64,000 nt of DNA from an uncultured Gammaproteobacteria bacterium (GCA_964599625.1 CAZRGC010000002.1:71883-135882); one strand, 5' to 3'; counted from the stretch's first letter, positions 1 through 64,000 are shown. Notes: generated from the sequence alone by a model not told the origin. Numbers and translations: made by a program.

Positions 1-8
1 GGTCACTT

Positions 9-1091
9 TTGGCACAAAGGGTGTCTCAAAAGATAGGAGACATATTTATTTTGATAAAAGGCGAAAACGAATTTGTCACAAAAAAAATAGCAGAATGCTC
101 AACGGGACTAAGTTTTGAATCGGGGAGGCAGTGCTGGGAGAGAGCAATTGGTGACGTTGATAAGATTTTTGGAACAAACACAGCTTTTGATTTCCTACAA
201 AAAGCATCTTCTTTGGACCCCCAGATTCAGGGCACCTGTCATTATTATTCTGAATACATTGGGTTTTTGGCTTACGAAAGATTTTTCAGGGGCCAAAAAC
301 CTGAAATATATAAATCTGCCGATATCTGCGGATATGGTTTTTATCATGCTTTTTTGCAGGAACTTGTTAGTCATACCAAAGACATAAGCCAGGCATATGA
401 GTATTGCGAAGGTCTGGATTATGGGGGAAGTGGTAGTTTTGGAAAAGAGAATTGCATACAAGGTATGGGTATAGGACTAGTTTTTATGAATGCAGGAGTT
501 TATTACGGAATGGATGACATTATTGTAAATCTATCCGCAAGCGAATGTGGAAAATTTTTCTCAAAAGATTCGGAGATTGCAGACATTTGCATTAATGGTG
601 TTTTTTCCGGTTTGGCACATTTGTATTTTGGGGATCACGGTATTTACCTGGACCTTAAAAAGGAAGACCCTTTTTGGGTTTGCAGAAATTTTGACATAAG
701 CTTGCAGCGGGAGTGTTACCCTGCACTGTCAGAAGTTGTTTATTATTCCGGTGGTGAAGATATAAATAAAACTGTAAACCATATTTCTGCTATCAAAGAT
801 GATATTGCAAGGCGCTTAACTGCAGAAAAGTTAGGCATAGCTATTTATAGTTCCGGGTACTTTAAAGGCAGACAACACTCACCTTTATTTGTATGTAAAT
901 TTCCTGATACAGAAGTTTCTGAATCTTGTTTCGATGGCTATATAAAGCGTTATATAGCAGTGGAGGTAAGAGCTTTAGAGGGTAAACTTAAAGAGGAAGT
1001 TTGTGAGATTCCCGACTTGCCTGATTATCGAAAAAAAACTTGCAATAAGTATTTAAAAATTTTTATAAACAACAATGAAAACGGATATTAA
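9..1091 (+). CDS. Secreted Cys/His-rich repeat protein, family A. Probably 5'-truncated by the window edge, since no signal/TM is present and the frame is open upstream.
   Basis: Carries the motifs CHYYSEYIGF, CGYGFYHAF, CINGVFSGL...GDHG and DPFWVCRNF. These are shared with the C-terminal domains of the ORFs at 1075, 3812, 6542, 9739, 10806 and 16098. Confidence 0.6.
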   Translation: MAQRVSQKIGDIFILIKGENEFVTKKIAECSTGLSFESGRQCWERAIGDVDKIFGTNTAFDFLQKASSLDPQIQGTCHYYSEYIGFLAYERFFRGQKPEIYKSADICGYGFYHAFLQELVSHTKDISQAYEYCEGLDYGGSGSFGKENCIQGMGIGLVFMNAGVYYGMDDIIVNLSASECGKFFSKDSEIADICINGVFSGLAHLYFGDHGIYLDLKKEDPFWVCRNFDISLQRECYPALSEVVYYSGGEDINKTVNHISAIKDDIARRLTAEKLGIAIYSSGYFKGRQHSPLFVCKFPDTEVSESCFDGYIKRYIAVEVRALEGKLKEEVCEIPDLPDYRKKTCNKYLKIFINNNENGY

Positions 1092-2583
1092 AATAATTTT
1101 ATTTAGATTAGTTTTTGTGGCTTATCTTGTCTTTTGCGTATTTCTTGCCGTTAAACTTTTACCAAAAGTATCAAAAGTTGCTTCCGGCGAAGTCGTCGTT
1201 ACTTTTGATCTTAACAAGGGTTTTTCGCCGTCTGAGGTTGTTATCTCCAGAGGTACCACTGTTCGTTTTAGAAACATGAGTGGGGTCAACTTCTGGCCAG
1301 CCAGTGATTTTTATCCTCAAAATTCAAATTATCCGGACTTTGATCCTAAAAGGATAATTGAATCCGGTGGTGAGTGGAGTTTCCGTTTTGATAATACGGG
1401 GAGTTGGGGTTATCACGACCATATTAAGCCTATATTCAAAGGTGTTGTTGTTGTGACCGATGAAAAAAAGTTTCATATACAAAACAAGAGTACTTGTGGC
1501 GACTTATCAAAGTTGTCCTATGTTCAAAGGCAGCTTTGTTGGTATAACCAAATTAAAGAAGCCGTAAAAACAGGTGGTGTTGAAAAAGCGCTTGTGCTTT
1601 TTGAGTCGCTGTATAACAGTGAACCTTTGTTTTCTCAAGGCTGCCACGATGCAATGCATTTAATAGGAGATGAGGCGTATAGGGAGTACCGCAAGGGTGT
1701 TAAGTTTGACTTTAGTGAGGAAACCTCATTTTGTGGATACGGATTTTATCATGGGTTTATTGAAGCCATGCTTTATACAACAGCTGACTACAAAGAAGTC
1801 ACTGATTTTTGTGAGGAAGCGAATACTAATATCAAAAATATAGAATCGCCAAACGCAATTTATTCCTGTTATCACGGTATTGGACACTCAACATTCGATG
1901 CTCATGATCCGTCGTTGTGGGGGGATGAAAACAAAATGGTTGGCCCTGCGATAACAACTTGTGAACGAGTTACAAAAAACTATTCACAAGAAAAGACAAA
2001 ACAGTGTGTTACGGGAGTTTTCAACGCGTTGGGGATTGCATACGCAAACAACCTGTATAAGTTTAAACTAAAGGAATCAGATCCTGTTTGGTATTGTAGA
2101 AATCTGAACGATACTTATAAAAAGGCTTGCTTTATAGAAGTCTCTATGGCTTGGATAAATTCTCAAATGGGCGACTACGATTTCAAATTCAATGATGGAG
2201 CAAAGTTCATCCAGAATTTGAACGACGCGGTGGGTGAAGAAGCTGCCATTTTTGCATTGTCTTCGGAGTTTTCGAGACTTCATTTAAATGACTTTTCCGA
2301 CAAATCCCTTCTTGATAACTGCAGGAGTGTTCGGAAGGACTTATTTGATCAGTGCCTGGTGGGGGTACAGCTGGCACTTTTGAATTGGGGAAAACCTGGC
2401 GAAGAGTACGTGAGGGCACTTTCCTTTTGTGATAACGGAGTGTTTTCGGTTAATGAGAAACGAAGTTGCTATGGATATATTTTTAAGCACCTTCCCAATA
2501 TGTATTCCAAAGAAAAAAGAATTAGTATATGCGAAGGCCTGCTTGACCAGGTCATCAAATCACAATGCATAAACTCACAATAA
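1075..2583 (+). CDS. Cupredoxin-like N-terminal domain fused to a family-A Cys/His-rich repeat domain; N-terminal TM/signal anchor.
   Basis: Hydrophobic N-terminus (LVFVAYLVFCVFLAV). The beta-rich domain at aa ~35-125 has WPASD...YHDH...GVVVV. Downstream motifs: CHDAMHLIGD, CGYGFYHGF, CYHGIGHS, CVTGVFNALG, DPVWYCRNL. It overlaps the previous ORF by 17 nt. Confidence 0.65.
   Translation: MKTDIKIILFRLVFVAYLVFCVFLAVKLLPKVSKVASGEVVVTFDLNKGFSPSEVVISRGTTVRFRNMSGVNFWPASDFYPQNSNYPDFDPKRIIESGGEWSFRFDNTGSWGYHDHIKPIFKGVVVVTDEKKFHIQNKSTCGDLSKLSYVQRQLCWYNQIKEAVKTGGVEKALVLFESLYNSEPLFSQGCHDAMHLIGDEAYREYRKGVKFDFSEETSFCGYGFYHGFIEAMLYTTADYKEVTDFCEEANTNIKNIESPNAIYSCYHGIGHSTFDAHDPSLWGDENKMVGPAITTCERVTKNYSQEKTKQCVTGVFNALGIAYANNLYKFKLKESDPVWYCRNLNDTYKKACFIEVSMAWINSQMGDYDFKFNDGAKFIQNLNDAVGEEAAIFALSSEFSRLHLNDFSDKSLLDNCRSVRKDLFDQCLVGVQLALLNWGKPGEEYVRALSFCDNGVFSVNEKRSCYGYIFKHLPNMYSKEKRISICEGLLDQVIKSQCINSQ
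1177..1450 (+). other. Cupredoxin-like (plastocyanin/EfeO-N-like) domain lacking the canonical Cys ligand.
   Basis: The pattern TVRFRN...FWPASD...FD...GEWSFRFDNTGSWGYHDHIKPIFKGVVVV parallels plastocyanin's GxYxFxCxPHxxxGMxGxIxV. It has His-Asp-His where the Cys-x-x-His normally sits. Confidence 0.4.
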
Positions 2584-3818
2584 TTTTTTCAAAAACTAAT
2601 CTTTTGTGGCTGATCACAACTCTTTTAGTTGTTTTTTTTGTTTTCCTAAAAGTGGGTCCGATTGTTAACTTTGGGAATGGAATGCTTGAAATGTTTGCAG
2701 GAAAGGTAATAAAAAAATGCGCAAACGAGACATACCGTCCAGCATGTTATGACAATGAGATTCCCAAATTTGTTGACAGAAATATTCTTTCAATGGAACA
2801 GGCTTTTGCTATGAATTCAATAATCCAAAAATCCGACAAAGAATATTTGTATTGTCACATATTGGGACACAACTTGGCCGATTCAGAAACAAGAAAAAAC
2901 CCGGATAAGTGGCTTGAGGTTATTACGCGGTGTCCCACACTGGCATGCAACAACGGATGTGAACATGGAGCAATAATGAGGAGGTTCAAGGGCTCCGAAG
3001 TCCTTTCGGCTTCTCAAATAGAAGAAATTATTCCGGAGCTGAAACGGGCTTGTGAACCAAGAGGGAAGTGGGACCCTACCGAGCTGGAAAGATCAATGTG
3101 CTATCACTCCATTGGACACTTGGGCCTGTATATTACAGGAGCTGATATTGAAAAATCTTTGGAAATATGTAGTAAAGTGGGCATTAAAGAAGATGGAAGA
3201 AGCTATTATCAAACGTGTGTTTCGGGAGTTTTTATGCTTATATTTCAAAGTCTGGACAAAGACGATGAAGCTTTGGTTGTGAATGTCAAACCCCCGAAAG
3301 AAAAAGTGAACGAATTTTGTTCAAAATATAGCGGAGTGGAAAACACAGCCTGCAGGACGGAATCCTGGCCGTATTTTTTTGATGAATTTACTGAGCCTGG
3401 TGGGCTAACCAAATTTTGCAGTTTCACTCAGGATAGTTATTACAGAAACTGGTGTTTTGATACAGGGTTGCGGGGTAACCTCACTTTGAGATTGTTGCAA
3501 AAGGATGGCATTTCCGGAGTTGCAAAATACTGTTTGGGTCTGCCCGGTGATATAAAAGCAAGATGTTTTGCATCAGTTGCCAACAGCTGGGTCCAAGATG
3601 AACCCAACTACATAGCCGATTCGATTGCTTTGTGTGTTGAAGCTGACAAGTATGGCTACGCAGACGAGTGCTATAAGGGTCTTTTGTATTTTTCCAAGTT
3701 TAGTTTTAATTATGGTTCTGATCTGTGGAGGTCGTATTGTACAAACTTTCCCGAAAACCACAAACAAAAAAACTATAGACAAATGTGTTTGAAAGGAGAA
3801 ACTCCTGAGGGATGGTAA
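2565..3818 (+). CDS. Secreted Cys-rich repeat protein, family B.
   Basis: N-terminal TM (LLWLITTLLVVFFVFL). Repeated C-x(9-12)-C modules: YLYCHILGHN, CNNGCEHGAIMRRFKG, CYHSIGHLGLYI, YYQTCVSGVFM, FCSKYSGVENTAC, FCSFTQDSYYRNWC. Close paralog of the ORF at 5305. Confidence 0.6.
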   Translation: MHKLTIIFSKTNLLWLITTLLVVFFVFLKVGPIVNFGNGMLEMFAGKVIKKCANETYRPACYDNEIPKFVDRNILSMEQAFAMNSIIQKSDKEYLYCHILGHNLADSETRKNPDKWLEVITRCPTLACNNGCEHGAIMRRFKGSEVLSASQIEEIIPELKRACEPRGKWDPTELERSMCYHSIGHLGLYITGADIEKSLEICSKVGIKEDGRSYYQTCVSGVFMLIFQSLDKDDEALVVNVKPPKEKVNEFCSKYSGVENTACRTESWPYFFDEFTEPGGLTKFCSFTQDSYYRNWCFDTGLRGNLTLRLLQKDGISGVAKYCLGLPGDIKARCFASVANSWVQDEPNYIADSIALCVEADKYGYADECYKGLLYFSKFSFNYGSDLWRSYCTNFPENHKQKNYRQMCLKGETPEGW

Positions 3819-5290
3819 AAAAAATCTTTTTTCGTTTCATTTTGATGATCTTTTTGTTTGCAGCGACCTGCCTGGTTGTTAGAGAGTCCGTATTTAAAAA
3901 TACAATTTTTTATACTGATAAAGGTTTTGCCCCGGCCGGAATACGAGTAGTAAGAGGCGATACCGTTACATTTATCAATCTGACAAACAGACAATTTTGG
4001 CCCGCGAGCGACCCTCATCCTCAGCATTCAATAGAACCAACATTTGACGCTCAAAACGGAATTGGTCTTTTGGGGAAATATAAAATATTTTTTAAAAACG
4101 ACGGAACGTATAGATACCACGATCATCTAAACCCTAAATTTAGGGGTGTAATAAAAGTTATTGATAAAGCTGTGGGTGCCGATGTATCACGCTGTACAGA
4201 GTTTACAGACAAGTACGAAAAGAAGCTTTGTTTCCTGGAATATTTAGAAGACATGCAGCTGGCAAAAGGTGATGTGAAAGCTTTATCAATGCTGGAGACA
4301 ATCGTATCGCAAAATTCTGATCTAAAGAGCGAGTGTCACTCAATGGCGCATAACATTGGTGAAATAGGTTATTGGTCATATTCGACGAATGCAAAAGTTA
4401 TAAATTCACAAAAAGTATCGGTCTGCGGGTTTGGCTATGTCCACGGTTTTATGCAGGAGTTTGCTCATCATTCTCCAGATTTCTACTCTAAAAGCAAATC
4501 CTTTTGTGACTATTTTTCAAAAGAAGTTAAATATGATTCAGACGATTGGCAAATTACTCCGGAAGATACCTGCTACAACGGAATAGGGCATGGAATTGTC
4601 TACCTCAACTTTGAGGATTATCGAAACGATCTTGTATCATTGGCCAGGACGTCTGGTGCAAAGTGTTCCGAAATAAATTCTGCACCCGCACCGCTTGATC
4701 ATTGTTTGCAGGGTGTTTTTAGCGGAATTTCGGGTTTGTATTTGGGAACTCACGGATTTTTCTTGCCACTTCCGGACACTGAGCCTCTTTCTTTGTGTAC
4801 CAAGTTTGACAAAGAGTATAAGTTAAGGTGTCTTGCCAACATGATTCCGGTGGTTGGGGTTATATATAATCACAACCTAGAGAACCTTCTGATGACTATC
4901 AAAAATATGTCAAAAGAGGATTTGGAACATTCTTACAGACTGGCGGGAGATATTGCAGCAAATTGGTACAGTGGAGGGGAAATTGATTCGGATAGTGTTG
5001 CAAAAGCATGCAGAAAACTAAGTAATCCCTTCAGCAAATATTGTATCAGTGGTTTTGTTGCCGCTCTTCCTAATATTTACGGGTACGAGGCAGATCCTGA
5101 ATTTGCCATGAATATTTGTAAAAAGGCATTAGTGGCGGCGGCCGGCTGCCAGACTGAATTTTTGCTTGAGTATGAAAAAATAAATCCAGACAAAATGGAG
5201 AGTGTATTGAGAGTATTGGAAGCAAAAGACTTCCATTTATTGTGTAGAAACCCCATAATCGGTAAATACTGTACATATTCAAATAATTGA
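3812..5290 (+). CDS. Cupredoxin-like N-terminal domain fused to a family-A Cys/His-rich repeat domain.
   Basis: TM (FRFILMIFLFAATCLVV). Cupredoxin-like motif FWPASDPHPQHS...YRYHDHLNPKFRGVIKV at roughly nt 3900-4170. Then CHSMAHNIGE, CGFGYVHGF, CYNGIGHG, CLQGVFSGISGLYLGTHG. The ATG overlaps the upstream stop. Confidence 0.65.
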   Translation: MVKKIFFRFILMIFLFAATCLVVRESVFKNTIFYTDKGFAPAGIRVVRGDTVTFINLTNRQFWPASDPHPQHSIEPTFDAQNGIGLLGKYKIFFKNDGTYRYHDHLNPKFRGVIKVIDKAVGADVSRCTEFTDKYEKKLCFLEYLEDMQLAKGDVKALSMLETIVSQNSDLKSECHSMAHNIGEIGYWSYSTNAKVINSQKVSVCGFGYVHGFMQEFAHHSPDFYSKSKSFCDYFSKEVKYDSDDWQITPEDTCYNGIGHGIVYLNFEDYRNDLVSLARTSGAKCSEINSAPAPLDHCLQGVFSGISGLYLGTHGFFLPLPDTEPLSLCTKFDKEYKLRCLANMIPVVGVIYNHNLENLLMTIKNMSKEDLEHSYRLAGDIAANWYSGGEIDSDSVAKACRKLSNPFSKYCISGFVAALPNIYGYEADPEFAMNICKKALVAAAGCQTEFLLEYEKINPDKMESVLRVLEAKDFHLLCRNPIIGKYCTYSNN

Positions 5291-5304
5291 ATTTATATGA
5301 CTAT

Positions 5305-6528
5305 ATGAAAAATAAACCAGTGACTCTTTTTGCAATTTTGTTGACTATTTCCGGTTTATTTATTTTTTTTATACCTGTTTTTAATAATTTATCCAGCGAA
5401 TATAAAACAAGTTATTTTTCGAAAAAAATTATAGAGAAGTGCTCGAACGACAATTTTAGAAGGGTCTGCTATGACAGAGAGATTCCCAAACTTCTTAAAA
5501 AAGGCTTTGTAACAATGGAGGAAGCTTTTTTGATAACTAACGATATTCAAAAAAAGGACACCTCGTATTTGTATTGTCATACTTTGGGACATGAGTTGGC
5601 GGACATCGAAACTGCAAAAAATACAGATAAATGGCTGGACGTTATGGCGCGTTGTCCGAATTCTGCCTGCAATGGCGGGTGCGAACATGGGGCTGTTGTG
5701 CGAAAGTTCAAGGGCAGCGAGACACTGACAGATGCACAAATAGAGGCGATAATTCCAGAGATATCAACCGCCTGTGAACCCAGGGGTAGTTGGAGGCCTT
5801 CAGGGCTTGAGATATCACTTTGCTACCATTCGATGGGGCATTTGGGCATGTATATTACGAATGCTGATATTGAAAGGTCTTTAGACTTTTGCAAAGATGT
5901 TTCTAAAAAACCTGACGGACGTGATTATTACCAGACTTGTGTGCAGGGTGTGTTTATGATTATTTTCCAAGCAAGGGACAGTGACGATTTGGCCTTGGTT
6001 TCCAGAATTGCACCTAAAAAAGTTGAAATAGAATCTTTTTGTTCAAAATATAGCGGCATCGACATGGTGGCTTGCAGAATAGAGTCCTGGCCGCTTTTCT
6101 CCGAAGAACTCAGATCGGCAGAAGGTTTAACAAAGTTTTGCAGTTTTACAAATGATTCAAATTTTAGGAAATGGTGTTTTGATGACTCAGGAATGAGGGG
6201 TGGTCTTTCAATTGAAATATTACAGTCGAAAGGAATTTCTGGTGTTGCGGATTATTGTGTTTCGTTCCCTTCTGATATAAGAGAAAGGTGTTTTAGTTCG
6301 GTTGCCACTGCTTGGATACAGGATGAACCATCCTTTTTAAGTAAATCTATAGAGTTATGCCAAGAGGGCAGTAAGTACGGTTACTCAAACAAATGCTTTG
6401 ACGCACTTGCTTCTTATTCAGTTTTCAGATTGAATAAAGGTTCGGAAGAATGGTCCGATTATTGCACGGCGCTCCCGAGTTTTTATAAGGAAAAATGCCT
6501 TAAAGGTGAAGTGTCGGATTCTTGGTAA
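5305..6528 (+). CDS. Secreted Cys-rich repeat protein, family B.
   Basis: ATG at 5305. The ORF track opens at a TTG at 5287 that overlaps the upstream stop. TM (VTLFAILLTISGLFIFFIPVF). Motifs colinear with 2565..3818: CYDREIPK, YLYCHTLGHELAD, CNGGCEHGAVVRKFKG, CYHSMGHLGMYI, YYQTCVQGVFM. Confidence 0.6.
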   Translation: MKNKPVTLFAILLTISGLFIFFIPVFNNLSSEYKTSYFSKKIIEKCSNDNFRRVCYDREIPKLLKKGFVTMEEAFLITNDIQKKDTSYLYCHTLGHELADIETAKNTDKWLDVMARCPNSACNGGCEHGAVVRKFKGSETLTDAQIEAIIPEISTACEPRGSWRPSGLEISLCYHSMGHLGMYITNADIERSLDFCKDVSKKPDGRDYYQTCVQGVFMIIFQARDSDDLALVSRIAPKKVEIESFCSKYSGIDMVACRIESWPLFSEELRSAEGLTKFCSFTNDSNFRKWCFDDSGMRGGLSIEILQSKGISGVADYCVSFPSDIRERCFSSVATAWIQDEPSFLSKSIELCQEGSKYGYSNKCFDALASYSVFRLNKGSEEWSDYCTALPSFYKEKCLKGEVSDSW

Positions 6529-6541
6529 CAACTACAACAAC

Positions 6542-7711
6542 ATGGTTAAAGCAGAAAATATTAGATTTGCCTTATTGATATTAATTCAGACATTTGCCAT
6601 GGTGCTAATTTCAATGGTTGTTCTGATTCTAACCTACGATAAGTTCAAAAGCGGGTCCAAATGCAGGACACTTTCGGATAACAAAGCAAAAATTGAATGT
6701 TGGAAACAAATTATCGATACCAATTTAGCCAAAGGCGATTTGGATGGAAGTATGAATCAAGTGGCCGAGTTTTATCAAATTGACGCTGTCTTTGCAGCCA
6801 ACTGCCACGATTTTACACACACGGTTGGGAAGAAAGCATACGAGCTGTTTTCCAAGGGGGTCAAATTCAAAGTGGGCGATAAAACCGCGTATTGTGCATA
6901 CGGCTTTTACCATGGTTTTATGGAAAGTTTGGTTTCTCAAAACGGAGATATAGAGACGGCACGCGACTTTTGTAAATTTGTGGATTCGGAGGTGGCAAAA
7001 ACCTCCCCTGGGGCCAAATTGGCATGCTATCACGGTATTGGCCATGGTTGGACAAATGTTCACGACGAGTCGCTTTGGGGAGATGAGCAGAAACTTATTC
7101 AGCCGGCTCTCACACTCTGTGAAAAAGTGACAAAGGACCCGGAAGAATTAAAGATCTGTGCAACAGGCGTTTTTGATTCAATTTCAATCGGGTATTACAA
7201 CTACCTTTACGAGTTGAAAATAAACAAAAAAGACCCATATTGGATCTGCAAGATCCAAAAAGAAAATTATAAAACACCATGCTACATGGATATTTCTCCG
7301 GCTGTTTTATGGCTTGGTGAATATCGCCTAGATAAAGCACTGAAATTTCTGCCCACCGTCGAAGAAAAGTTTAGAGATATTGTTGCTGTAACCCTTTCGG
7401 AAGATGCAGTCAGATTTATTTTGAAGGACGGATTGAAAATCGAAACCCAAATTGATATTTGTAGGGAATACAAAAATCCAGTATTAGATCTTTGCATTCA
7501 GGGCATAGCCTCTGGCTATTTGCAATTTGGACCGCCCCAGGAAGAGGAAAGGCTTGCTCTTAACTTTTGCTCGAATTCGTATTTAAACGACGAAGAGAAA
7601 AAAGTATGCTTTAAGCGTTTGGCGCAAAGCACCAAACAACTACTCTCGAATGATAGATATAAAGAGTCGTGTTCTAAAATTCCAGAAAATTATCGCGGAT
7701 ATTGTAACTAG
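6542..7711 (+). CDS. Secreted Cys/His-rich repeat protein, family A, without a cupredoxin domain.
   Basis: ATG at 6542 just after the upstream stop gives the signal anchor MVKAENIRFALLILIQTFAMVLISMVV. Motifs CHDFTHTVGK, CAYGFYHGF, CYHGIGHGWTNVHDESLWGDE, CATGVFDSI, DPYWICKIQ. Confidence 0.6.
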   Translation: MVKAENIRFALLILIQTFAMVLISMVVLILTYDKFKSGSKCRTLSDNKAKIECWKQIIDTNLAKGDLDGSMNQVAEFYQIDAVFAANCHDFTHTVGKKAYELFSKGVKFKVGDKTAYCAYGFYHGFMESLVSQNGDIETARDFCKFVDSEVAKTSPGAKLACYHGIGHGWTNVHDESLWGDEQKLIQPALTLCEKVTKDPEELKICATGVFDSISIGYYNYLYELKINKKDPYWICKIQKENYKTPCYMDISPAVLWLGEYRLDKALKFLPTVEEKFRDIVAVTLSEDAVRFILKDGLKIETQIDICREYKNPVLDLCIQGIASGYLQFGPPQEEERLALNFCSNSYLNDEEKKVCFKRLAQSTKQLLSNDRYKESCSKIPENYRGYCN

Positions 7712-8744
7712 CAAGAACTTTGCCGAAAAGTCCTTGGTAGTTATTGGTTTTGTGCTTCTTATTCTTTTATTGAAGTTTACTTCACCTTGGGTGAAAGATG
7801 ACTGTAGGAAAAATAATTATTTGTATGGCTATAAATTTTATTTGTCGTACGATATCGGGGAATCGCCAATATTCAGGGAAATAAATGATAATGACAAATG
7901 TTACTATGAGTTTTTCCGGGGAATATTTGAGGCTTCAAATATTCCCTTTGCAAATTACAAAAAGCTGGAAGGCGTTTGTGATTACATTAACTCAAAATAC
8001 CCGGTTAAAAGTTGGAATCAATGCTATTTTAAACTTGGAATAGCTTCAACTTATACTAAGCGTGACAAGATAAACGACGCTAAATCACTGCAGAAGTTTA
8101 CCGATAAGAGAATAAAATTTTGCGAAGGTGCGGGTGTTTACAAAGGCGATTGTATCGTTGGTGTTTACACCGGAATAAATATTGCTTTTGAAAATAGAGA
8201 CAACGACTCAGTTTTTCAGATTAAAGATGGTGACCCATTCTGGCTTTGCAAAGTTGGAAAAGGGTTGGAATATAAGCTTCAATGTTACCGTAATCTGGTT
8301 TCTGTTCTTTATAAGTTTTATCCTGATGATTTTCCAAAAGCTCTGGAAGTCTTGAAAAATGACTTAAGTGATAGTTTCGAGCGCTTTGAGCTTTTTCTTA
8401 CTTATTTTTCTAGCTTGGCATATCGGGAAGAATATAGTTATCAAAAAGTTTCAGAACTTTGTAACAGTTTTAAAGATGCGTTTACGAGACATTCGTGCAT
8501 TCAGGGTTATGCAACCGGTATTGACGAGGTGGCGGCTAATGGCACAGAGGGCAAGGAAGTTATTAAATTTTGTATGAATCCAATTTTTAGCACATTTGAG
8601 AGGGGTGAGTGTATAAGACGCGGCTTTTTTGAGCTCCCAACAACTTGGGATTTGAATGAGAAAAAATCTGAATGTCTTAGGTTGTCGCCGATTAATTATC
8701 GTAAATACTGCAACGTGAGTATGGATATGCCTGTGCCATTATGA
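7650..8744 (+). CDS. Secreted Cys-rich repeat protein, family C (His-poor variant); start uncertain.
   Basis: TM (VVIGFVLLILLL). Modules CYYEFFRGIF, CYFKLGIAST, CIVGVYTGINIAF, DPFWLCKVGK, CYRNLVSVLY, CIQGYATGI. The called ATG overlaps the previous gene by 62 nt. A TTG at 7733 is an alternative start. Confidence 0.5.
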   Translation: MIDIKSRVLKFQKIIADIVTSKNFAEKSLVVIGFVLLILLLKFTSPWVKDDCRKNNYLYGYKFYLSYDIGESPIFREINDNDKCYYEFFRGIFEASNIPFANYKKLEGVCDYINSKYPVKSWNQCYFKLGIASTYTKRDKINDAKSLQKFTDKRIKFCEGAGVYKGDCIVGVYTGINIAFENRDNDSVFQIKDGDPFWLCKVGKGLEYKLQCYRNLVSVLYKFYPDDFPKALEVLKNDLSDSFERFELFLTYFSSLAYREEYSYQKVSELCNSFKDAFTRHSCIQGYATGIDEVAANGTEGKEVIKFCMNPIFSTFERGECIRRGFFELPTTWDLNEKKSECLRLSPINYRKYCNVSMDMPVPL

Positions 8745-9721
8745 TTAGAAAGATAGTACTTATTGCTATACTGTTTCTGGTTTTTGTTGCAAATTTTGAT
8801 CCAACAACTTCTGATGACGGGAGGTTTTGCAAAGAGATCAATTACTTATCGGGAATAAGGTTTGGATTGTTGAACCACTTAAATATTTATTTTGGAGAAC
8901 CTGATGTTATTGCAGCTGATTCTTGCAACCTGGTTTTTTATTCTGGTCTTGCGAAATCTTTTGAACTAACCGGCAGTTACGAAAGCCTGAATTCGTCATG
9001 TCTTTTGATAAACAAGTCGTTTGCACCAAGACTCTGGGATCAGTGTTATTTTAAAGTTGGCGATGGGCTTGCGTACTCAAAAATTGCAGACAACCCAGGG
9101 AATGAAATCGTAATCAGAGAAGTTGACAGAGAATTGGAGTTTTGTAATGGAACAGCAAATCGTCTGAGTTGTATAGCCGGGGTCTTTACAGGGCTAAACA
9201 AAGCTTACACAAGCGACTTAAAAGCCGACAACAAGCACGAACCTTTTGGGGTATGTAACGCCATAAAACAGAACGAACACAAGCTTCAATGTATGAGAAA
9301 CATGGCCTCCTATCTTTATAATTTTGCAGGCGGCGATTTGGATTTGGCCATAAAGGTAATCGCGGATAATTCAGACAGCGACCTCGAAAAATACGAGGCT
9401 ACCCACACTTTGTTTTCTAGTTTGGCATTCATCAACGAGATAAAAGAAACTGATATCCCGAGAGTGTGTGTGGCATACAAAGACAGTGAAGTTAGATTTG
9501 CGTGTATATCCGGGTATGCAAACGGAATAACCGAGACTGCGGAAAGCGGAACGGAGACACCAAGAGTTATAACTTTTTGTATAAACCCGACTTTTAAGAA
9601 ACAAGAACAAGCTGAATGTCTTAGGAGGGCTTTTTCGGAAATACCCGTAGTCGATAAAAAGATGAACTGTCGGGAAAACGCCCCCGAAGAATTTGAACAT
9701 ATTTGCGGGAAAGTTGACTAG
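8741..9721 (+). CDS. Secreted Cys-rich repeat protein, family C.
   Basis: ATGA start/stop overlap with the upstream gene. Signal peptide MIRKIVLIAILFLVFVANF. Modules colinear with 7650..8744: CNLVFYSGLAKSF, CYFKVGDGLAYS, CIAGVFTGLNKAY, CMRNMASYLY, CISGYANGI. Confidence 0.55.
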   Translation: MIRKIVLIAILFLVFVANFDPTTSDDGRFCKEINYLSGIRFGLLNHLNIYFGEPDVIAADSCNLVFYSGLAKSFELTGSYESLNSSCLLINKSFAPRLWDQCYFKVGDGLAYSKIADNPGNEIVIREVDRELEFCNGTANRLSCIAGVFTGLNKAYTSDLKADNKHEPFGVCNAIKQNEHKLQCMRNMASYLYNFAGGDLDLAIKVIADNSDSDLEKYEATHTLFSSLAFINEIKETDIPRVCVAYKDSEVRFACISGYANGITETAESGTETPRVITFCINPTFKKQEQAECLRRAFSEIPVVDKKMNCRENAPEEFEHICGKVD

Positions 9722-9738
9722 GAAGTAAGAAAGTAAAT

Positions 9739-10809
9739 ATGAAGACAAAAACCAACAGTTTGACACTTTTGACCATTTTGATAGCGGCGGTCTTTATTGC
9801 ACGTATTGGAGTCAAATCCGAAAACCGGATTGTAAAAAAATGCGAAAACGTTCAAAACACCAGGGATTGTAGATTAAAAGAGGTGGTAAAAGTAATGAAC
9901 GAGCGAGGTGTGAGATTTGCATTTATTGCTGTCGAAAATCTTAAAGACGCAGATTCCGAGTTTGGTCCCACGTGTCATGCGTTTGTTCACGAGATAGGTT
10001 TGGAAGCATATAAAAATGTTTTAAAAGGAAGTAAATTTTTGGCCGTACCAATTTCACCTTGCAACTATGCTTTTTTCCATGGGTTGATGATGGAGCTTGT
10101 AATGCACCAAAGGACAACCAAGGAACTAGACTTCAGGTTTGCAAATCAGGTTTGCCAAGATGTTGTGAGAATGTCTGGATATGATCAATCAATAAAATAT
10201 CAGTGTTACCATGGGATAGGGCATGGTCTTGCACCTTATCACCTGTTGATGACCAACAAACCAATAGCCGAGATTATTGACAATAGTCTGCGAGACTGCG
10301 AGGAATATTTTGATGCCAAAGATTTTTGCAAGACGGGTGTTTATGGAGGAATGAGCTTGTTTATAACCGGTGACCACAATCTGTTTTTGGAGGGTTTTGG
10401 CATTTCTGACGCGTTTAAATTATGCAAAAACCAACCTTTAGATTTGCGGCCTGTGTGTTATGAAATGATTGCACCTGCACTTGTTTTTTCTACAGGCGGC
10501 GATGTTAAAAAGGCAGTGGCGGTGATGAAAGACTCAATAAAAAACGACGAGGAAAGATTGGTTATCTCCAGACAGCTCGGCCAGGCGGTTTTATCTTACA
10601 ACTTTGAGGCCGGCATAGTTGAAATGAAAGAAGTCTGTGATCAGATTTTAGGAGATAGCCACTTAAGCTGTGTGGAAGGTTTTATAAACGGTTATTTCGA
10701 CTCTCGTTCTAAAAACAGCATCAAACAAACTGCTGAAAGTTTCTGCCAAAGTCCAAGCTTTACAAACGAGGAATCAGATTTGTGCAGAAACCTTGCAGTC
10801 AAAATATGA
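9739..10809 (+). CDS. Secreted Cys/His-rich repeat protein, family A.
   Basis: Signal anchor MKTKTNSLTLLTILIAAVFIA. Motifs CHAFVHEIGLEAY, CNYAFFHGL, CYHGIGHGLAPYH, CKTGVYGGMSLFITGDHN. Confidence 0.6.
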   Translation: MKTKTNSLTLLTILIAAVFIARIGVKSENRIVKKCENVQNTRDCRLKEVVKVMNERGVRFAFIAVENLKDADSEFGPTCHAFVHEIGLEAYKNVLKGSKFLAVPISPCNYAFFHGLMMELVMHQRTTKELDFRFANQVCQDVVRMSGYDQSIKYQCYHGIGHGLAPYHLLMTNKPIAEIIDNSLRDCEEYFDAKDFCKTGVYGGMSLFITGDHNLFLEGFGISDAFKLCKNQPLDLRPVCYEMIAPALVFSTGGDVKKAVAVMKDSIKNDEERLVISRQLGQAVLSYNFEAGIVEMKEVCDQILGDSHLSCVEGFINGYFDSRSKNSIKQTAESFCQSPSFTNEESDLCRNLAVKI

Positions 10810-11951
10810 ATTCAAAATACAAATATATAATTATTGCCGTTATTGCCACTTTTGTTTTAATAATTTTATATATGCGAAATCAGATGTTTTTGTCCGACGG
10901 CTCAGAATGCTTTGATGTTCCCAGTTCTGAAAAATCTGACTGTATTCGACCTGATATAGATAGACTTTTGAACAATGGTAGAGTTGATGCGGCCTTAACC
11001 TTTCTAAGGCAATACCAGGTAAATGACAAAAATTATTATGGAACAGATTGTCACGGCATAGCCCACTATATAGGGGATAAGGCGTATCTGGTTTACAAGA
11101 AAGGCGGAAAAATCAACGTTGGAAGTGATTCAGGCGTTTGTGTATATGGGTTTTACCATGCTTTTACAAGCTCGTTTATTGCAAACGGTGAATACGAAAC
11201 AGTGAGAAGTTTTTGTTCAGGTATAAGTAAAGACAAGTTTCAGGAAATTTCAGGGTGTTATCATGGCATGGGCCACGGCGCCATCTACGATTTTTATGAA
11301 AAATTCGGGATTAGGGATCCATTAACTTTAATCAATAAAGGCGTCGCTCTTTGTGAGAAGTTGGAATTGCCCGAAGAGGGAGCTTTGGAATGTGTTACGG
11401 GTGTTTATGATGGGATTGGAGACGAGGTTTTGGACCCGTCATATACAGGACTCACACCTGAAATCATTTATTCTTACTGTGTAGACCAGCCGAAAGTATA
11501 CAAAGGTAAATGTTACGAAAATATTTCTCACCTGGTCTTTAGAAAAACTCAGTCCGGGTTTGAAAATTTACTGAACTTCGCACTGAAAAATGTAGAACAT
11601 GATTATGTGGCAGATGCTGTCAAAGGCTTGGCAACAATATATGTTGTCGATCTTAAAGGTGAGGATATTCGGACAGGAATCAGACTTTGTTTACCTCTAA
11701 AGGATGATGCAAAAACAGGGTGTATTAAAAATATGGTTTACAAAGTTATGGCTGATGTGGAAGACGGTACTCAGTTTGAAAAAGGTAAAGATTTTTGCAG
11801 TTTGGACGTTTTTGGAGAAATTGACAGAAGCTTTTGTGTCCGGGTTACGCTCGATGCTTTGACTGGTTTTTATAGTCAAAATCAGATTGAAGAGAAGTGC
11901 GAAGCTGACTCCAGTTTTTTTGGTGCGGCTTGTAAATCTAAATTTTTATGA
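10806..11951 (+). CDS. Secreted Cys/His-rich repeat protein, family A.
   Basis: The ATG at 10806 forms an ATGA overlap with the upstream TGA. The ORF track opens 24 nt earlier. TM (YIIIAVIATFVLIIL). Motifs CHGIAHYIGDKAY, CVYGFYHAF, CYHGMGHGAIYDF, CVTGVYDGIGDE. Confidence 0.6.
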   Translation: MNSKYKYIIIAVIATFVLIILYMRNQMFLSDGSECFDVPSSEKSDCIRPDIDRLLNNGRVDAALTFLRQYQVNDKNYYGTDCHGIAHYIGDKAYLVYKKGGKINVGSDSGVCVYGFYHAFTSSFIANGEYETVRSFCSGISKDKFQEISGCYHGMGHGAIYDFYEKFGIRDPLTLINKGVALCEKLELPEEGALECVTGVYDGIGDEVLDPSYTGLTPEIIYSYCVDQPKVYKGKCYENISHLVFRKTQSGFENLLNFALKNVEHDYVADAVKGLATIYVVDLKGEDIRTGIRLCLPLKDDAKTGCIKNMVYKVMADVEDGTQFEKGKDFCSLDVFGEIDRSFCVRVTLDALTGFYSQNQIEEKCEADSSFFGAACKSKFL

Positions 11952-12946
11952 GACCGAGAATATTGATATTGGCAATAGGCTTAATGTTAACTTCATTCAT
12001 CGTGATCTATGCAGGTATAAATTATCCGTTCACCGTGCGGATTACAAATGATGTGTTGATAAACCAAAATGAGTTAAAAAAAATAATTAAGACAAAAGGT
12101 ATTGATGAGGCTTATGTTTTTTTTAAGAAAAACTTTTCAAAGTACGACGCAACCTCCAAACATTATGTGGGGCATTTCTTGGGACAAGAATCTTACAGAA
12201 TAATGGGTGACAAAGGCCTGTCTATGTGCGATTTTGGGTTAGATTACGGATGCATTCACGGTTTTGTCATTGCCGGCATTGGCGAAAAGGGTAACGGTTT
12301 TATAGAAACTTCCATGAAGCGTTGTGAGGATTTTGATCCAAATGATGTCAGGAGGGGGAGTTGTGTACATGGGGTAAGCCATACACTCTTGTACTTAAAG
12401 GGGTATTCCTATAACGACTTGGTTTGGTCCCTAAAGCAATGCGATCAAATGTTATCAAGTGACAAGTTTGTGGGACCTGTCGGGTGCTACGAGGCCGTGT
12501 TTATGGAATACAACCTTAGGAATTTGGATGGTGAGTCGACGGGCAAATGGTTTGAAACAAGACCTCTTGACGATGCAAGACCGCTTTACCCTTGCGACGT
12601 AATCGATAACAGATATAAAAACTCTTGCTATTCGGAACTTGGTTCAATGTGGTCCAACAACATTGGCATGGACTTTTCGAAAATGTTTTCTTTTTGTGGG
12701 GGAATTATCAACCGTTTACATTTGAATTCTTGTTACTGGGGGGTTGGAAGGTCGATGGCTGATGACTACCAATTTGATTACAAACGAGTTGAAACAAAAT
12801 GTAGCGAGATAAAAGATGGTGGAAAGCAGTCTTGTATCGAAGGAGCTTCGGTTGTTTTATCCAATAACGGTGTAAAAGAGGCCGTGTCAATTTGCAGTGC
12901 TTTGGATGCAGACAGTGCTCTAAGGTGTAAAAAAATATTTGAATAA
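11948..12946 (+). CDS. Divergent member of Cys/His-rich family A.
   Basis: ATGA overlap at 11948. TM (ILILAIGLMLTSFIVIYAG). Degenerate motifs KHYVGHFLGQESY, CDFGLDYGCIHGF, CVHGVSHTLLYL, CYEAVFMEY, CYWGVGRSM. Confidence 0.5.
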   Translation: MRPRILILAIGLMLTSFIVIYAGINYPFTVRITNDVLINQNELKKIIKTKGIDEAYVFFKKNFSKYDATSKHYVGHFLGQESYRIMGDKGLSMCDFGLDYGCIHGFVIAGIGEKGNGFIETSMKRCEDFDPNDVRRGSCVHGVSHTLLYLKGYSYNDLVWSLKQCDQMLSSDKFVGPVGCYEAVFMEYNLRNLDGESTGKWFETRPLDDARPLYPCDVIDNRYKNSCYSELGSMWSNNIGMDFSKMFSFCGGIINRLHLNSCYWGVGRSMADDYQFDYKRVETKCSEIKDGGKQSCIEGASVVLSNNGVKEAVSICSALDADSALRCKKIFE

Positions 12947-12962
12947 CTGATATTATGAAATA

Positions 12963-13586
12963 GTGCTGCCAATGAACGACCAAGCGACAGAAAATAATCA
13001 GATCACTCAGGAAAACCTCACCAGCCCACAAACGCCATTGCAGGCTTCCACGCCTTCTGGCCAGTCCCAAATACCTGTTTCTGTCGTTCCAACTGAAGTA
13101 TCCGAAGAAGGTGACGCGCCATTTTACACACAGTGGGCCTTTTGGGTTCTCGTGGTTTTGATCGTTGTTTTGTTCGGTGTTATTGCATTTTTTTTAGTTC
13201 CGGCAAAAAATTCTTTTCTTGAGGCAGAAATGCAAGTTTCTGCAGAATCTGTGAAGTTGCATGTAAAAAACCTTACAGCACCCAGGAACGGTTTTTTGGT
13301 GCTACAAAAAGACGAAAACGGTGTTCCTGGTGCAATTTTTGAAATAAGTCCATTTTTGGTTCCAGACCACTATAAAGATTTTTTTATACCCTTCACACCT
13401 GACGAATACAACGACGATGTCTATTATCAAGACCTAGGGCTAAACGGAACCTTCTACGTTACTTACTACCTGGATAACGATAGCACTGGAACCTATAAAA
13501 AAGAAATTGATACGACAATCGGCAAGGACCAAGCAGGCAAACCCTTGCAAATAAAGATTGTCAGTGGCAAAATGGTTCAAGAGTAA
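12963..13586 (+). CDS. Single-pass membrane protein. Low-complexity cytoplasmic N-terminus, TM, extracellular domain of about 130 aa; function unknown.
   Basis: Q/T/S/P-rich N-terminal 60 aa. TM (WAFWVLVVLIVVLFGVIAFFLV). No recognisable catalytic motifs. Confidence 0.4.
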   Translation: MLPMNDQATENNQITQENLTSPQTPLQASTPSGQSQIPVSVVPTEVSEEGDAPFYTQWAFWVLVVLIVVLFGVIAFFLVPAKNSFLEAEMQVSAESVKLHVKNLTAPRNGFLVLQKDENGVPGAIFEISPFLVPDHYKDFFIPFTPDEYNDDVYYQDLGLNGTFYVTYYLDNDSTGTYKKEIDTTIGKDQAGKPLQIKIVSGKMVQE

Positions 13587-13587
13587 T

Positions 13588-14106
13588 ATGAATAAATTTA
13601 CATTGATTTTGTATTCTGTTCTGATATCGCTTTTAATTGCTCCTACTGTTTTGGCTCACGGGACAGCTCAAAGTTTCCCTAAAGATGTCGACAAATATAC
13701 GATTGAATTTGAATATGACGCATCTGGGGTTTTTGATGACACAACGATGGCTTTTGTTTTTAGGCTTTTGGACCAAAAGTCAAAAGAGCCGGTTAAGTTT
13801 GACTCTGTGTTGGCAAGGTTTGAAGACAGCAAAGACAAGTCGGCTGTAATAGTTTCCAGGCTATACCCGGATGAGCTACTGGACGGAATTGCCAGAATAT
13901 CTGCACTTTTGAATCGTGGAGACTATAAAGTATATTTAATCTTTTACAAAGAGGGAAACAAAATTGTTGAAACAGATTACGACCTGAACGTTCAAAAAGG
14001 TACAACAAGGAAAGACTTTCCGACGGTTCCAGTTGTTGTTGGGTTTTTGGGTTCTGCGTTGGGTTTTGTTTTTGGCAAGATGAAGAAGTCTTCAAATGAG
14101 AGATAA
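13588..14106 (+). CDS. Secreted protein with signal peptide and C-terminal TM anchor; function unknown.
   Basis: ATG at 13588 lies 2 nt after the upstream TAA. The ORF track opens at 13558. Signal peptide MNKFTLILYSVLISLLIAPTVLA|HG. C-terminal TM (VPVVVGFLGSALGFVFG) followed by basic residues. Confidence 0.4.
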   Translation: MNKFTLILYSVLISLLIAPTVLAHGTAQSFPKDVDKYTIEFEYDASGVFDDTTMAFVFRLLDQKSKEPVKFDSVLARFEDSKDKSAVIVSRLYPDELLDGIARISALLNRGDYKVYLIFYKEGNKIVETDYDLNVQKGTTRKDFPTVPVVVGFLGSALGFVFGKMKKSSNER

Positions 14107-15670
14107 AAAGTTACTGCTTCTTTTGTTTTTAATCCTATTTTTGGGACTGATTTTACGAACTTACAAACTTAATACAAATTTTATTTTTGGTGTTGACCAG
14201 GCGGAGGATATGTTTAAGTTCAAAGAAATCGTAACCGATATAGCTAGAGGTAACTTTTCCAACCTTCCGCTAATTGGTGAACCCGGGACAGATTTGACCG
14301 ATAACAAAAACGTACACGGCGACTACGTTGTGTATTCCGGGGCGCTTTTTTTGTATCTGGTGACACCGTTTGCTTTGATATCACGGTTTGATCCATCGAT
14401 TTTGGTGTATTTTTTTTCTTCTGCCAACCTTTTGGGAGTAATTTTGATTTATTTAGTTACCAAGAAGTTGTCGGGTAGTGTGCAGGCGGTTTTTGCTTCA
14501 CTTTTATATTCGGTAAATTTCTACATGTCTACCTATTCCCGAGCAATCTGGACTCCAAGTCTTGTTCCGGTTTTTTTGTTGACAGCTTTGTATTTATGGT
14601 CGGTTGTAAAAGAAGGTAGGGAGTCTTTGGTCCCTGCATACCTTTTTTTTGCCTCTGCTATTTCACAACTACATGACTCGGGGTACTATTACATGTTCTT
14701 TTTCATTATCCTGGCATTGGCAAGTCGTATTAGATTGTTTGCCAAAGATAAAGTTGTCTACAATTCGATGGCTTTTCTTGCGCCTCTTACACCAACACTT
14801 ATTTATGAAGTCAGTACCGGTTTCAGGTTCTTTAAACATATTATAGGTACGCTCTTGACTAATTCTACTAGTATAAATAGTGACCTGATTGTTGGGATTT
14901 TTGGTAAGTTTTGGGAATTTTTTGTGTCCATCAATTTTCCTTTATATTTCCACAATTTCTTTAGTCAAAAATATTCAATTTTATATATCCCGCTTTTAAC
15001 TGTCATAACTTTGGTAACAACACTTGGACTATTTTTGCCGATTATAAAAAGGGACAAAAAACTTGGTGTACTTTTTTTTGTTTTTATCATGACTTTTTTG
15101 GTTGTGCCTTACGCCTCAAAGGTTTTTTATAACGATTCATACTTTGGTTTATTCCCGCTTTTTGGAACCACATTTTCGACACTGGGTGCTATGCCTATTG
15201 TTATTATTTCTGTTGGTGTATTTTTGGGAAATCTGTACCTTAGGGGCGGTGTGGTAAAGTTTCTGTCGTTGGCTGTTGTTTCCTTTTTAGTTCTTAATCA
15301 AATTCCTTTGATCAAGTCCACTATTTGGGAAAACGGAGAACGAAAATATGACTATGGCAACAAACTGGACATAATAAAAACTCTTGGTGACAATGTTCAT
15401 TCTGGCTACTCGTTGGAATATCTGGATCCAGATAGCTACGGTGAAGGTTATGAGTTTTTCTACATTATAGAGACAGCAAACGTTAGACTACCTTACTCAT
15501 ATAACGGCGCTACGGAAAAAACCACACTTTTTCATAGATACGAGTTTGGCAAAAATAAGCCTTCAGACCATTTTGCGATTGCAGGGCGCAGGGTCTGGGA
15601 CAAATTTTCCGTAGAAGAGTGGCATCAACTTGGCGAATCCGGAGAATTTAGAATATTTAGGCAGAAATAG
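14096..15670 (+). CDS. Polytopic membrane protein. Putative GT-C-fold glycosyltransferase of the ArnT/PMT type (polyprenol-phosphate-sugar dependent).
   Basis: More than 10 predicted TM helices. An early extracytoplasmic loop GVDQAEDMFKFKEI resembles the ArnT DETRYAEISREM aspartate-glutamate motif. C-terminal soluble domain of about 120 aa. The assignment rests on pattern resemblance only. Confidence 0.4.
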   Translation: MRDKKLLLLLFLILFLGLILRTYKLNTNFIFGVDQAEDMFKFKEIVTDIARGNFSNLPLIGEPGTDLTDNKNVHGDYVVYSGALFLYLVTPFALISRFDPSILVYFFSSANLLGVILIYLVTKKLSGSVQAVFASLLYSVNFYMSTYSRAIWTPSLVPVFLLTALYLWSVVKEGRESLVPAYLFFASAISQLHDSGYYYMFFFIILALASRIRLFAKDKVVYNSMAFLAPLTPTLIYEVSTGFRFFKHIIGTLLTNSTSINSDLIVGIFGKFWEFFVSINFPLYFHNFFSQKYSILYIPLLTVITLVTTLGLFLPIIKRDKKLGVLFFVFIMTFLVVPYASKVFYNDSYFGLFPLFGTTFSTLGAMPIVIISVGVFLGNLYLRGGVVKFLSLAVVSFLVLNQIPLIKSTIWENGERKYDYGNKLDIIKTLGDNVHSGYSLEYLDPDSYGEGYEFFYIIETANVRLPYSYNGATEKTTLFHRYEFGKNKPSDHFAIAGRRVWDKFSVEEWHQLGESGEFRIFRQK

Positions 15671-15714
15671 CTTGACTTTGCATTTTTAAGGGTGTTAGAT
15701 ATGACTATCGGAAT

Positions 15715-16101
15715 ATGAGTAAAAAAACATCTGTTTTGATTGGAGTCTTGATTTTAGCAGTTGTTGCCTTTGTCGGTTACAAATATCTTTCACCTGATTC
15801 AAAGTCAAAAGCAGTCCCTTTGAATGATGGAGATATTGTAAAAATGGGTGAAGATGTATATGAACCGCAGGATTTTATTATTAAGAAGGGTGCAAAAATA
15901 AAATTTCAAAACACCTCGGGTACTTTGAGATGGCCGGCTAGCGATCTTCACCCTTCACACTTAATTTATCCCGAGTTTGATTCCAAAGAACCTGTTCAAA
16001 AAGACGGTGCTTGGGAGTTTGTTTTCGACAAAACAGGTGAGTGGACCTACCACGATCACCTGGCTCCATATATAACAGGAAAAGTTGTAGTAACGGAATG
16101 A
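15715..16101 (+). CDS. Stand-alone membrane-anchored cupredoxin-like protein (128 aa).
   Basis: TM (VLIGVLILAVVAFVGY), then IKKGAKIKFQNTSGTLRWPASDLHPSHLIYPEFD...GEWTYHDHLAPYITGKVVVTE. This is the same domain as the N-termini of the ORFs at 1075 and 3812. Its TGA overlaps the ATG of the next gene (ATGA). Confidence 0.6.
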   Translation: MSKKTSVLIGVLILAVVAFVGYKYLSPDSKSKAVPLNDGDIVKMGEDVYEPQDFIIKKGAKIKFQNTSGTLRWPASDLHPSHLIYPEFDSKEPVQKDGAWEFVFDKTGEWTYHDHLAPYITGKVVVTE

Positions 16102-17279
16102 AGTCTGATATTAGCTCGACCCTCAAATTTTTAGTTTTGGGAGGTCTTTTCGTATATATAATTTTTTTTCCCGTAAGTGATATTGTCGGGGGTATCCGCA
16201 GTACCTCTTCATTTTTGCGCTGTCATACACTTGAAAACTCTTCAGACAAAGTTATTTGCCAGAGAAAGGCGATAAGAACTGCGGTACAATCCGGTTCGGT
16301 AAATACTGCAATTAGCCTTTATAAAAGTGCTATAAGGGTTGGTGCTATCGATTGCCACTTTCTTGGCCACGAAGTGGGTAGAGATTTTTATGAAGTATTC
16401 AAAGAGCGGGGATTTGCAAGGGTAGGTGAGCCTATGTCTGAGTGCGGGTACGGTTTTTGGCATGGGTTTATGACGGGTGTGGCTCAGGACTTTTTAACAA
16501 CAGGAGAAGCAAAAGTTGATCTAAACAAAGTGTGCCCAATGATGTTGGGAAATAAAAAACAAATTTACGACATATGCTATCACGGTTTTGGGATAGGCTT
16601 TGTTGGCGACCCACCATTTCCTGAGAATGTGGGTAACATTCAAAGTACTGTTGACCGGGCAACAGGCCAATGTGACAAAATCACAAACGTTCCGATATAC
16701 AATGAACAGTGTTATTCGGGGGTTTTTCATCAAATGTTAAGTTATATGCAAAACTCTGAGTACGACTACAAATTTCCTTCCGGTGACGATGTGTATTTGT
16801 TTTGTAACAAATTTGGCACTTCCAAAGTGCGGCCTTGTATTGAGCAGCTTGGTCCTGTGCTCACAATTGTTGTTACGGACGATGTTGCGAAAATTACCGA
16901 TCTTGTGAACAAAAAATTTGGCTGGTTAGACAAAATAACCAGATCAAGACTTCTTCAGACAGTAGTAGGTGGAGCTGTCCATGCAAACACCGACGACAAG
17001 GATGCTTCAAGTATGATTTTTTGCTTTAGTTTGAAAGACAGCGACGTTACCGATTGTATAACTGGCGTGTTTTCGGGTGTAAAGACGAAGTCGGCAGAAG
17101 GTGACGTAAAAGCTTTGGAAAGGCTGGTGTCTTTTTGTTTGCAGGAAAAACTATCCTCGGAAAATCAAAAAGTGTGTATAGACTTTCTGAAAGCTTCCGT
17201 TAAAGACCCGGTACTCAACAAGGAGGTTAGATCTGAATGTGCACAAAAAAAAGATAAGGAAATATGCAAACTTATTTAA
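16098..17279 (+). CDS. Secreted Cys/His-rich repeat protein, family A.
   Basis: The ATG at 16098 forms an ATGA with the cupredoxin gene's stop. The ORF track opens at 16041 in the same frame. Signal anchor MKSDISSTLKFLVLGGLFVYIIFF. Motifs CHFLGHEVGRDFY, CGYGFWHGF, CYHGFGIGFVGD, CYSGVFHQML. Confidence 0.6.
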   Translation: MKSDISSTLKFLVLGGLFVYIIFFPVSDIVGGIRSTSSFLRCHTLENSSDKVICQRKAIRTAVQSGSVNTAISLYKSAIRVGAIDCHFLGHEVGRDFYEVFKERGFARVGEPMSECGYGFWHGFMTGVAQDFLTTGEAKVDLNKVCPMMLGNKKQIYDICYHGFGIGFVGDPPFPENVGNIQSTVDRATGQCDKITNVPIYNEQCYSGVFHQMLSYMQNSEYDYKFPSGDDVYLFCNKFGTSKVRPCIEQLGPVLTIVVTDDVAKITDLVNKKFGWLDKITRSRLLQTVVGGAVHANTDDKDASSMIFCFSLKDSDVTDCITGVFSGVKTKSAEGDVKALERLVSFCLQEKLSSENQKVCIDFLKASVKDPVLNKEVRSECAQKKDKEICKLI

Positions 17280-18438
17280 TCAAGGAAATAAGCAATGAGC
17301 AGATTTTAGATAGTTCTTTGTCTCCAAGTCCTTCGTAGACCGGGAGTGCAATGCTGTCTTTGATAACTTTTGCCACGTTTGATCTTCTTTTACCTTTGAT
17401 AAGATTGTCTGCAATTTCGTCTGCTAGTGCAATGTCGATTCCTTTTAGTGCCAACGACCGCCTTAGTTGGAAGATGTCTGCTTTTGTGTGTGCAAGGATC
17501 ATGTAATAAGAAGGTAAGTTGCCCTTTTGTATTCTTTGAAAGGTCAAATGCTTTTTGAGTTTACTAAAGTAATATTCACGTATCTTTCTGCGCTTTTCGA
17601 GTCTCTTTTGGAATGTTGGTATGTTCATTCTTGCTATTCTGGCATAGATAGGGGGAAGCTTGCTGTATATTTTTTCCTCCTCACCGGCCCTATACGATTT
17701 TACAAACATTTGCTGCCACTTTTTGAATCCAAAAACATACATCATGACATACCATATTGGAGTTTGAATTAGGAAATAGCCGAACAATGACTTGGCCAGC
17801 TCAAGTGGGGTTGAAGGGCTTTTTCCACCTACACCGCCAATGCTGTTTTTGACTCTCTTTATGATTTTTTTATTTTTACCGAATACGACACCGCCCCTGA
17901 TTCCTTGCAAGGGTTTTGATAAGTCAAAACTGGAAAAAGCAACATCGCCAAACGTGCCCAAAAGTTTTTTGTTTAAAGTTGAACCTAGTGATTGCGCACA
18001 ATCTTCAATGAGCAACAACCCCTTTGTTTTAGATAGTTTTTGCAGTTTTTGTATGTCACAGGCTACTCCAAAAAGGTGTGTCGCCAGTATCGCACCCGTG
18101 TTTTTATTTATAGACTTTTTGACACTTTCTACATCCATCTCGAATGTGTCGTAATTAATGTCGACCGGGTGTGGAATGTAACCCGCAGATTTGATTATGT
18201 GTGCAAGGGTTCCAAAAGTGTAACCTGGCATTATTACTTCTTTATTTTTCGGCATGCCTGAGTTCTCGAGTATTAATTTGAGACCAACCCTGCCTTGCCC
18301 CATAACTACCGGGTTCGGGATTTTGAGAAACGTTTTTAGGTCTCGCTCTAACTTTTCAGTTTCATCGTGCCTTATGGTGAGGTCGATTATTTTGTCCAAC
18401 GTTTTCGAGTGAAAATAAGGTTTTCGCCGCGGAATCAT
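17272..18438 (-). CDS. DegT/DnrJ/EryC1/StrS-family PLP-dependent sugar aminotransferase.
   Basis: VIMPGYTFGTLAHI; ATHLFGVACDIQKLQKLSKTKGLLLIEDCAQSLGS; FSSFDLSKPL with the PLP lysine. Colinear with the DegT family fold. Confidence 0.8.
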   Translation of the reverse strand: MIPRRKPYFHSKTLDKIIDLTIRHDETEKLERDLKTFLKIPNPVVMGQGRVGLKLILENSGMPKNKEVIMPGYTFGTLAHIIKSAGYIPHPVDINYDTFEMDVESVKKSINKNTGAILATHLFGVACDIQKLQKLSKTKGLLLIEDCAQSLGSTLNKKLLGTFGDVAFSSFDLSKPLQGIRGGVVFGKNKKIIKRVKNSIGGVGGKSPSTPLELAKSLFGYFLIQTPIWYVMMYVFGFKKWQQMFVKSYRAGEEEKIYSKLPPIYARIARMNIPTFQKRLEKRRKIREYYFSKLKKHLTFQRIQKGNLPSYYMILAHTKADIFQLRRSLALKGIDIALADEIADNLIKGKRRSNVAKVIKDSIALPVYEGLGDKELSKICSLLISLIK

Positions 18439-19190
18439 AGTAAATTCATTTTTTGAAGTCTAATCCTAGCACAACTTGCTACATACTCAAGCGAGTCCTT
18501 TAGGAAATATTTTATATATTTAGAATTCAGTCCAATTTTGGACTGCCCCTTGGTTCTTGGAGTGAATTTTGTCTTTATCTCGCAAATTTTGTTTGTATGC
18601 AAAGTGGTTTGGTAAATAAAGTAGTTAAAAAAACTAAAACCCTTGGGGAAATCATTAAAATCAAGTTTGCCAAGAATTGTATTATTTATGGCTTTGTATG
18701 CACTGTTGTGATCTTCTACTTCTGTAACTCCGGCAACGATTTCAGCAAATACGTTATTCGCAATAAAATGTATTGTTTGCCTGCCAAGCGACCATTTTGA
18801 ATGACCCGAAATTATTCTGCTGCAGGCAACTACATCCCATCCTGAATCAAGCTTTTTTAGTATCCTTGGAATCTCGCGCGGACTGTACGAAAAGTCTGCT
18901 TCGTTTGAAATTGTAAAGTCCGATTTAATTTTGAGTGAATGTTTGAGACCTCTTATCATTGCGGCTCCAAGTCCCTTTTTTCGTCCCGGGAGGAGGATTA
19001 TGTTTTTATTGTTTTTGGCAATTTGTCTCACAATTTTACCTGTCCCATCAGGGGAATTGTCGTCTACAACAAGAATTTTATATTCATATTTTTTTAATTT
19101 TTTAAAAATCGAATCAACAACTTTAATCATTGGAGCTATATTTTCCGCTTCGTTGTAAGTGGGGATTATATATGAAACTTTCTTCTTCAT
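18435..19190 (-). CDS. Family-2 glycosyltransferase (dolichol/polyprenol-phosphate mannose/glucose synthase-like).
   Basis: SYIIPTYNEAENI...KILVVDDNSPDGT is the GT-A DXD-type signature; size of about 250 aa. Confidence 0.8.
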   Translation of the reverse strand: MKKKVSYIIPTYNEAENIAPMIKVVDSIFKKLKKYEYKILVVDDNSPDGTGKIVRQIAKNNKNIILLPGRKKGLGAAMIRGLKHSLKIKSDFTISNEADFSYSPREIPRILKKLDSGWDVVACSRIISGHSKWSLGRQTIHFIANNVFAEIVAGVTEVEDHNSAYKAINNTILGKLDFNDFPKGFSFFNYFIYQTTLHTNKICEIKTKFTPRTKGQSKIGLNSKYIKYFLKDSLEYVASCARIRLQKMNLL

Positions 19191-19570
19191 TTTGGTTGAT
19201 AGGGGCCTTGTTTTATTTCCATTATTTCCGTATTTTTGTAGAAAGTTACTGAATGTGTTACCTCCATTATCAGCACACTATCGTCTCTTTTAAGTGTCTT
19301 TTCCTCAATGATACCGCCCCTTTTGTCGTAAAAAGTTATTTTAAGCTTTCCTCTTTTAATAATCAAAATTTCGTAAACAGGAGTTTTACTTTTTGACCAG
19401 ACTCTCTCGTGTCTGTGAGGAAGATTGGACTTCTTGACGCCTGATTTGTGAAACCCGATCTGTAGAAATGATGAATTTGGCGTAGGAAAGTATGGAGTGT
19501 TTTTGGGAAATCCTCTGAAAATTATTGCCACCTTTTTTGAACCGGCAAAGATATATTCTTCTTTGTACAT
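19187..19570 (-). CDS. Small cupin-fold protein, possibly a WxcM/FdtA-like sugar isomerase; uncertain.
   Basis: 127 aa with a His-containing motif NLPHRHER and a beta-rich profile. It sits between a methyltransferase and a GT2 in a sugar-modification cassette. Confidence 0.3.
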   Translation of the reverse strand: MYKEEYIFAGSKKVAIIFRGFPKNTPYFPTPNSSFLQIGFHKSGVKKSNLPHRHERVWSKSKTPVYEILIIKRGKLKITFYDKRGGIIEEKTLKRDDSVLIMEVTHSVTFYKNTEIMEIKQGPYQPK

Positions 19571-20298
19571 TATTTTTTTTGAGCCAAAATAATAACTGAG
19601 CTGCCAATCGGTATGTCTACATAACCAAAAATTATGGATTCAAGTTTTATTAAAACCTTAGCAATATAGTTAAGAACAGCGTTAACTTCTGACACGTCAG
19701 ATGTATGCGGCTTGAGTATTTTATCCAGTATTAGCCTTTTAAATGCAATTGCCGGGAGAGTACTCATAAATATATAGCTGGATCTAACTATTTCAAAATT
19801 CTGAGATTTAACGATTTTTTCCATTTGGGTAAGGGTATACCGGGTTTTTCCTTGTGTGTGGGTGTCGTGTCTGCCGGCTAGGATGGGAAGGGCTGAGTCT
19901 GTTATAAGAACTAGGCCATTTTTTTTGAGAACCCTGGATACCTCTTTTATGACACGTTTTTCGTCTTTTACGTTTTTGTGATAGAGAACATCAAATAATG
20001 TAACCAAGTCAAACTTATCTTCTTTTTGAGGTATTTTGGCAATATCGCTTATGAGTATTTTTACACCTCTTTTTTTAGCAAAAATTGCAGAATATCGTGA
20101 TTTTTCTATACCAACGACGTCACCATATTTTTCAAGATATTTAGTCATGCCCCCAGTACCCGATCCCAGATCGAGTATTTTTATATTACTTTTGAGCCTA
20201 TTTTTCAGAATTGCCTCAACAAACATTCTTTTCCCCAAAAACCAGAAGTGTTTATCTTCGATGTCAAACATTATTTTGTACTCTCTGGAGTTCATCAA
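19570..20298 (-). CDS. Class I SAM-dependent methyltransferase.
   Basis: Motif I ILDLGSGTGGMT. Acidic residue in VVGIEKS. DVLYH in the post-I region. Confidence 0.8.
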   Translation of the reverse strand: MMNSREYKIMFDIEDKHFWFLGKRMFVEAILKNRLKSNIKILDLGSGTGGMTKYLEKYGDVVGIEKSRYSAIFAKKRGVKILISDIAKIPQKEDKFDLVTLFDVLYHKNVKDEKRVIKEVSRVLKKNGLVLITDSALPILAGRHDTHTQGKTRYTLTQMEKIVKSQNFEIVRSSYIFMSTLPAIAFKRLILDKILKPHTSDVSEVNAVLNYIAKVLIKLESIIFGYVDIPIGSSVIILAQKK

Positions 20299-20322
20299 CT
20301 GGATTATATATCACCCCGAAAC

Positions 20323-20844
20323 TTAGTAATAGCAAACTCCACCACAGCAATTCCCAGGGTTATAGGCATTGATATCCTGACAGTCGGCTGTCGAAGCAGA
20401 CTTCATGACACCAAGTCTTCGGAGCCCCGGGCTTGAAGCTTCAAAGAAAGTAAAGTCTGCCGCCCAGCCGTCGGCATCGAAGTCTGCAACAAAGATTGGT
20501 GCTCCTGTTTTGATCAGTCCGCCGCTTTGGATTGCGACAGATCCGCCGCTCATGGTAAGCGACCCAACCAGAAGCGAGCCTGTTGAATTTATTGTAACGG
20601 AACCGTTACTTAAAAGGGAAAGGGAGGCTGTGTTAGATGTCGAAACTTCGTTTCCGTTTGCATTGTCAACCCCTTCTTTAGTGGATATTGTGCAGGTAGT
20701 TGACCAACTGACATCTTTGTTGTTGACAGTCATTGCTGCGTTGAAGTTGCAAGCCGCGAACGAATATTGAGGAAAAGTAATACAAACAGTTTCTAACAGA
20801 ATGAAGAGAAATATAGACCTTAATGTTTTTTTAATAATATTCAT
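20323..20844 (-). CDS. Small secreted S/T/G/N-rich protein with C-terminal NPGNCCGGVCYY motif.
   Basis: Signal peptide MNIIKKTLRSIFLFILLETVCITFPQYSFA. Low-complexity beta-like sequence reminiscent of the giant protein's composition. Lies 69 nt downstream of the giant gene on the same strand. Confidence 0.5.
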   Translation of the reverse strand: MNIIKKTLRSIFLFILLETVCITFPQYSFAACNFNAAMTVNNKDVSWSTTCTISTKEGVDNANGNEVSTSNTASLSLLSNGSVTINSTGSLLVGSLTMSGGSVAIQSGGLIKTGAPIFVADFDADGWAADFTFFEASSPGLRRLGVMKSASTADCQDINAYNPGNCCGGVCYY

Positions 20845-20913
20845 TATATCGAATATTGGAATATATTAAATTTAGACCTGTTGAAAAGTGAAGTCAATAG
20901 TTTGTATTAGTGA

Positions 20914-23900
20914 CTATTCTGTTTGAACTATCCACCAGTTGAAGTTGGTGTCTTCGGGAATTGGTGAGGTGAAACCGACCTTGAAATATCCGTTGCCTTT
21001 CTCTTTTATATAAAGCACGTTGTTTTGGGTATTGGATGTTGGCGTTATATAAACGAATGTGTAGTCGTTGACCTTGGGATTTCTTATTGTGATATCTGCC
21101 GAATTTGCCGGAAGCACACCTTTTCCAACAGTGGAGTTTGTGTGTATCTCGCCGTTTACAACTGCTGAATTTGTTGCATCTTGTGCACCTGCAACTATTA
21201 TTTGGGAAACATTCACGCTTGCGAAAGTTGCGCTTCCCGAAGCGTCAATTGAGGATACTTGATTACCCGATATGTCTTTGACGGCCAAAGTTGAAGTGGA
21301 AACTGTTCCGGCTACATCCAAGTTTCCTGCTATGGCAACGTTGCCGCTGGTATCTATTGTTACCAACCCTGCCATTATTTCAACGGGGGCGAGCGCCAGG
21401 TCCTGAATCTTCAAAGGCTCTGAAAGTGTGTTAATTCCGGTGGACGCAATTACCAAATCGTTACCGATTGTTGCCGTTTGTGTGACGGATAGTGAATTGA
21501 GAGCTGCCTGATTTGTGACATACAGGTCTGCTGTTGCCAATTGTCCAAAAGAGCCGGAGGCTGTGGATGTTGATGTGTTCCAGTTTTGAGATTCTGACAA
21601 CAAAGCCTGGTCTTCTTGTACTTGAGTAAGTATATCTCGGATTTGATCGAGGTTTTCTGAATGGATGTTTCTGGCATATAGCTCTCCCGAGAAGGTGGCA
21701 TCGCCCGTGCTTGAAATTGAAGCAACCTCTTCGTTTTGGGCATTTGTTATTGCCAGCCTACCGCTTTCTGTGGCTGATCCTATTTGGACTGTTATGTCTG
21801 TTTCTTCAGCAAGAGGGGCTATAAGTTTTGTTTTAAAGTCGGGTGCGATAAGACCCATCGAGATCAACATGTCTTGGGCTGAAATCTGTGTTGCGTTTAT
21901 TGTTTGTGTTGCTATTTCCTCTGCTTGAAGTGCGCCGGTTTTAATATTCGCTGCGACAAAGTTGCCGATTGACTCAATTCCGTCGATTACCTGTCCGGAT
22001 GCGTTTTTGAGTGAGTATGTGGCAATGCCCATTCCGTCGGATACTTTTTCGATAACAAAGTCACCCAGACGGGCGGCTTGTATGTTTTCTGCAAAGTTTG
22101 TAACTATATCAGCATTATTTATGATGAATCCTGCCACACCCTCGGTTCTGGTATTGAGCCAATTTGCCGCATCAAATCTGGGACCTGTCAGTCTATAAGA
22201 GATTTGTGCAGGCATGGCTGAGTAAATGTTTACTCTTTTATTTGACTGGTCAACTTCATACCAAGTTTTGGTTGGGAAGTTGGGTGTTAAAAGTGCTGTC
22301 AGTTTTCCAATGTTTTCGTTCATATTGGTTGTCTTGCCGAAAAGCCACAAGTCGCTTCCTTCCGGTTGGGCATTGAAGTCAATTACTGTTCGATAGCCAA
22401 CACCTGGTAGATATTCCGTAGTCTGGGTTGAGCCCGATACTTCTTCTTTTACACCAATCATGCTCGCAAGATATGTTGCATATTTTTTACCATTAATTGT
22501 GTAAGGAGGGTCGACGGTTCCAACGTCAATTTTTCCTGTTCCGCCGCCGACTGTTAAGTCTGTTCCCGAATTGTCTCCCAAGAACACATCTCCATTGGTG
22601 GCTACTCTGAATCTTAGAACGCCACCAGCTGATGCAACTATCAGGTCTCCACCCTTGCCGTTATTGACCGCCAGTGCCGGCTCACCAACGTTTGATTGAT
22701 TGTCTATTACCCAACTTCCTGCAGATAGGGTGTTTTCCAAGGCTGAAGTTGTGGCACAGGCTGCTCCAGATTGACCGGTACAGAGAACTATTGTTGCTGT
22801 TCCGTTGGTGTTGTAGATATTTTTACCGTCAAGATAAAGACCTGTGTCAACTTCCAGGTTGCCGTTTATCAAAACATCACCGGCGGTGGATAAGGCATGG
22901 TCGCTTGTTGTATCCGCTGTTGAAAATCTTGAGAATGTTCTGGTTGTGAGGCCTGTGACTGTTCCCACCAAAAGGTTCTTGGAGACCCCCAAAACACCGG
23001 CTGTTCCTGCATCGTAAAGTTGTGCAAGAGTGTTTGTTCCGTCAGTGAGCGATAGTGTTCCACCGTCACCAATTGTAATTATTGGTGAAGTATCGACAAG
23101 TGCTATGTCGGTATCCCATCCTGATCCAATTGAGAGTGCTGTTTCTGTTCCCGCACCTGCTCCTGAAAGATTTGCAATGTTGATACCGTATTCAGTGATA
23201 CCAGACCCGGCCGAGGCAGGGCTAACTTTGAGTCCGGAGTATGCACAAGTGCCACCTGTACAACCTGTGAGAGTTGGCGCAGAAACGTTGAACATGTTAA
23301 ATTCTTTTGTGCCTGTCGCTCCTGTTGTATTCAAAGTACCTGTGATATTTAGGCCATTAACAATTGAGTTTCCGGATGTGTTTGAAGATGTGTTACTTAA
23401 TGCAAGATTTACCAAAGACCCAGTGTTAGCGGCTGTTTGTGTATAAACTGCAGAGTTAATATCTATGACGTTGCCTGTTGTTAGGGCATTGCTAGCAACT
23501 ATATTAAATAAGTCTCCGGTTGTGAGATTTGCAGAATCCGTATATGTCATAGCATTGGCTGATGTTGATGGTCCAAAGTAGTTGTAGGTAAAGTTGCCGT
23601 TTGAATCAACCGACATTGCCGGGGTTTGGATAACCTCGCCTGTTGTTGTATTGGTAATGTTGTTGTAGTTGTTGTAGACCTGGAAGACATTATTAACAGT
23701 CACAGCGTTTTTGGTTTGGTTGGGGCTTGTGAGAGTTGCCAAGGTTGAATAAAGCGAAGTATTGGTTGTTTCCATCCAGGCTTGGTTATTGCCACTGCCG
23801 TCGATTCCTGCAATAGAAAGCGTTGCCTTTGTGTCACAGGAAGATGATCCGGAGTTATAAGCGATGCAGGGGAATCCTGCTACTGACAGCGATATTACGT

Positions 23901-26900
23901 CATTAGCTGAGTATTGAGTGCTATTGTCGGAATCTTTGGTTGTATTGGCTGTATTGTCGTAAAGATCCACTGCTGAGTCGCTGTCAATTCCAACAACGGT
24001 GACGCCACCTGTGTTGCCGGAAGCATCATTTATACCTGCATAAATAAATTGGGAGCCGGAGTCAATGCCAACCGACATGACTCTATTGGAAGTTGAAGTT
24101 CCACCCGATGCGTTACCCATAAGTCTTTGGTAGTTGTCGGCCGTTACGTTTGCAATGGCAGAAGCATTGTGGCTGCTTAATGCTCTTTGGCCAACCTGGT
24201 ACATTTTCTTTATCTGTGAGACTGTCATAGCTTCAGCTGTTATGGTCAACTCATCCAAATCTCCGTTCCAGAAGTTAGCCCCTGTGGCACAAGCTGCACC
24301 CGTTGAACAATCTGCGCCAACCCCCAAAATAACTCCTGTTCCTGTGAGTGTTCCCGTTGCCGTTAGAGATACATCAGACGCTGCAAGTTCGCCGTCTATA
24401 TACAAGTAGATTGCATTTGTGGAATCTTTTACAGCAACCAGGTGGTGCCATGAATTATCCAGAAATGTTCGTGATGTTGTAGCTTGGTCGTCTGTTGGAT
24501 CGGCGTTGGTCCAGGTTGCATCGTCATCGATACCAAAGGTTATTGTGCCGGCAGAATTCATCCAGATCTTCCATCCCAAAACCGCAGCAGGGGTGGTGTT
24601 ATAAGTATGGTCAATTATCACGTCATCGTTGGGTGCTGCCGGGGGAGCAGACACCGAATGTTTGAACCAAGTTGAGACAGAGAACGAACCCGTGCCAAAG
24701 TCGTAGTCAGAATCTGTATCACAGGTGTTGTCGTTGTTGGCATCAGAACAGAAGAAGTCATCTGTGTTGTCGAGTGTTACTCCGGTTCCACGGACGCCGC
24801 TTGCGTATGTAAAACCTGTTCCGTTAGCGTTGTCAGCATCAAGCACATTGCCTTTTACCGAAACATCGGTTGCGTTTGCGTTGTCAGCTATTGTTCCACT
24901 TCCGTTGAATGTCCATGAGCCTCTGATGTCTCCAATCATTTGCTCGGAAATGTAACTGCTATTGTAATACTTTGCACTTCCGTTACTTTCATCACCCTTT
25001 TTGTCATCAATAACTGTAAGTCCTCCATTGTGGCCAACGAAGATGGTGTCACTTTTTCCGTCTATCTTTGAAGTTCCTGTGGTTACCGCAAGATCTGATG
25101 GCGATACATTTATTGTTTGTGCGGAGGCAAAAAGATATGGCCCTGCAACAGCACCTGCGCCTGCAATCTTCACACCCGTTTCATCCCAAACATTGTCAGG
25201 GGTTCCATTCAATTCGCTTGCTGAGTCTGTTACAACACTGTTCCATCTTTCCAATTGTTGTGAGGTTTCGTTGAGGGCATACATATCACCTGTTTGTGAA
25301 ATTAAGGCAGTGTTGTAATCATCATTTGTGGCGTCTGAATAGCTGTACACAACATTGTCGGTTTCGTTAATGACTGATACTCCTGTGTCAGTTGCAACAG
25401 CAACATAAGTTTTACCTCGATATGTTCTAGCGTGAACATCATTAGCTGCAGAGTCTGCAATCGGGGATGAAGGACCAGATGTCCAGGTCACAGTCGTGTT
25501 TCTGTTCGCAATGTTCTTGTCGCTGTAGAAGTCGTTGGTTGAGTTGAACTTTTGTGCTCGATCTACTTTGAAGTCAATTACAAACAGTGCACCCGATGAA
25601 CTGTTGGCTGTGTAATAAATTTTTCCGTTCAAACCAAAGGTGGATGATCCAGTTGACGATGTCGTTGCGCCAATCATTTGCTCGGTTACACCGCTACCTT
25701 TATCAAACTCCATCCATAAACTGTTATCTTTTGCATCATAAATATATAGTGCGGTAGTAGTAGATACCAATATAGCCTTTTCCGGGAATTCGCGCCTGGA
25801 GCCTCTCGTTGCACCAGATGCTTCGTTGTACCAAGAACTTCCCTTGGCGCGCTCATCGTTTCTCCATAGACCTCCATCCGGGTCTTGGGTTGTGTCGTAT
25901 ACGAAAGTATCAGTAAGGTTTGCTATTTGTGTCTGATCTTTTTGACCGGCAATGTTTGTATCTTGGTCGTTCCATGCAAATGCTGTTCTATTGTCATCTG
26001 ATCTCATTGCCAAGAAGTTTCCGCTGGTAAGCCCAAGTCCATATATCGTTGTAATATCACTTGTGTCACTACCGCTTGTGACTATTAAATTTGTTGTTCC
26101 AGTTTCACCACCAATAGCAACATTGTTTGTGCCAGTACCACCTGTTGATATGTTTACCGAATTGTTTCCTGTTCCAGTTGCTACGTTGACAGTGTTGTCC
26201 CCGTTTCCTGAACCTATGTTGATTGCGGAGTAGTTTCCTGATCCGTTTCCGATATTTAGTGCTGTTGTGGCTGCGCCTCCAAGTGATAGGGAAGTTGCAT
26301 TTGTGTTGAATATGGTTGCAGGACCTGATCCTGTGGTTGTAATGTCACTTCCGTTAACAGCCAAGTCTCCATTAGCGGTAACATTTCCGGATGCGTCAAC
26401 AATAAACATTGTTGCCAAAGAATTTGTGGCGTATATAAAGTTGCCTGTGAACGAACCACCGCCTGTGTTATCGAAATCAAATGATAGTCCGTTGCCAGTA
26501 AAGTTTGCAGGGCCGGCCTGTCCAAGTTTGATGATATTTCCGGAGGTTATTGCCGAAGCTGTTGCTTCAAAAATATTTCCTGTTGTAACAACTGTTGAGT
26601 TGATCTTGGCAATGTCCCCAATTGCGTTTTCGATTCCAAACACTTGGAAAGCAGATCCTGTTGCGTTTCCACCAACCGTCAAATCATAGGTGGAATTGGC
26701 AGGGGAGAGAACTTTGTTTGCAAGCTGCCACCAACCTTGTGTTCCGGATGTTGCAGTTGTGGTAATTGCCCCAGAACACGTGAGGTTTCCGTTTGCGCCG
26801 TCCATTGTACAACCCGTATCGCCACTGCCACCTTCAAACACTATAGAAGCCGTTCCGCTTCCTGTTGGGCCTATATTTAGTGTTGTTGCGGCTCCAGCAA

Positions 26901-29900
26901 AGTTAAGTGTTGTGGTTGTTGCGTTAAGCAGAGAGAAGCTGGTCTCGTCTGTGGTTATGGAGGCACCATTCACAGCTAAGGCATTGTTTACAGTTGTTGT
27001 TCCGCTACCCGCACCAATTCCTAAAGTTGATGCATTAGTGAATAGGTTTGCAGTAGTTTGAGTTGTTGTCAGATCACCCCCGTTGACTGCAACATCACCT
27101 GTACAAGTTAAGTTTCCAGTGGAGTTGGCAATTGTACAGCCAGTGGAAGCGCTTCCGCCTGCAATTTCCACATCTCCTGCAGAAATATTGTTCAATTGAA
27201 GTGCTGAAGAGTTACCTGAATCAAGTCTTAAGATGCTGCCTGATTGGCTATTGGATATTGAATGAATACCTGTTCCTGTAAAAGAAATTCCCGCTGCGGC
27301 TCCGGTGAATGTTTGTCCTGTTGTGCCCGCCAAAGAAACGTTACCCGTGGAATCAACTGTGTAGTAGGTTGTGCCAGAGTTATCAAATCTAAGGAAGTTG
27401 CCGGAGAAGTTCCCGCCTCCAGCATTATCAAGATCTGCAAAGATTGCATTTCCCGAGAAAGCGTGTCCGTCACCACCACTACCGAGTTTGACAAGGTTAC
27501 CTGTTGTTATAGCAGAGGCTGTGGCCTCGAAAACGTTTCCAGTTGTAATGACTGATGAGTTAAGCTTTGCAATTCCACCGTTTGTGTTTTCGATGCCGTA
27601 TGCCAAGAACTTTGCAGACGAGGTTGAGTTACCACCCACAACAACATCGTATGTTTGATTGGATGGGTAAAGTGTCTGATTTAAAAGTGCCCAGTGGCTT
27701 GCACCCGCAGGACAGTTGGCACCACTACTGTCACAGACTGCAAATCCGTTTTGTGTGAAGGCGTTGGCATACACATTATCCCAAGGAAGAGACCCACTTC
27801 CCAAATCATTTGTTCCTGTTGTTGTTATCGGAATCAAGTCGACATCCTGTGCCACTCGGCCTGTGAATGTGATTGTGTCTGTAATTGCATCACCAAGTGT
27901 AGTGTTTCCGTTAACTGACAAGTCTCCTAAATCTGTAACGTTTTGGTTGTTGCCTGTGATGGCACCTGTTAATGTAAGCGCTCCCAATCTAAGTGTTCCG
28001 GAAGATGCCGTAATGTCGTGATTGCCGGCACCAGTAGCAAAAGTAAAATCAGAGTCTGCACCTGTTAGTGTAATTCCTGTCGTGCCTGTTGAAGATATGT
28101 TGCCATTAGCATCAATCTGGAAAGCGTCACCTGTTCCACTTGTTAAAGTTCCTGATATATCCAAATTTCCTGTAACGTTTGTGTTGTCTTGAAGTTCGAT
28201 AGTTGAACCTGAAACCAATATAACTTGATCAGAAGATGTCAATGTTAAGTCATTTCCTGCTCCGTTTGCCGTAACGTTAACAACCGATCCCTGCAGGGTT
28301 GTTGTTTGTCCTGTTGCGCCAATCACCAAAGCTCCGCCTGGTGTAATATTGAGTGCCCCGGATGATGTTATATCACCGCCGTTTATTGCTGCATCTCCTA
28401 ATGTAGAAATGTTACCTGCCGAATTAACAGTAAACTGTGTTGCGCCTGCATTATCAAATCTCAAGAAGTTTCCTGTAAAGGAACTTCCACCTGTGTTGTC
28501 AAAGTCCATAAATATTCCGTTACCTGTGAAATTTCCATTGTCACCACCTGTGCCAAGCTTTACCAAATTTCCTGTTGTTATTGCACTGGCTGTTGCTTCA
28601 AACACGTTTCCACTTGTGATTACTGTTGAATTGAGTTTGGCAATATCTCCTGAAGCTGTCTCTACACCAAACACCTGGAAAGCAGAACCGGTTGCAGTTC
28701 CTCCGATTGTTAAGTCGTAGGTTGAGTTGGCGGGGGAGATTATTTTGTTATTGAGCTGCCAATAAAGGCTTCCTGCTGGACAGTTGTTGCCGCTTGCGTC
28801 ACAGACCCCAAAACCGTTTTGGGTGAATGCTACTCCGTAAACGTTGTCCCATGGAAGTGACGCGCTTCCCAAATCATTTGTTCCTGTTGTTGTTATCGGA
28901 ATCAAGTCGACATCCTGTGCCACTCGGCCTGTGAATGTGATTGTGTCTGTAATTGCATCACCAAGTGTAGTGTTTCCGTTAACTGACAAGTCTCCTAAAC
29001 CTGTAACGTTTTGGTTGTTGCCTGTGATGGCACCTAAAAGAGTAAATGCTCCAAGTCTGAGTGTCCCAGCTGTTGCTGTTATATCGTGATTGCTTGCGCC
29101 GGTTGCAAAAGTTATATCAGAATCTGCTCCTGTAAGGGTGAGCCCTGTTGTGCCTGTTGAACTCAAATTCCCATTTGCGTCAACTTGGAATGCGTTACCA
29201 GTCCCGCTTGTTAAAGTTCCTGATACATCCAAATCTCCTGTTATGTTTGTGTTGTCGACTATTTCTACACTTGTTCCCGCGTTAAGGATTATTTGATCTG
29301 CTGACGTTAAAGAAATGTCATTTCCGGCGCCATTTGATGTAAGGCTTGCGGTTGACCCTTGCAGTGTAATTGGTTGGGTGGTTACTCCGGCAACCAGTGC
29401 TCCTGTGGGAGTGATATTCAAAGCACCCGATGATGTTATATCACCGCCGTTTACTGCAACATCACTTGCCACAATGTTTCCGCTTGAATCAAAGTGGAAT
29501 GTTGTTCCTCCGCCAACGGAATAACCTGCAGAATTCTGCAAATACCCCGACACCCCAGTTAATGAATTTGAATTGGGGAGTGTGAATGTTCCTGTTGCTG
29601 TTAAGTTGGCTCCATTTGCAGTGAGTGCTACACTTCCTCTTGAGTTAATTACAACATTTCCTGTTTCTGATCCGCCAAGTGTCAGGTCCGACATGTTTGT
29701 TGTTGCTAGATTGCCGTTGCCTGTCAGGTATGTTGCAACGTCCGCAACTGAACCAGAAACAGAAGCTGTTGGAACTCCTGAGGCCACATTTATAAATGCG
29801 AATTTAGCGGATGAGGTTGCATTGGAACCAACCAAAAGATCGACGGTGTTATTTACATTGTAAAGCGCCCCTAGTGCCTGTGCCCAATATCCTGCACCTG

Positions 29901-32900
29901 CTGGACAGTTATTGCCGCTTGCGTCACAGACCGCGTTTCCGTTTTGGAACAGATTTACTCCATAGATGTTATCCCAAGGAAGTGAGCCAGACCCCAAATC
30001 ATTTGTTCCTGTTGTTGTTATCGGAATCAAGTCGACATCCTGTGCCACTCGGCCTGTGAATGTGATTGTGTCTGTAATTGCATTACCCAGAGTTGAATCT
30101 CCATTGAGAGTGGTGTTGCCGGTTACGGATAGTCCGTTATTAACCGTTGTTGTTCCGCTACCTGCACCAATACCAAGTGTTGATGCATTAGTAAATATGT
30201 TTGCAGTAGTTTGAGATGTTGTTAGGTCACCACCGTTAACGGCAACGTCGCCTGCTGCGGTAACATTCCCTGAAGAATCAACAGTAAACACGGTACTTCC
30301 TGAGTTATCAAACCTCAAAAAGTTACCTGTGAAGTTGCCACCACCCGCATTGTCAAAATCCATAAAGATTCCATTACCAGAAAATGCATGCCCATCTCCA
30401 CCAGTCCCAAGTTTAACCAAGTTGCCTGTTGTTATCGCACTTGCTGTTGCTTCAAACACATTTCCTGTTGTTATTGCACTTGAGTTTAGTTTTGCTATAT
30501 CTCCACCAGCATTCTCAATTCCAAACACCTGGAATGCAGCACCCGTGGCATTTGAACCAACCGTTAGGTCGTAAGTTGAATTAGCAGGGGAGAGAACTTT
30601 GTTTGCAAGCTGCCACCAGCCTTGGGTTCCACTTGTTGCAGTTGAGGTGATATTCCCCGAACAGGTAAAGTTGCCTGTTGTTCCGTCAAGCGTACAACCT
30701 GTATCTCCACTTCCACCGGAGATTGCTACTAATCCACTGGAACCTGTTGGCCCGATATTTAGTGTTGTTGCGGCTCCTGCAAAGTTGATTGTTGTTGCAT
30801 TGGTATTCAAAAGGTTGGCAGTTCCTGCTGTTGTTGTTATATTTCCACCGTTTGCAGCTATATCATTGGCAACTATATTACCGCTGCCGTCAAAACGGTA
30901 GGTCGTACCTCCGCCAACCGAATAACCTGCCGAATTCTGTATATATCCTGAAACACCTGTCAGAGTATTTGAATTGGGGAGTGTGAATGTTCCTGTTGCT
31001 GTTAAATTAGCTCCGTTTGCAGTGAGTGCCGCTGAACCTCTGGAATTTATAACGACATTGCCAGTTGTTGATCCACCCAAAGTCAGATCCGACATGTTTG
31101 TTGTTGCCAAGTTTCCGTTGCCCGTCAGATATGTGGCTACATTTGCCACTGAACCTGCGATTGTTGCAGTAGGAACTCCAGATGCAACATTTGTGAATGC
31201 AAACTTTGCGGATGTTGTTGCATTTCCCCCTATAAGAAGATCTGTCGAGTTGTTGGTTGGGAAGAGTGCTCCCAGGCTTTGATTCCAGTAACCGGCTCCT
31301 GCAGGACAGTTGGCGCCGCTTGCGTCACAGACCGCATTTCCGTTTTGTACAAAAGCATCGGCATACACGTTGTCCCAAGGAAGCGAACCGCTTCCCAAGT
31401 CATTTGTTCCTGTTGTTGTTATAGGGATTAAATCGCTGTCTTGTGCAACACGACCTGTGAATGTGATTGTGTCTGTGATTGCGTTGCCGAAGACTGAATC
31501 TCCGTTAAGGTTTGTGCTGCCTGTAACACTTAATGCGTTGTTAACTGTTGTTGTTCCGCTACCTGCACCCAAACCAAGTGTTGTTGCATTCAAAAATACG
31601 TTAGCTGTTGTTTGATTAGTTGTAAGGTCGCCCCCGTTTACAGCTACATCACCGGCCGATGTTAGATTGCCGTTTGAATCAACTGTAAACACAGTACTTC
31701 CTGAGTTATCAAATCTCAAAAAGTTACCTGTGAAGTTGCCTCCGCCTGCATTATCGAGGTCTGCAAAGATAGCGTTACCTGAAAAAGAGTGTCCGTCTCC
31801 GCCTGTACCAAGTTTAACTAAGTTACCGGTCGTAATGGCGGAAGCTGTTGCTTCAAATACGTTTCCTGTTGTTATTACTGTTGAGTTAAGTTTGGCAATA
31901 TCACCACCTGTATTCTCGATTCCAAATACTTGGAATGCTGAGCCGGTTGCACTTCCTCCGACTGTTAGGTCGTAAGTTGAGTTAGCAGGGGAGAGAACTT
32001 TGTTTGCAAGCTGCCACCAACCCTGTGTTCCGGATGTTGCAGTTGAGGTGATGTTGCCGGAACAGGTGAAATTTCCTGTTGTTCCGTCAAGCGTACAACC
32101 TGTATCTCCACTTCCACCGGAGATTACAACCGTTCCACTGGAACCTGTTGGCCCGATATTTAGCGTTGTTGCGGCTCCTGCAAAGTTGATTGTTGTTGCA
32201 GTTGAATTTACAAGGTTAAAAGATGTTTGGTTTGTGGTGAGGGTTCCTCCGTTTACCGAGAGCGTATTGTTAACCGTTGTTGTTCCGCTGCCTGCACCAA
32301 TTCCCAAAGTTGTAGCATTTGTGAATAGGTTTGCAGTAGTTTGAGTGGTTGTCAGATCACCACCATTAACTGCAACATCTCCTGAACAGGTTAGATTTCC
32401 TGTAGCGTTTGCAATTGTACAACCTGTTGTGCCGCTTCCTCCCGCTATCTCAACATCTCCGGTTGATGAGTTGTTTAACTGTAAGTTGGCGGCGTTTCCG
32501 GAGTCGATTGTGAATACGCTCGCAGAGTTTGAATTTGTTATGGAATGAGTTCCAGATCCACTGAATGTTATGTCTGCACCTGTTCCGCTTTCTGTTATAC
32601 CTGTTGTTCCTTGAACGGTAAGATTTCCGGCAACAACAGTGGAAGCGTTATTGATTGTTGTTGTTCCGCTTGTGTTTCCGATTGATATTGTTGTTGCTGC
32701 AGCCCCAATATTCAAAGCTGTTGCGTTTGTGTTGAAAACGTTTGCGGTTGATGATGTTGTTGTCAAATTTCCGCTATTGGCCGCCACATCTCCTGCCGCC
32801 GTCATGTTACCGGAGGCATCAACTGTAAATCTTGTGCTTCCTGCGTTATCAAATCTTAAAAAGTTACCGGTAAACGAACTGCCTCCTGCGTTGTCAAAAT

Positions 32901-35900
32901 CCAAAAATATTCCGTTTCCTGTGAAATTGCCGCTATCTCCACCTGTCCCAAGTTTGATTATATTTCCGGATGTTATGGCACTGGCTGTGGCCTCAAATAC
33001 GTTTCCTGTTGTTATTACTGTTGAGTTAAGTTTGGCAATGTCACCATCTGTGTTTTCGATTCCAAACACTTGGAAAGCCGACCCTGTTGCTGTTCCACCA
33101 ATTGCCAAGTCATAAGAGGAGATAGAAGGCGAGATTATCTTGTTGTTTAGCTGCCAATAAGTTGCGTTTACAGGACAGTTGGCACCACTGCTATCACAGA
33201 CATTAAAACCATTTTGTACAAAAGCGTCTGCGTACACATTGTCCCAGGGCAAGGAAGAACTGCCCAAATCATTAGTTCCTGTTGTAGTTATCGGAATTAA
33301 GTCGTTGTCTTGTGCCACTCGTCCCGTGAATGTAATTGTGTCTGTGATTGCGTTTCCAAGAGTTGTATCGCCATTTACAACCAATGCATTATTAACTGTT
33401 GTTGTTCCTGATGCCGCACCCAAGTTAACTACTGTTGCAGCACCTCCAACGTTCAAAGTTGTTGCATTTGAGTTAAAAAGTGTTGCAGTTCCTGTCGAGC
33501 TTGTTGTTAAGTCGGCACCGTTTACCGCTACATCACCTGCAAAAGTTCCTGCATTGGCATTGATGTTTCCGCTTCCGTCGAAATAATAAGTTGTTGCCCC
33601 GCCTACAGAGAAGCCTGCCGACGACTGCAGATAGTTTGCAACACCTGTGAGTGTTATTGAGTTGGGGAGGTTAACGACACCTGTTGTTGTTATGTCACCA
33701 TTTGCTCCAACTGTAAATCTTGTGTTTCCTGCGTTGTCAAATTTAACAAAGTTTCCTGTAAAACTTCCTCCGCCTGTGTTGTCGAAATCTGCGTATATTC
33801 CGTTACCAGTAAAATTCTGATCTCCGCCTTCACCAAGTTTGACCAAGTTCCCCGAAGTTATTGCGGAAGATGTCGCACTCAACACGTTGCCTGTTGTGAT
33901 ACCTGTTGAATTAAGCGTTGCCAAATTGCCGCCAGAAGTTTCCAAAGCGTAGGCTTGGAATTTGGCTGAAGTTGTTGCGGTTCCACCGACTGCCAAATCA
34001 TGTGTAATATTGGCAGGGGAGAGAACTTTGTTGTTAAGTTGCCAATAATTCACGGATGAACTTGCCGGACAGCCCGATCCAGTTATGTCACAGACTGCGT
34101 TACCGTTTTGATACAGGTTTGTTCCGTATATATTTGCCCATTGAAGAGCGCCACTTCCCAAATCATAAGTGTTGTTGGTTATGGGTAAGACGTTTGTGTT
34201 TACTCTTCCCACAAAAGAAATTCCGTCTGTAATGGCATCGCCCAAAGTTGTGTCACCTTTGACCAAGAGAGAATTGTTGAGGGTTGTCGTTCCGGAAATT
34301 GCCCCGATGTTGATTGCAGTTGCAGCACCTGCAAAGTTAACAGTTGTTGAGTTGGTGTTTATTAACGAAAAACTTGTTTCGTCTGTAGTTATCGACGAGC
34401 CATTTACTGCCAATGCATTATTAACTGTTGTTGTTCCGCTGCCTGCACCAATTCCCAAAGTTGATGCATTTGTGAATAAGTTTCCCGTAGTTTGAGTTGT
34501 TGTCAGGTCACCGCCGTTGACCGCAACATCTCCCGCTGCGGTAACATTCCCAGAAGCGTCAACTAAAAAGTTTGTTGCTCCTGCATTATCAAATCTCAAA
34601 AAGTTTCCTGTAAAACTTCCTCCGCCAGTATTGTCAAAATCTGCATAAATTCCATTTCCTGTAAAGTTTTGATTTCCACCCTCGCCGAGTTTGATTATAT
34701 TTCCTGATGTTATGGCACTGGCTGTTGCTTCAAAAACATTTCCTGATGTGATTACACCAGAAGTGATTTTAGCCAGGTTGCCTGTGGTCTTTTCTACTCC
34801 AAACACCTGGAAGGCCGAACCTGTTGCACTTCCTCCAACTGTCAAATCATAAGTGGAATTGGCAGGGGAGAGAACTTTGTTGTTAAGCTGCCACCATCCT
34901 TGAGTTCCGCTTGTAGCCAGTGAGGTGATGCTCCCGGAACAAGTGAAATTTCCGCTGGATCCGTCTAGCGTACAACCTGTGTCTCCGCTTCCACCCGAGA
35001 GTGTTATTACACCAGCGCCTCCGTTTGGACCAATGTTAAGTGTATTGGCAGCGCCTGCAAAATTAATCGTTGTTGCATTTGTGTTAAAAAGTGTGGCACT
35101 CGAAGCACTTGTTGTAAGGTCGCCTCCGTTAACTGCAACATCTCCGCCAAATGTTCCGGCGTTTGCGTTAAGATCTCCGCTTGCAGAAAAGTTGTATGTA
35201 TCACTTCCTCCAACAGATACACCCTGAGATAATCTTAGGAAGTTGCTAACGCCTGTGATTGTGTTTGTGTTGGGGAAGGTAAATGTCCCAACAGTTGTAA
35301 GGTTGGCTCCATTTGCTGTTAGGGCGGCCACACCCCTGGAATTTATGTTGATATTACCTGTTGTTGATCCACCCAAAGTCAGGTCCGACATGTTTGTTGT
35401 TGCAAGATTGCCATTGCCAGTCAGATATGTGGCAACATTAGCGACAGATCCAGCAATGCTTGCGGTGGGAGTTCCTCCGTTAACTCCTGTAAACGCAAAC
35501 TTTGCGGAGCTTGTGGCATTTGAACCTATGAGAACATCTACTGAATTATTTTTGGGGAAGAGGGCTCCGTTTGTTTGTGTCCAGAATATTGAAGCTGCAG
35601 CCGCTGCAGAAGGGTCAACCCAAGACAAAGCCCCGGCACCGTCAGTTTGCAAAATATAACCTGAACTTTGCGAACCAGGCCAGGTGTAGGGGATTCCGCC
35701 AAAAGTTGTAGTACCACTTACAACCAGATTGTTATTTATTGTTGTACTTCCGGTTCCAGCTCCAAGGCTTAGTGACGTTGCGCCACCGCCAATGTTTAAA
35801 GCTGTCACCCCTGAGTTCAGTAAGTTAAATGTTCCCGATGTTGAAGTTATGTCGCCGCCGTTTACCGCCAAATCGCCTGCTGTTGTTGTATTGCCGTTTG

Positions 35901-38097
35901 CAACATTAACACTGAAGTTTGCACCGCCAACTGTGAGGTTTGCACCCGTAACGTCGACACCGCTTGTTGCGTCTACATTCCCGGCGATTGTTACTTGGCC
36001 TGTTGAATTAAGGCTTATTTCACCTGTTCCGCTTGTTGAAAGTGTTAACCCGGCAGTTGCTATGTCAGTGTTTGCGTCCAATGTCAGATTGTCTTTAAGC
36101 TGCGCAAAATCAAACGAATCGTTTGCAACTGAAACGTTTCCGGAAGAAACTGTAAAAAAGTTGGGGTCAAACGAGGCCACACCCACAGTGGATGTTGTAG
36201 CATTTGACCCTGTTACTGTAAGGGTGCTTCCTGATTGGGAAGTTGTGATTCCGTTTGATCCCGCAATTGTTTGGGTTCCGCCCAAGGCCACAGCTGACGA
36301 GCCGCTGTCACCCGCAAAAGTTATAGAGTTATTGGCGAGTTCGCTATTGGCAACACATCCAGTACAAGTTATTTCGGATGCTGTTATCGTTCCTGTTCCA
36401 GAGAAGGTGAGTGAGGATCCTGTTCCCACAACCATAGCTGCAGCTGTATTGGTTCCACTTGTCAGGTCTGCAAAAGAACCGGAAAAAGAACTGGTGCCTG
36501 TTGCTACCAATACCCAAGTTGCGCCGTCCCAGTAATAAATTTTGTCATCTCCGGAGTTGTAAACAATCGAACCTTCGCCAATTGCCGAAGGATTTGTTGT
36601 GAATCTGCCGAGTTGCAACTGCCCGTTAAAGATTGCGTTTCCTGTGTTTACTTTAAGCGCGGCCGCGTCGTTCCAGCCGTCATATCTATTGAGCACAAGT
36701 GTTGAGTAGCTTGAGTTTGCAGTGGTTGGTTTTCCTCTTTCATCAAGTGTCAAAGTCATTAAGTCGTTGAGCGCTCCGCCGGTAGCTGGCTTTTTGACTA
36801 TCGAGGCATATTCTCCGGCTCCTTGGTTTATTGTGAAGTTGCCAGAGTTTTGGGAGTATCCTGTTATGTTTTCCAGAGCACCGGCGCCTGTTAGTCTTTG
36901 TACGCCGCCTGTTGATATGTCGTTTTTAACTAGTAAATCGTCGCCAACTGTCAGGTCCCCGGCGGTAAAAGTGTTTCCAACCGCGTCTATCGTGAACTTG
37001 GATGTCATTTTGGGGGAGCCTGACTGAAGGTTCATCAAGTAATAACCAGTTGAGTTGTTTGGAACCATTCCGTAATAGAGTGATCCACTCGTTAGGTTGG
37101 GACCTTGTACATTCAAAAGGTCGCCTTTGTTGGCTTCAAACAAAAAGTGAACATATCCTTTGCCGTCAGGATTTACTTCAATGTTTCCGTCGCTTCCGTC
37201 TGCTGTTTTAATTGTCACCGCCTGACCTTCCATTAAGAAGTTGCCAGTCTTGGCTTTGATTGCGGGGGATTCACCTGCAAGCATTAATGCGCCATCGCTA
37301 TTGATTATGGGAACTGTCAGTGGACCGGCACCAACTGAAGGTTCAGCCGCCAAATAACCATTGAGGTTTGTAGAGGTATTGGCAGTGTTAACAGGAATTC
37401 TCATAACTCCAGATGAAGAACCAATTGATGGTTCCAAAAACAGTTTGTCGTTTTTGAAAAAAAGATCTGTTGGAACTTGATCCAAAGATATCAAAGCAGA
37501 ACCATTTGCATCAGTTTTTATCTGTTGAGCTGGGGATGAATAAAGTTCTGCACCTCCTGCAGATTGATTGTAAAGTTTGAAGGAGAGTGTTTCTGTGCCA
37601 ACTCTTGGGCTCCCGTTTGAATCTGTTAATGTCAGCTTTGCAAAAAGATTCCAGTAAGAATTAACCGCAGTATTTGCGGAAATGGCAATTGGCGAGCTTG
37701 ATGGGGATGGGGCAGCTGGGTTTACTGTAACAGTCTGCACTCTTGTATTCGGAACAGACTCGGCAGCGGGTGTAATTGTGAAGGGGATTGCGAATTGCAA
37801 CTTCCAAGTAAGAAGAAACAAAACAACAATTAAAGCACCGGTAAGAGTAAGTGTCATGAATACTCTTGGGTTTTTTTTCTTTGCGGGGGTAACGATTGTG
37901 TAGGGATTTGAATTCTCCACAACCGGCTTTGGTTGACTCAATGGATTGGAATCAATGTGACCTTGATTTTGAGCCCAGTCAAAAAATCTGTTAAGTGAAA
38001 TCTGTTTTCTCTTGAGTGTTGCAGCAGAAGAATTTTTCCCAATCTGTTCTTGATAGGCTTTTACTAATTCGGGTGATACGTTGGGTAGTTTTGCCAT
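20914..38097 (-). CDS. Giant (5727 aa) membrane-anchored surface protein. It has an N-terminal integrase-SAM-like half-domain, one TM helix, a T/G/N/S-rich repeat region, a LamG-like domain and a conserved C-terminal domain.
   Basis: Single uninterrupted ORF. The N-terminus ATLKRKQISLNRFFDWAQNQGHIDSNPL is SAM-like. TM is VFMTLTLTGALIVVLFLLTW. At least 6 copies of the module ITFTGRVAQDxDLIPITTTGTNDLGSGSLPWDNVY...CDASGANCPAG. One LamG/ConA-like domain (WFKH...WHHLVAVKD...IYLYIDG). The C-terminal ~350 aa are shared with the 46804..58254 protein and end in FNWWIVQTE. Confidence 0.85.
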   Translation of the reverse strand: MAKLPNVSPELVKAYQEQIGKNSSAATLKRKQISLNRFFDWAQNQGHIDSNPLSQPKPVVENSNPYTIVTPAKKKNPRVFMTLTLTGALIVVLFLLTWKLQFAIPFTITPAAESVPNTRVQTVTVNPAAPSPSSSPIAISANTAVNSYWNLFAKLTLTDSNGSPRVGTETLSFKLYNQSAGGAELYSSPAQQIKTDANGSALISLDQVPTDLFFKNDKLFLEPSIGSSSGVMRIPVNTANTSTNLNGYLAAEPSVGAGPLTVPIINSDGALMLAGESPAIKAKTGNFLMEGQAVTIKTADGSDGNIEVNPDGKGYVHFLFEANKGDLLNVQGPNLTSGSLYYGMVPNNSTGYYLMNLQSGSPKMTSKFTIDAVGNTFTAGDLTVGDDLLVKNDISTGGVQRLTGAGALENITGYSQNSGNFTINQGAGEYASIVKKPATGGALNDLMTLTLDERGKPTTANSSYSTLVLNRYDGWNDAAALKVNTGNAIFNGQLQLGRFTTNPSAIGEGSIVYNSGDDKIYYWDGATWVLVATGTSSFSGSFADLTSGTNTAAAMVVGTGSSLTFSGTGTITASEITCTGCVANSELANNSITFAGDSGSSAVALGGTQTIAGSNGITTSQSGSTLTVTGSNATTSTVGVASFDPNFFTVSSGNVSVANDSFDFAQLKDNLTLDANTDIATAGLTLSTSGTGEISLNSTGQVTIAGNVDATSGVDVTGANLTVGGANFSVNVANGNTTTAGDLAVNGGDITSTSGTFNLLNSGVTALNIGGGATSLSLGAGTGSTTINNNLVVSGTTTFGGIPYTWPGSQSSGYILQTDGAGALSWVDPSAAAAASIFWTQTNGALFPKNNSVDVLIGSNATSSAKFAFTGVNGGTPTASIAGSVANVATYLTGNGNLATTNMSDLTLGGSTTGNININSRGVAALTANGANLTTVGTFTFPNTNTITGVSNFLRLSQGVSVGGSDTYNFSASGDLNANAGTFGGDVAVNGGDLTTSASSATLFNTNATTINFAGAANTLNIGPNGGAGVITLSGGSGDTGCTLDGSSGNFTCSGSITSLATSGTQGWWQLNNKVLSPANSTYDLTVGGSATGSAFQVFGVEKTTGNLAKITSGVITSGNVFEATASAITSGNIIKLGEGGNQNFTGNGIYADFDNTGGGSFTGNFLRFDNAGATNFLVDASGNVTAAGDVAVNGGDLTTTQTTGNLFTNASTLGIGAGSGTTTVNNALAVNGSSITTDETSFSLINTNSTTVNFAGAATAINIGAISGTTTLNNSLLVKGDTTLGDAITDGISFVGRVNTNVLPITNNTYDLGSGALQWANIYGTNLYQNGNAVCDITGSGCPASSSVNYWQLNNKVLSPANITHDLAVGGTATTSAKFQAYALETSGGNLATLNSTGITTGNVLSATSSAITSGNLVKLGEGGDQNFTGNGIYADFDNTGGGSFTGNFVKFDNAGNTRFTVGANGDITTTGVVNLPNSITLTGVANYLQSSAGFSVGGATTYYFDGSGNINANAGTFAGDVAVNGADLTTSSTGTATLFNSNATTLNVGGAATVVNLGAASGTTTVNNALVVNGDTTLGNAITDTITFTGRVAQDNDLIPITTTGTNDLGSSSLPWDNVYADAFVQNGFNVCDSSGANCPVNATYWQLNNKIISPSISSYDLAIGGTATGSAFQVFGIENTDGDIAKLNSTVITTGNVFEATASAITSGNIIKLGTGGDSGNFTGNGIFLDFDNAGGSSFTGNFLRFDNAGSTRFTVDASGNMTAAGDVAANSGNLTTTSSTANVFNTNATALNIGAAATTISIGNTSGTTTINNASTVVAGNLTVQGTTGITESGTGADITFSGSGTHSITNSNSASVFTIDSGNAANLQLNNSSTGDVEIAGGSGTTGCTIANATGNLTCSGDVAVNGGDLTTTQTTANLFTNATTLGIGAGSGTTTVNNTLSVNGGTLTTNQTSFNLVNSTATTINFAGAATTLNIGPTGSSGTVVISGGSGDTGCTLDGTTGNFTCSGNITSTATSGTQGWWQLANKVLSPANSTYDLTVGGSATGSAFQVFGIENTGGDIAKLNSTVITTGNVFEATASAITTGNLVKLGTGGDGHSFSGNAIFADLDNAGGGNFTGNFLRFDNSGSTVFTVDSNGNLTSAGDVAVNGGDLTTNQTTANVFLNATTLGLGAGSGTTTVNNALSVTGSTNLNGDSVFGNAITDTITFTGRVAQDSDLIPITTTGTNDLGSGSLPWDNVYADAFVQNGNAVCDASGANCPAGAGYWNQSLGALFPTNNSTDLLIGGNATTSAKFAFTNVASGVPTATIAGSVANVATYLTGNGNLATTNMSDLTLGGSTTGNVVINSRGSAALTANGANLTATGTFTLPNSNTLTGVSGYIQNSAGYSVGGGTTYRFDGSGNIVANDIAANGGNITTTAGTANLLNTNATTINFAGAATTLNIGPTGSSGLVAISGGSGDTGCTLDGTTGNFTCSGNITSTATSGTQGWWQLANKVLSPANSTYDLTVGSNATGAAFQVFGIENAGGDIAKLNSSAITTGNVFEATASAITTGNLVKLGTGGDGHAFSGNGIFMDFDNAGGGNFTGNFLRFDNSGSTVFTVDSSGNVTAAGDVAVNGGDLTTSQTTANIFTNASTLGIGAGSGTTTVNNGLSVTGNTTLNGDSTLGNAITDTITFTGRVAQDVDLIPITTTGTNDLGSGSLPWDNIYGVNLFQNGNAVCDASGNNCPAGAGYWAQALGALYNVNNTVDLLVGSNATSSAKFAFINVASGVPTASVSGSVADVATYLTGNGNLATTNMSDLTLGGSETGNVVINSRGSVALTANGANLTATGTFTLPNSNSLTGVSGYLQNSAGYSVGGGTTFHFDSSGNIVASDVAVNGGDITSSGALNITPTGALVAGVTTQPITLQGSTASLTSNGAGNDISLTSADQIILNAGTSVEIVDNTNITGDLDVSGTLTSGTGNAFQVDANGNLSSTGTTGLTLTGADSDITFATGASNHDITATAGTLRLGAFTLLGAITGNNQNVTGLGDLSVNGNTTLGDAITDTITFTGRVAQDVDLIPITTTGTNDLGSASLPWDNVYGVAFTQNGFGVCDASGNNCPAGSLYWQLNNKIISPANSTYDLTIGGTATGSAFQVFGVETASGDIAKLNSTVITSGNVFEATASAITTGNLVKLGTGGDNGNFTGNGIFMDFDNTGGSSFTGNFLRFDNAGATQFTVNSAGNISTLGDAAINGGDITSSGALNITPGGALVIGATGQTTTLQGSVVNVTANGAGNDLTLTSSDQVILVSGSTIELQDNTNVTGNLDISGTLTSGTGDAFQIDANGNISSTGTTGITLTGADSDFTFATGAGNHDITASSGTLRLGALTLTGAITGNNQNVTDLGDLSVNGNTTLGDAITDTITFTGRVAQDVDLIPITTTGTNDLGSGSLPWDNVYANAFTQNGFAVCDSSGANCPAGASHWALLNQTLYPSNQTYDVVVGGNSTSSAKFLAYGIENTNGGIAKLNSSVITTGNVFEATASAITTGNLVKLGSGGDGHAFSGNAIFADLDNAGGGNFSGNFLRFDNSGTTYYTVDSTGNVSLAGTTGQTFTGAAAGISFTGTGIHSISNSQSGSILRLDSGNSSALQLNNISAGDVEIAGGSASTGCTIANSTGNLTCTGDVAVNGGDLTTTQTTANLFTNASTLGIGAGSGTTTVNNALAVNGASITTDETSFSLLNATTTTLNFAGAATTLNIGPTGSGTASIVFEGGSGDTGCTMDGANGNLTCSGAITTTATSGTQGWWQLANKVLSPANSTYDLTVGGNATGSAFQVFGIENAIGDIAKINSTVVTTGNIFEATASAITSGNIIKLGQAGPANFTGNGLSFDFDNTGGGSFTGNFIYATNSLATMFIVDASGNVTANGDLAVNGSDITTTGSGPATIFNTNATSLSLGGAATTALNIGNGSGNYSAINIGSGNGDNTVNVATGTGNNSVNISTGGTGTNNVAIGGETGTTNLIVTSGSDTSDITTIYGLGLTSGNFLAMRSDDNRTAFAWNDQDTNIAGQKDQTQIANLTDTFVYDTTQDPDGGLWRNDERAKGSSWYNEASGATRGSRREFPEKAILVSTTTALYIYDAKDNSLWMEFDKGSGVTEQMIGATTSSTGSSTFGLNGKIYYTANSSSGALFVIDFKVDRAQKFNSTNDFYSDKNIANRNTTVTWTSGPSSPIADSAANDVHARTYRGKTYVAVATDTGVSVINETDNVVYSYSDATNDDYNTALISQTGDMYALNETSQQLERWNSVVTDSASELNGTPDNVWDETGVKIAGAGAVAGPYLFASAQTINVSPSDLAVTTGTSKIDGKSDTIFVGHNGGLTVIDDKKGDESNGSAKYYNSSYISEQMIGDIRGSWTFNGSGTIADNANATDVSVKGNVLDADNANGTGFTYASGVRGTGVTLDNTDDFFCSDANNDNTCDTDSDYDFGTGSFSVSTWFKHSVSAPPAAPNDDVIIDHTYNTTPAAVLGWKIWMNSAGTITFGIDDDATWTNADPTDDQATTSRTFLDNSWHHLVAVKDSTNAIYLYIDGELAASDVSLTATGTLTGTGVILGVGADCSTGAACATGANFWNGDLDELTITAEAMTVSQIKKMYQVGQRALSSHNASAIANVTADNYQRLMGNASGGTSTSNRVMSVGIDSGSQFIYAGINDASGNTGGVTVVGIDSDSAVDLYDNTANTTKDSDNSTQYSANDVISLSVAGFPCIAYNSGSSSCDTKATLSIAGIDGSGNNQAWMETTNTSLYSTLATLTSPNQTKNAVTVNNVFQVYNNYNNITNTTTGEVIQTPAMSVDSNGNFTYNYFGPSTSANAMTYTDSANLTTGDLFNIVASNALTTGNVIDINSAVYTQTAANTGSLVNLALSNTSSNTSGNSIVNGLNITGTLNTTGATGTKEFNMFNVSAPTLTGCTGGTCAYSGLKVSPASAGSGITEYGINIANLSGAGAGTETALSIGSGWDTDIALVDTSPIITIGDGGTLSLTDGTNTLAQLYDAGTAGVLGVSKNLLVGTVTGLTTRTFSRFSTADTTSDHALSTAGDVLINGNLEVDTGLYLDGKNIYNTNGTATIVLCTGQSGAACATTSALENTLSAGSWVIDNQSNVGEPALAVNNGKGGDLIVASAGGVLRFRVATNGDVFLGDNSGTDLTVGGGTGKIDVGTVDPPYTINGKKYATYLASMIGVKEEVSGSTQTTEYLPGVGYRTVIDFNAQPEGSDLWLFGKTTNMNENIGKLTALLTPNFPTKTWYEVDQSNKRVNIYSAMPAQISYRLTGPRFDAANWLNTRTEGVAGFIINNADIVTNFAENIQAARLGDFVIEKVSDGMGIATYSLKNASGQVIDGIESIGNFVAANIKTGALQAEEIATQTINATQISAQDMLISMGLIAPDFKTKLIAPLAEETDITVQIGSATESGRLAITNAQNEEVASISSTGDATFSGELYARNIHSENLDQIRDILTQVQEDQALLSESQNWNTSTSTASGSFGQLATADLYVTNQAALNSLSVTQTATIGNDLVIASTGINTLSEPLKIQDLALAPVEIMAGLVTIDTSGNVAIAGNLDVAGTVSTSTLAVKDISGNQVSSIDASGSATFASVNVSQIIVAGAQDATNSAVVNGEIHTNSTVGKGVLPANSADITIRNPKVNDYTFVYITPTSNTQNNVLYIKEKGNGYFKVGFTSPIPEDTNFNWWIVQTE
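24190..24850 (-). other. LamG/Concanavalin-A-like lectin domain within the giant protein.
   Basis: FGTGSFSVSTWFKHSV...GWKIWMNSAGTITFGIDDD...NSWHHLVAVKDSTNAIYLYIDGELAA...GDLDELTITAEAMTVSQIKKMYQ. Same architecture as the repeats in 58256..63193. Confidence 0.6.
26300..35700. repeat. Intragenic tandem repeats (period about 1.1-1.3 kb) inside the giant gene, with near-identical stretches of about 90 nt.
   Basis: The string ccaaatcatttgttcctgttgttgttatcggaatcaagtcgacatcctgtgccactcggcctgtgaatgtgattgtgtctgtaattgcat recurs almost exactly at about 27.80, 28.87 and 29.99 kb. Diverged copies lie at about 31.39 and 33.26 kb. Confidence 0.8.
37950..38097 (-). other. Cytoplasmic integrase-N-terminal SAM-like (core-binding) half-domain at the N-terminus of the giant protein.
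   Basis: VSPELVKAYQEQIGKNSSAATLKRKQISLNRFFDWAQNQGHIDSNPL matches the C-terminal half of XerD/phage-integrase N-terminal domains (sinrrlsalrsFf.wl...g....nP). Confidence 0.5.
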
Positions 38098-38103
38098 ATA
38101 TTT

Positions 38104-38628
38104 TTAGTTTCTGATTTCGAAATTTCCTTTGTTCTCATCCATCCAGGCAAGAAATTGTTTGACATCCGAAAGATAGTTTTTGAGTGTGCTTGAACTTACT
38201 TTTTCAGCCTCCAAAAAGGCTTTAAAATCATCAACTATATCAAAAGACATCTTTGGGCTTGGAGTTGATTTTTGTATGGGGGAAATATTTTCTACGCCTT
38301 GTGTAAAATCGTAGTTGGCAATTTGGGTGGCAACCATAAATCTAGCAAAATGACGAAGTGTTGAAAGTCTTCTATTGATTGATCCAACAGGCTGATTATT
38401 TTCTGACATGTAGCTTTTATATTCCTGGGCAATGTTTTGGTTAAGGAAGGGAACGGCTTCTGTTAGGGACTCAACATAAGATCCCAAAGACCTGATTTTA
38501 AGAATTAACCAGCCGGTGAAATGTGACAAATCGCTTCTGTAGTTTTTGTGAGATTTTGGAGAAACGCCCAAAGTGTCAAGGTATTTTGAAAACTCTTTTT
38601 TGACGATGTCGTTATCAAATTTGGGCAT
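38104..38628 (-). CDS. Small cytoplasmic protein built from tandem phage-integrase N-terminal SAM-like domains. No recombinase catalytic domain.
   Basis: SPKSHKNYRSDLSHFTGWL plus SINRRLSTLRHFARFMV form one full domain. SSSTLKNYLSDVKQFLAWM is the first half of a second. The stop TAA is followed after 6 nt, in the same frame, by the ATG of the giant ORF. Confidence 0.6.
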   Translation of the reverse strand: MPKFDNDIVKKEFSKYLDTLGVSPKSHKNYRSDLSHFTGWLILKIRSLGSYVESLTEAVPFLNQNIAQEYKSYMSENNQPVGSINRRLSTLRHFARFMVATQIANYDFTQGVENISPIQKSTPSPKMSFDIVDDFKAFLEAEKVSSSTLKNYLSDVKQFLAWMDENKGNFEIRN

Positions 38629-39022
38629 TTTGTAATTATGGCTAAATTAGACGAATTATACTGATTAGACTATTATTAAAAAGCTACGGGAGGCTGTCAA
38701 GAGGCTGTTTGCTATTCAAAAAAGCTATCACGTTACCTTTATTTTCACAGTGTATGTAGTATAATTACCGCATGGTTTTTACGCATAAATTTCGATACAT
38801 GATATATTTTGAAATACCCGTATAACATGCGAATAAGGCTATTTTTTTGATTTTTCGTAGGCACAAAGTCAATTTTGCGGAAAACCGCGGTTAATTTGAG
38901 AAAAGAAAAAAGTTTGCGGAAAAGGAGGCTGTTAACCTCCAAATCCGAAAGTTTTGTTGCCTTGCCACTATAAACACTACAGGTCGATGTTTTGTATTTG
39001 GTTACGCTTGATAAATAATGTA

Positions 39023-39051
39023 ATTAGCAATCGCCAATTGCGACTGCTAAT
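39023..39051. promoter_or_regulatory. 29-nt near-perfect palindrome in the divergent intergenic region.
   Basis: ATTAGCAATCGC-caatt-GCGACTGCTAAT (12-nt arms, 1 mismatch). Lies about 125 nt upstream of leuS and about 400 nt upstream of the minus-strand giant operon. Confidence 0.3.
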
Positions 39052-39140
39052 AAAAAATGATAGCAATTCGTTCCGAAAACTGGGGAATTATTTTAAAAAT
39101 GAAGCTGTTTTTTGTTAGGCTCAAAAAAAACTTTTAAATG

Positions 39141-39168
39141 TTGATTTTTTTGCGTCAAATACTACAAT
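39141..39168 (+). promoter_or_regulatory. Candidate sigma70-type promoter of leuS.
   Basis: TTGATT (39141-39146), 16-nt spacer, TACAAT (39163-39168). The ATG at 39176 implies a leaderless or near-leaderless transcript. Confidence 0.35.
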
Positions 39169-39175
39169 TTCTACT

Positions 39176-41770
39176 ATGGCTAATAAATATAAGCATACAG
39201 AAGTAGAGGGAAAATGGCAACAGAAATGGGAACAGTCAAAGTTATACGAGCCAAATATTAACGCAAAAGACGTTTTCTACAATTTATGGATGTTTCCGTA
39301 CCCCAGTGCCGAAGGGTTGCACGCAGGGCACGCATTTGCCTCTACAGGAAGTGACATATACGGAAGATATATGAGGATGTCTGGGGCCGCTGTTCTGCAG
39401 CCAATAGGCTACGACTCATTTGGCATTCACTCAGAAAATTACGCCATAAAGATTGGCGAAACACCTCAAACAATGCTTGAAAGGACAACCAAGCATTATG
39501 AACAACAGCTCAAAAGCCTTGGTCACGGATACGACTGGACAAGAACAGTGACCACTTCTGATCCAGATTATTATAAATGGACACAGTGGTTATTTAGTGA
39601 AATGTTTAAGGCAGGTCTTGCATACAAAAAGAAGGCCTCAGTCAACTTTTGCCCCTCGTGCAAGACAGTCCTGGCCGACGAGCAGGTTATGAGCCCCAAA
39701 GAAGCCGGAAAGGACCCTAAAGATAAAGATGGCAATCCTGTTGAAGCGACACCTGACACAAGAGTCTGCGAAAGATGTGGCACTGTTGTTGAGAAAAAAG
39801 ACTTGGACCAGTGGTTTGCAAGGATAACAGACTACGCAGACAGACTTTTGAATGGTTTGGAAACAATTGATTGGAGTGAAAGAGTCGTTATTGCACAACG
39901 CGAGTGGATAGGAAAAAAGGCAGGTGTAACAGTTAGACACAAAGTGATTAATTCCGATATAGTTCTTGAAGCCTTTAGCGCTTACCCAGCATGGCTATAT
40001 GCAGATACTTTTCTTGTAATTGCACCAACTCATCCAAAAGTGGTCGAACTGGTTAAAGGTTCCGAGTATGAGGCCGACGTCATGGCTTTTGTAAAAGAAA
40101 GTCAGATGCCTCTTTCTAACGAAGAAAAAGCAAAAAAAGAAAAGAATGGAATATTTACAGGAAGATACGCTCATGATCCTTTGACAGGGAGGGAATTTCC
40201 AATATGGCTGGCAAACTTTGCTTTGATGGATTTTGGCACAGGTATTATTCGATGCTCGTCACATGATCCTCGTGACTATGAATTTGCAAAAAAATATGAC
40301 ATTGCCATCGAAGAGATAGTAGACAGAGTCGATCCCGATATACCTGTAAATGCACATACAAATACCGGCAAGCTTAAAAACTCAGGCCCATTCACAGGGA
40401 GATTGATAGATACAGGTCTAATTTCTGATGTAACTAACTTCATTTCTCAGAAAAGCTTTGGTGAAACACGCACTACATACCATCTTCGTGATTGGCTGGT
40501 CAGCCGTCAGAGATATTGGGGTGCACCCATACCTATGATCTATTGTGATGCCTGTAAAGAAAAAGGTGTAAGTTGGCTTACCAAAAATAAGCCTTCGCAA
40601 CACACCGATAGCTCTGATTGGGATCATTTTGGTTGGTGGCCAGAAGAGTCTTTGCCTGTAACACTACCGGAAATGAAAGATTACCAGCCGGAAGGAACGG
40701 GGAGTGGTCCGTTGAGTCATCATCCGGAGTTTTACAAAACAAAATGTCCTCACTGCGGAAACGATGCTGTCAGGGAAACCGATGTTATGGACACTTTTGT
40801 GGATTCATCCTGGTATTTCCTGCGTTATCCTTCGACTCGCGCAGAGTCAGCAAATAAATATGCTTTTGATAAGAAGATAACGGAGTCCTGGCTTCCTGTT
40901 AGCCTTTATTTTGGAGGTGCAGAGCATTCCGTACTGCACCTTATGTATGCAAGGTTTGTGACCATGGTGATGCATGACAGGGGTCATATTAACTTTGATG
41001 AACCTTTCCCAAGGTTTTTTGCACACGGTCTAATGATCAAGGATGGTGCCAAAATGAGCAAGAGCAGGGGCAATGTGGTTAATCCCGACGAATACGTCGC
41101 CAAGTTTGGAGCTGACACACTTAGGCTTTATGTCATGTTTATGGGGCCTATGGATGGGTCTCCGGACTTTAGAGACACGGGGATCGAAGGCATGGCCAGA
41201 TTTGTGGGACGGCTTTGGAAGCTTTTTACCGATCATAAAGATTTTGCTGTATCTGAAAGCGATGGTAGAGAGATAACAAGCAAGCTCCATAAGACCATTG
41301 GCCAAGTAACAGAAGATGTGTCTAATTTTAAGTATAATACAGCCATAGCTAGCCTCATGGAACTTGTGAATGTTTTGTATTCAAAAATCCCTCAGGGATC
41401 AGAAAAAACATCCGAAGGAACATTCGAACCTTGGCAGAATGCCCTGACAAATCTTTGTTTACTTCTGGCACCTTTTGCACCACACTTGGCCGAAGAGGTT
41501 TGGGTGGAAATTTTGGGAAGAGAATTTAGTGTCCATACTTCACCTTGGCCTGTTTACAACAAGGATCTGGTAAAAACTGACACTGCGACAGTTGTTATTC
41601 AGGTAAACGGAAAGGTGCGTGCCTCGCTGCAGGTAACCCCTGAGGTTGCAATGAACGAAACCAAAGTATTTGATTTGGCACAAAAGGACCAAAACGCTTC
41701 AAAGTGGATTACAGGTGAAGTCAAAAAGCAAATATTCATCCCGGGCAAACTTCTCAATTTGGTCGTATAA
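39176..41770 (+). CDS. leuS: Leucyl-tRNA synthetase.
   Basis: HIGH-type motif PYPSAEGLHAGHAF. KMSKS motif KMSKSRGN. Length 864 aa, with a bacterial-type editing domain. Confidence 0.95.
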   Translation: MANKYKHTEVEGKWQQKWEQSKLYEPNINAKDVFYNLWMFPYPSAEGLHAGHAFASTGSDIYGRYMRMSGAAVLQPIGYDSFGIHSENYAIKIGETPQTMLERTTKHYEQQLKSLGHGYDWTRTVTTSDPDYYKWTQWLFSEMFKAGLAYKKKASVNFCPSCKTVLADEQVMSPKEAGKDPKDKDGNPVEATPDTRVCERCGTVVEKKDLDQWFARITDYADRLLNGLETIDWSERVVIAQREWIGKKAGVTVRHKVINSDIVLEAFSAYPAWLYADTFLVIAPTHPKVVELVKGSEYEADVMAFVKESQMPLSNEEKAKKEKNGIFTGRYAHDPLTGREFPIWLANFALMDFGTGIIRCSSHDPRDYEFAKKYDIAIEEIVDRVDPDIPVNAHTNTGKLKNSGPFTGRLIDTGLISDVTNFISQKSFGETRTTYHLRDWLVSRQRYWGAPIPMIYCDACKEKGVSWLTKNKPSQHTDSSDWDHFGWWPEESLPVTLPEMKDYQPEGTGSGPLSHHPEFYKTKCPHCGNDAVRETDVMDTFVDSSWYFLRYPSTRAESANKYAFDKKITESWLPVSLYFGGAEHSVLHLMYARFVTMVMHDRGHINFDEPFPRFFAHGLMIKDGAKMSKSRGNVVNPDEYVAKFGADTLRLYVMFMGPMDGSPDFRDTGIEGMARFVGRLWKLFTDHKDFAVSESDGREITSKLHKTIGQVTEDVSNFKYNTAIASLMELVNVLYSKIPQGSEKTSEGTFEPWQNALTNLCLLLAPFAPHLAEEVWVEILGREFSVHTSPWPVYNKDLVKTDTATVVIQVNGKVRASLQVTPEVAMNETKVFDLAQKDQNASKWITGEVKKQIFIPGKLLNLVV

Positions 41771-41815
41771 CAAACTCTTGTTGCAACCCTTAGTAAAAGG
41801 GAATTAAATTAATTT

Positions 41816-42445
41816 ATGGAAGGTTCTCGTTTTGATGAACTTCTTTATAAATACAGAACACCTTTGACGGTATTTGCAGTTGGGGCTATTGTAATCGGTC
41901 TGGGAATAATTTTTTTGAAAAGCGGCATAGTAGGCCCCGAGACAAAAATAGAAGTTCTGAACGGTACTACATTACCGCAGGCGGGTAGTGTGATTACTGC
42001 GGAGATTGCTGGGCAAGTTGTTAACCCCGGCGTTTATAAGTTAACATCCGATAGTAGAATAGATGACCTATTGATTGCGTCAGGTGGGCTTTCTGTTGAT
42101 GCCGATAGGGAATGGACTGCAAAAAATCTCAACAGGGCAGCCAAATTATCCGACGGACAAAAAGTATATATTCCCCAAATCAACGAGCAGTCAAATGTCT
42201 TGAGTGCTAAAGTTAATGGTGGGGATCAAACTGCATCATCGGTAAATTTATCCGATAGTAACAGTTTGATCAATATCAATGGAGCAAGCCTTGCAGAATT
42301 AGATAAGTTACCGGGAATTGGCCCTGCATACGGCCAAAACATAATTGATCACAGACCTTACTCAAACATAGAAGAGCTGCTTTCCAAAGGTGTTCTAAAG
42401 AAAAATGTTTACGAAAAGATTAAAAACCTCATCTCCGTTTATTAA
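41816..42445 (+). CDS. comEA: ComEA-family DNA-binding competence protein. TM, SLBB-like region and tandem helix-hairpin-helix.
   Basis: N-terminal TM (LTVFAVGAIVIGLGIIFL). C-terminal ININGASLAELDKLPGIGPAYGQNIIDHR HhH motif. Confidence 0.8.
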   Translation: MEGSRFDELLYKYRTPLTVFAVGAIVIGLGIIFLKSGIVGPETKIEVLNGTTLPQAGSVITAEIAGQVVNPGVYKLTSDSRIDDLLIASGGLSVDADREWTAKNLNRAAKLSDGQKVYIPQINEQSNVLSAKVNGGDQTASSVNLSDSNSLININGASLAELDKLPGIGPAYGQNIIDHRPYSNIEELLSKGVLKKNVYEKIKNLISVY

Positions 42446-43541
42446 GATAAATTATTTTACAATCAACAAAAATAAAGCCTGGGAATTTATCATTTTTGCA
42501 GTTCTTTTTATTGCAGTTTTATTTAGGATTGTTTTTTACCGGAGTCCTATTCCCGAAGGCACTCAAGTTAGGGTTACAACAACGGTTTTATCAGATCCTA
42601 TAAAATATGATAATTCTCAGTATTTTAAAATTGTTGGGACAAAAATTTACTTACCGTTATTCCCGGAAATAAACTATGGTGACAGGATAATTATGGAGGG
42701 CGAGGTAAAAGCAGGGATATTGAAAAACGCAAAACTTATTAGTATTTTTCCTCAGGGACAAAGTTTATTTATAGTTCGCAAAAAAATAATCGAAGTTTAC
42801 CAAAAATCACTTCCGGAACCATACGCCGGACTAACGGCCGGAGTCGTTCTGGGAGACAAGGGTGCACTAACTTCTGATTTTTGGGAACAAGTAAGAACTG
42901 CGGGCGTTGCTCATGTGGTTGTGGCTTCCGGGACAAATATCACTTTTGTTGTTTCCTTTTTATTGGCTTTCACTGCACTGTTCAATAAACGCAAAGTAAT
43001 GATGCCTTTTGTTATATTTGGAATACTTTTGTATATATCAATCTCAGGTTTTCAGCCGCCAATTATTCGTGCGGGTTTGATGTCTCTTACGCTATTATCA
43101 GGCCAAATATTGGGAAGGGCCACAAACCCGTGGAGAGTACTAATTATTACAGCCTGTGCAATGTTGTTGTTTAGTCCCGAGTGGGCGGGTGACATTGGGT
43201 TTATTCTTTCATTTGCCTCGACTGCGTCGTTGATGATATTTGAAAGGAAAGTTGCAAAATTTTTTGTGAGACTACCTTCGGGGTTTAGAGAAGGTTTGAC
43301 AACCAGTATCGCAGCCCAAATCGGTGTTGCCCCGATACTCTTTGTTACATTTGGAGAGTTTTATATATTGTCTCCACTGGTCAATGCGTTGGTTTTGTGG
43401 ACTGTACCTTTTATAATGGTCTTTGGTTCGTTGGCTGGAGTAATCGGGCTTGTATCTTTGCCATTGGGGAAGTTTATACTTGTTTTGGGTTACCCCTTCG
43501 TGTTTTGGTTTGTTAAGATAACCCAACTGTTTGCAGGATGA
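42405..43541 (+). CDS. comEC: ComEC/Rec2 N-terminal part: DUF4131 plus the competence membrane channel domain.
   Basis: GLTAGVVLGDKGALTSDFWEQVRTAGVAHVVVASGTNITFV is the competence-domain signature. Multiple TM helices. The start overlaps the end of comEA, so the start is uncertain. Confidence 0.75.
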   Translation: MFTKRLKTSSPFIKINYFTINKNKAWEFIIFAVLFIAVLFRIVFYRSPIPEGTQVRVTTTVLSDPIKYDNSQYFKIVGTKIYLPLFPEINYGDRIIMEGEVKAGILKNAKLISIFPQGQSLFIVRKKIIEVYQKSLPEPYAGLTAGVVLGDKGALTSDFWEQVRTAGVAHVVVASGTNITFVVSFLLAFTALFNKRKVMMPFVIFGILLYISISGFQPPIIRAGLMSLTLLSGQILGRATNPWRVLIITACAMLLFSPEWAGDIGFILSFASTASLMIFERKVAKFFVRLPSGFREGLTTSIAAQIGVAPILFVTFGEFYILSPLVNALVLWTVPFIMVFGSLAGVIGLVSLPLGKFILVLGYPFVFWFVKITQLFAG

Positions 43542-44416
43542 AAAGGTTTAAATATTTCTTTATACTTCTCACCTTTATTTTGATATTGGTTGCCATATTT
43601 GCTTTTTCAATTCCCGGCGCCAAACTTCGGGTGATTGCCTGTGATGTAGGGCAAGGTGATGCCATACTTGTAACATACAAAAATATCCAAATACTCACCG
43701 ACGGTGGCCCTGGAAATTCTGTTATCTCTTGTCTGGGGAGATACATACCGTTTTGGGATAGAACAATAGAGCTAGTTGTATCAACACATCCAGACGCCGA
43801 TCACTCAACGGGACTAGTGGAAGTCTTAAAAAGATACACCGTGGCTAATATATTAATAAATCCTATCGATTCTGGCACTCAAACAATTAAAGCGCTAGAA
43901 AAACAGGTGGGGAGTAAAGGTATCACCCAAATAAAACCCCAAGATGGTCAAAGTATTGTGTTAGGTTTGATACGTTTAGACATAGTTAACCCATCCATGG
44001 GCCAAGTACTTGGTTTGGATACATTTGCAGAGGAAAGTGACTTGGGATATTTTAAACCAGTAGACCCAACCAACGATTACTCCATTTCATACGTACTTAG
44101 ATTTGGAAATTTCAGCGGTTTGTTTACTGGGGATATAGGAAACGATGTTTCTGACAGAATTGCTGAATACCCGGGAATTGACAATGTCGACTATATCAAA
44201 ATACCTCATCATGGTTCTAAGAATGGAACCACCGAAAATCTCCTCAAAAGTTTTATGCCTAAAGTTGCGGTAATAAGTGTTGGTAAAAATAGCTACGGAC
44301 ATCCAAATAGGCAGATCCTGGATTTACTTAACAAATACGGAGTAACTACATATAGAACAGATTCATTGGGGGATGTGATATTGGAAACTGATGGAAAGAA
44401 GTGGGGTATAAAGTGA
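43538..44416 (+). CDS. comEC: ComEC C-terminal metallo-beta-lactamase-fold domain encoded as a separate ORF.
   Basis: VIACDVGQGDAILV...VVSTHPDADHSTG (HxHxDH)...IPHHGSKNG. The ATGA overlap (43538-43541) with the preceding ORF suggests translational coupling. Confidence 0.8.
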   Translation: MKRFKYFFILLTFILILVAIFAFSIPGAKLRVIACDVGQGDAILVTYKNIQILTDGGPGNSVISCLGRYIPFWDRTIELVVSTHPDADHSTGLVEVLKRYTVANILINPIDSGTQTIKALEKQVGSKGITQIKPQDGQSIVLGLIRLDIVNPSMGQVLGLDTFAEESDLGYFKPVDPTNDYSISYVLRFGNFSGLFTGDIGNDVSDRIAEYPGIDNVDYIKIPHHGSKNGTTENLLKSFMPKVAVISVGKNSYGHPNRQILDLLNKYGVTTYRTDSLGDVILETDGKKWGIK

Positions 44417-44418
44417 TA

Positions 44419-44455
44419 TGCCGGACAGCGTATTTCAAAAAGTTGACTGTCCGGC
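44419..44455. terminator. Candidate bidirectional terminator-like hairpin between convergent ORFs.
   Basis: Perfect 9-bp inverted repeat GCCGGACAG...CTGTCCGGC (44419-44427 and 44447-44455) with a 19-nt loop. There is no strong U-tract, hence the low confidence. Confidence 0.3.
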
Positions 44456-44521
44456 AAAGGATTAGGGCATTACTTGTTGGTAGTAGATGTACACTCCGAT
44501 TGCAAACCCCATCCTCTTTTT

Positions 44522-44620
44522 TCATTTGCCAAAGTATGTGAACCCAAAGTTCAAAAATATAACAATGAACACAAGCGTCCCCATGACAAGGGCTAAAAGT
44601 GGTAACAAATTGCGTTTCTT
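44522..44620 (-). CDS. Possible 32-aa hydrophobic peptide MKKRNLLPLLALVMGTLVFIVIFLNFGFTYFGK.
   Basis: ATG-to-TGA ORF with a single TM-like helix. A TATAAT-like element lies about 50 nt upstream and the hairpin lies downstream. No other support. Confidence 0.2.
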   Translation of the reverse strand, partial: KKRNLLPLLALVMGTLVFIVIFLNFGFTYFGK

Positions 44621-44822
44621 CATTTTGCTCCAAAAAGTGCGAGTGCTAAAAAGTATAATTTGGTAATATAACTAACCTATAGTTATTATATCACGCATAG
44701 TCAAATAAATCAAGGCAGATATGGTAATGCCGAAATTGAGTCTGTTTTGTGCCTGCGAAATGAGGCAAAATCTAAGAATCTGAGCGCTTTTGTGCCTGAC
44801 ATTACTTCCTCCAACTCAGGCG

Positions 44823-44851
44823 TGAATTGTGGGTTTGGATAGTGGTACAAT
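44823..44851 (+). promoter_or_regulatory. Candidate promoter of argS with an extended -10.
   Basis: TGgTACAAT at 44843-44851 (TGn-extended -10). Weak -35 TGAATT 17 nt upstream. The ATG lies 33 nt downstream. Confidence 0.3.
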
Positions 44852-44884
44852 GAGCCTATACTCAAGAAAGTCGAGTTATGAAAT

Positions 44885-46546
44885 ATGCTAAAAGATTTAT
44901 CTGACAAAGTTTCGCAGGTTTTGGGAATGGAGGCTGTTTTAGCTCGCACAGACGATCTGTCGTTTGGTGACTTTTCGACCAATATCGCTATGGTTAACGC
45001 CAAAAAAGAAGGCGTTAATCCCAGAGAGCTTGCGGCAAAGTATAAAGAAAAGCTTGAAAAGGACCAGGAGCTCAGCATTTATTTCGAGAAAATAGAAGTT
45101 GCCGGGCCTGGATTTATAAATTTTTATTTGAACAGAGACTTTGTGGCCAAAGAGGTTTTTGACGGATTAAAACAATCACTCGCTTACGGCAATTCAGACT
45201 CGTTAAAAGGAAAGAAAATTGTTTATGAATATGCCCATCCAAATACACACAAAGCTTTCCATATCGGCCATCTGAGAAATATAACCACCGGTGAAGCACT
45301 GTCGCGCTTAACCCAAAGCCAGGGCGCTGAAGTTGCCCGTGTAAATTACCAGGGCGATGTAGGTTTGCATATTGCAAAGGCTTTGTGGGGCATTTTGGAC
45401 ACTGGCTTTGCCGATCCCGGAGATATTCATGCGCGTGCCGAATATCTTGGGAAGACCTACGCACATGGGGCTACAAAGTATGAGGAAGATGAATCCGTAA
45501 AAAGTGAGATAGACAAAATAAACGTTAAGATTTACGACAAGTCCGACGAAGAAATAAACAAACTCTACAAAGAGACCAGACAGTGGAGTCTTGATTACTT
45601 TAGTTCTATTTACGATAGGGTTTACACTGGTTTTGATAGACTGTATTTTGAGAGTGAGTGTGCCGAAAGTGGTAAAGAGATAGCACTTAAAGCTCTAAAG
45701 GATGGAATCTTCAAGGAAAGCGAAGGTGCAGTAATATTTCCCGGGTCAGAATATGGACTGCATGACAGGGTGTTTGTAACAGGCAAAGGTGTCCCTACCT
45801 ATGAAGGTAAGGATTTGGGACTTGCCAAACTCCAGTTTGCGGAACAAAACCCGGACCTTCTTATACACACAGTTGGGCCGGAACAAAAAGAGTACTTCAA
45901 AGTTATATTCAAAGCTTTGGAAATGATAATGCCGGAAACCAAGGGTCGCGAGGTTCATGTACCCTACGGTTGGGTAAGGCTCAAAGAAGGAAAGATGAGC
46001 TCCAGAACTGGAAATGTTGTTTTGGGTGAATGGCTTTTGGATGAGGCTAAAAGTTCTATTAAGAAATCTTTTGATACAGATGATGATGCTGCAGAAATAA
46101 TTGCCGTTGCGGCCGTAAAGTACTCTTTCTTGAGAAATGGTTTAGCCCAAGATATAGCTTTTGATATAAAAGAATCAATTTCTTTGGAAGGCAACTCCGG
46201 ACCTTACCTTCAATACACCTACGCAAGGTGCAAAAGTGTTCTGAGGAAGGCTGATTATGAACCAGGAACAATTGACACAAAAGGCATAAACGAGGCTGAA
46301 ATGCCAATTGTAAAGTCTATTGCAGGTTTTTCTGACATCGTACAGTCTTCTGCGTTTAATTATTCGCCTAATACACTCTGTAATTATTTATTTGATCTTG
46401 CTCAGAAATATAACGGGTTTTATAACACTAATAAGATAATAGGTTCGGATAACGAGGCTGAAAGATTGTTTGTTACTTATGCAGTATCTCATGTGATCAA
46501 AAATGGACTCAAACTTTTGGGGATAAAGACTCTGGAGAGGATGTAG
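44885..46546 (+). CDS. argS: Arginyl-tRNA synthetase.
   Basis: HIGH motif AHPNTHKAFHIGHLRN. C-terminal DALR anticodon-binding region (YLFDLAQKYNGFY). 553 aa. Confidence 0.95.
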   Translation: MLKDLSDKVSQVLGMEAVLARTDDLSFGDFSTNIAMVNAKKEGVNPRELAAKYKEKLEKDQELSIYFEKIEVAGPGFINFYLNRDFVAKEVFDGLKQSLAYGNSDSLKGKKIVYEYAHPNTHKAFHIGHLRNITTGEALSRLTQSQGAEVARVNYQGDVGLHIAKALWGILDTGFADPGDIHARAEYLGKTYAHGATKYEEDESVKSEIDKINVKIYDKSDEEINKLYKETRQWSLDYFSSIYDRVYTGFDRLYFESECAESGKEIALKALKDGIFKESEGAVIFPGSEYGLHDRVFVTGKGVPTYEGKDLGLAKLQFAEQNPDLLIHTVGPEQKEYFKVIFKALEMIMPETKGREVHVPYGWVRLKEGKMSSRTGNVVLGEWLLDEAKSSIKKSFDTDDDAAEIIAVAAVKYSFLRNGLAQDIAFDIKESISLEGNSGPYLQYTYARCKSVLRKADYEPGTIDTKGINEAEMPIVKSIAGFSDIVQSSAFNYSPNTLCNYLFDLAQKYNGFYNTNKIIGSDNEAERLFVTYAVSHVIKNGLKLLGIKTLERM

Positions 46547-46803
46547 AGACTTCTTTTGATTTTTCTTCTGGAGCGCTATTCAACCACACAACTTGACCCT
46601 GGTGTGTTGTTTCTCTAACAACGTCTGCAGGAAAGGGCTCGACCTTCATTTCGTTTTGCCCAGAAATTTCGATTGACATAACAACAATCTACAACTTGAA
46701 ATTTTGCTTGTCAAACCATTGCCAAAAACACTAAAAGGGGCTTGCGTTTTTCACGAAATAATAAGTAAATAAGTATGTTGCAAAGTTGGACATTTGAATA
46801 TAA

Positions 46804-49800
46804 ATGTCCAAGTTTATAAAACACTGCCCAATGAGATATCTAAAGATTGCCCAAGCTGCTCAAAGATTAGGAGTATCCACAAAAACCTTAAGAAGGTGGG
46901 AGAAAAGCGGAATACTCACACCCAGAAGGACTCCGGGAGGCCAAAGAGTTTATCTTGCAAGCTCTATAGAAACCTTTGTAAGGCCGGAGAAACAAACAGG
47001 AAAAACAAAAACAAGATTTGTAGCCAAAACATACGAAGTCAAAAATAGCTTCAATTATAAAAGTTTTGCTTACGGCGGAATTGCGTCGGCATTTGCAGTT
47101 CTTTTGTTCTTTAGTCTTTTTAAAGTTGATTTGAGTTTGAGGCTGCCCCAGGAAAGTTCATCTAACGTATTGGGTGCCAACACACAAAGAAACCCGGTTA
47201 TAGCTTTTGTAGACGATTTGGTGAAGCCTGTATTCGGATTTTTTGCCAATAGCGCCAAAAGGATTGAGCTGGCCCTATTCAGTTTCAATGTTAATCAGGA
47301 TATAAGCCAAGGTCAAACGATTATTCAAACAGCAAGCCAGGTGGGCGGAGGGTCGGAGATAGCAGACAGATCGGTTACTGGTGTAAAGATCGCAATTCAA
47401 ACAGTACTTAACGAAAATATTGCCAGAGGCCAAATCAGCGTGGACAGGTTAGTTTCAAACCTCGTCTTTCCGTCAACATATCTTTTAGATCTCTCAGAAA
47501 TAAAACATACAACAACATCAAATACTGGCTTAATACTTCCAAATACATCAAGTTCATCTCCATCCAAGCCTACAAGCGGTGAAGGATATCTGGCATATGA
47601 CACTTCGGGAAACCAGCTTATCCTTTATAACGGTTCCAACTGGCAGACTATTAGCGGAGGAGGGGGCGGAGGAAGCGGAGATATAACAACTGTCACTGCC
47701 GGGGACGGACTAACCGGCGGGGGTGGCTCAGGAGACCTTACCTTAAACATTGTCGGGGGAAGTGGTTTTTTGGTTTCTGGGGATCAAATTGATTTGGATG
47801 TAACAACTACGGGAACAACATCAACGACATCTTCAAATTCTGGTTTGGAGGTTACAACAGCGGGATTGTCTCTTATGAGAGGTTGTTCCAATACACAAAT
47901 ATTGAAATGGAATGCGAGTACACAGGTGTGGTACTGTGCAGCAGACAATAGCGGAAGTGGCGGATCTTTAGATATAGAAGAGGGTGGAAGCACAGTCGTG
48001 ACCAGCCCAACAGCGATTAACTTTACGGCATCTGAATTTTCTGTCACAGAATCACCAAGTGGAGTCGGTTTGATAGCTATTGATTACGTTAATTCAAAAA
48101 TTAGCAGGTATGATGCCACAGAAGTTCTTACCAACAAAACAATCTCTGCAGGAAGTAACACAATAACAGGTCTTACAAACTCCAACCTTTCCGGAAGTGC
48201 GGGAATAACAAACGCCAACCTCGCAAATTCATCAGTTACCATTAACTCTTCGGGAATCCTCACAGGTGGCGGATCTGTTTCTTTGGGAGGCAATATTACG
48301 CTTGCAGCGACAGAGGCTGACACACTGGCTGCAGTAGTTTCCAGAGGAGCCACCACCACAACTTTAGTTAATTTGAATGGTGGAATAATCTCTCAAGGTG
48401 CTGTTGCAGGAAAAGCGCTTGTGAGAATTGACGAAACTGGGGATCAGAATCTATTGGTTGCAAGCGCTTCAGGAGTTACAAAATTCACATTAGACAGATC
48501 GGGTAATGTTGCAGCCTCCGGAACTGTTACTGGTTCCAACCTCAGCGGCACCAATACAGGTGACCAAACAATCACTTTAACGGGAGATGTAACAGGAAGC
48601 GGAACAGGAAGCTTTGCAACTACGATTGCCACAAACTCAGTTGCACTTACAACAGACACCACAGGTAATTATGTTGCAACAGGAGCCTCGGGGAATGGAG
48701 TTTCTTTGACAGGTGGTGGTTCTGAGGGGGCAACTCTTACCGCTAATCTTGGTGCTTTGACAGGTGATTGGGATCAAACAGGTGCTTTTGATATTGCTCT
48801 CAACAATTCTTCGTCTGAACTCAAGATTTTAGAATCAGGATCAACACCAACCTTGTTCGGCATCTTTGATGTTGGAGATCTGAGCTCATCTGACTCTACA
48901 TTCACTTTCTCTGGGAGTTCTGGTACTGTTTTGACAAGTGCTAACGTTGCATCTGCCCTGTCAGGGTGGGACCAAAATTCCAGTGACGATTTAACAACAG
49001 GCAACTATGGTGCAACCCTCGACTCTGTTTATGTAAATGTTGCCGAGTCGCCAACCTCTGCAGATATTGCAGGAAGTTTTTCGGGAGGACTTACTCTAAA
49101 TTCAAACACAGTTGACGATTCGGAGCTTGTTGATGCACTCACATACACAGGGGCGTTTTCAGTTGGAAATCTTACAATTTCTGACACGAATGTACCTCTT
49201 ACGGGGGCCTCGTTAACTTTCGATTTTAATAATGCCAGCGATAGAACCCTTACAATTGCAAATGCAGGAGCAGGAACTGCAAATTTGTCAGTTGACGGTA
49301 CAATCGCCGCTTCAAACTTCTCAGGTTCATCAAGTGGCACCAATACAGGCGATCAGACTATTACATTAACGGGAGATGTAACAGGAAGTGGAACGGGAAG
49401 CTTTGCAACAACAATTGCAGCCAACTCTGTTGCATTAACAACAGATACGACAGGTAATTATGTTCAAAGCATAACAAACGGAACAGGAATCACAGGAGGC
49501 GATGGTGGCGCAGAAGGATCAACCCTAACATTAGCAGTTGATCAAGCTGCAAATTTTACGTTAACAGGAAATAACACATTTACACCTTCCTCAACAAACG
49601 ATTTAACAATAAATCTGGATGCAGACTCAACGCTTTCAGAAGTTTTCTCAAGTAGCACAAATTCAACAAGTGCAGTGACTCAATCTATAACAAACTCTGC
49701 ATCAAGTGGAACAATTACAGTTAACGGAAACGATATAACTTTGGTAGGAACTGACAATGCAGGCGGTGCTAACACCATTAATGCTTTCAAATTTGAAAAC

Positions 49801-52800
49801 GTTACCGCACACACAAATAACACCTTTAACGGACTAAACTTTGGAACGGGTTATACAAACTTTTTGACCTCGGGAACAATTGCAATCGTTGCCGATGGGA
49901 CAATAACAGGTGCAACAATCTCAGGCGGAAGCAACACATTGTCTAATATTGGTAACTCAAGCCTTACTAACTCATCTATTACTATTAATTCTTCGGGGAT
50001 TTTGACAGGCGGTGGATCGGTTTCCTTGGGTGGAAACATTACACTAACGGCAACCGAGGCTGATACTTTGGCAAGTGTGACTGGGCGCGGTGCTACAACA
50101 TCAACTGCCCTAACACTATCTAATGCATCAAACAGTATCACTGTAGGCACTTTAACAGCAACAGGTGGAACGATTAACGGAACTGTAATTGGTGGATCAA
50201 CACCTGCCGCGGGAACATTTACAACTCTAACCGCGAATGGAGATGTGACACTTGGGGATGCAATAACAGACAACATTACTTTTACAGGGCGTGTGGCACA
50301 GGATAGTGACTTGGTACCAATTGGCACAACCGGGACAAATGATCTGGGAAGTGGATCTCTTCCTTGGGATAACATTTACGCAAATGCAATAACTCAAAAC
50401 GGAAACCTGGTTTGTGACGCAAGCGGCGCCAACTGTCCCGCAGGGGCAGGCTACTGGGGTCAGACTCTTGGCGCGCTTTATGCAAACAACAATACCACAG
50501 ACCTTTTGATCGGTGGTAATGCTACAACTTCTGCCAAGTTTGCATTTACAAATGTATTAACAGGAACTCCAACTGCTTCTATCTCGGGAACTACTGCAAA
50601 TGTCGCGACTTATTTAACTGGTGAGGGGAATTTGGCAACAACAAATATGCAACCTTTGACAATTGGTGGTTCAACTACCGGTTCTGTTCAGCTAAACCCC
50701 AAAGGTTCAACGGGGCTCTTTGTAAGTGGTAGTGGAAATGTAGGAATTGGCACAACATCAAACACTGGCGGGTATGTTCTTGATGTTATCGGACATGCAA
50801 GATCCTCCGGATACTTTTTTGGAGACAATGGGTCGTTTGTATCTTTCACGGCAGGTGGGGCCTATCTTGGTGATTCAAGCTACGCAGCAGGTGGTGGAAT
50901 TGGGTATGGTTCTAGTAGAACGCAAATTTGGTCTGGAAGCGGATTTCCGCTCACGTTTGGAACAGCCGGAACTGAACATATGAGACTTAGTGCTGCAGGT
51001 GGTTTGTCGCTTGGCGCATCTTATTTAACAACTGATGCTGGTGCAGGCAACGCAATTATAACCGGCTCACTTGGTATAGGCACTTCTGGTCCTGATGCAA
51101 AACTCGATTCACTTTCTACTGCCGGTGAGCAGCTAAGGCTTACTTATGCTGACGGGTCGACTTATTCAAGTTTTACAACCAACTCCAGCGGTGATTTAAC
51201 CATTGCACCTTCAGGTGGCGATACGAACATAACAGGCAACTTATCGTCAACAGGGATAGTCACAGGATCTAATTTAAGTGGCACAAACACAGGTGATCAG
51301 ACAATTACCTTAACAGGTGATGTGACTGGAAGCGGAACAGGAAGCTTTGCAACAACAATCTCAGCCAACTCTGTTGAGCTTTCCACCGATACAACCGGCA
51401 ATTACGTGGCAACAGGAGCTTCTGGAAACGGAGTTGCCCTTACCGGTGGAGGCTCTGAAGGTGCAACATTGACTGCTAATCTTGGTGCTTTGACAGGTGA
51501 TTGGGATCAAACGGGGGCATTTGATATTGTTCTTAATAATTCATCATCTGAACTCAAAATCTTAGAATCAGGATCAACGCCAACCTTGTTCGGTATCTTT
51601 GATGTCGGAGATTTAAGTTCATCTGATTCCACATTTACTTTTTCTGGTTCATCCGGAACTGTTTTAACTTCAGCGAACTATGCAGGGACACTTGACTCTG
51701 TTTACGTTAATGTCGCTGAGTCACCTGCGGCTGGGGATGTTGCAGGTAGTTTCTCAGGAGGACTTACTCTAAATTCAAACACCGTCGATGATTCAGAACT
51801 TGTGGATGCTTTGACTTATACAGGTGCTTTTTCGGTGGGTAACCTTACAATTTCAGACACGAGCGTGCCTCTGACTGGGTCTTCTTTCACCTTCGACTTC
51901 AATAACGCCAGCGACAGAACTTTGACAATTGCAAACGCAGGGGCAGGTACTGCAAATTTGTCAGTTGACGGAACAATTTCTGCTTCCAACTTTTCAGGAT
52001 CGTCCAGTGGAACAAACACAGGCGACCAAACAATTACTCTAACAGGTGATGTAACCGGAACAGGAACGGGATCGTTTGCAACAACAATTGCAGCCAACTC
52101 TGTTGCATTAACAACAGATACGACAGGTAATTATGTCCAGTCTATTACGAACGGAACAGGAATAACTGGCGGTGACGGCGGCGGCGAAGGTTCTACTTTA
52201 ACACTTGCAGTTGACCAGGCAGCCAACTTTACCTTAACAGGTAATAATGCATTTACCCCATCATCTACAAATGATCTTACGATCAATTTAGATGCAGACT
52301 CAACTCTTGCTGAGGTGTTCACGAGTGGAACTAATTCAACAAGCGCAAATACAGTATCTTTAACAAATTCAGCATCAAGCGGAACAGTTGGTATCAAAGG
52401 CCTCGACTTTACATTTGTGGGAACCGACAACGCAGGTGGAGCAAACACAATTACAGGTATAAATTTTGGTGACGCAACAGCACACACCAACAACACTTAC
52501 AATGGAATTACATTTGGAACAGGGTATAACAACTTCCTGACCTCTGGAACTATAAACATTGCCGCGAATGGAACTATAACAGGCGCAACAATATCAGGTG
52601 GAAGCAACACCCTTTCCGATATCGACAACTCAAGCCTTACTAACTCATCTATTACTATTAATTCTTCTGGGATTTTGACAGGCGGCGGATCGGTTTCCTT
52701 GGGTGGAAACATCACACTCACCGCAACCGAAGCAGATACTTTGGCAGCAGTTGTGTCACGCGGCGCCGCAACCACAACTCTCGTAAACTTGAACGGCGGA

Positions 52801-55800
52801 ATAATTTCCCAAGGAGCAGTTACAGGAAAAGCTTTGGTAAGGCTGGATGAGACTGGCGATCAAAATATATTTGTCGCCTCTGCTGCGGGCGCTTTCAGAT
52901 TTGCCGTTGCCAACGACGGAGCTTTGGAGCTAAGAAACTCTGAAACAATATCGAACTCATCAAATGGTGCCATTGCTTTTACAGGTGTTGGTGGATCCAA
53001 CAATGGTGCTTTGGAGATAGACCTTGAGACGAATTCGGTACCTACTTTGACATCTTCAACTGACACGTCAATCGGAATTGACGAAAACCTTCAGTTCATT
53101 GGCGCTCAGTCTATAACCACTTCAACAGGAGCTTTGACTTTGCAACCTGCTTCAGGGAGCAATTTAAATGTAACGCTTTCAGGAACGGGGGATTTTGCCG
53201 TAAATACAAATCAGCTTTATGTTGATACTAGCACGGGGTTAGTGGGAATCGGAACTTCGTCATTAATCTCCGGCGCAGAATTAACCGTAAAGGCTGCAAG
53301 CGGCAACTCTGATTTAGTATTGACTGAGAGCGGAGGTACTTATTCTTGGGACTTTTTCGTTGAAACTGGTGGCAGGGCGGGTTGGTATGACATTACCAAT
53401 AATAGAAATCCTTTTTACATGGAAGCTGGTGCGGCAAACAACTCCTTCTATATTGATTCAAGTGGTGCAGTTGGCATTGGCAAAGCTGATCCTGAACACA
53501 AACTCCAAGTAGAAAGTAGCACTGTTGGTAAGGCTTTGGTTGTAATAAATGATACAGATTCCGATCAGAATTTGTTTGTAGCATCTTCTGCGGGCAGTTT
53601 TAGGTTCTCAATTGCGAACGATGGGACTTTGTCACTTAGAAACTCCGAGACTGTTTCCAATTCAACAAACGGCTCAATTACACTTTCTGACTCGGGTGGG
53701 CAATCTGTAACATTTGACTTGGACGCAACTAACCCGACACTCACAAGTTCAACTGGAACATTTGAGGTTGGCTCAACACTCACAGCGGGAACTGTTGATA
53801 TCAATGGCGGTGCAATTGACGGTACTACAATTGGCGGATCATCTGCCGCTTCCGGAACATTTACAACTCTGACATCAACCGGCACTGTTGACCTCTCAAG
53901 TGATTCAGGCGCAGATACAATTACAATCGGTCAGAGTGGAACAACGGATGACACTGTAACAATCGCTGGTGATATATCTTTGACTGATGATCAATGGAGT
54001 GTGTCTGCGGCCGGTGTTGGTAGCTTTATAACCGGCTCTTCTATTGGTTCACTCACTTTTACCACAAACAATATTGCCGACTCGGGCGCGTTGACAATAA
54101 GATCTGCGACTTCAAACGCCTTAACACTTGACTCTGGAACAACAGGTACCGTCAATTTGGGAACCGGTAACAATGCAAAAACCATAGCAATCGGCACAGG
54201 AAATGCAGGTAATACAATAAATGTTGGCACAGACAACACTGTTTCGGACACGATTACGATTGGTAGTGCCTTGGATAACGTAGCAATTACCGGCGATGAT
54301 TGGTCCATAACGTCTGCCGGTGTTCTCACGGTAGCCAGTTGTACCGGCTGTGGTGGTGGGGGTGGAACATTGGACTCTGTTTACGAAACAGGCAATGCTT
54401 TAACAACATCTGACAATAGAGATGTAGCACTTGTATTTGCAGACACAACAACCGATTCCAACTTCAATATTGATCTTGAGGCGGATAACACTGTTACTAT
54501 TACAAGAAATGCCACAGCCTCCACAGAAACACCGTCTCAACTTGTACTTCTGGAAAATGCAGATGCTGACGTAACAGTTACTGCAGGGTTAAGCATTTTG
54601 GAATCGGGTGGAAACATTGGAACAGGGTTAAATATTGGTTCTGGTATGACAATCGGAATAAATGCCAACGCAAACACCATAGAGAATATTGGCAATTCAG
54701 GAACAGATTTTGATTCCTCAGGAGGTCTTACCCTGGCTTCTACACTCACACTAACCAACAACACCATTACTTGTACAGGATGTGTGGACGCAACCGACTT
54801 GGCTGCAAATTCGGTTGATGATTCCGAACTTGCGGACACACTGAGTTACACCGGTACTTTGACAATTGCTTCAAATGCGCTGGCCGTTAACTCTGATTCT
54901 ATTACTGCAGACGGCGCAACTCTTACCATAAATGCAGCAGGGAACGTGGATGTTCAAGACGCACTTAATGCAGATTCAATCACCTCTGATGCCGGTGTAT
55001 CAATTGCCGCAGGGCAAAGTTATACAGGCGCCGGTGCAGTTAGTGTAACTTCGGCAACGGGAGCAAACGCTTTAACTTTGGATTCTGGTTCTACTGGTAA
55101 TGTCAACCTTGGAACGGGTAATAATGCAAAAACCATAGCAATCGGCACAGGGAATGCAGGCAATACAATAAACTTGGGCACCAACGACACCGTCAGCGAC
55201 ACCATTGCAATCGGAAGTGCTTTGGACAACGTTTCGATTACAGGCGATCAGTGGTCTATTACAGATGCAGGTGTTCTTACTGTTGCAAGTTGTAGCGGTT
55301 GTGGAGGCGGAGGATCAACATTGCAAGCTGCATATGATGCTTCAAGCGGTAATACAATATTAACCACAACAGGCAGAAACATTGCATTCACTCTGGGTGA
55401 GGTTGCATCACCGACATCCTTCACGCTGACAAATCAAGATACTGCCGGAACAACTGCTTTTGGGCTAACAAATTCTATTGCATCGGGAACACTAACAAAC
55501 GGTATTTTAATAGATCAAACAGGTGCAGGAACACTTACGTCTGCCATTAAAATAGTGGAAACAGCAGGAACAATAACCGATGGTCTTGTTATCTCGGGAA
55601 CTTTATCCAACATTCTTAATAGTGACTCGATTGATATAACGGGTGCGGGTGCAATTACGGGAGCTACAGGAGTCGGAACAACAACTTTAACATCAACCGG
55701 GACAACTAATATCGGAAGCAATTCGGGAGCTGTAACAATCGATTCAACAGGCTCTTTAACTATTAACGATACTGTAGTTTCGTTAGCAAATCAGTCTACA

Positions 55801-58254
55801 GATTTTGAAATAATCGACAACGCAGCTTCGGCTTTTACAATTACCCAAGGTTCAAATGAATATTTTGGAATAACTACAAGTAACGGTGCTCCAGTTGTAA
55901 ATCTAAACACACCTGAAGCAACGGGTACTATCAACATTGGTTCAACGAACTTCGCAAGAACCATAAACTTGGGGACTGGCACAGGTGCAGACGCAATCAA
56001 TATCGGCACAGGAGCAACAACCGCAGACACTCTGACATTCGGAAACACAGGTGTTGCAACAACATTCACATTTAACTCTGGTGCAACAACACAAACACCA
56101 GTCACATTTAATCTGGATGCTTTGACACAGGGAACGGGAATTGACCTTTCTCTGGATGGACTTACAACTGGAACCGGTTTGAAAATTGACGACAATACGG
56201 GAGCAGGGCTCACATCAGGGACTTTGGTATATGTAAATTCAGTGTCGACAGCCTTGACTTCTCCCACAAACGGTGGATCTTTGGCCTATTTTAATTGGAA
56301 TCCTGCAAGCACAACAAGCGCAACAGGTGACTTGTTCAGGATCAATATTGGTTCGAATGGAAGTACTTCCGGTAATTTGTTCAATATTACAGACAACGGA
56401 TCAACACTTTTTTCGGTGTCAGAAAACTTAATTACATCTGCGCTTCCGCACAGTTTTTCGGCCGTTGGCGACGTGGCGATATCTTACGACTTGGTATTCA
56501 CCAATCAAACATCATCATTGATTGACAGCTATGGTCCGTTAACGATTAGGGCTGGTGAAAGTTTTGAAAACAACAATCTTACTCTTACAACATTTGGAAC
56601 AGGTGCGATAATTGCAGACACAAAGTTTTCGTTCGATACACAGTTAACTTTGGGTGACAACACAACACCTTCTGTTACATCCGGAAACTATTATATTGAG
56701 GCCAATTCTACAAACAGACTCGTTACAAACTTTACCAATGGTACTGCGGGTCAAGTTATATTTATTGAAGTAGGCACTGCAAATTTCGACCTTGACTGTA
56801 CAAGCTCAAGTATAAACTGTGGCACAACCGACATGACCGGGCTTGCAGCAGGCGACCAAATATTTTTGATTTACGACGGCTCAACTTGGAATTTATTGGG
56901 CTGGATGGATGCATCGGCCAACAACAACGACAACACAGACGGGGTTGATATAGCAGAGTTCTTCCCAAGTTTGCAGAATCTTACTGCTGGTGAAGTTGTA
57001 AAGATTGATATAAATAATCCAGAACACGTTGTCAGGTCTGCTTCAGCTTACGAAAATATGGTGGTGGGAATCGTATCTACTCAGCCAGGTATAACTTTGG
57101 GAAGTAATAATGGCAATGCTTATGCAATAGCACTTGCCGGACGTGTTCCTGTTCAAATATCAAACCTTTCAGAAAATATTTCCCCCGGTGACTATGTAAC
57201 AACATCAACTCTTTCCGGAAAAGCTATGAAAGCAACGGGTACAGGGAGGGTGATTGGACAGGCGCTTGAAAACTGGAGCCCGTCCTCTGGGAAGTCGGAG
57301 ATAGTTGTATTTATTAATAATAGTTGGTTTGAAAACATGCCGACGATTGACCAAGGTGGCAACTTAAGTGTGGACTTGAGTGCCGAAAACATAATTGCTA
57401 CGAACATCAAGACATCAAGAATTCAGCCGTCTGAGGGGAAAACTGATATCTCGATACAAATTGGCAGCAGTTCGACTCCTTCCGGAAGACTTAAAATTGA
57501 AAATGTTTTGGGTGATACAGTTTTTGAAGTCGACGATGGGGGAGACGCAACAATATCTGGAGATCTGCATACCGTTGGGGACTTGTATGCAACTAACGTT
57601 CACTCTCAGAATATTGAAGATATCGAGGCGTTATTGGCCCAAGTTCAATCGGATCAGGCACTTTTGTTGGCGTCAAATTCCGGAATATTCAGCGCAACGA
57701 CTTCAGCGAGCCTTAATGACCTGATGACATCTGATTTATATGTGACAAACCAGGCTGCGGTTTATTCACTCTCTGTCAGTTCCAGTTTGGCAGTGGGTGG
57801 TGATTTGGTAATTCAAAGTCTTGATTCTTCGGTAAACACTTTGGTGTCTCCGCTTAAGATTCAATCACTGGCACTGGCACCGGTAGAGATAATGGGAGGA
57901 CTTATTAAGATTGATACATTGGGTAATGCAGAAATTGAAGGAAACCTTGCTGTTAAGGGTGCCCTTAGCACCTCAGGCATAATAATCACCGGAGACACTG
58001 CAGGCAAAGCAAAAGTTCCCGAAGGTGAAATTGAAGTTGTACTTCAAAACCCGAATATAAAAGAGGGGACATTGGTATTTGTGACTCCAACATCACCAAC
58101 CAGTAACGGTCTATATATCAAAAGCCAGGAGGTGGGCAGTGTTACTGTGGGCTTTGTTCTTGCAGAGGACTTTGATGTAACGTTTAATTGGTGGATTGTG
58201 GGTACGAGTGGTCAGGCTGAGGCATCGGGTTCAGGCGTCCTGGTTAATCCTTAA
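46804..58254 (+). CDS. Giant (3816 aa) membrane-anchored surface protein. It has an N-terminal MerR-type HTH, one TM helix and a T/G/N/S-rich extracellular region. It is paralogous to the 20914..38097 product.
   Basis: The N-terminus LKIAQAAQRLGVSTKTLRRWEKSGILTPRRTPGGQRVY is a MerR/excisionase-like HTH. TM is YGGIASAFAVLLFFSLF. One copy of ITFTGRVAQDSDLVPIGTTGTNDLGSGSLPWDNIY...CDASGANCPAG. The C-terminal ~330 aa are colinear with the other giant and end in FNWWIV. Confidence 0.85.
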   Translation: MSKFIKHCPMRYLKIAQAAQRLGVSTKTLRRWEKSGILTPRRTPGGQRVYLASSIETFVRPEKQTGKTKTRFVAKTYEVKNSFNYKSFAYGGIASAFAVLLFFSLFKVDLSLRLPQESSSNVLGANTQRNPVIAFVDDLVKPVFGFFANSAKRIELALFSFNVNQDISQGQTIIQTASQVGGGSEIADRSVTGVKIAIQTVLNENIARGQISVDRLVSNLVFPSTYLLDLSEIKHTTTSNTGLILPNTSSSSPSKPTSGEGYLAYDTSGNQLILYNGSNWQTISGGGGGGSGDITTVTAGDGLTGGGGSGDLTLNIVGGSGFLVSGDQIDLDVTTTGTTSTTSSNSGLEVTTAGLSLMRGCSNTQILKWNASTQVWYCAADNSGSGGSLDIEEGGSTVVTSPTAINFTASEFSVTESPSGVGLIAIDYVNSKISRYDATEVLTNKTISAGSNTITGLTNSNLSGSAGITNANLANSSVTINSSGILTGGGSVSLGGNITLAATEADTLAAVVSRGATTTTLVNLNGGIISQGAVAGKALVRIDETGDQNLLVASASGVTKFTLDRSGNVAASGTVTGSNLSGTNTGDQTITLTGDVTGSGTGSFATTIATNSVALTTDTTGNYVATGASGNGVSLTGGGSEGATLTANLGALTGDWDQTGAFDIALNNSSSELKILESGSTPTLFGIFDVGDLSSSDSTFTFSGSSGTVLTSANVASALSGWDQNSSDDLTTGNYGATLDSVYVNVAESPTSADIAGSFSGGLTLNSNTVDDSELVDALTYTGAFSVGNLTISDTNVPLTGASLTFDFNNASDRTLTIANAGAGTANLSVDGTIAASNFSGSSSGTNTGDQTITLTGDVTGSGTGSFATTIAANSVALTTDTTGNYVQSITNGTGITGGDGGAEGSTLTLAVDQAANFTLTGNNTFTPSSTNDLTINLDADSTLSEVFSSSTNSTSAVTQSITNSASSGTITVNGNDITLVGTDNAGGANTINAFKFENVTAHTNNTFNGLNFGTGYTNFLTSGTIAIVADGTITGATISGGSNTLSNIGNSSLTNSSITINSSGILTGGGSVSLGGNITLTATEADTLASVTGRGATTSTALTLSNASNSITVGTLTATGGTINGTVIGGSTPAAGTFTTLTANGDVTLGDAITDNITFTGRVAQDSDLVPIGTTGTNDLGSGSLPWDNIYANAITQNGNLVCDASGANCPAGAGYWGQTLGALYANNNTTDLLIGGNATTSAKFAFTNVLTGTPTASISGTTANVATYLTGEGNLATTNMQPLTIGGSTTGSVQLNPKGSTGLFVSGSGNVGIGTTSNTGGYVLDVIGHARSSGYFFGDNGSFVSFTAGGAYLGDSSYAAGGGIGYGSSRTQIWSGSGFPLTFGTAGTEHMRLSAAGGLSLGASYLTTDAGAGNAIITGSLGIGTSGPDAKLDSLSTAGEQLRLTYADGSTYSSFTTNSSGDLTIAPSGGDTNITGNLSSTGIVTGSNLSGTNTGDQTITLTGDVTGSGTGSFATTISANSVELSTDTTGNYVATGASGNGVALTGGGSEGATLTANLGALTGDWDQTGAFDIVLNNSSSELKILESGSTPTLFGIFDVGDLSSSDSTFTFSGSSGTVLTSANYAGTLDSVYVNVAESPAAGDVAGSFSGGLTLNSNTVDDSELVDALTYTGAFSVGNLTISDTSVPLTGSSFTFDFNNASDRTLTIANAGAGTANLSVDGTISASNFSGSSSGTNTGDQTITLTGDVTGTGTGSFATTIAANSVALTTDTTGNYVQSITNGTGITGGDGGGEGSTLTLAVDQAANFTLTGNNAFTPSSTNDLTINLDADSTLAEVFTSGTNSTSANTVSLTNSASSGTVGIKGLDFTFVGTDNAGGANTITGINFGDATAHTNNTYNGITFGTGYNNFLTSGTINIAANGTITGATISGGSNTLSDIDNSSLTNSSITINSSGILTGGGSVSLGGNITLTATEADTLAAVVSRGAATTTLVNLNGGIISQGAVTGKALVRLDETGDQNIFVASAAGAFRFAVANDGALELRNSETISNSSNGAIAFTGVGGSNNGALEIDLETNSVPTLTSSTDTSIGIDENLQFIGAQSITTSTGALTLQPASGSNLNVTLSGTGDFAVNTNQLYVDTSTGLVGIGTSSLISGAELTVKAASGNSDLVLTESGGTYSWDFFVETGGRAGWYDITNNRNPFYMEAGAANNSFYIDSSGAVGIGKADPEHKLQVESSTVGKALVVINDTDSDQNLFVASSAGSFRFSIANDGTLSLRNSETVSNSTNGSITLSDSGGQSVTFDLDATNPTLTSSTGTFEVGSTLTAGTVDINGGAIDGTTIGGSSAASGTFTTLTSTGTVDLSSDSGADTITIGQSGTTDDTVTIAGDISLTDDQWSVSAAGVGSFITGSSIGSLTFTTNNIADSGALTIRSATSNALTLDSGTTGTVNLGTGNNAKTIAIGTGNAGNTINVGTDNTVSDTITIGSALDNVAITGDDWSITSAGVLTVASCTGCGGGGGTLDSVYETGNALTTSDNRDVALVFADTTTDSNFNIDLEADNTVTITRNATASTETPSQLVLLENADADVTVTAGLSILESGGNIGTGLNIGSGMTIGINANANTIENIGNSGTDFDSSGGLTLASTLTLTNNTITCTGCVDATDLAANSVDDSELADTLSYTGTLTIASNALAVNSDSITADGATLTINAAGNVDVQDALNADSITSDAGVSIAAGQSYTGAGAVSVTSATGANALTLDSGSTGNVNLGTGNNAKTIAIGTGNAGNTINLGTNDTVSDTIAIGSALDNVSITGDQWSITDAGVLTVASCSGCGGGGSTLQAAYDASSGNTILTTTGRNIAFTLGEVASPTSFTLTNQDTAGTTAFGLTNSIASGTLTNGILIDQTGAGTLTSAIKIVETAGTITDGLVISGTLSNILNSDSIDITGAGAITGATGVGTTTLTSTGTTNIGSNSGAVTIDSTGSLTINDTVVSLANQSTDFEIIDNAASAFTITQGSNEYFGITTSNGAPVVNLNTPEATGTINIGSTNFARTINLGTGTGADAINIGTGATTADTLTFGNTGVATTFTFNSGATTQTPVTFNLDALTQGTGIDLSLDGLTTGTGLKIDDNTGAGLTSGTLVYVNSVSTALTSPTNGGSLAYFNWNPASTTSATGDLFRINIGSNGSTSGNLFNITDNGSTLFSVSENLITSALPHSFSAVGDVAISYDLVFTNQTSSLIDSYGPLTIRAGESFENNNLTLTTFGTGAIIADTKFSFDTQLTLGDNTTPSVTSGNYYIEANSTNRLVTNFTNGTAGQVIFIEVGTANFDLDCTSSSINCGTTDMTGLAAGDQIFLIYDGSTWNLLGWMDASANNNDNTDGVDIAEFFPSLQNLTAGEVVKIDINNPEHVVRSASAYENMVVGIVSTQPGITLGSNNGNAYAIALAGRVPVQISNLSENISPGDYVTTSTLSGKAMKATGTGRVIGQALENWSPSSGKSEIVVFINNSWFENMPTIDQGGNLSVDLSAENIIATNIKTSRIQPSEGKTDISIQIGSSSTPSGRLKIENVLGDTVFEVDDGGDATISGDLHTVGDLYATNVHSQNIEDIEALLAQVQSDQALLLASNSGIFSATTSASLNDLMTSDLYVTNQAAVYSLSVSSSLAVGGDLVIQSLDSSVNTLVSPLKIQSLALAPVEIMGGLIKIDTLGNAEIEGNLAVKGALSTSGIIITGDTAGKAKVPEGEIEVVLQNPNIKEGTLVFVTPTSPTSNGLYIKSQEVGSVTVGFVLAEDFDVTFNWWIVGTSGQAEASGSGVLVNP
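46831..46960 (+). other. MerR-family helix-turn-helix DNA-binding domain at the cytoplasmic N-terminus of the giant protein.
   Basis: MRYLKIAQAAQRLGVSTKTLRRWEKSGILTPRRTPGGQRVYLASSI fits the MerR HTH pattern (..a...GVs..TLR.WE..GLl.P.R...g.R.Y). About 40 aa separate it from the TM helix. Confidence 0.6.
48540..50080 (+). repeat. Intragenic duplicated block, copy 1 (about 1.5 kb).
   Basis: Copy 1 encodes GTNTGDQTITLTGDVTGSGTGSFATTIA...INSSGILTGGGSVSLGGNITLTATEADTLA. It is colinear with 51280..52760 and has identical DNA patches of 50-60 nt. Confidence 0.7.
51280..52760 (+). repeat. Intragenic duplicated block, copy 2.
   Basis: Same module order as 48540..50080. About 85-95% nt identity with fully identical patches, e.g. 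acaacaattgcagccaactctgttgcattaacaacagatacgacaggtaattatgt. Confidence 0.7.
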
Positions 58255-58255
58255 T

Positions 58256-61200
58256 ATGAATAAATTTAAATCTGTTTTTGCGAACATCCAGTTTTTAAAG
58301 AATAAAAAGGCCCGAAGATTTTTGCTTGTAATTTTAACGATTACCTTGATGTTCTCAACAGTTGTTGCCACATTTTTCAGGCCGGGAAGGGTGTCTGCTG
58401 ATACTGCATTATTGTTCAACGAGGGCTACGGTACATCCGTTAATGACTCAAACGGAAATGTCAGTGCAGGAACCATAACTGGATCGGTATGGAGAACTGA
58501 CGATCTTTGTAGAAGAGATAAGTGTTTATATTTTGACGGTTCTGGTGACAAAGTCACATTTTCAGATAATGCCGATTTGGACTTTTCTGCTACAAACACC
58601 TTTACTATCTCTGGATGGTTCCGTCACCCTGTAATATCAACCAATCCTGATTATCTTGTGACCAAACATCAATCGGGAGTGGCAGGTGGATATAAGATTT
58701 ATATGGATAGCGATGGTGACATTTCTTTTGGAATTGATGACGATGGCACTTGGGGACCGGAGGACGTGATTGGTGATGACCAAGGAAAAAATTATGATGA
58801 TAACAGGTGGCACCACTTTGCAGCGGTTAAAAATGGAACAACAGGAATATATTTATATGTAGATGGAGTTTTGATTGATGAGGACACATCCCTAGCTGCG
58901 AATGGCTCGCTTGTAAACGCTGCAAGTTTTTATGTTGGAATCGATGCAGACGGGTCAAGTAACTCGTGGGATGGTTTTATTGATGAAGTAAAGGTCGTTC
59001 GTCAGGCAAGAAGTGCGGCCCAAGTCCTGACTGATTATTTGGGATCGGGTGTGCCGGCAACCGGCAATGGTCCGGTTGCGCACTGGAAGTTTGATGAAAA
59101 TACTGGAACTGCTACTTATGACTCAACATCTAACGGAAACAATAGTACCACATGGACCGGGAACACCACCTGGGCTGCGGGCAAGTACGGGTCTGCCCTT
59201 TCATTTGACGGTACGGACGATGTTGTTCGTTTTACCGAGACCACTTCTACTGATTTAGGAGGAAGTTCCTCGTATACGCTTGCGGCATGGTTCAAGACCA
59301 CTGCCAATTTTTCCAACAATGCGGTAATTCTTTCAAAATACAATGCTACCGGTACGTTGCCGTTTGGATTGTATCTTAATCCATCGGAACAGGGAGTGTT
59401 CCAGTTTGGTGATGCAGGGAGCAATATAGTTACAATTACGGGTGCAACCGCGTTAAATGACGGTGGTTGGCATCACATTGTTGGTGTGAGGGATGTAGGT
59501 GCTGATACTGCATATTTATATATCGATGGAAAACTTATTGGGTCCTCAAATGATATTACGACAAGTTCGATGGTAAACAACAACGATATATCGATCGGTA
59601 ATGCGGGAACTAGTTATTTGGCTTATGACTTTAACGGCCAGATTGATGATGTCAGAATATACGATTATGCCCGTTCCGCCACTCAGGTGTTGGAAGACAT
59701 CAATGCCAACCTTCCGCCTGGGGTTTCTGCTTCGTTTGGATCGGATCAGTCATATCTTTCAAATGGACTTGTGGGATATTGGAAAATGGACGAAAACACA
59801 GGAACGACAACCAGTGATTCTAGTGGAAACAACAATACAAGTTCAACATTTTCCGGTGATGTGTCATGGGTAACTGGAGTGTATGGTTCAGGACTTAGTT
59901 TTGATGGAACTGGTGATAGAGTTTCTGTAGCAGATGCTGCGCCGATTGATTTTGGTTCAAATGATTCGTATACAGTTTCTGCTTGGGTTTACAAGGACAA
60001 CGATGCTGACTCAGGTGAGATCATTAGCAAGCGTATTGGGGGTTCGGGTTATCCGATGAGGTTGATAGTTGGCAGTGATGAACGCATAACTTTCAACTTT
60101 CGTGGCTCAGATATCGGTACAAGTGTGCAAAGTCCATCAGGCATATCACTTAATTCATGGCATCACATTGTCGGTGTGCGCGATTTGGCAACAGATACTG
60201 CCTACCTTTACATTGACGGTGTTTTGGTTGCAAGCGCAAATGATACAACAACCGGAAGTTTGGCTAATAACGCCGCTTTAACTTTCGGGGACTGTGATAC
60301 TGGATCGGGGTGTTCGGGCAACCCTGTTGATATTCAAATTGATGAGGTTCGTCTTTATAACCGATCCCTGGGTCCGTTAGAAGTGTTACAACTTTCAAAA
60401 TGGGCAGCACCACCTGTTGGTTGGTGGAAATTGGATGAATCAAGTAATGCAACAGCTAACGACAGTTCTGGAAACAACAATAACCTAACAAATAACGGTA
60501 CAGTACTCCGTAGTCCGGGCAAGTTTGGGTCTGCGGGTGAATTTGACAATTCAGAGTCTGACAATTTGTCCATTACAGACGGATCGCAAGTCGGACTCGA
60601 CTTTACTTCCAGTTTCACAATAGGATTTTGGCTCAATCGTTTGTCCAACGGTGCTTGTGATGATGTCATGGGTAAAAGTGATGCGTACGCTTTTTACTTT
60701 GATTGTAGTGATACGACTATTGTGGCTTATTATTACAATGGGAGTACAACACCTTCAACAGAGAGTGCGACCGGTACAGTCAACGACGGCCAGTGGGTAC
60801 ATGTGGAATTTGTTCACAACGACACTCAAGACACAGATACTATGTATATAAATGGTGTCTTGTCTGCGCAAAATACCGGTAGAACTACCAATGCTATAAA
60901 TTCCTCGGAAGATTTCATGCTTGGCGGATCAGCGTTTTTCCCTTCCCAGCTGCATGGATTCATGGACGATGTGCGAGTCTATAACTATGCACGTACTCTC
61001 CCGCAAGTGGTTGAAGACATGAACGGCGGACATCCTGCGCCAGGGAGCCCGATAGGTTCTGCTCTGGCACACTATAAATTTGATGAAGGTGCTCATAATA
61101 CATGCAGTGGAGGTGTGAATGATGCTTGTAATTCCGGAAACGGTGGTTCTACACTTGACGGGGCGGTAAGCGGCATGGCGTTACCGGCAACATCAACTTC

Positions 61201-63193
61201 TGGTTGGAGCAATAATGGCGTGTTTGGTGGGGCAATGAATTTTGATGGCACAGACGATGCCGTGACACTTCCTGTAAATAGCAGCTTTAATTTATTAACA
61301 GGTGGCACTATATCAGCCTGGTTATATCCCAGATCCAGTGGCGAGGGTTCATTTGGAAGAATAATCGACAAATCAAATGATACAAATGGTACTGGCGGGT
61401 ACACAATCGAGATGGATGGCTCAAGTACAAGGATAATGGTAGAAATTAATGATGTTCAGTGTGAAACAACTGCCGGATCAATAACACAATCTGCTTGGAA
61501 TCACTTTGTATGGGCATTTAATGGTGTTAACTGGAATTTGTATGTAAATGGCAAGCTGAATACGACGTGTGCATACACAACTCTACCGTCCAATACCAGT
61601 TTAGGTGTAACAATTGGGAACCGCCAAGGGGCAACTGATAGAACTTTTAACGGTCTTATAGACGAAGTCAAAATATATACTTCGATACTTTCTGCCGACC
61701 AGGTAATGGTTGAGTATAACCGTGGAGAAGCAATTGTCTTGGGTGCATTGTCTACAGACTCATCTGGAAATCCAAGTAATTCCACAGAGAGGTCATATTG
61801 TCCTCCCGGAGATGCTACGGCAACTTGTTCACCAGTGGGAGAATGGAAACTTGACGAAAATACCGGAACGTCTGCTTATGATATCAGTACGGTAAGCAAC
61901 ACAGGAACACTTAACGGAACTTCGTTGTGGGAGCCTGGGAAAGTTGGACAGGCGGTAAAGTTTGACGGAAGCTCTGGTTATATTTCGGTTCCTTACAGTG
62001 CCAGCCAGGATCCTACAGCAAATCTAACAGTGAGTTTTTGGTTCAAGCCTACGGTAACAATTGACTCATCTATTGCATCAAACAAAGGATTGATCTCCAA
62101 AGCCAATACAAACACAGATGCAAATAATGACTGGGTGTTTTTTTGGAATTCTGCCGACGCGGGGAGGATGCGTTTTGGGACATATGGTGACAATATTCAA
62201 ACAACCAACGCCACTTGGACCGCGGGTACTTGGTACCACATAGAAGCTGTAGTAACCAGCACAAATACAGCCAATATTTACGTAAATGGCAAGCTTGATA
62301 CCTACAACGCGGATTCAAATATAAGCACGGATCCCATTAACGGAAATCAAAATACTGTGTTAAACATTGGATTGGCAAAAGTCGCCTCTGGGGACTTGTA
62401 TTGCAGTTGCACAATTGACCACTTCAGATTATATGACTATGCAAGAAGTTTCTCCCAAGTTGCCTGGGATTATGCGTTGGGAATGCCACATGCATGGTGG
62501 CGATTTGATGAGGGTTCCGGAAGTAGCGCCAACGACGCAACGGGTAATGGCAACACAGGCACAGTTACAATTGGTGGTGGCGGCAGTCAGACCACAACCA
62601 CTCAGGCCTGGTCGAATGGAAGTGTGGGTAAATACAACGGTAGTATAAATTTGGATGGAAATGACGACTATGTAACAATAACCGAATCTGACACTGACGG
62701 GGAAATGGATTTTAATTCAGGCGATCAAATAACTGTCACTGCATGGATAAATCCTTCAAGTCTTCCCGCAGCAGATGAATACGACACTATTGTTGGTAAG
62801 AACAATAGTGGAAACGGAGATGGATACTATGCACAATACCAAGGCAATGGTGCAATGGAGTTTTGCACAATCAATACAGGGGCGTTTGACTGTATATCTT
62901 CTACCACAACGCCAGTTGTTGCGGGTTCTTGGCAGTTTTTGGTATTCACTGTTACTTTGGGCACCGATACAAGTATGAAGATGTATTACAATGGACGCCT
63001 CCAGCCAAACGGGGGCAATGGCAACAATGTAGCACCGCCATTGTCCAACGATCCGATTGTGATTGGTGCCAATAATGGCGGTACGGAGGCTGTAACTGGC
63101 AAAATAGATGACGTCAGAATATACAGGTATACCCTAAGCCAACAACAAATCCAAACAGTTATGAATCAAGGAGCTGTTAGATTTAATCAGTAG
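58256..63193 (+). CDS. Secreted/membrane-anchored protein composed of at least 7 tandem LamG (Concanavalin-A-like lectin, Laminin_G_3-type) domains.
   Basis: ATG at 58256, 2 nt after the giant gene's stop. The ORF track's 58196 start overlaps the giant gene. Signal anchor RRFLLVILTITLMFSTVVATFF. Repeated units such as FDG..D.V.F......TISGWF......HH...V......LYVDG......D.V.VY..A.S..QV. Confidence 0.8.
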   Translation: MNKFKSVFANIQFLKNKKARRFLLVILTITLMFSTVVATFFRPGRVSADTALLFNEGYGTSVNDSNGNVSAGTITGSVWRTDDLCRRDKCLYFDGSGDKVTFSDNADLDFSATNTFTISGWFRHPVISTNPDYLVTKHQSGVAGGYKIYMDSDGDISFGIDDDGTWGPEDVIGDDQGKNYDDNRWHHFAAVKNGTTGIYLYVDGVLIDEDTSLAANGSLVNAASFYVGIDADGSSNSWDGFIDEVKVVRQARSAAQVLTDYLGSGVPATGNGPVAHWKFDENTGTATYDSTSNGNNSTTWTGNTTWAAGKYGSALSFDGTDDVVRFTETTSTDLGGSSSYTLAAWFKTTANFSNNAVILSKYNATGTLPFGLYLNPSEQGVFQFGDAGSNIVTITGATALNDGGWHHIVGVRDVGADTAYLYIDGKLIGSSNDITTSSMVNNNDISIGNAGTSYLAYDFNGQIDDVRIYDYARSATQVLEDINANLPPGVSASFGSDQSYLSNGLVGYWKMDENTGTTTSDSSGNNNTSSTFSGDVSWVTGVYGSGLSFDGTGDRVSVADAAPIDFGSNDSYTVSAWVYKDNDADSGEIISKRIGGSGYPMRLIVGSDERITFNFRGSDIGTSVQSPSGISLNSWHHIVGVRDLATDTAYLYIDGVLVASANDTTTGSLANNAALTFGDCDTGSGCSGNPVDIQIDEVRLYNRSLGPLEVLQLSKWAAPPVGWWKLDESSNATANDSSGNNNNLTNNGTVLRSPGKFGSAGEFDNSESDNLSITDGSQVGLDFTSSFTIGFWLNRLSNGACDDVMGKSDAYAFYFDCSDTTIVAYYYNGSTTPSTESATGTVNDGQWVHVEFVHNDTQDTDTMYINGVLSAQNTGRTTNAINSSEDFMLGGSAFFPSQLHGFMDDVRVYNYARTLPQVVEDMNGGHPAPGSPIGSALAHYKFDEGAHNTCSGGVNDACNSGNGGSTLDGAVSGMALPATSTSGWSNNGVFGGAMNFDGTDDAVTLPVNSSFNLLTGGTISAWLYPRSSGEGSFGRIIDKSNDTNGTGGYTIEMDGSSTRIMVEINDVQCETTAGSITQSAWNHFVWAFNGVNWNLYVNGKLNTTCAYTTLPSNTSLGVTIGNRQGATDRTFNGLIDEVKIYTSILSADQVMVEYNRGEAIVLGALSTDSSGNPSNSTERSYCPPGDATATCSPVGEWKLDENTGTSAYDISTVSNTGTLNGTSLWEPGKVGQAVKFDGSSGYISVPYSASQDPTANLTVSFWFKPTVTIDSSIASNKGLISKANTNTDANNDWVFFWNSADAGRMRFGTYGDNIQTTNATWTAGTWYHIEAVVTSTNTANIYVNGKLDTYNADSNISTDPINGNQNTVLNIGLAKVASGDLYCSCTIDHFRLYDYARSFSQVAWDYALGMPHAWWRFDEGSGSSANDATGNGNTGTVTIGGGGSQTTTTQAWSNGSVGKYNGSINLDGNDDYVTITESDTDGEMDFNSGDQITVTAWINPSSLPAADEYDTIVGKNNSGNGDGYYAQYQGNGAMEFCTINTGAFDCISSTTTPVVAGSWQFLVFTVTLGTDTSMKMYYNGRLQPNGGNGNNVAPPLSNDPIVIGANNGGTEAVTGKIDDVRIYRYTLSQQQIQTVMNQGAVRFNQ

Positions 63194-63194
63194 G

Positions 63195-63992
63195 CTATCT
63201 ACGGGGAGTGAATGATTTTATTGGAAGCTCACCAAGTTTTAGTTTAGAAGGAGACCATTGTAAAAAGTATCCCGAAGGAAAGTCGGGATACAAATCTTCT
63301 GTCGCGATAGATTTTCCTATTAACCAAATTCCTCCTGTGGACTTCTCACCTGTGTTAAAACCTTGGGCTGATAAATCATCTAAGTCTGTGTCTTCAACCA
63401 TACAAATGGTGGCAAAACTCCTTGGACCCTTGTAGGTGAGTGTTTTTTTGAGTAGTTCTGTGTTCTCAGGTCTACCTTTTCGGAAAAAGTTGCCTAAATC
63501 GTCTACAACAAGAATTCTAGGATTATCCTGTTTAAACGAAAACCTTTTTTGTTTTGTTTCTAGATCAGCCACAATTCTGCTGAGCACAACTTCTGCAATC
63601 TTTCCTTCGGGGGCATATGCAACTCCATTTTTTTCGATATGTCTTTTTATACCCCAGGTTTTGTCTAACTCATATTGGCTGTCGTGCCTGAGAACCATAT
63701 CCACTTTTAGATACCCTTCTGCGGTCCTTTCACCTTGGAATTGAAGAATTGACTTAACTAAATCTTCCTTTCCGGAGTCCGGCCCTCCCACAACAAAGAT
63801 TGTATTGTTAGTATTTTTGGTTATATCAACCTCCACAGGGTAATATCGATTTTCTGATGGAACAAATCCAAGTACCATTTTGGTAATCGGTCGATCCAGG
63901 TCGGGGTGGTTGTGGCTGGGAAGCCAATGGTCAATATCCGTGGAATCACGGGATACTTTTGCTATATTCAATACTTCCAGTTCTCTGGACAT
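63195..63992 (-). CDS. P-loop NTPase with variant Walker A; HerA/FtsK/DUF87-like pattern. Function unknown.
   Basis: Walker A-like IFVVGGPDSGKEDL (GKE instead of GKS/T). Walker B-like PRILVVDDLGNFF. Convergent with the LamG gene across a 1-nt gap. Confidence 0.4.
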   Translation of the reverse strand: MSRELEVLNIAKVSRDSTDIDHWLPSHNHPDLDRPITKMVLGFVPSENRYYPVEVDITKNTNNTIFVVGGPDSGKEDLVKSILQFQGERTAEGYLKVDMVLRHDSQYELDKTWGIKRHIEKNGVAYAPEGKIAEVVLSRIVADLETKQKRFSFKQDNPRILVVDDLGNFFRKGRPENTELLKKTLTYKGPRSFATICMVEDTDLDDLSAQGFNTGEKSTGGIWLIGKSIATEDLYPDFPSGYFLQWSPSKLKLGELPIKSFTPRR

Positions 63993-64000
63993 AATAGGGG

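What the first reader, a model, noticed from the sequence alone, without database searches (positions are those of the whole stretch)
57380..58254. Conserved C-terminal ~350-aa domain ending in FNWWIV shared by both giant proteins
The first giant's C-terminus (ITVQIGSATESGRLAITN ... NIHSENLDQIRDILTQVQEDQALL ... ADLYVTNQAALNSLSVTQTATIGNDLVIAS ... SEPLKIQDLALAPVEIMAGLVTIDTSGNVAIAGNL ... FNWWIVQTE; nt 20914-22100) is colinear with the second giant's C-terminus (ISIQIGSSSTPSGRLKIEN ... NVHSQNIEDIEALLAQVQSDQALL ... SDLYVTNQAAVYSLSVSSSLAVGGDLVIQS ... VSPLKIQSLALAPVEIMGGLIKIDTLGNAEIEGNL ... FNWWIVGTS). In N-terminally anchored fibres the C-terminus is the distal tip, so this conserved module is a candidate host-binding or oligomerisation tip domain. 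It could alternatively be a secretion or anchoring signal.
Basis: seen in the sequence. Interest (0 to 1): 0.55.

Follow-up and report, generated by a model that had tools for sequence, protein, structure and literature searches.

The report
Constant C-terminal module of giant fibres
Both giant membrane-anchored surface proteins end in the same ~300-400-residue module, which belongs to a very large, undescribed family in ultra-small (CPR) bacteria and sits just after a phage-type self-cleaving assembly domain, so it is more likely a generic assembly or pro-domain piece than the host-binding tip.

Summary
The C-termini of the two giants align at 42.5% identity over 320 columns (E 5e-55).

The module defines a family of at least 2,806 protein clusters. 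Nearly all named members are Patescibacteria, mainly Microgenomates. The module is always at the extreme C-terminus, and Pfam, NCBIfam, PHROGs and PDB sequences do not contain it.

Carriers share one architecture:
- a cytoplasmic DNA-binding-like N-terminus (MerR or integrase-SAM-like) and one transmembrane helix;
- a highly variable fibre;
- one of three mutually exclusive junction domains (Peptidase_S74, phi29-gp12-type Peptidase_G2, or an unknown "DPPY" domain);
- the constant module.

The catalytic motifs of the S74 and G2 junctions are conserved. Giant 2 carries V|DIAEFF aligned on the phi29 gp12 S691|D692 cleavage site. Giant 1 has the DPPY domain.

The module models as a helix, a beta-rich stalk and a confident terminal beta-sandwich that resembles the C-terminal domains of phage tailspikes and depolymerases (K1-lyase_C type).

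Best reading (about 0.5): a constant trimerisation and folding nucleus that extends an autoproteolytic intramolecular chaperone and is severed from the mature fibre. The variable domain upstream would then be the real tip. A retained, generic lectin-like tip is not excluded. I rate it a new variant of a known kind.

The parts
46804..58254 (+). Giant 2 (G2), 3816 aa: MerR HTH, one TM, variable fibre, Peptidase_G2-like junction, constant C-terminal module
46843..46974 (+). G2 N-terminal MerR-type HTH (aa 14-57), cytoplasmic-type domain
   Evidence: Pfam PF00376 E 6e-13 and PF13411
47062..47121 (+). G2 single TM-like segment (aa ~87-106), the only one in the protein
   Evidence: hydropathy scan
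56701..56889 (+). G2 Phage_depo_C-like beta-sandwich (aa ~3300-3362), just upstream of the predicted cleavage site; candidate tip of the mature fibre
   Evidence: Pfam PF25692 E 1.5e-5, 25.8 bits against a cut-off of 25
56926..57336 (+). G2 junction domain, phi29-gp12-type (Peptidase_G2-like) intramolecular-chaperone cleavage domain (aa 3375-3511)
   Evidence: family HMM hit; the family profile matches phi29 gp12 684-809, E 7.5e-12; PF11962 hits in relatives
56944..56964 (+). V-DIAEFF motif (D3382, E3385), aligned on the phi29 gp12 S691|D692-FAE695-YF autocleavage site; predicted cut between V3381 and D3382
57355..58206 (+). G2 copy of the constant C-terminal module (aa 3518-3801), followed by a 15-aa tail to nt 58251
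57973..58206 (+). G2 terminal beta-sandwich ending in FNWWIV (aa ~3724-3801)
   Evidence: AF2 pLDDT ~91; Foldseek match to C-terminal sandwiches of tailspikes
20914..38097 (-). Giant 1 (G1), 5727 aa: integrase-SAM-like N-terminus, one TM, variable repeat fibre, 'DPPY' junction, constant module
37807..37869 (-). G1 single TM-like segment (aa ~77-97)
22168..22527 (-). G1 'DPPY' junction domain (aa 5191-5310; GGGTGKIDVGTVDPPYTINGKKYATY...ISYRLTGPRFD). It occupies the same slot as S74 or G2 in relatives; function unknown
   Evidence: 47-52 family members carry it; no match in Pfam, PHROGs, PDB or by hhalign
20917..22095 (-). G1 copy of the constant module, full family extent (aa ~5335-5727)
21586..21657 (-). 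Predicted 24-residue alpha-helix of the module (aa 5481-5504), candidate coiled-coil segment
   Evidence: AF2 model, H182-205
21160..21291 (-). Sub-module present in G1 and most relatives (…ASGSAxF…) but deleted in G2 (aa 5603-5646)
20917..21153 (-). G1 terminal beta-sandwich ending in FNWWIVQTE (aa 5649-5727)
   Evidence: AF2 pLDDT 91-98; Foldseek: 7eea rmsd 2.2 A over 73 residues, 9k4a, 4ru4, 7w1c, 6ct8; K1-lyase_C PF24146 in 5 of 42 relatives

Best explanation
The shared region is the constant C-terminal module of a Patescibacteria-specific family of phage-tail-fibre-like surface fibres anchored by their N-terminus.

Shown: each carrier has a cytoplasmic DNA-binding-like N-terminus, one TM helix, a highly variable fibre body, one of three interchangeable junction domains, and then this module. 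The module consists of a beta hairpin, a helix, a beta-rich stalk and a terminal beta-sandwich of the tailspike-C-terminal type.

Shown: two of the three junction domains are the autoproteolytic intramolecular-chaperone (IMC) domains of phage tailspikes, Peptidase_S74 and Peptidase_G2, and their catalytic motifs are conserved.

Inferred: after Sec export of three unfolded chains held in the membrane by their N-termini, the module trimerises first and sets the register. Folding then zips back through the IMC into the fibre. The junction domain then cuts the chain, in G2 predicted between V3381 and D3382. The ~435-aa fragment (IMC plus module) is thereby severed from the mature fibre, and probably shed. 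The functional distal tip would then be the variable domain just upstream, which in G2 is a Phage_depo_C-like sandwich. For G1 the same fate is inferred only by analogy, because its DPPY junction domain is uncharacterised.
For: - Homology is real and the position is always C-terminal.
- The family is large: 2806 representative clusters at E<=1e-3 and 741 at E<=1e-30.
- Named members are almost all Microgenomates or Patescibacteria. None were found in IMG/VR or GenBank phages.
- Junction slot: of 153 members with at least 200 aa upstream, 67 are G2-like (plus about 6 that the HMM missed), 47 are DPPY and 29 are S74. The three are mutually exclusive and end about 20-60 aa before the module.
- Pfam confirms S74 and G2 in members.
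- The S-x4-K dyad is kept in 29 of 29 S74 members, and D-x-A-E in about 68 of 72 G2-like members.
- The family profile aligns G2's VDIAEFF on the phi29 gp12 S691|DFAEYF site.
- The module is constant while the fibre is variable: 99.5% against 5.9% of pairs alignable.
- Fold matches are all to phage tail fibres or tailspikes, with the terminal sandwich matching their C-terminal domains.
- Literature: S74 and gp12 IMCs nucleate trimer folding from the C-terminus and are then released (PMC4690869, PMC3357383). S74 self-cleavage also operates in cell-encoded Bdellovibrio MAT fibres (PMC10769870). C-terminal sandwiches of depolymerases drive trimerisation (PMC10653864).
Against: - No cleavage has been observed; it is inferred from conserved motifs only.
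- Known S74 and G2 IMCs are complete and sufficient at about 130-165 aa and end the protein. An extra 300-470 aa with its own stalk and knob is more than a chaperone appears to need, and looks like a small fibre in its own right.
- G1's junction domain has no known activity.
- G2's own junction scores below Pfam's threshold for PF11962. The link rests on a family profile.
- The AF2 models are monomers of what is probably an intertwined trimer, and Foldseek E-values against PDB are weak (best 4e-3).
- After cleavage the fragments could stay associated non-covalently.
Confidence: 0.5

Rival explanations
1. Retained distal tip. The module stays on the fibre, either uncleaved or held non-covalently after cleavage. 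Its terminal beta-sandwich would be a lectin-like knob binding a ligand common to many hosts (for example a conserved glycan or peptidoglycan), or it would simply cap the trimer.
For: - Topology puts it at the distal end.
- The terminal sandwich resembles the R2 pyocin fibre foot, H-type lectins and tailspike C-terminal domains, some of which are proposed carbohydrate binders (PMC10653864).
- The module has the layout of a small fibre with a stalk and a knob.
- G1's junction (DPPY) is not known to cleave.
Against: - Extreme conservation across thousands of clusters, and between two otherwise unrelated giants in one genome, is the opposite of what receptor-binding tips show.
- About two thirds of carriers place a catalytically intact self-cleaving domain between the fibre and the module.
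Confidence: 0.25
2. Docking or sorting module. The constant C-terminus is recognised by a conserved cell-surface partner for anchoring, glycosylation or handover. The protein is then tethered or processed at its C-terminal end.
For: - A constant module on variable cargo is the logic of sorting signals.
- In 24 of 58 related loci the next gene encodes a 640-680-aa multi-TM protein with a weak Wzy_C (O-antigen-ligase-like) match and TPR repeats.
- Glycosylation-type genes follow G1.
Against: - The window has no homologue of the Wzy_C/TPR protein.
- There is no LPXTG motif, no C-terminal TM and no known sorting motif.
- At 300-470 aa with several folded domains, the module is far larger than known sorting signals.
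- The proteins already have an N-terminal anchor.
Confidence: 0.1
3. The giants are prophage or phage tail-fibre genes, and the module is an ordinary phage fibre C-terminus.
For: All fold matches are to phage fibres or spikes. S74, G2, Phage_depo_C and K1-lyase_C are phage-typical domains.
Against: - The N-terminal HTH plus TM anchor is family-wide.
- Housekeeping genes lie between the two giants: LeuRS, ComEA/ComEC and ArgRS, read from the translations.
- No Pfam hits to phage structural proteins among the ORFs that were scanned.
- No sequence relatives in 2.9 million IMG/VR contigs or 50,697 phage records.
Confidence: 0.03

Closest known systems
C-terminal intramolecular chaperone of Bacillus phage phi29 pre-neck appendage gp12 (Peptidase_G2, PF11962)
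   Same: G2 carries a homologous domain (aa 3375-3511). Its D-x-A-E motif aligns on the gp12 S691|D692 cleavage site. It lies near the C-terminal end of a trimeric fibre-like protein. Its known role is to nucleate trimer folding and then be cut off (PMC3357383, PMC4690869).
   Different: In phi29 the 163-aa IMC ends the protein. Here it is followed by a further ~300-aa conserved module, which is the finding. The carrier is a membrane-anchored cellular protein, not a virion part.
Peptidase_S74 C-terminal intramolecular chaperone domain (endosialidase K1F, T5 pb1; PF13884)
   Same: It occupies the same junction slot in 29-30 family members, with the SDxxxK dyad intact.
   Different: It is not present in either giant of this window. 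In phages and in Bdellovibrio it terminates the protein. hhalign finds no relation between S74 and the module.
Bdellovibrio bacteriovorus mosaic adhesive trimer (MAT) fibres (PMC10769870)
   Same: These are cell-encoded, phage-fibre-like surface fibres of a bacterium that lives on other bacteria. They have mosaic variable regions, and one subgroup has a self-cleaving S74. Bd2133 appears among the weak fold hits.
   Different: MATs have a signal peptide plus a conserved ~130-aa N-terminal beta domain, and they end either in S74 or in a variable tip. The CPR family has a cytoplasmic HTH plus TM anchor and a constant module after the cleavage domain.
C-terminal beta-sandwich domains of phage tailspikes and depolymerases (K1-lyase_C PF24146; Pam1 7eea, Sf6 TSP, LKA1 gp49, K64-1 S2-4)
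   Same: The terminal ~80 residues adopt the same kind of sandwich at the extreme C-terminus. PF24146 hits 5 of 42 relatives.
   Different: G1 and G2 themselves do not reach Pfam significance, and sequence identity is about 10-20%. The roles of these domains (trimerisation or glycan binding) are themselves unsettled (PMC10653864).
MYRF ICA domain (eukaryotic S74 homologue)
   Same: It is a precedent for an S74 domain that is internal, with more protein downstream, and that couples trimerisation to self-cleavage in a membrane protein with a DNA-binding domain (own knowledge; cited within PMC10769870).
   Different: The domain order and topology differ. In MYRF, cleavage frees the DNA-binding part; here the cleavage site is extracellular and far from the HTH.

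Membership tests
Peptidase_G2 IMC (phi29 gp12 type), for the G2 junction just upstream of the module | Sequence similarity to PF11962 / gp12 residues 692-854 | tested here: met
   A profile of 72 family junctions that includes G2 hits gp12 684-809, E 7.5e-12. PF11962 passes the cut-off in relatives P0096, P0098 and P0195. G2 alone is below Pfam's reporting threshold.
Peptidase_G2 IMC (phi29 gp12 type) | Conserved acidic residues at the cleavage site (gp12 S691|D692...E695) | tested here: met
   G2 has V3381-D3382-I-A-E3385-F-F. D-x-A-E is kept in about 68 of 72 members.
Peptidase_G2 IMC (phi29 gp12 type) | The domain forms the extreme C-terminus of the precursor | tested here: not met
   305 further residues (the module and its tail) follow it in G2.
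Peptidase_G2 IMC (phi29 gp12 type) | Autocatalytic cleavage and release after trimer assembly | not testable with these tools
   Needs expression, mutagenesis or proteomics.
Peptidase_S74 CIMCD | PF13884 match with the SDxxxK dyad in the window's proteins | tested here: not met
   No S74 hit in G1 or G2. It is present only in other family members.
K1-lyase_C / tailspike C-terminal beta-sandwich (for the last ~80 aa) | Pfam PF24146 match | tested here: inconclusive
   No hit for G1 or G2 at E<=1. 5 of 42 aligned relatives hit it, best E 1.7e-5. P0191 matches at residues 1004-1074 of 1076.
K1-lyase_C / tailspike C-terminal beta-sandwich | Same fold at the extreme C-terminus of a trimeric fibre or spike | tested here: met
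   Foldseek: 7eea rmsd 2.2 A over 73 residues, prob 1.00, E 4e-3; 7w1c prob 0.99; 9k4a, 4ru4 and 4urr also match. BFVD gives several 'K1 lyase C-terminal domain-containing' phage proteins at E 1e-5 to 1e-7. E-values against PDB are weak.
Bdellovibrio MAT fibre superfamily | Signal peptide followed by a conserved ~130-aa beta-rich N-terminal domain, with the C-terminus either S74 or a variable tip | tested here: not met
   G1 and G2 start with SAM-like or MerR domains plus a TM and end in a constant module.
C-terminal sorting signals (LPXTG/sortase, C-terminal TM anchor, T9SS-type CTD) | LPXTG motif plus hydrophobic tail, or a C-terminal TM | tested here: not met
   The sequences end ...FNWWIVQTE and ...FNWWIVGTSGQAEASGSGVLVNP. 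Each giant has a single TM-like segment, and it is N-terminal.

The most novel reading that the evidence does not exclude
The module, with its three interchangeable upstream domains, is a new kind of fibre-maturation cassette. Under this reading the uncharacterised DPPY domain would be a third, unrecognised class of self-cleaving intramolecular chaperone. The severed IMC-plus-module trimer would not be discarded; it would stay gripped on the fibre end as a detachable 'breakaway' cap or knob, or be released as a free trimeric lectin. That would give ultra-small episymbiotic bacteria a shed-on-demand attachment tip on fibres whose cytoplasmic end is a DNA-binding domain.
Probability: 0.15. Interest if true: 0.75.

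Novelty: new variant of a known kind. Interest (0 to 1): 0.55.

Why it matters
How CPR/Patescibacteria recognise and hold on to host cells is largely unknown. Giant surface proteins are prime suspects, but they are annotated only as 'hypothetical'.

This analysis defines a family-wide architecture for thousands of them and links them to phage fibre assembly chemistry through S74 and G2 self-cleavage. It also relocates the likely host-specificity determinant to the variable domain upstream of the cleavage site, rather than the conserved end.

It gives practical tools as well:
- a C-terminal sequence handle for finding such fibres in metagenomes;
- a precise, testable cleavage prediction (G2 V3381|D3382);
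- a candidate new junction domain (DPPY) whose activity can be tested.

If the module is only an extended pro-domain, the result is a useful annotation rather than a surprise.

Tried and rejected
- Pfam, PHROGs and NCBIfam scans of the last ~530 aa of both giants found nothing for the module itself.
- A PDB sequence search with the family profile gave 0 hits at E<=10. Single-sequence PDB searches with the DPPY and G2-like regions gave nothing meaningful.
- hhalign of the S74 alignment against the module, and of DPPY against S74 or G2-like, showed no relation. The apparent G2-like-versus-module hit was an artefact of overlapping extracted segments.
- An IMG/VR scan and tblastn against GenBank phages found no relatives. 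The prophage reading was rejected.
- Compositional or chance similarity was rejected on E 5e-55 with compositional adjustment.
- A sortase, LPXTG or C-terminal TM anchor was rejected by inspection.
- A conserved downstream partner was considered. A Wzy_C-like/TPR protein follows the gene in 24 of 58 related loci, but it is absent from this window.
- Literature searches for CPR giant proteins with S74 or tail-fibre features found no description of this family in the held library.
- The first AF2 run, with a 19-sequence alignment, was poor in the middle region (pLDDT 63). A second run with 86 sequences improved to 76.9.

Full report
**Observation.** The window holds two giant ORFs: G1 at 20914..38097 (-), 5727 aa, and G2 at 46804..58254 (+), 3816 aa. 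BLASTP with compositional adjustment aligns G1 5416-5726 with G2 3530-3801 at 42.5% identity over 320 columns, E 5e-55 and 9e-63 on the excised ends. The only other similarity between the two proteins is a 101-residue repeat unit at 61% identity. So the shared C-terminal module is real and far beyond chance or composition. G2 lacks a ~44-residue sub-module present in G1, and G2 has 15 residues after FNWWIV where G1 has 3.

**Family.** A word-indexed search with the G2 end found only 17 relatives, mostly fragments on short contigs. All ended in FNWW(I/V)(V/I) plus 2-4 residues.
- An exhaustive profile search found 2806 representative clusters at E<=1e-3 and 741 at E<=1e-30. Carrier lengths run from about 200 (fragments) to 5657 aa.
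- In the 161 sequences I could inspect, the module ends within 5 residues of the C-terminus in 130 and within 20 residues in 159.
- Source names and a scan of one genome per species place the family almost entirely in Patescibacteria, chiefly Microgenomates (Woese-, Gottesman-, Shapiro-, Roizman-, Blackburn- and Pacebacteria). ENA records titled 'uncultured Gammaproteobacteria' look like generic labels.
- One contig (CAZRJH010000004.1) carries both giants' counterparts in the same relative orientation, so it is a close relative of the source organism.
- No relatives were found in IMG/VR or GenBank phages.
- Pfam, NCBIfam, PHROGs and PDB sequences do not contain the module.

**Context and topology.** From the translations I read LeuRS, ComEA, ComEC and ArgRS between the two giants, so this is a cellular genome. 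These names come from my reading of the sequences; no domain search was run on them. G2 begins with a MerR-type HTH (PF00376, E 6e-13) followed by its only TM-like segment at aa ~87. G1 begins with an integrase-SAM-like segment followed by its only TM-like segment at aa ~77. Among 79 family members longer than 1200 aa, 55 have the G1-type N-terminus and 12 the MerR type, and 62 of those 67 have a TM at residues 31-200.

**The key finding: the junction slot.** Immediately upstream of the module, ending about 20-60 residues before it, members carry one of three mutually exclusive domains.
- Of 153 members with at least 200 aa upstream, 67 have a phi29-gp12-like domain (about 6 more were missed by my HMM but show the motif), 47 have a strongly conserved unknown domain I call DPPY, and 29 have Peptidase_S74.
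- Pfam independently reports PF13884 (S74) and PF11962 (Peptidase_G2) at these positions in members.
- Catalytic motifs are conserved. The S-x4-K dyad is present in 29 of 29 S74 members, and D-x-A-E in about 68 of 72 G2-like members.
- A profile of the G2-like junctions matches phi29 gp12 residues 684-809 (E 7.5e-12). It puts the family motif on the gp12 sequence WS|DFAEYF, which is the S691|D692 site counted from the phi29 record. Window G2 reads GV|DIAEFF, with D3382 at nt 56947-56949.
- G1 has the DPPY domain (aa 5191-5310), which has no detectable relation to anything tested.

In phages, both S74 and gp12-type domains are C-terminal intramolecular chaperones. They nucleate trimer folding and are then cut off (PMC4690869, PMC3357383). 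S74 self-cleavage has also been shown in cell-encoded Bdellovibrio MAT fibres, where S74 terminates the protein (PMC10769870). In the CPR family the cleavage domain is not terminal; the module follows it.

**Mosaic test.** I compared 94 members pairwise. The module is alignable over at least half its length in 99.5% of 4371 pairs (median 38.6% identity). The 400 residues upstream of the junction are alignable in only 5.9%. The module is thus the constant part and the fibre body the variable part. In G2, the domain directly before the predicted cut is a Phage_depo_C-like beta-sandwich (PF25692). That is a domain type found at the ends of phage depolymerases.

**Structure.** AF2 with 86 sequences gave mean pLDDT 76.9 for G1 aa 5300-5727. 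The model shows:
- a hairpin;
- a poorly defined repeat stretch;
- a small beta unit;
- a 24-residue helix;
- a beta-rich stretch (pLDDT 83-95);
- a terminal beta-sandwich (pLDDT 91-98).

Foldseek against PDB matched the sandwich to C-terminal domains of the Pam1, Sf6 and LKA1 tailspikes, K64-1 and K1 depolymerases and the R2 pyocin fibre. Probabilities were high but E-values weak, best 4e-3. BFVD gave 65 hits at E<=1e-3; the named ones are phage tail-fibre- or tailspike-like proteins and many of the rest are unnamed. Several are annotated as K1-lyase C-terminal domain proteins. PF24146 hits 5 of 42 relatives. The monomer models cannot show the expected trimer.

**Interpretation.** The best-supported reading (about 0.5) is that the module is a generic trimerisation and registration nucleus. 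It extends an autoproteolytic intramolecular chaperone and is severed from the mature fibre, so the variable upstream domain is the real tip.
- Shown: homology, C-terminal position, family architecture, junction domains with conserved catalytic motifs, the constant-versus-variable pattern, and the tailspike-type terminal fold.
- Inferred: trimerisation, the order of folding, cleavage and release, and the extension to G1's DPPY class.
- Main rival (about 0.25): the module is retained as a generic lectin-like tip or cap. The module's size and fibre-with-knob layout argue for this.
- Other rivals: a docking role (about 0.1), suggested only by a Wzy_C-like/TPR neighbour in 24 of 58 related loci that is absent here. 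A prophage origin is unlikely (about 0.03).

**Novelty.** The components are known kinds: phage-like trimeric fibres, S74 and G2 IMCs, and tailspike C-terminal sandwiches. The constant post-IMC module, its three-way interchangeable junction including an unknown domain, and the HTH-TM-anchored giant carriers were not found in any library or paper I could search. I rate it a new variant of a known kind, with interest 0.55.

Noticed in passing
window 9-12946 and 16041-17279 (+): Tandem array of about 12 mutually homologous ORFs (326-502 aa; pairwise 21-53% identity). Most have one N-terminal hydrophobic segment. None has a Pfam hit at 1e-5. This is a paralogous family of secreted or anchored proteins of unknown function.
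   Followed up: partly
window 46843-46974 (G2), 37873-38097 (G1) and ORF 38104-38628 (-): Both giants start with cytoplasmic DNA-binding-type domains (MerR HTH; integrase-SAM-like) ahead of the TM. A 174-aa ORF with two Phage_int_SAM-like domains sits directly upstream of G1. The N-terminal pattern is family-wide (55 SAM-like and 12 MerR of 79 members). The layout resembles ToxR-type membrane-tethered regulators on a giant fibre; its function is unknown.
   Followed up: partly
window 58196-63193 (+); likely true start ATG at 58256: G3, a 1665-aa protein with seven Laminin_G_3 (ConA-like lectin) domains and an N-terminal hydrophobic segment. It starts 2 nt after the G2 stop. A LamG-repeat protein follows the module-bearing gene in 11 of 58 related loci. 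G1 also contains a LamG domain homologous to G3.
   Followed up: partly
related loci such as L003, L004, L022 (ORF 5447-7489 in L022): In 24 of 58 related loci the gene just downstream of the module encodes a 640-680-aa multi-TM protein with a weak Wzy_C (O-antigen-ligase-like) match plus TPR repeats. No homologue is present in this window.
   Followed up: partly
window 14096-15670 (+), 17272-20298 (-): Glycosylation-type genes lie next to the 3' end of G1: a class I methyltransferase (19570-20298), GT2 (18435-19190), a DegT/EryC1 aminotransferase (17272-18438), and a 9-TM PMT_2-like GT-C candidate (14096-15670; 25.7 bits against a cut-off of 26.1). The fibres may be glycosylated.
   Followed up: no
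family members P0008, P0101, P0191 (not in the window): Intein splicing domains (PF14890) occur inside 4 of 42 family fragments. In P0008 the intein ends (…GIIAHN|T) exactly where the module begins. These are inteins or BIL-type Hint domains in surface-fibre genes.
   Followed up: no
L022 3600-3760 (Woesebacteria Ch104a complete genome CP055308): The fibre gene is split into two ORFs (at least 1133 aa and 501 aa) by a frame change right at the S74 catalytic motif, which reads …FDKRLKTNLKYV in the other frame. This is either an assembly error or pseudogene, or a natural two-piece version with the IMC and module made separately.
   Followed up: partly
window 35284-35586 (-) and 50452-50754 (+): Second shared segment between the giants (G1 838-938 and G2 1217-1317, 61% identity): the unit DAITDxITFTGRVAQDxDLxPIxTTGTNDLGSxSLPWDNxY…CDxSGxNCPAG. 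It recurs many times in G1 and looks like a phage-fibre-like repeat junction.
   Followed up: no
window 20323-20844 (-): A 173-aa secreted-looking, Cys-rich-ended protein lies directly downstream of G1, with only weak MgpC and haemagglutinin-repeat similarity (E 0.004-0.01).
   Followed up: no
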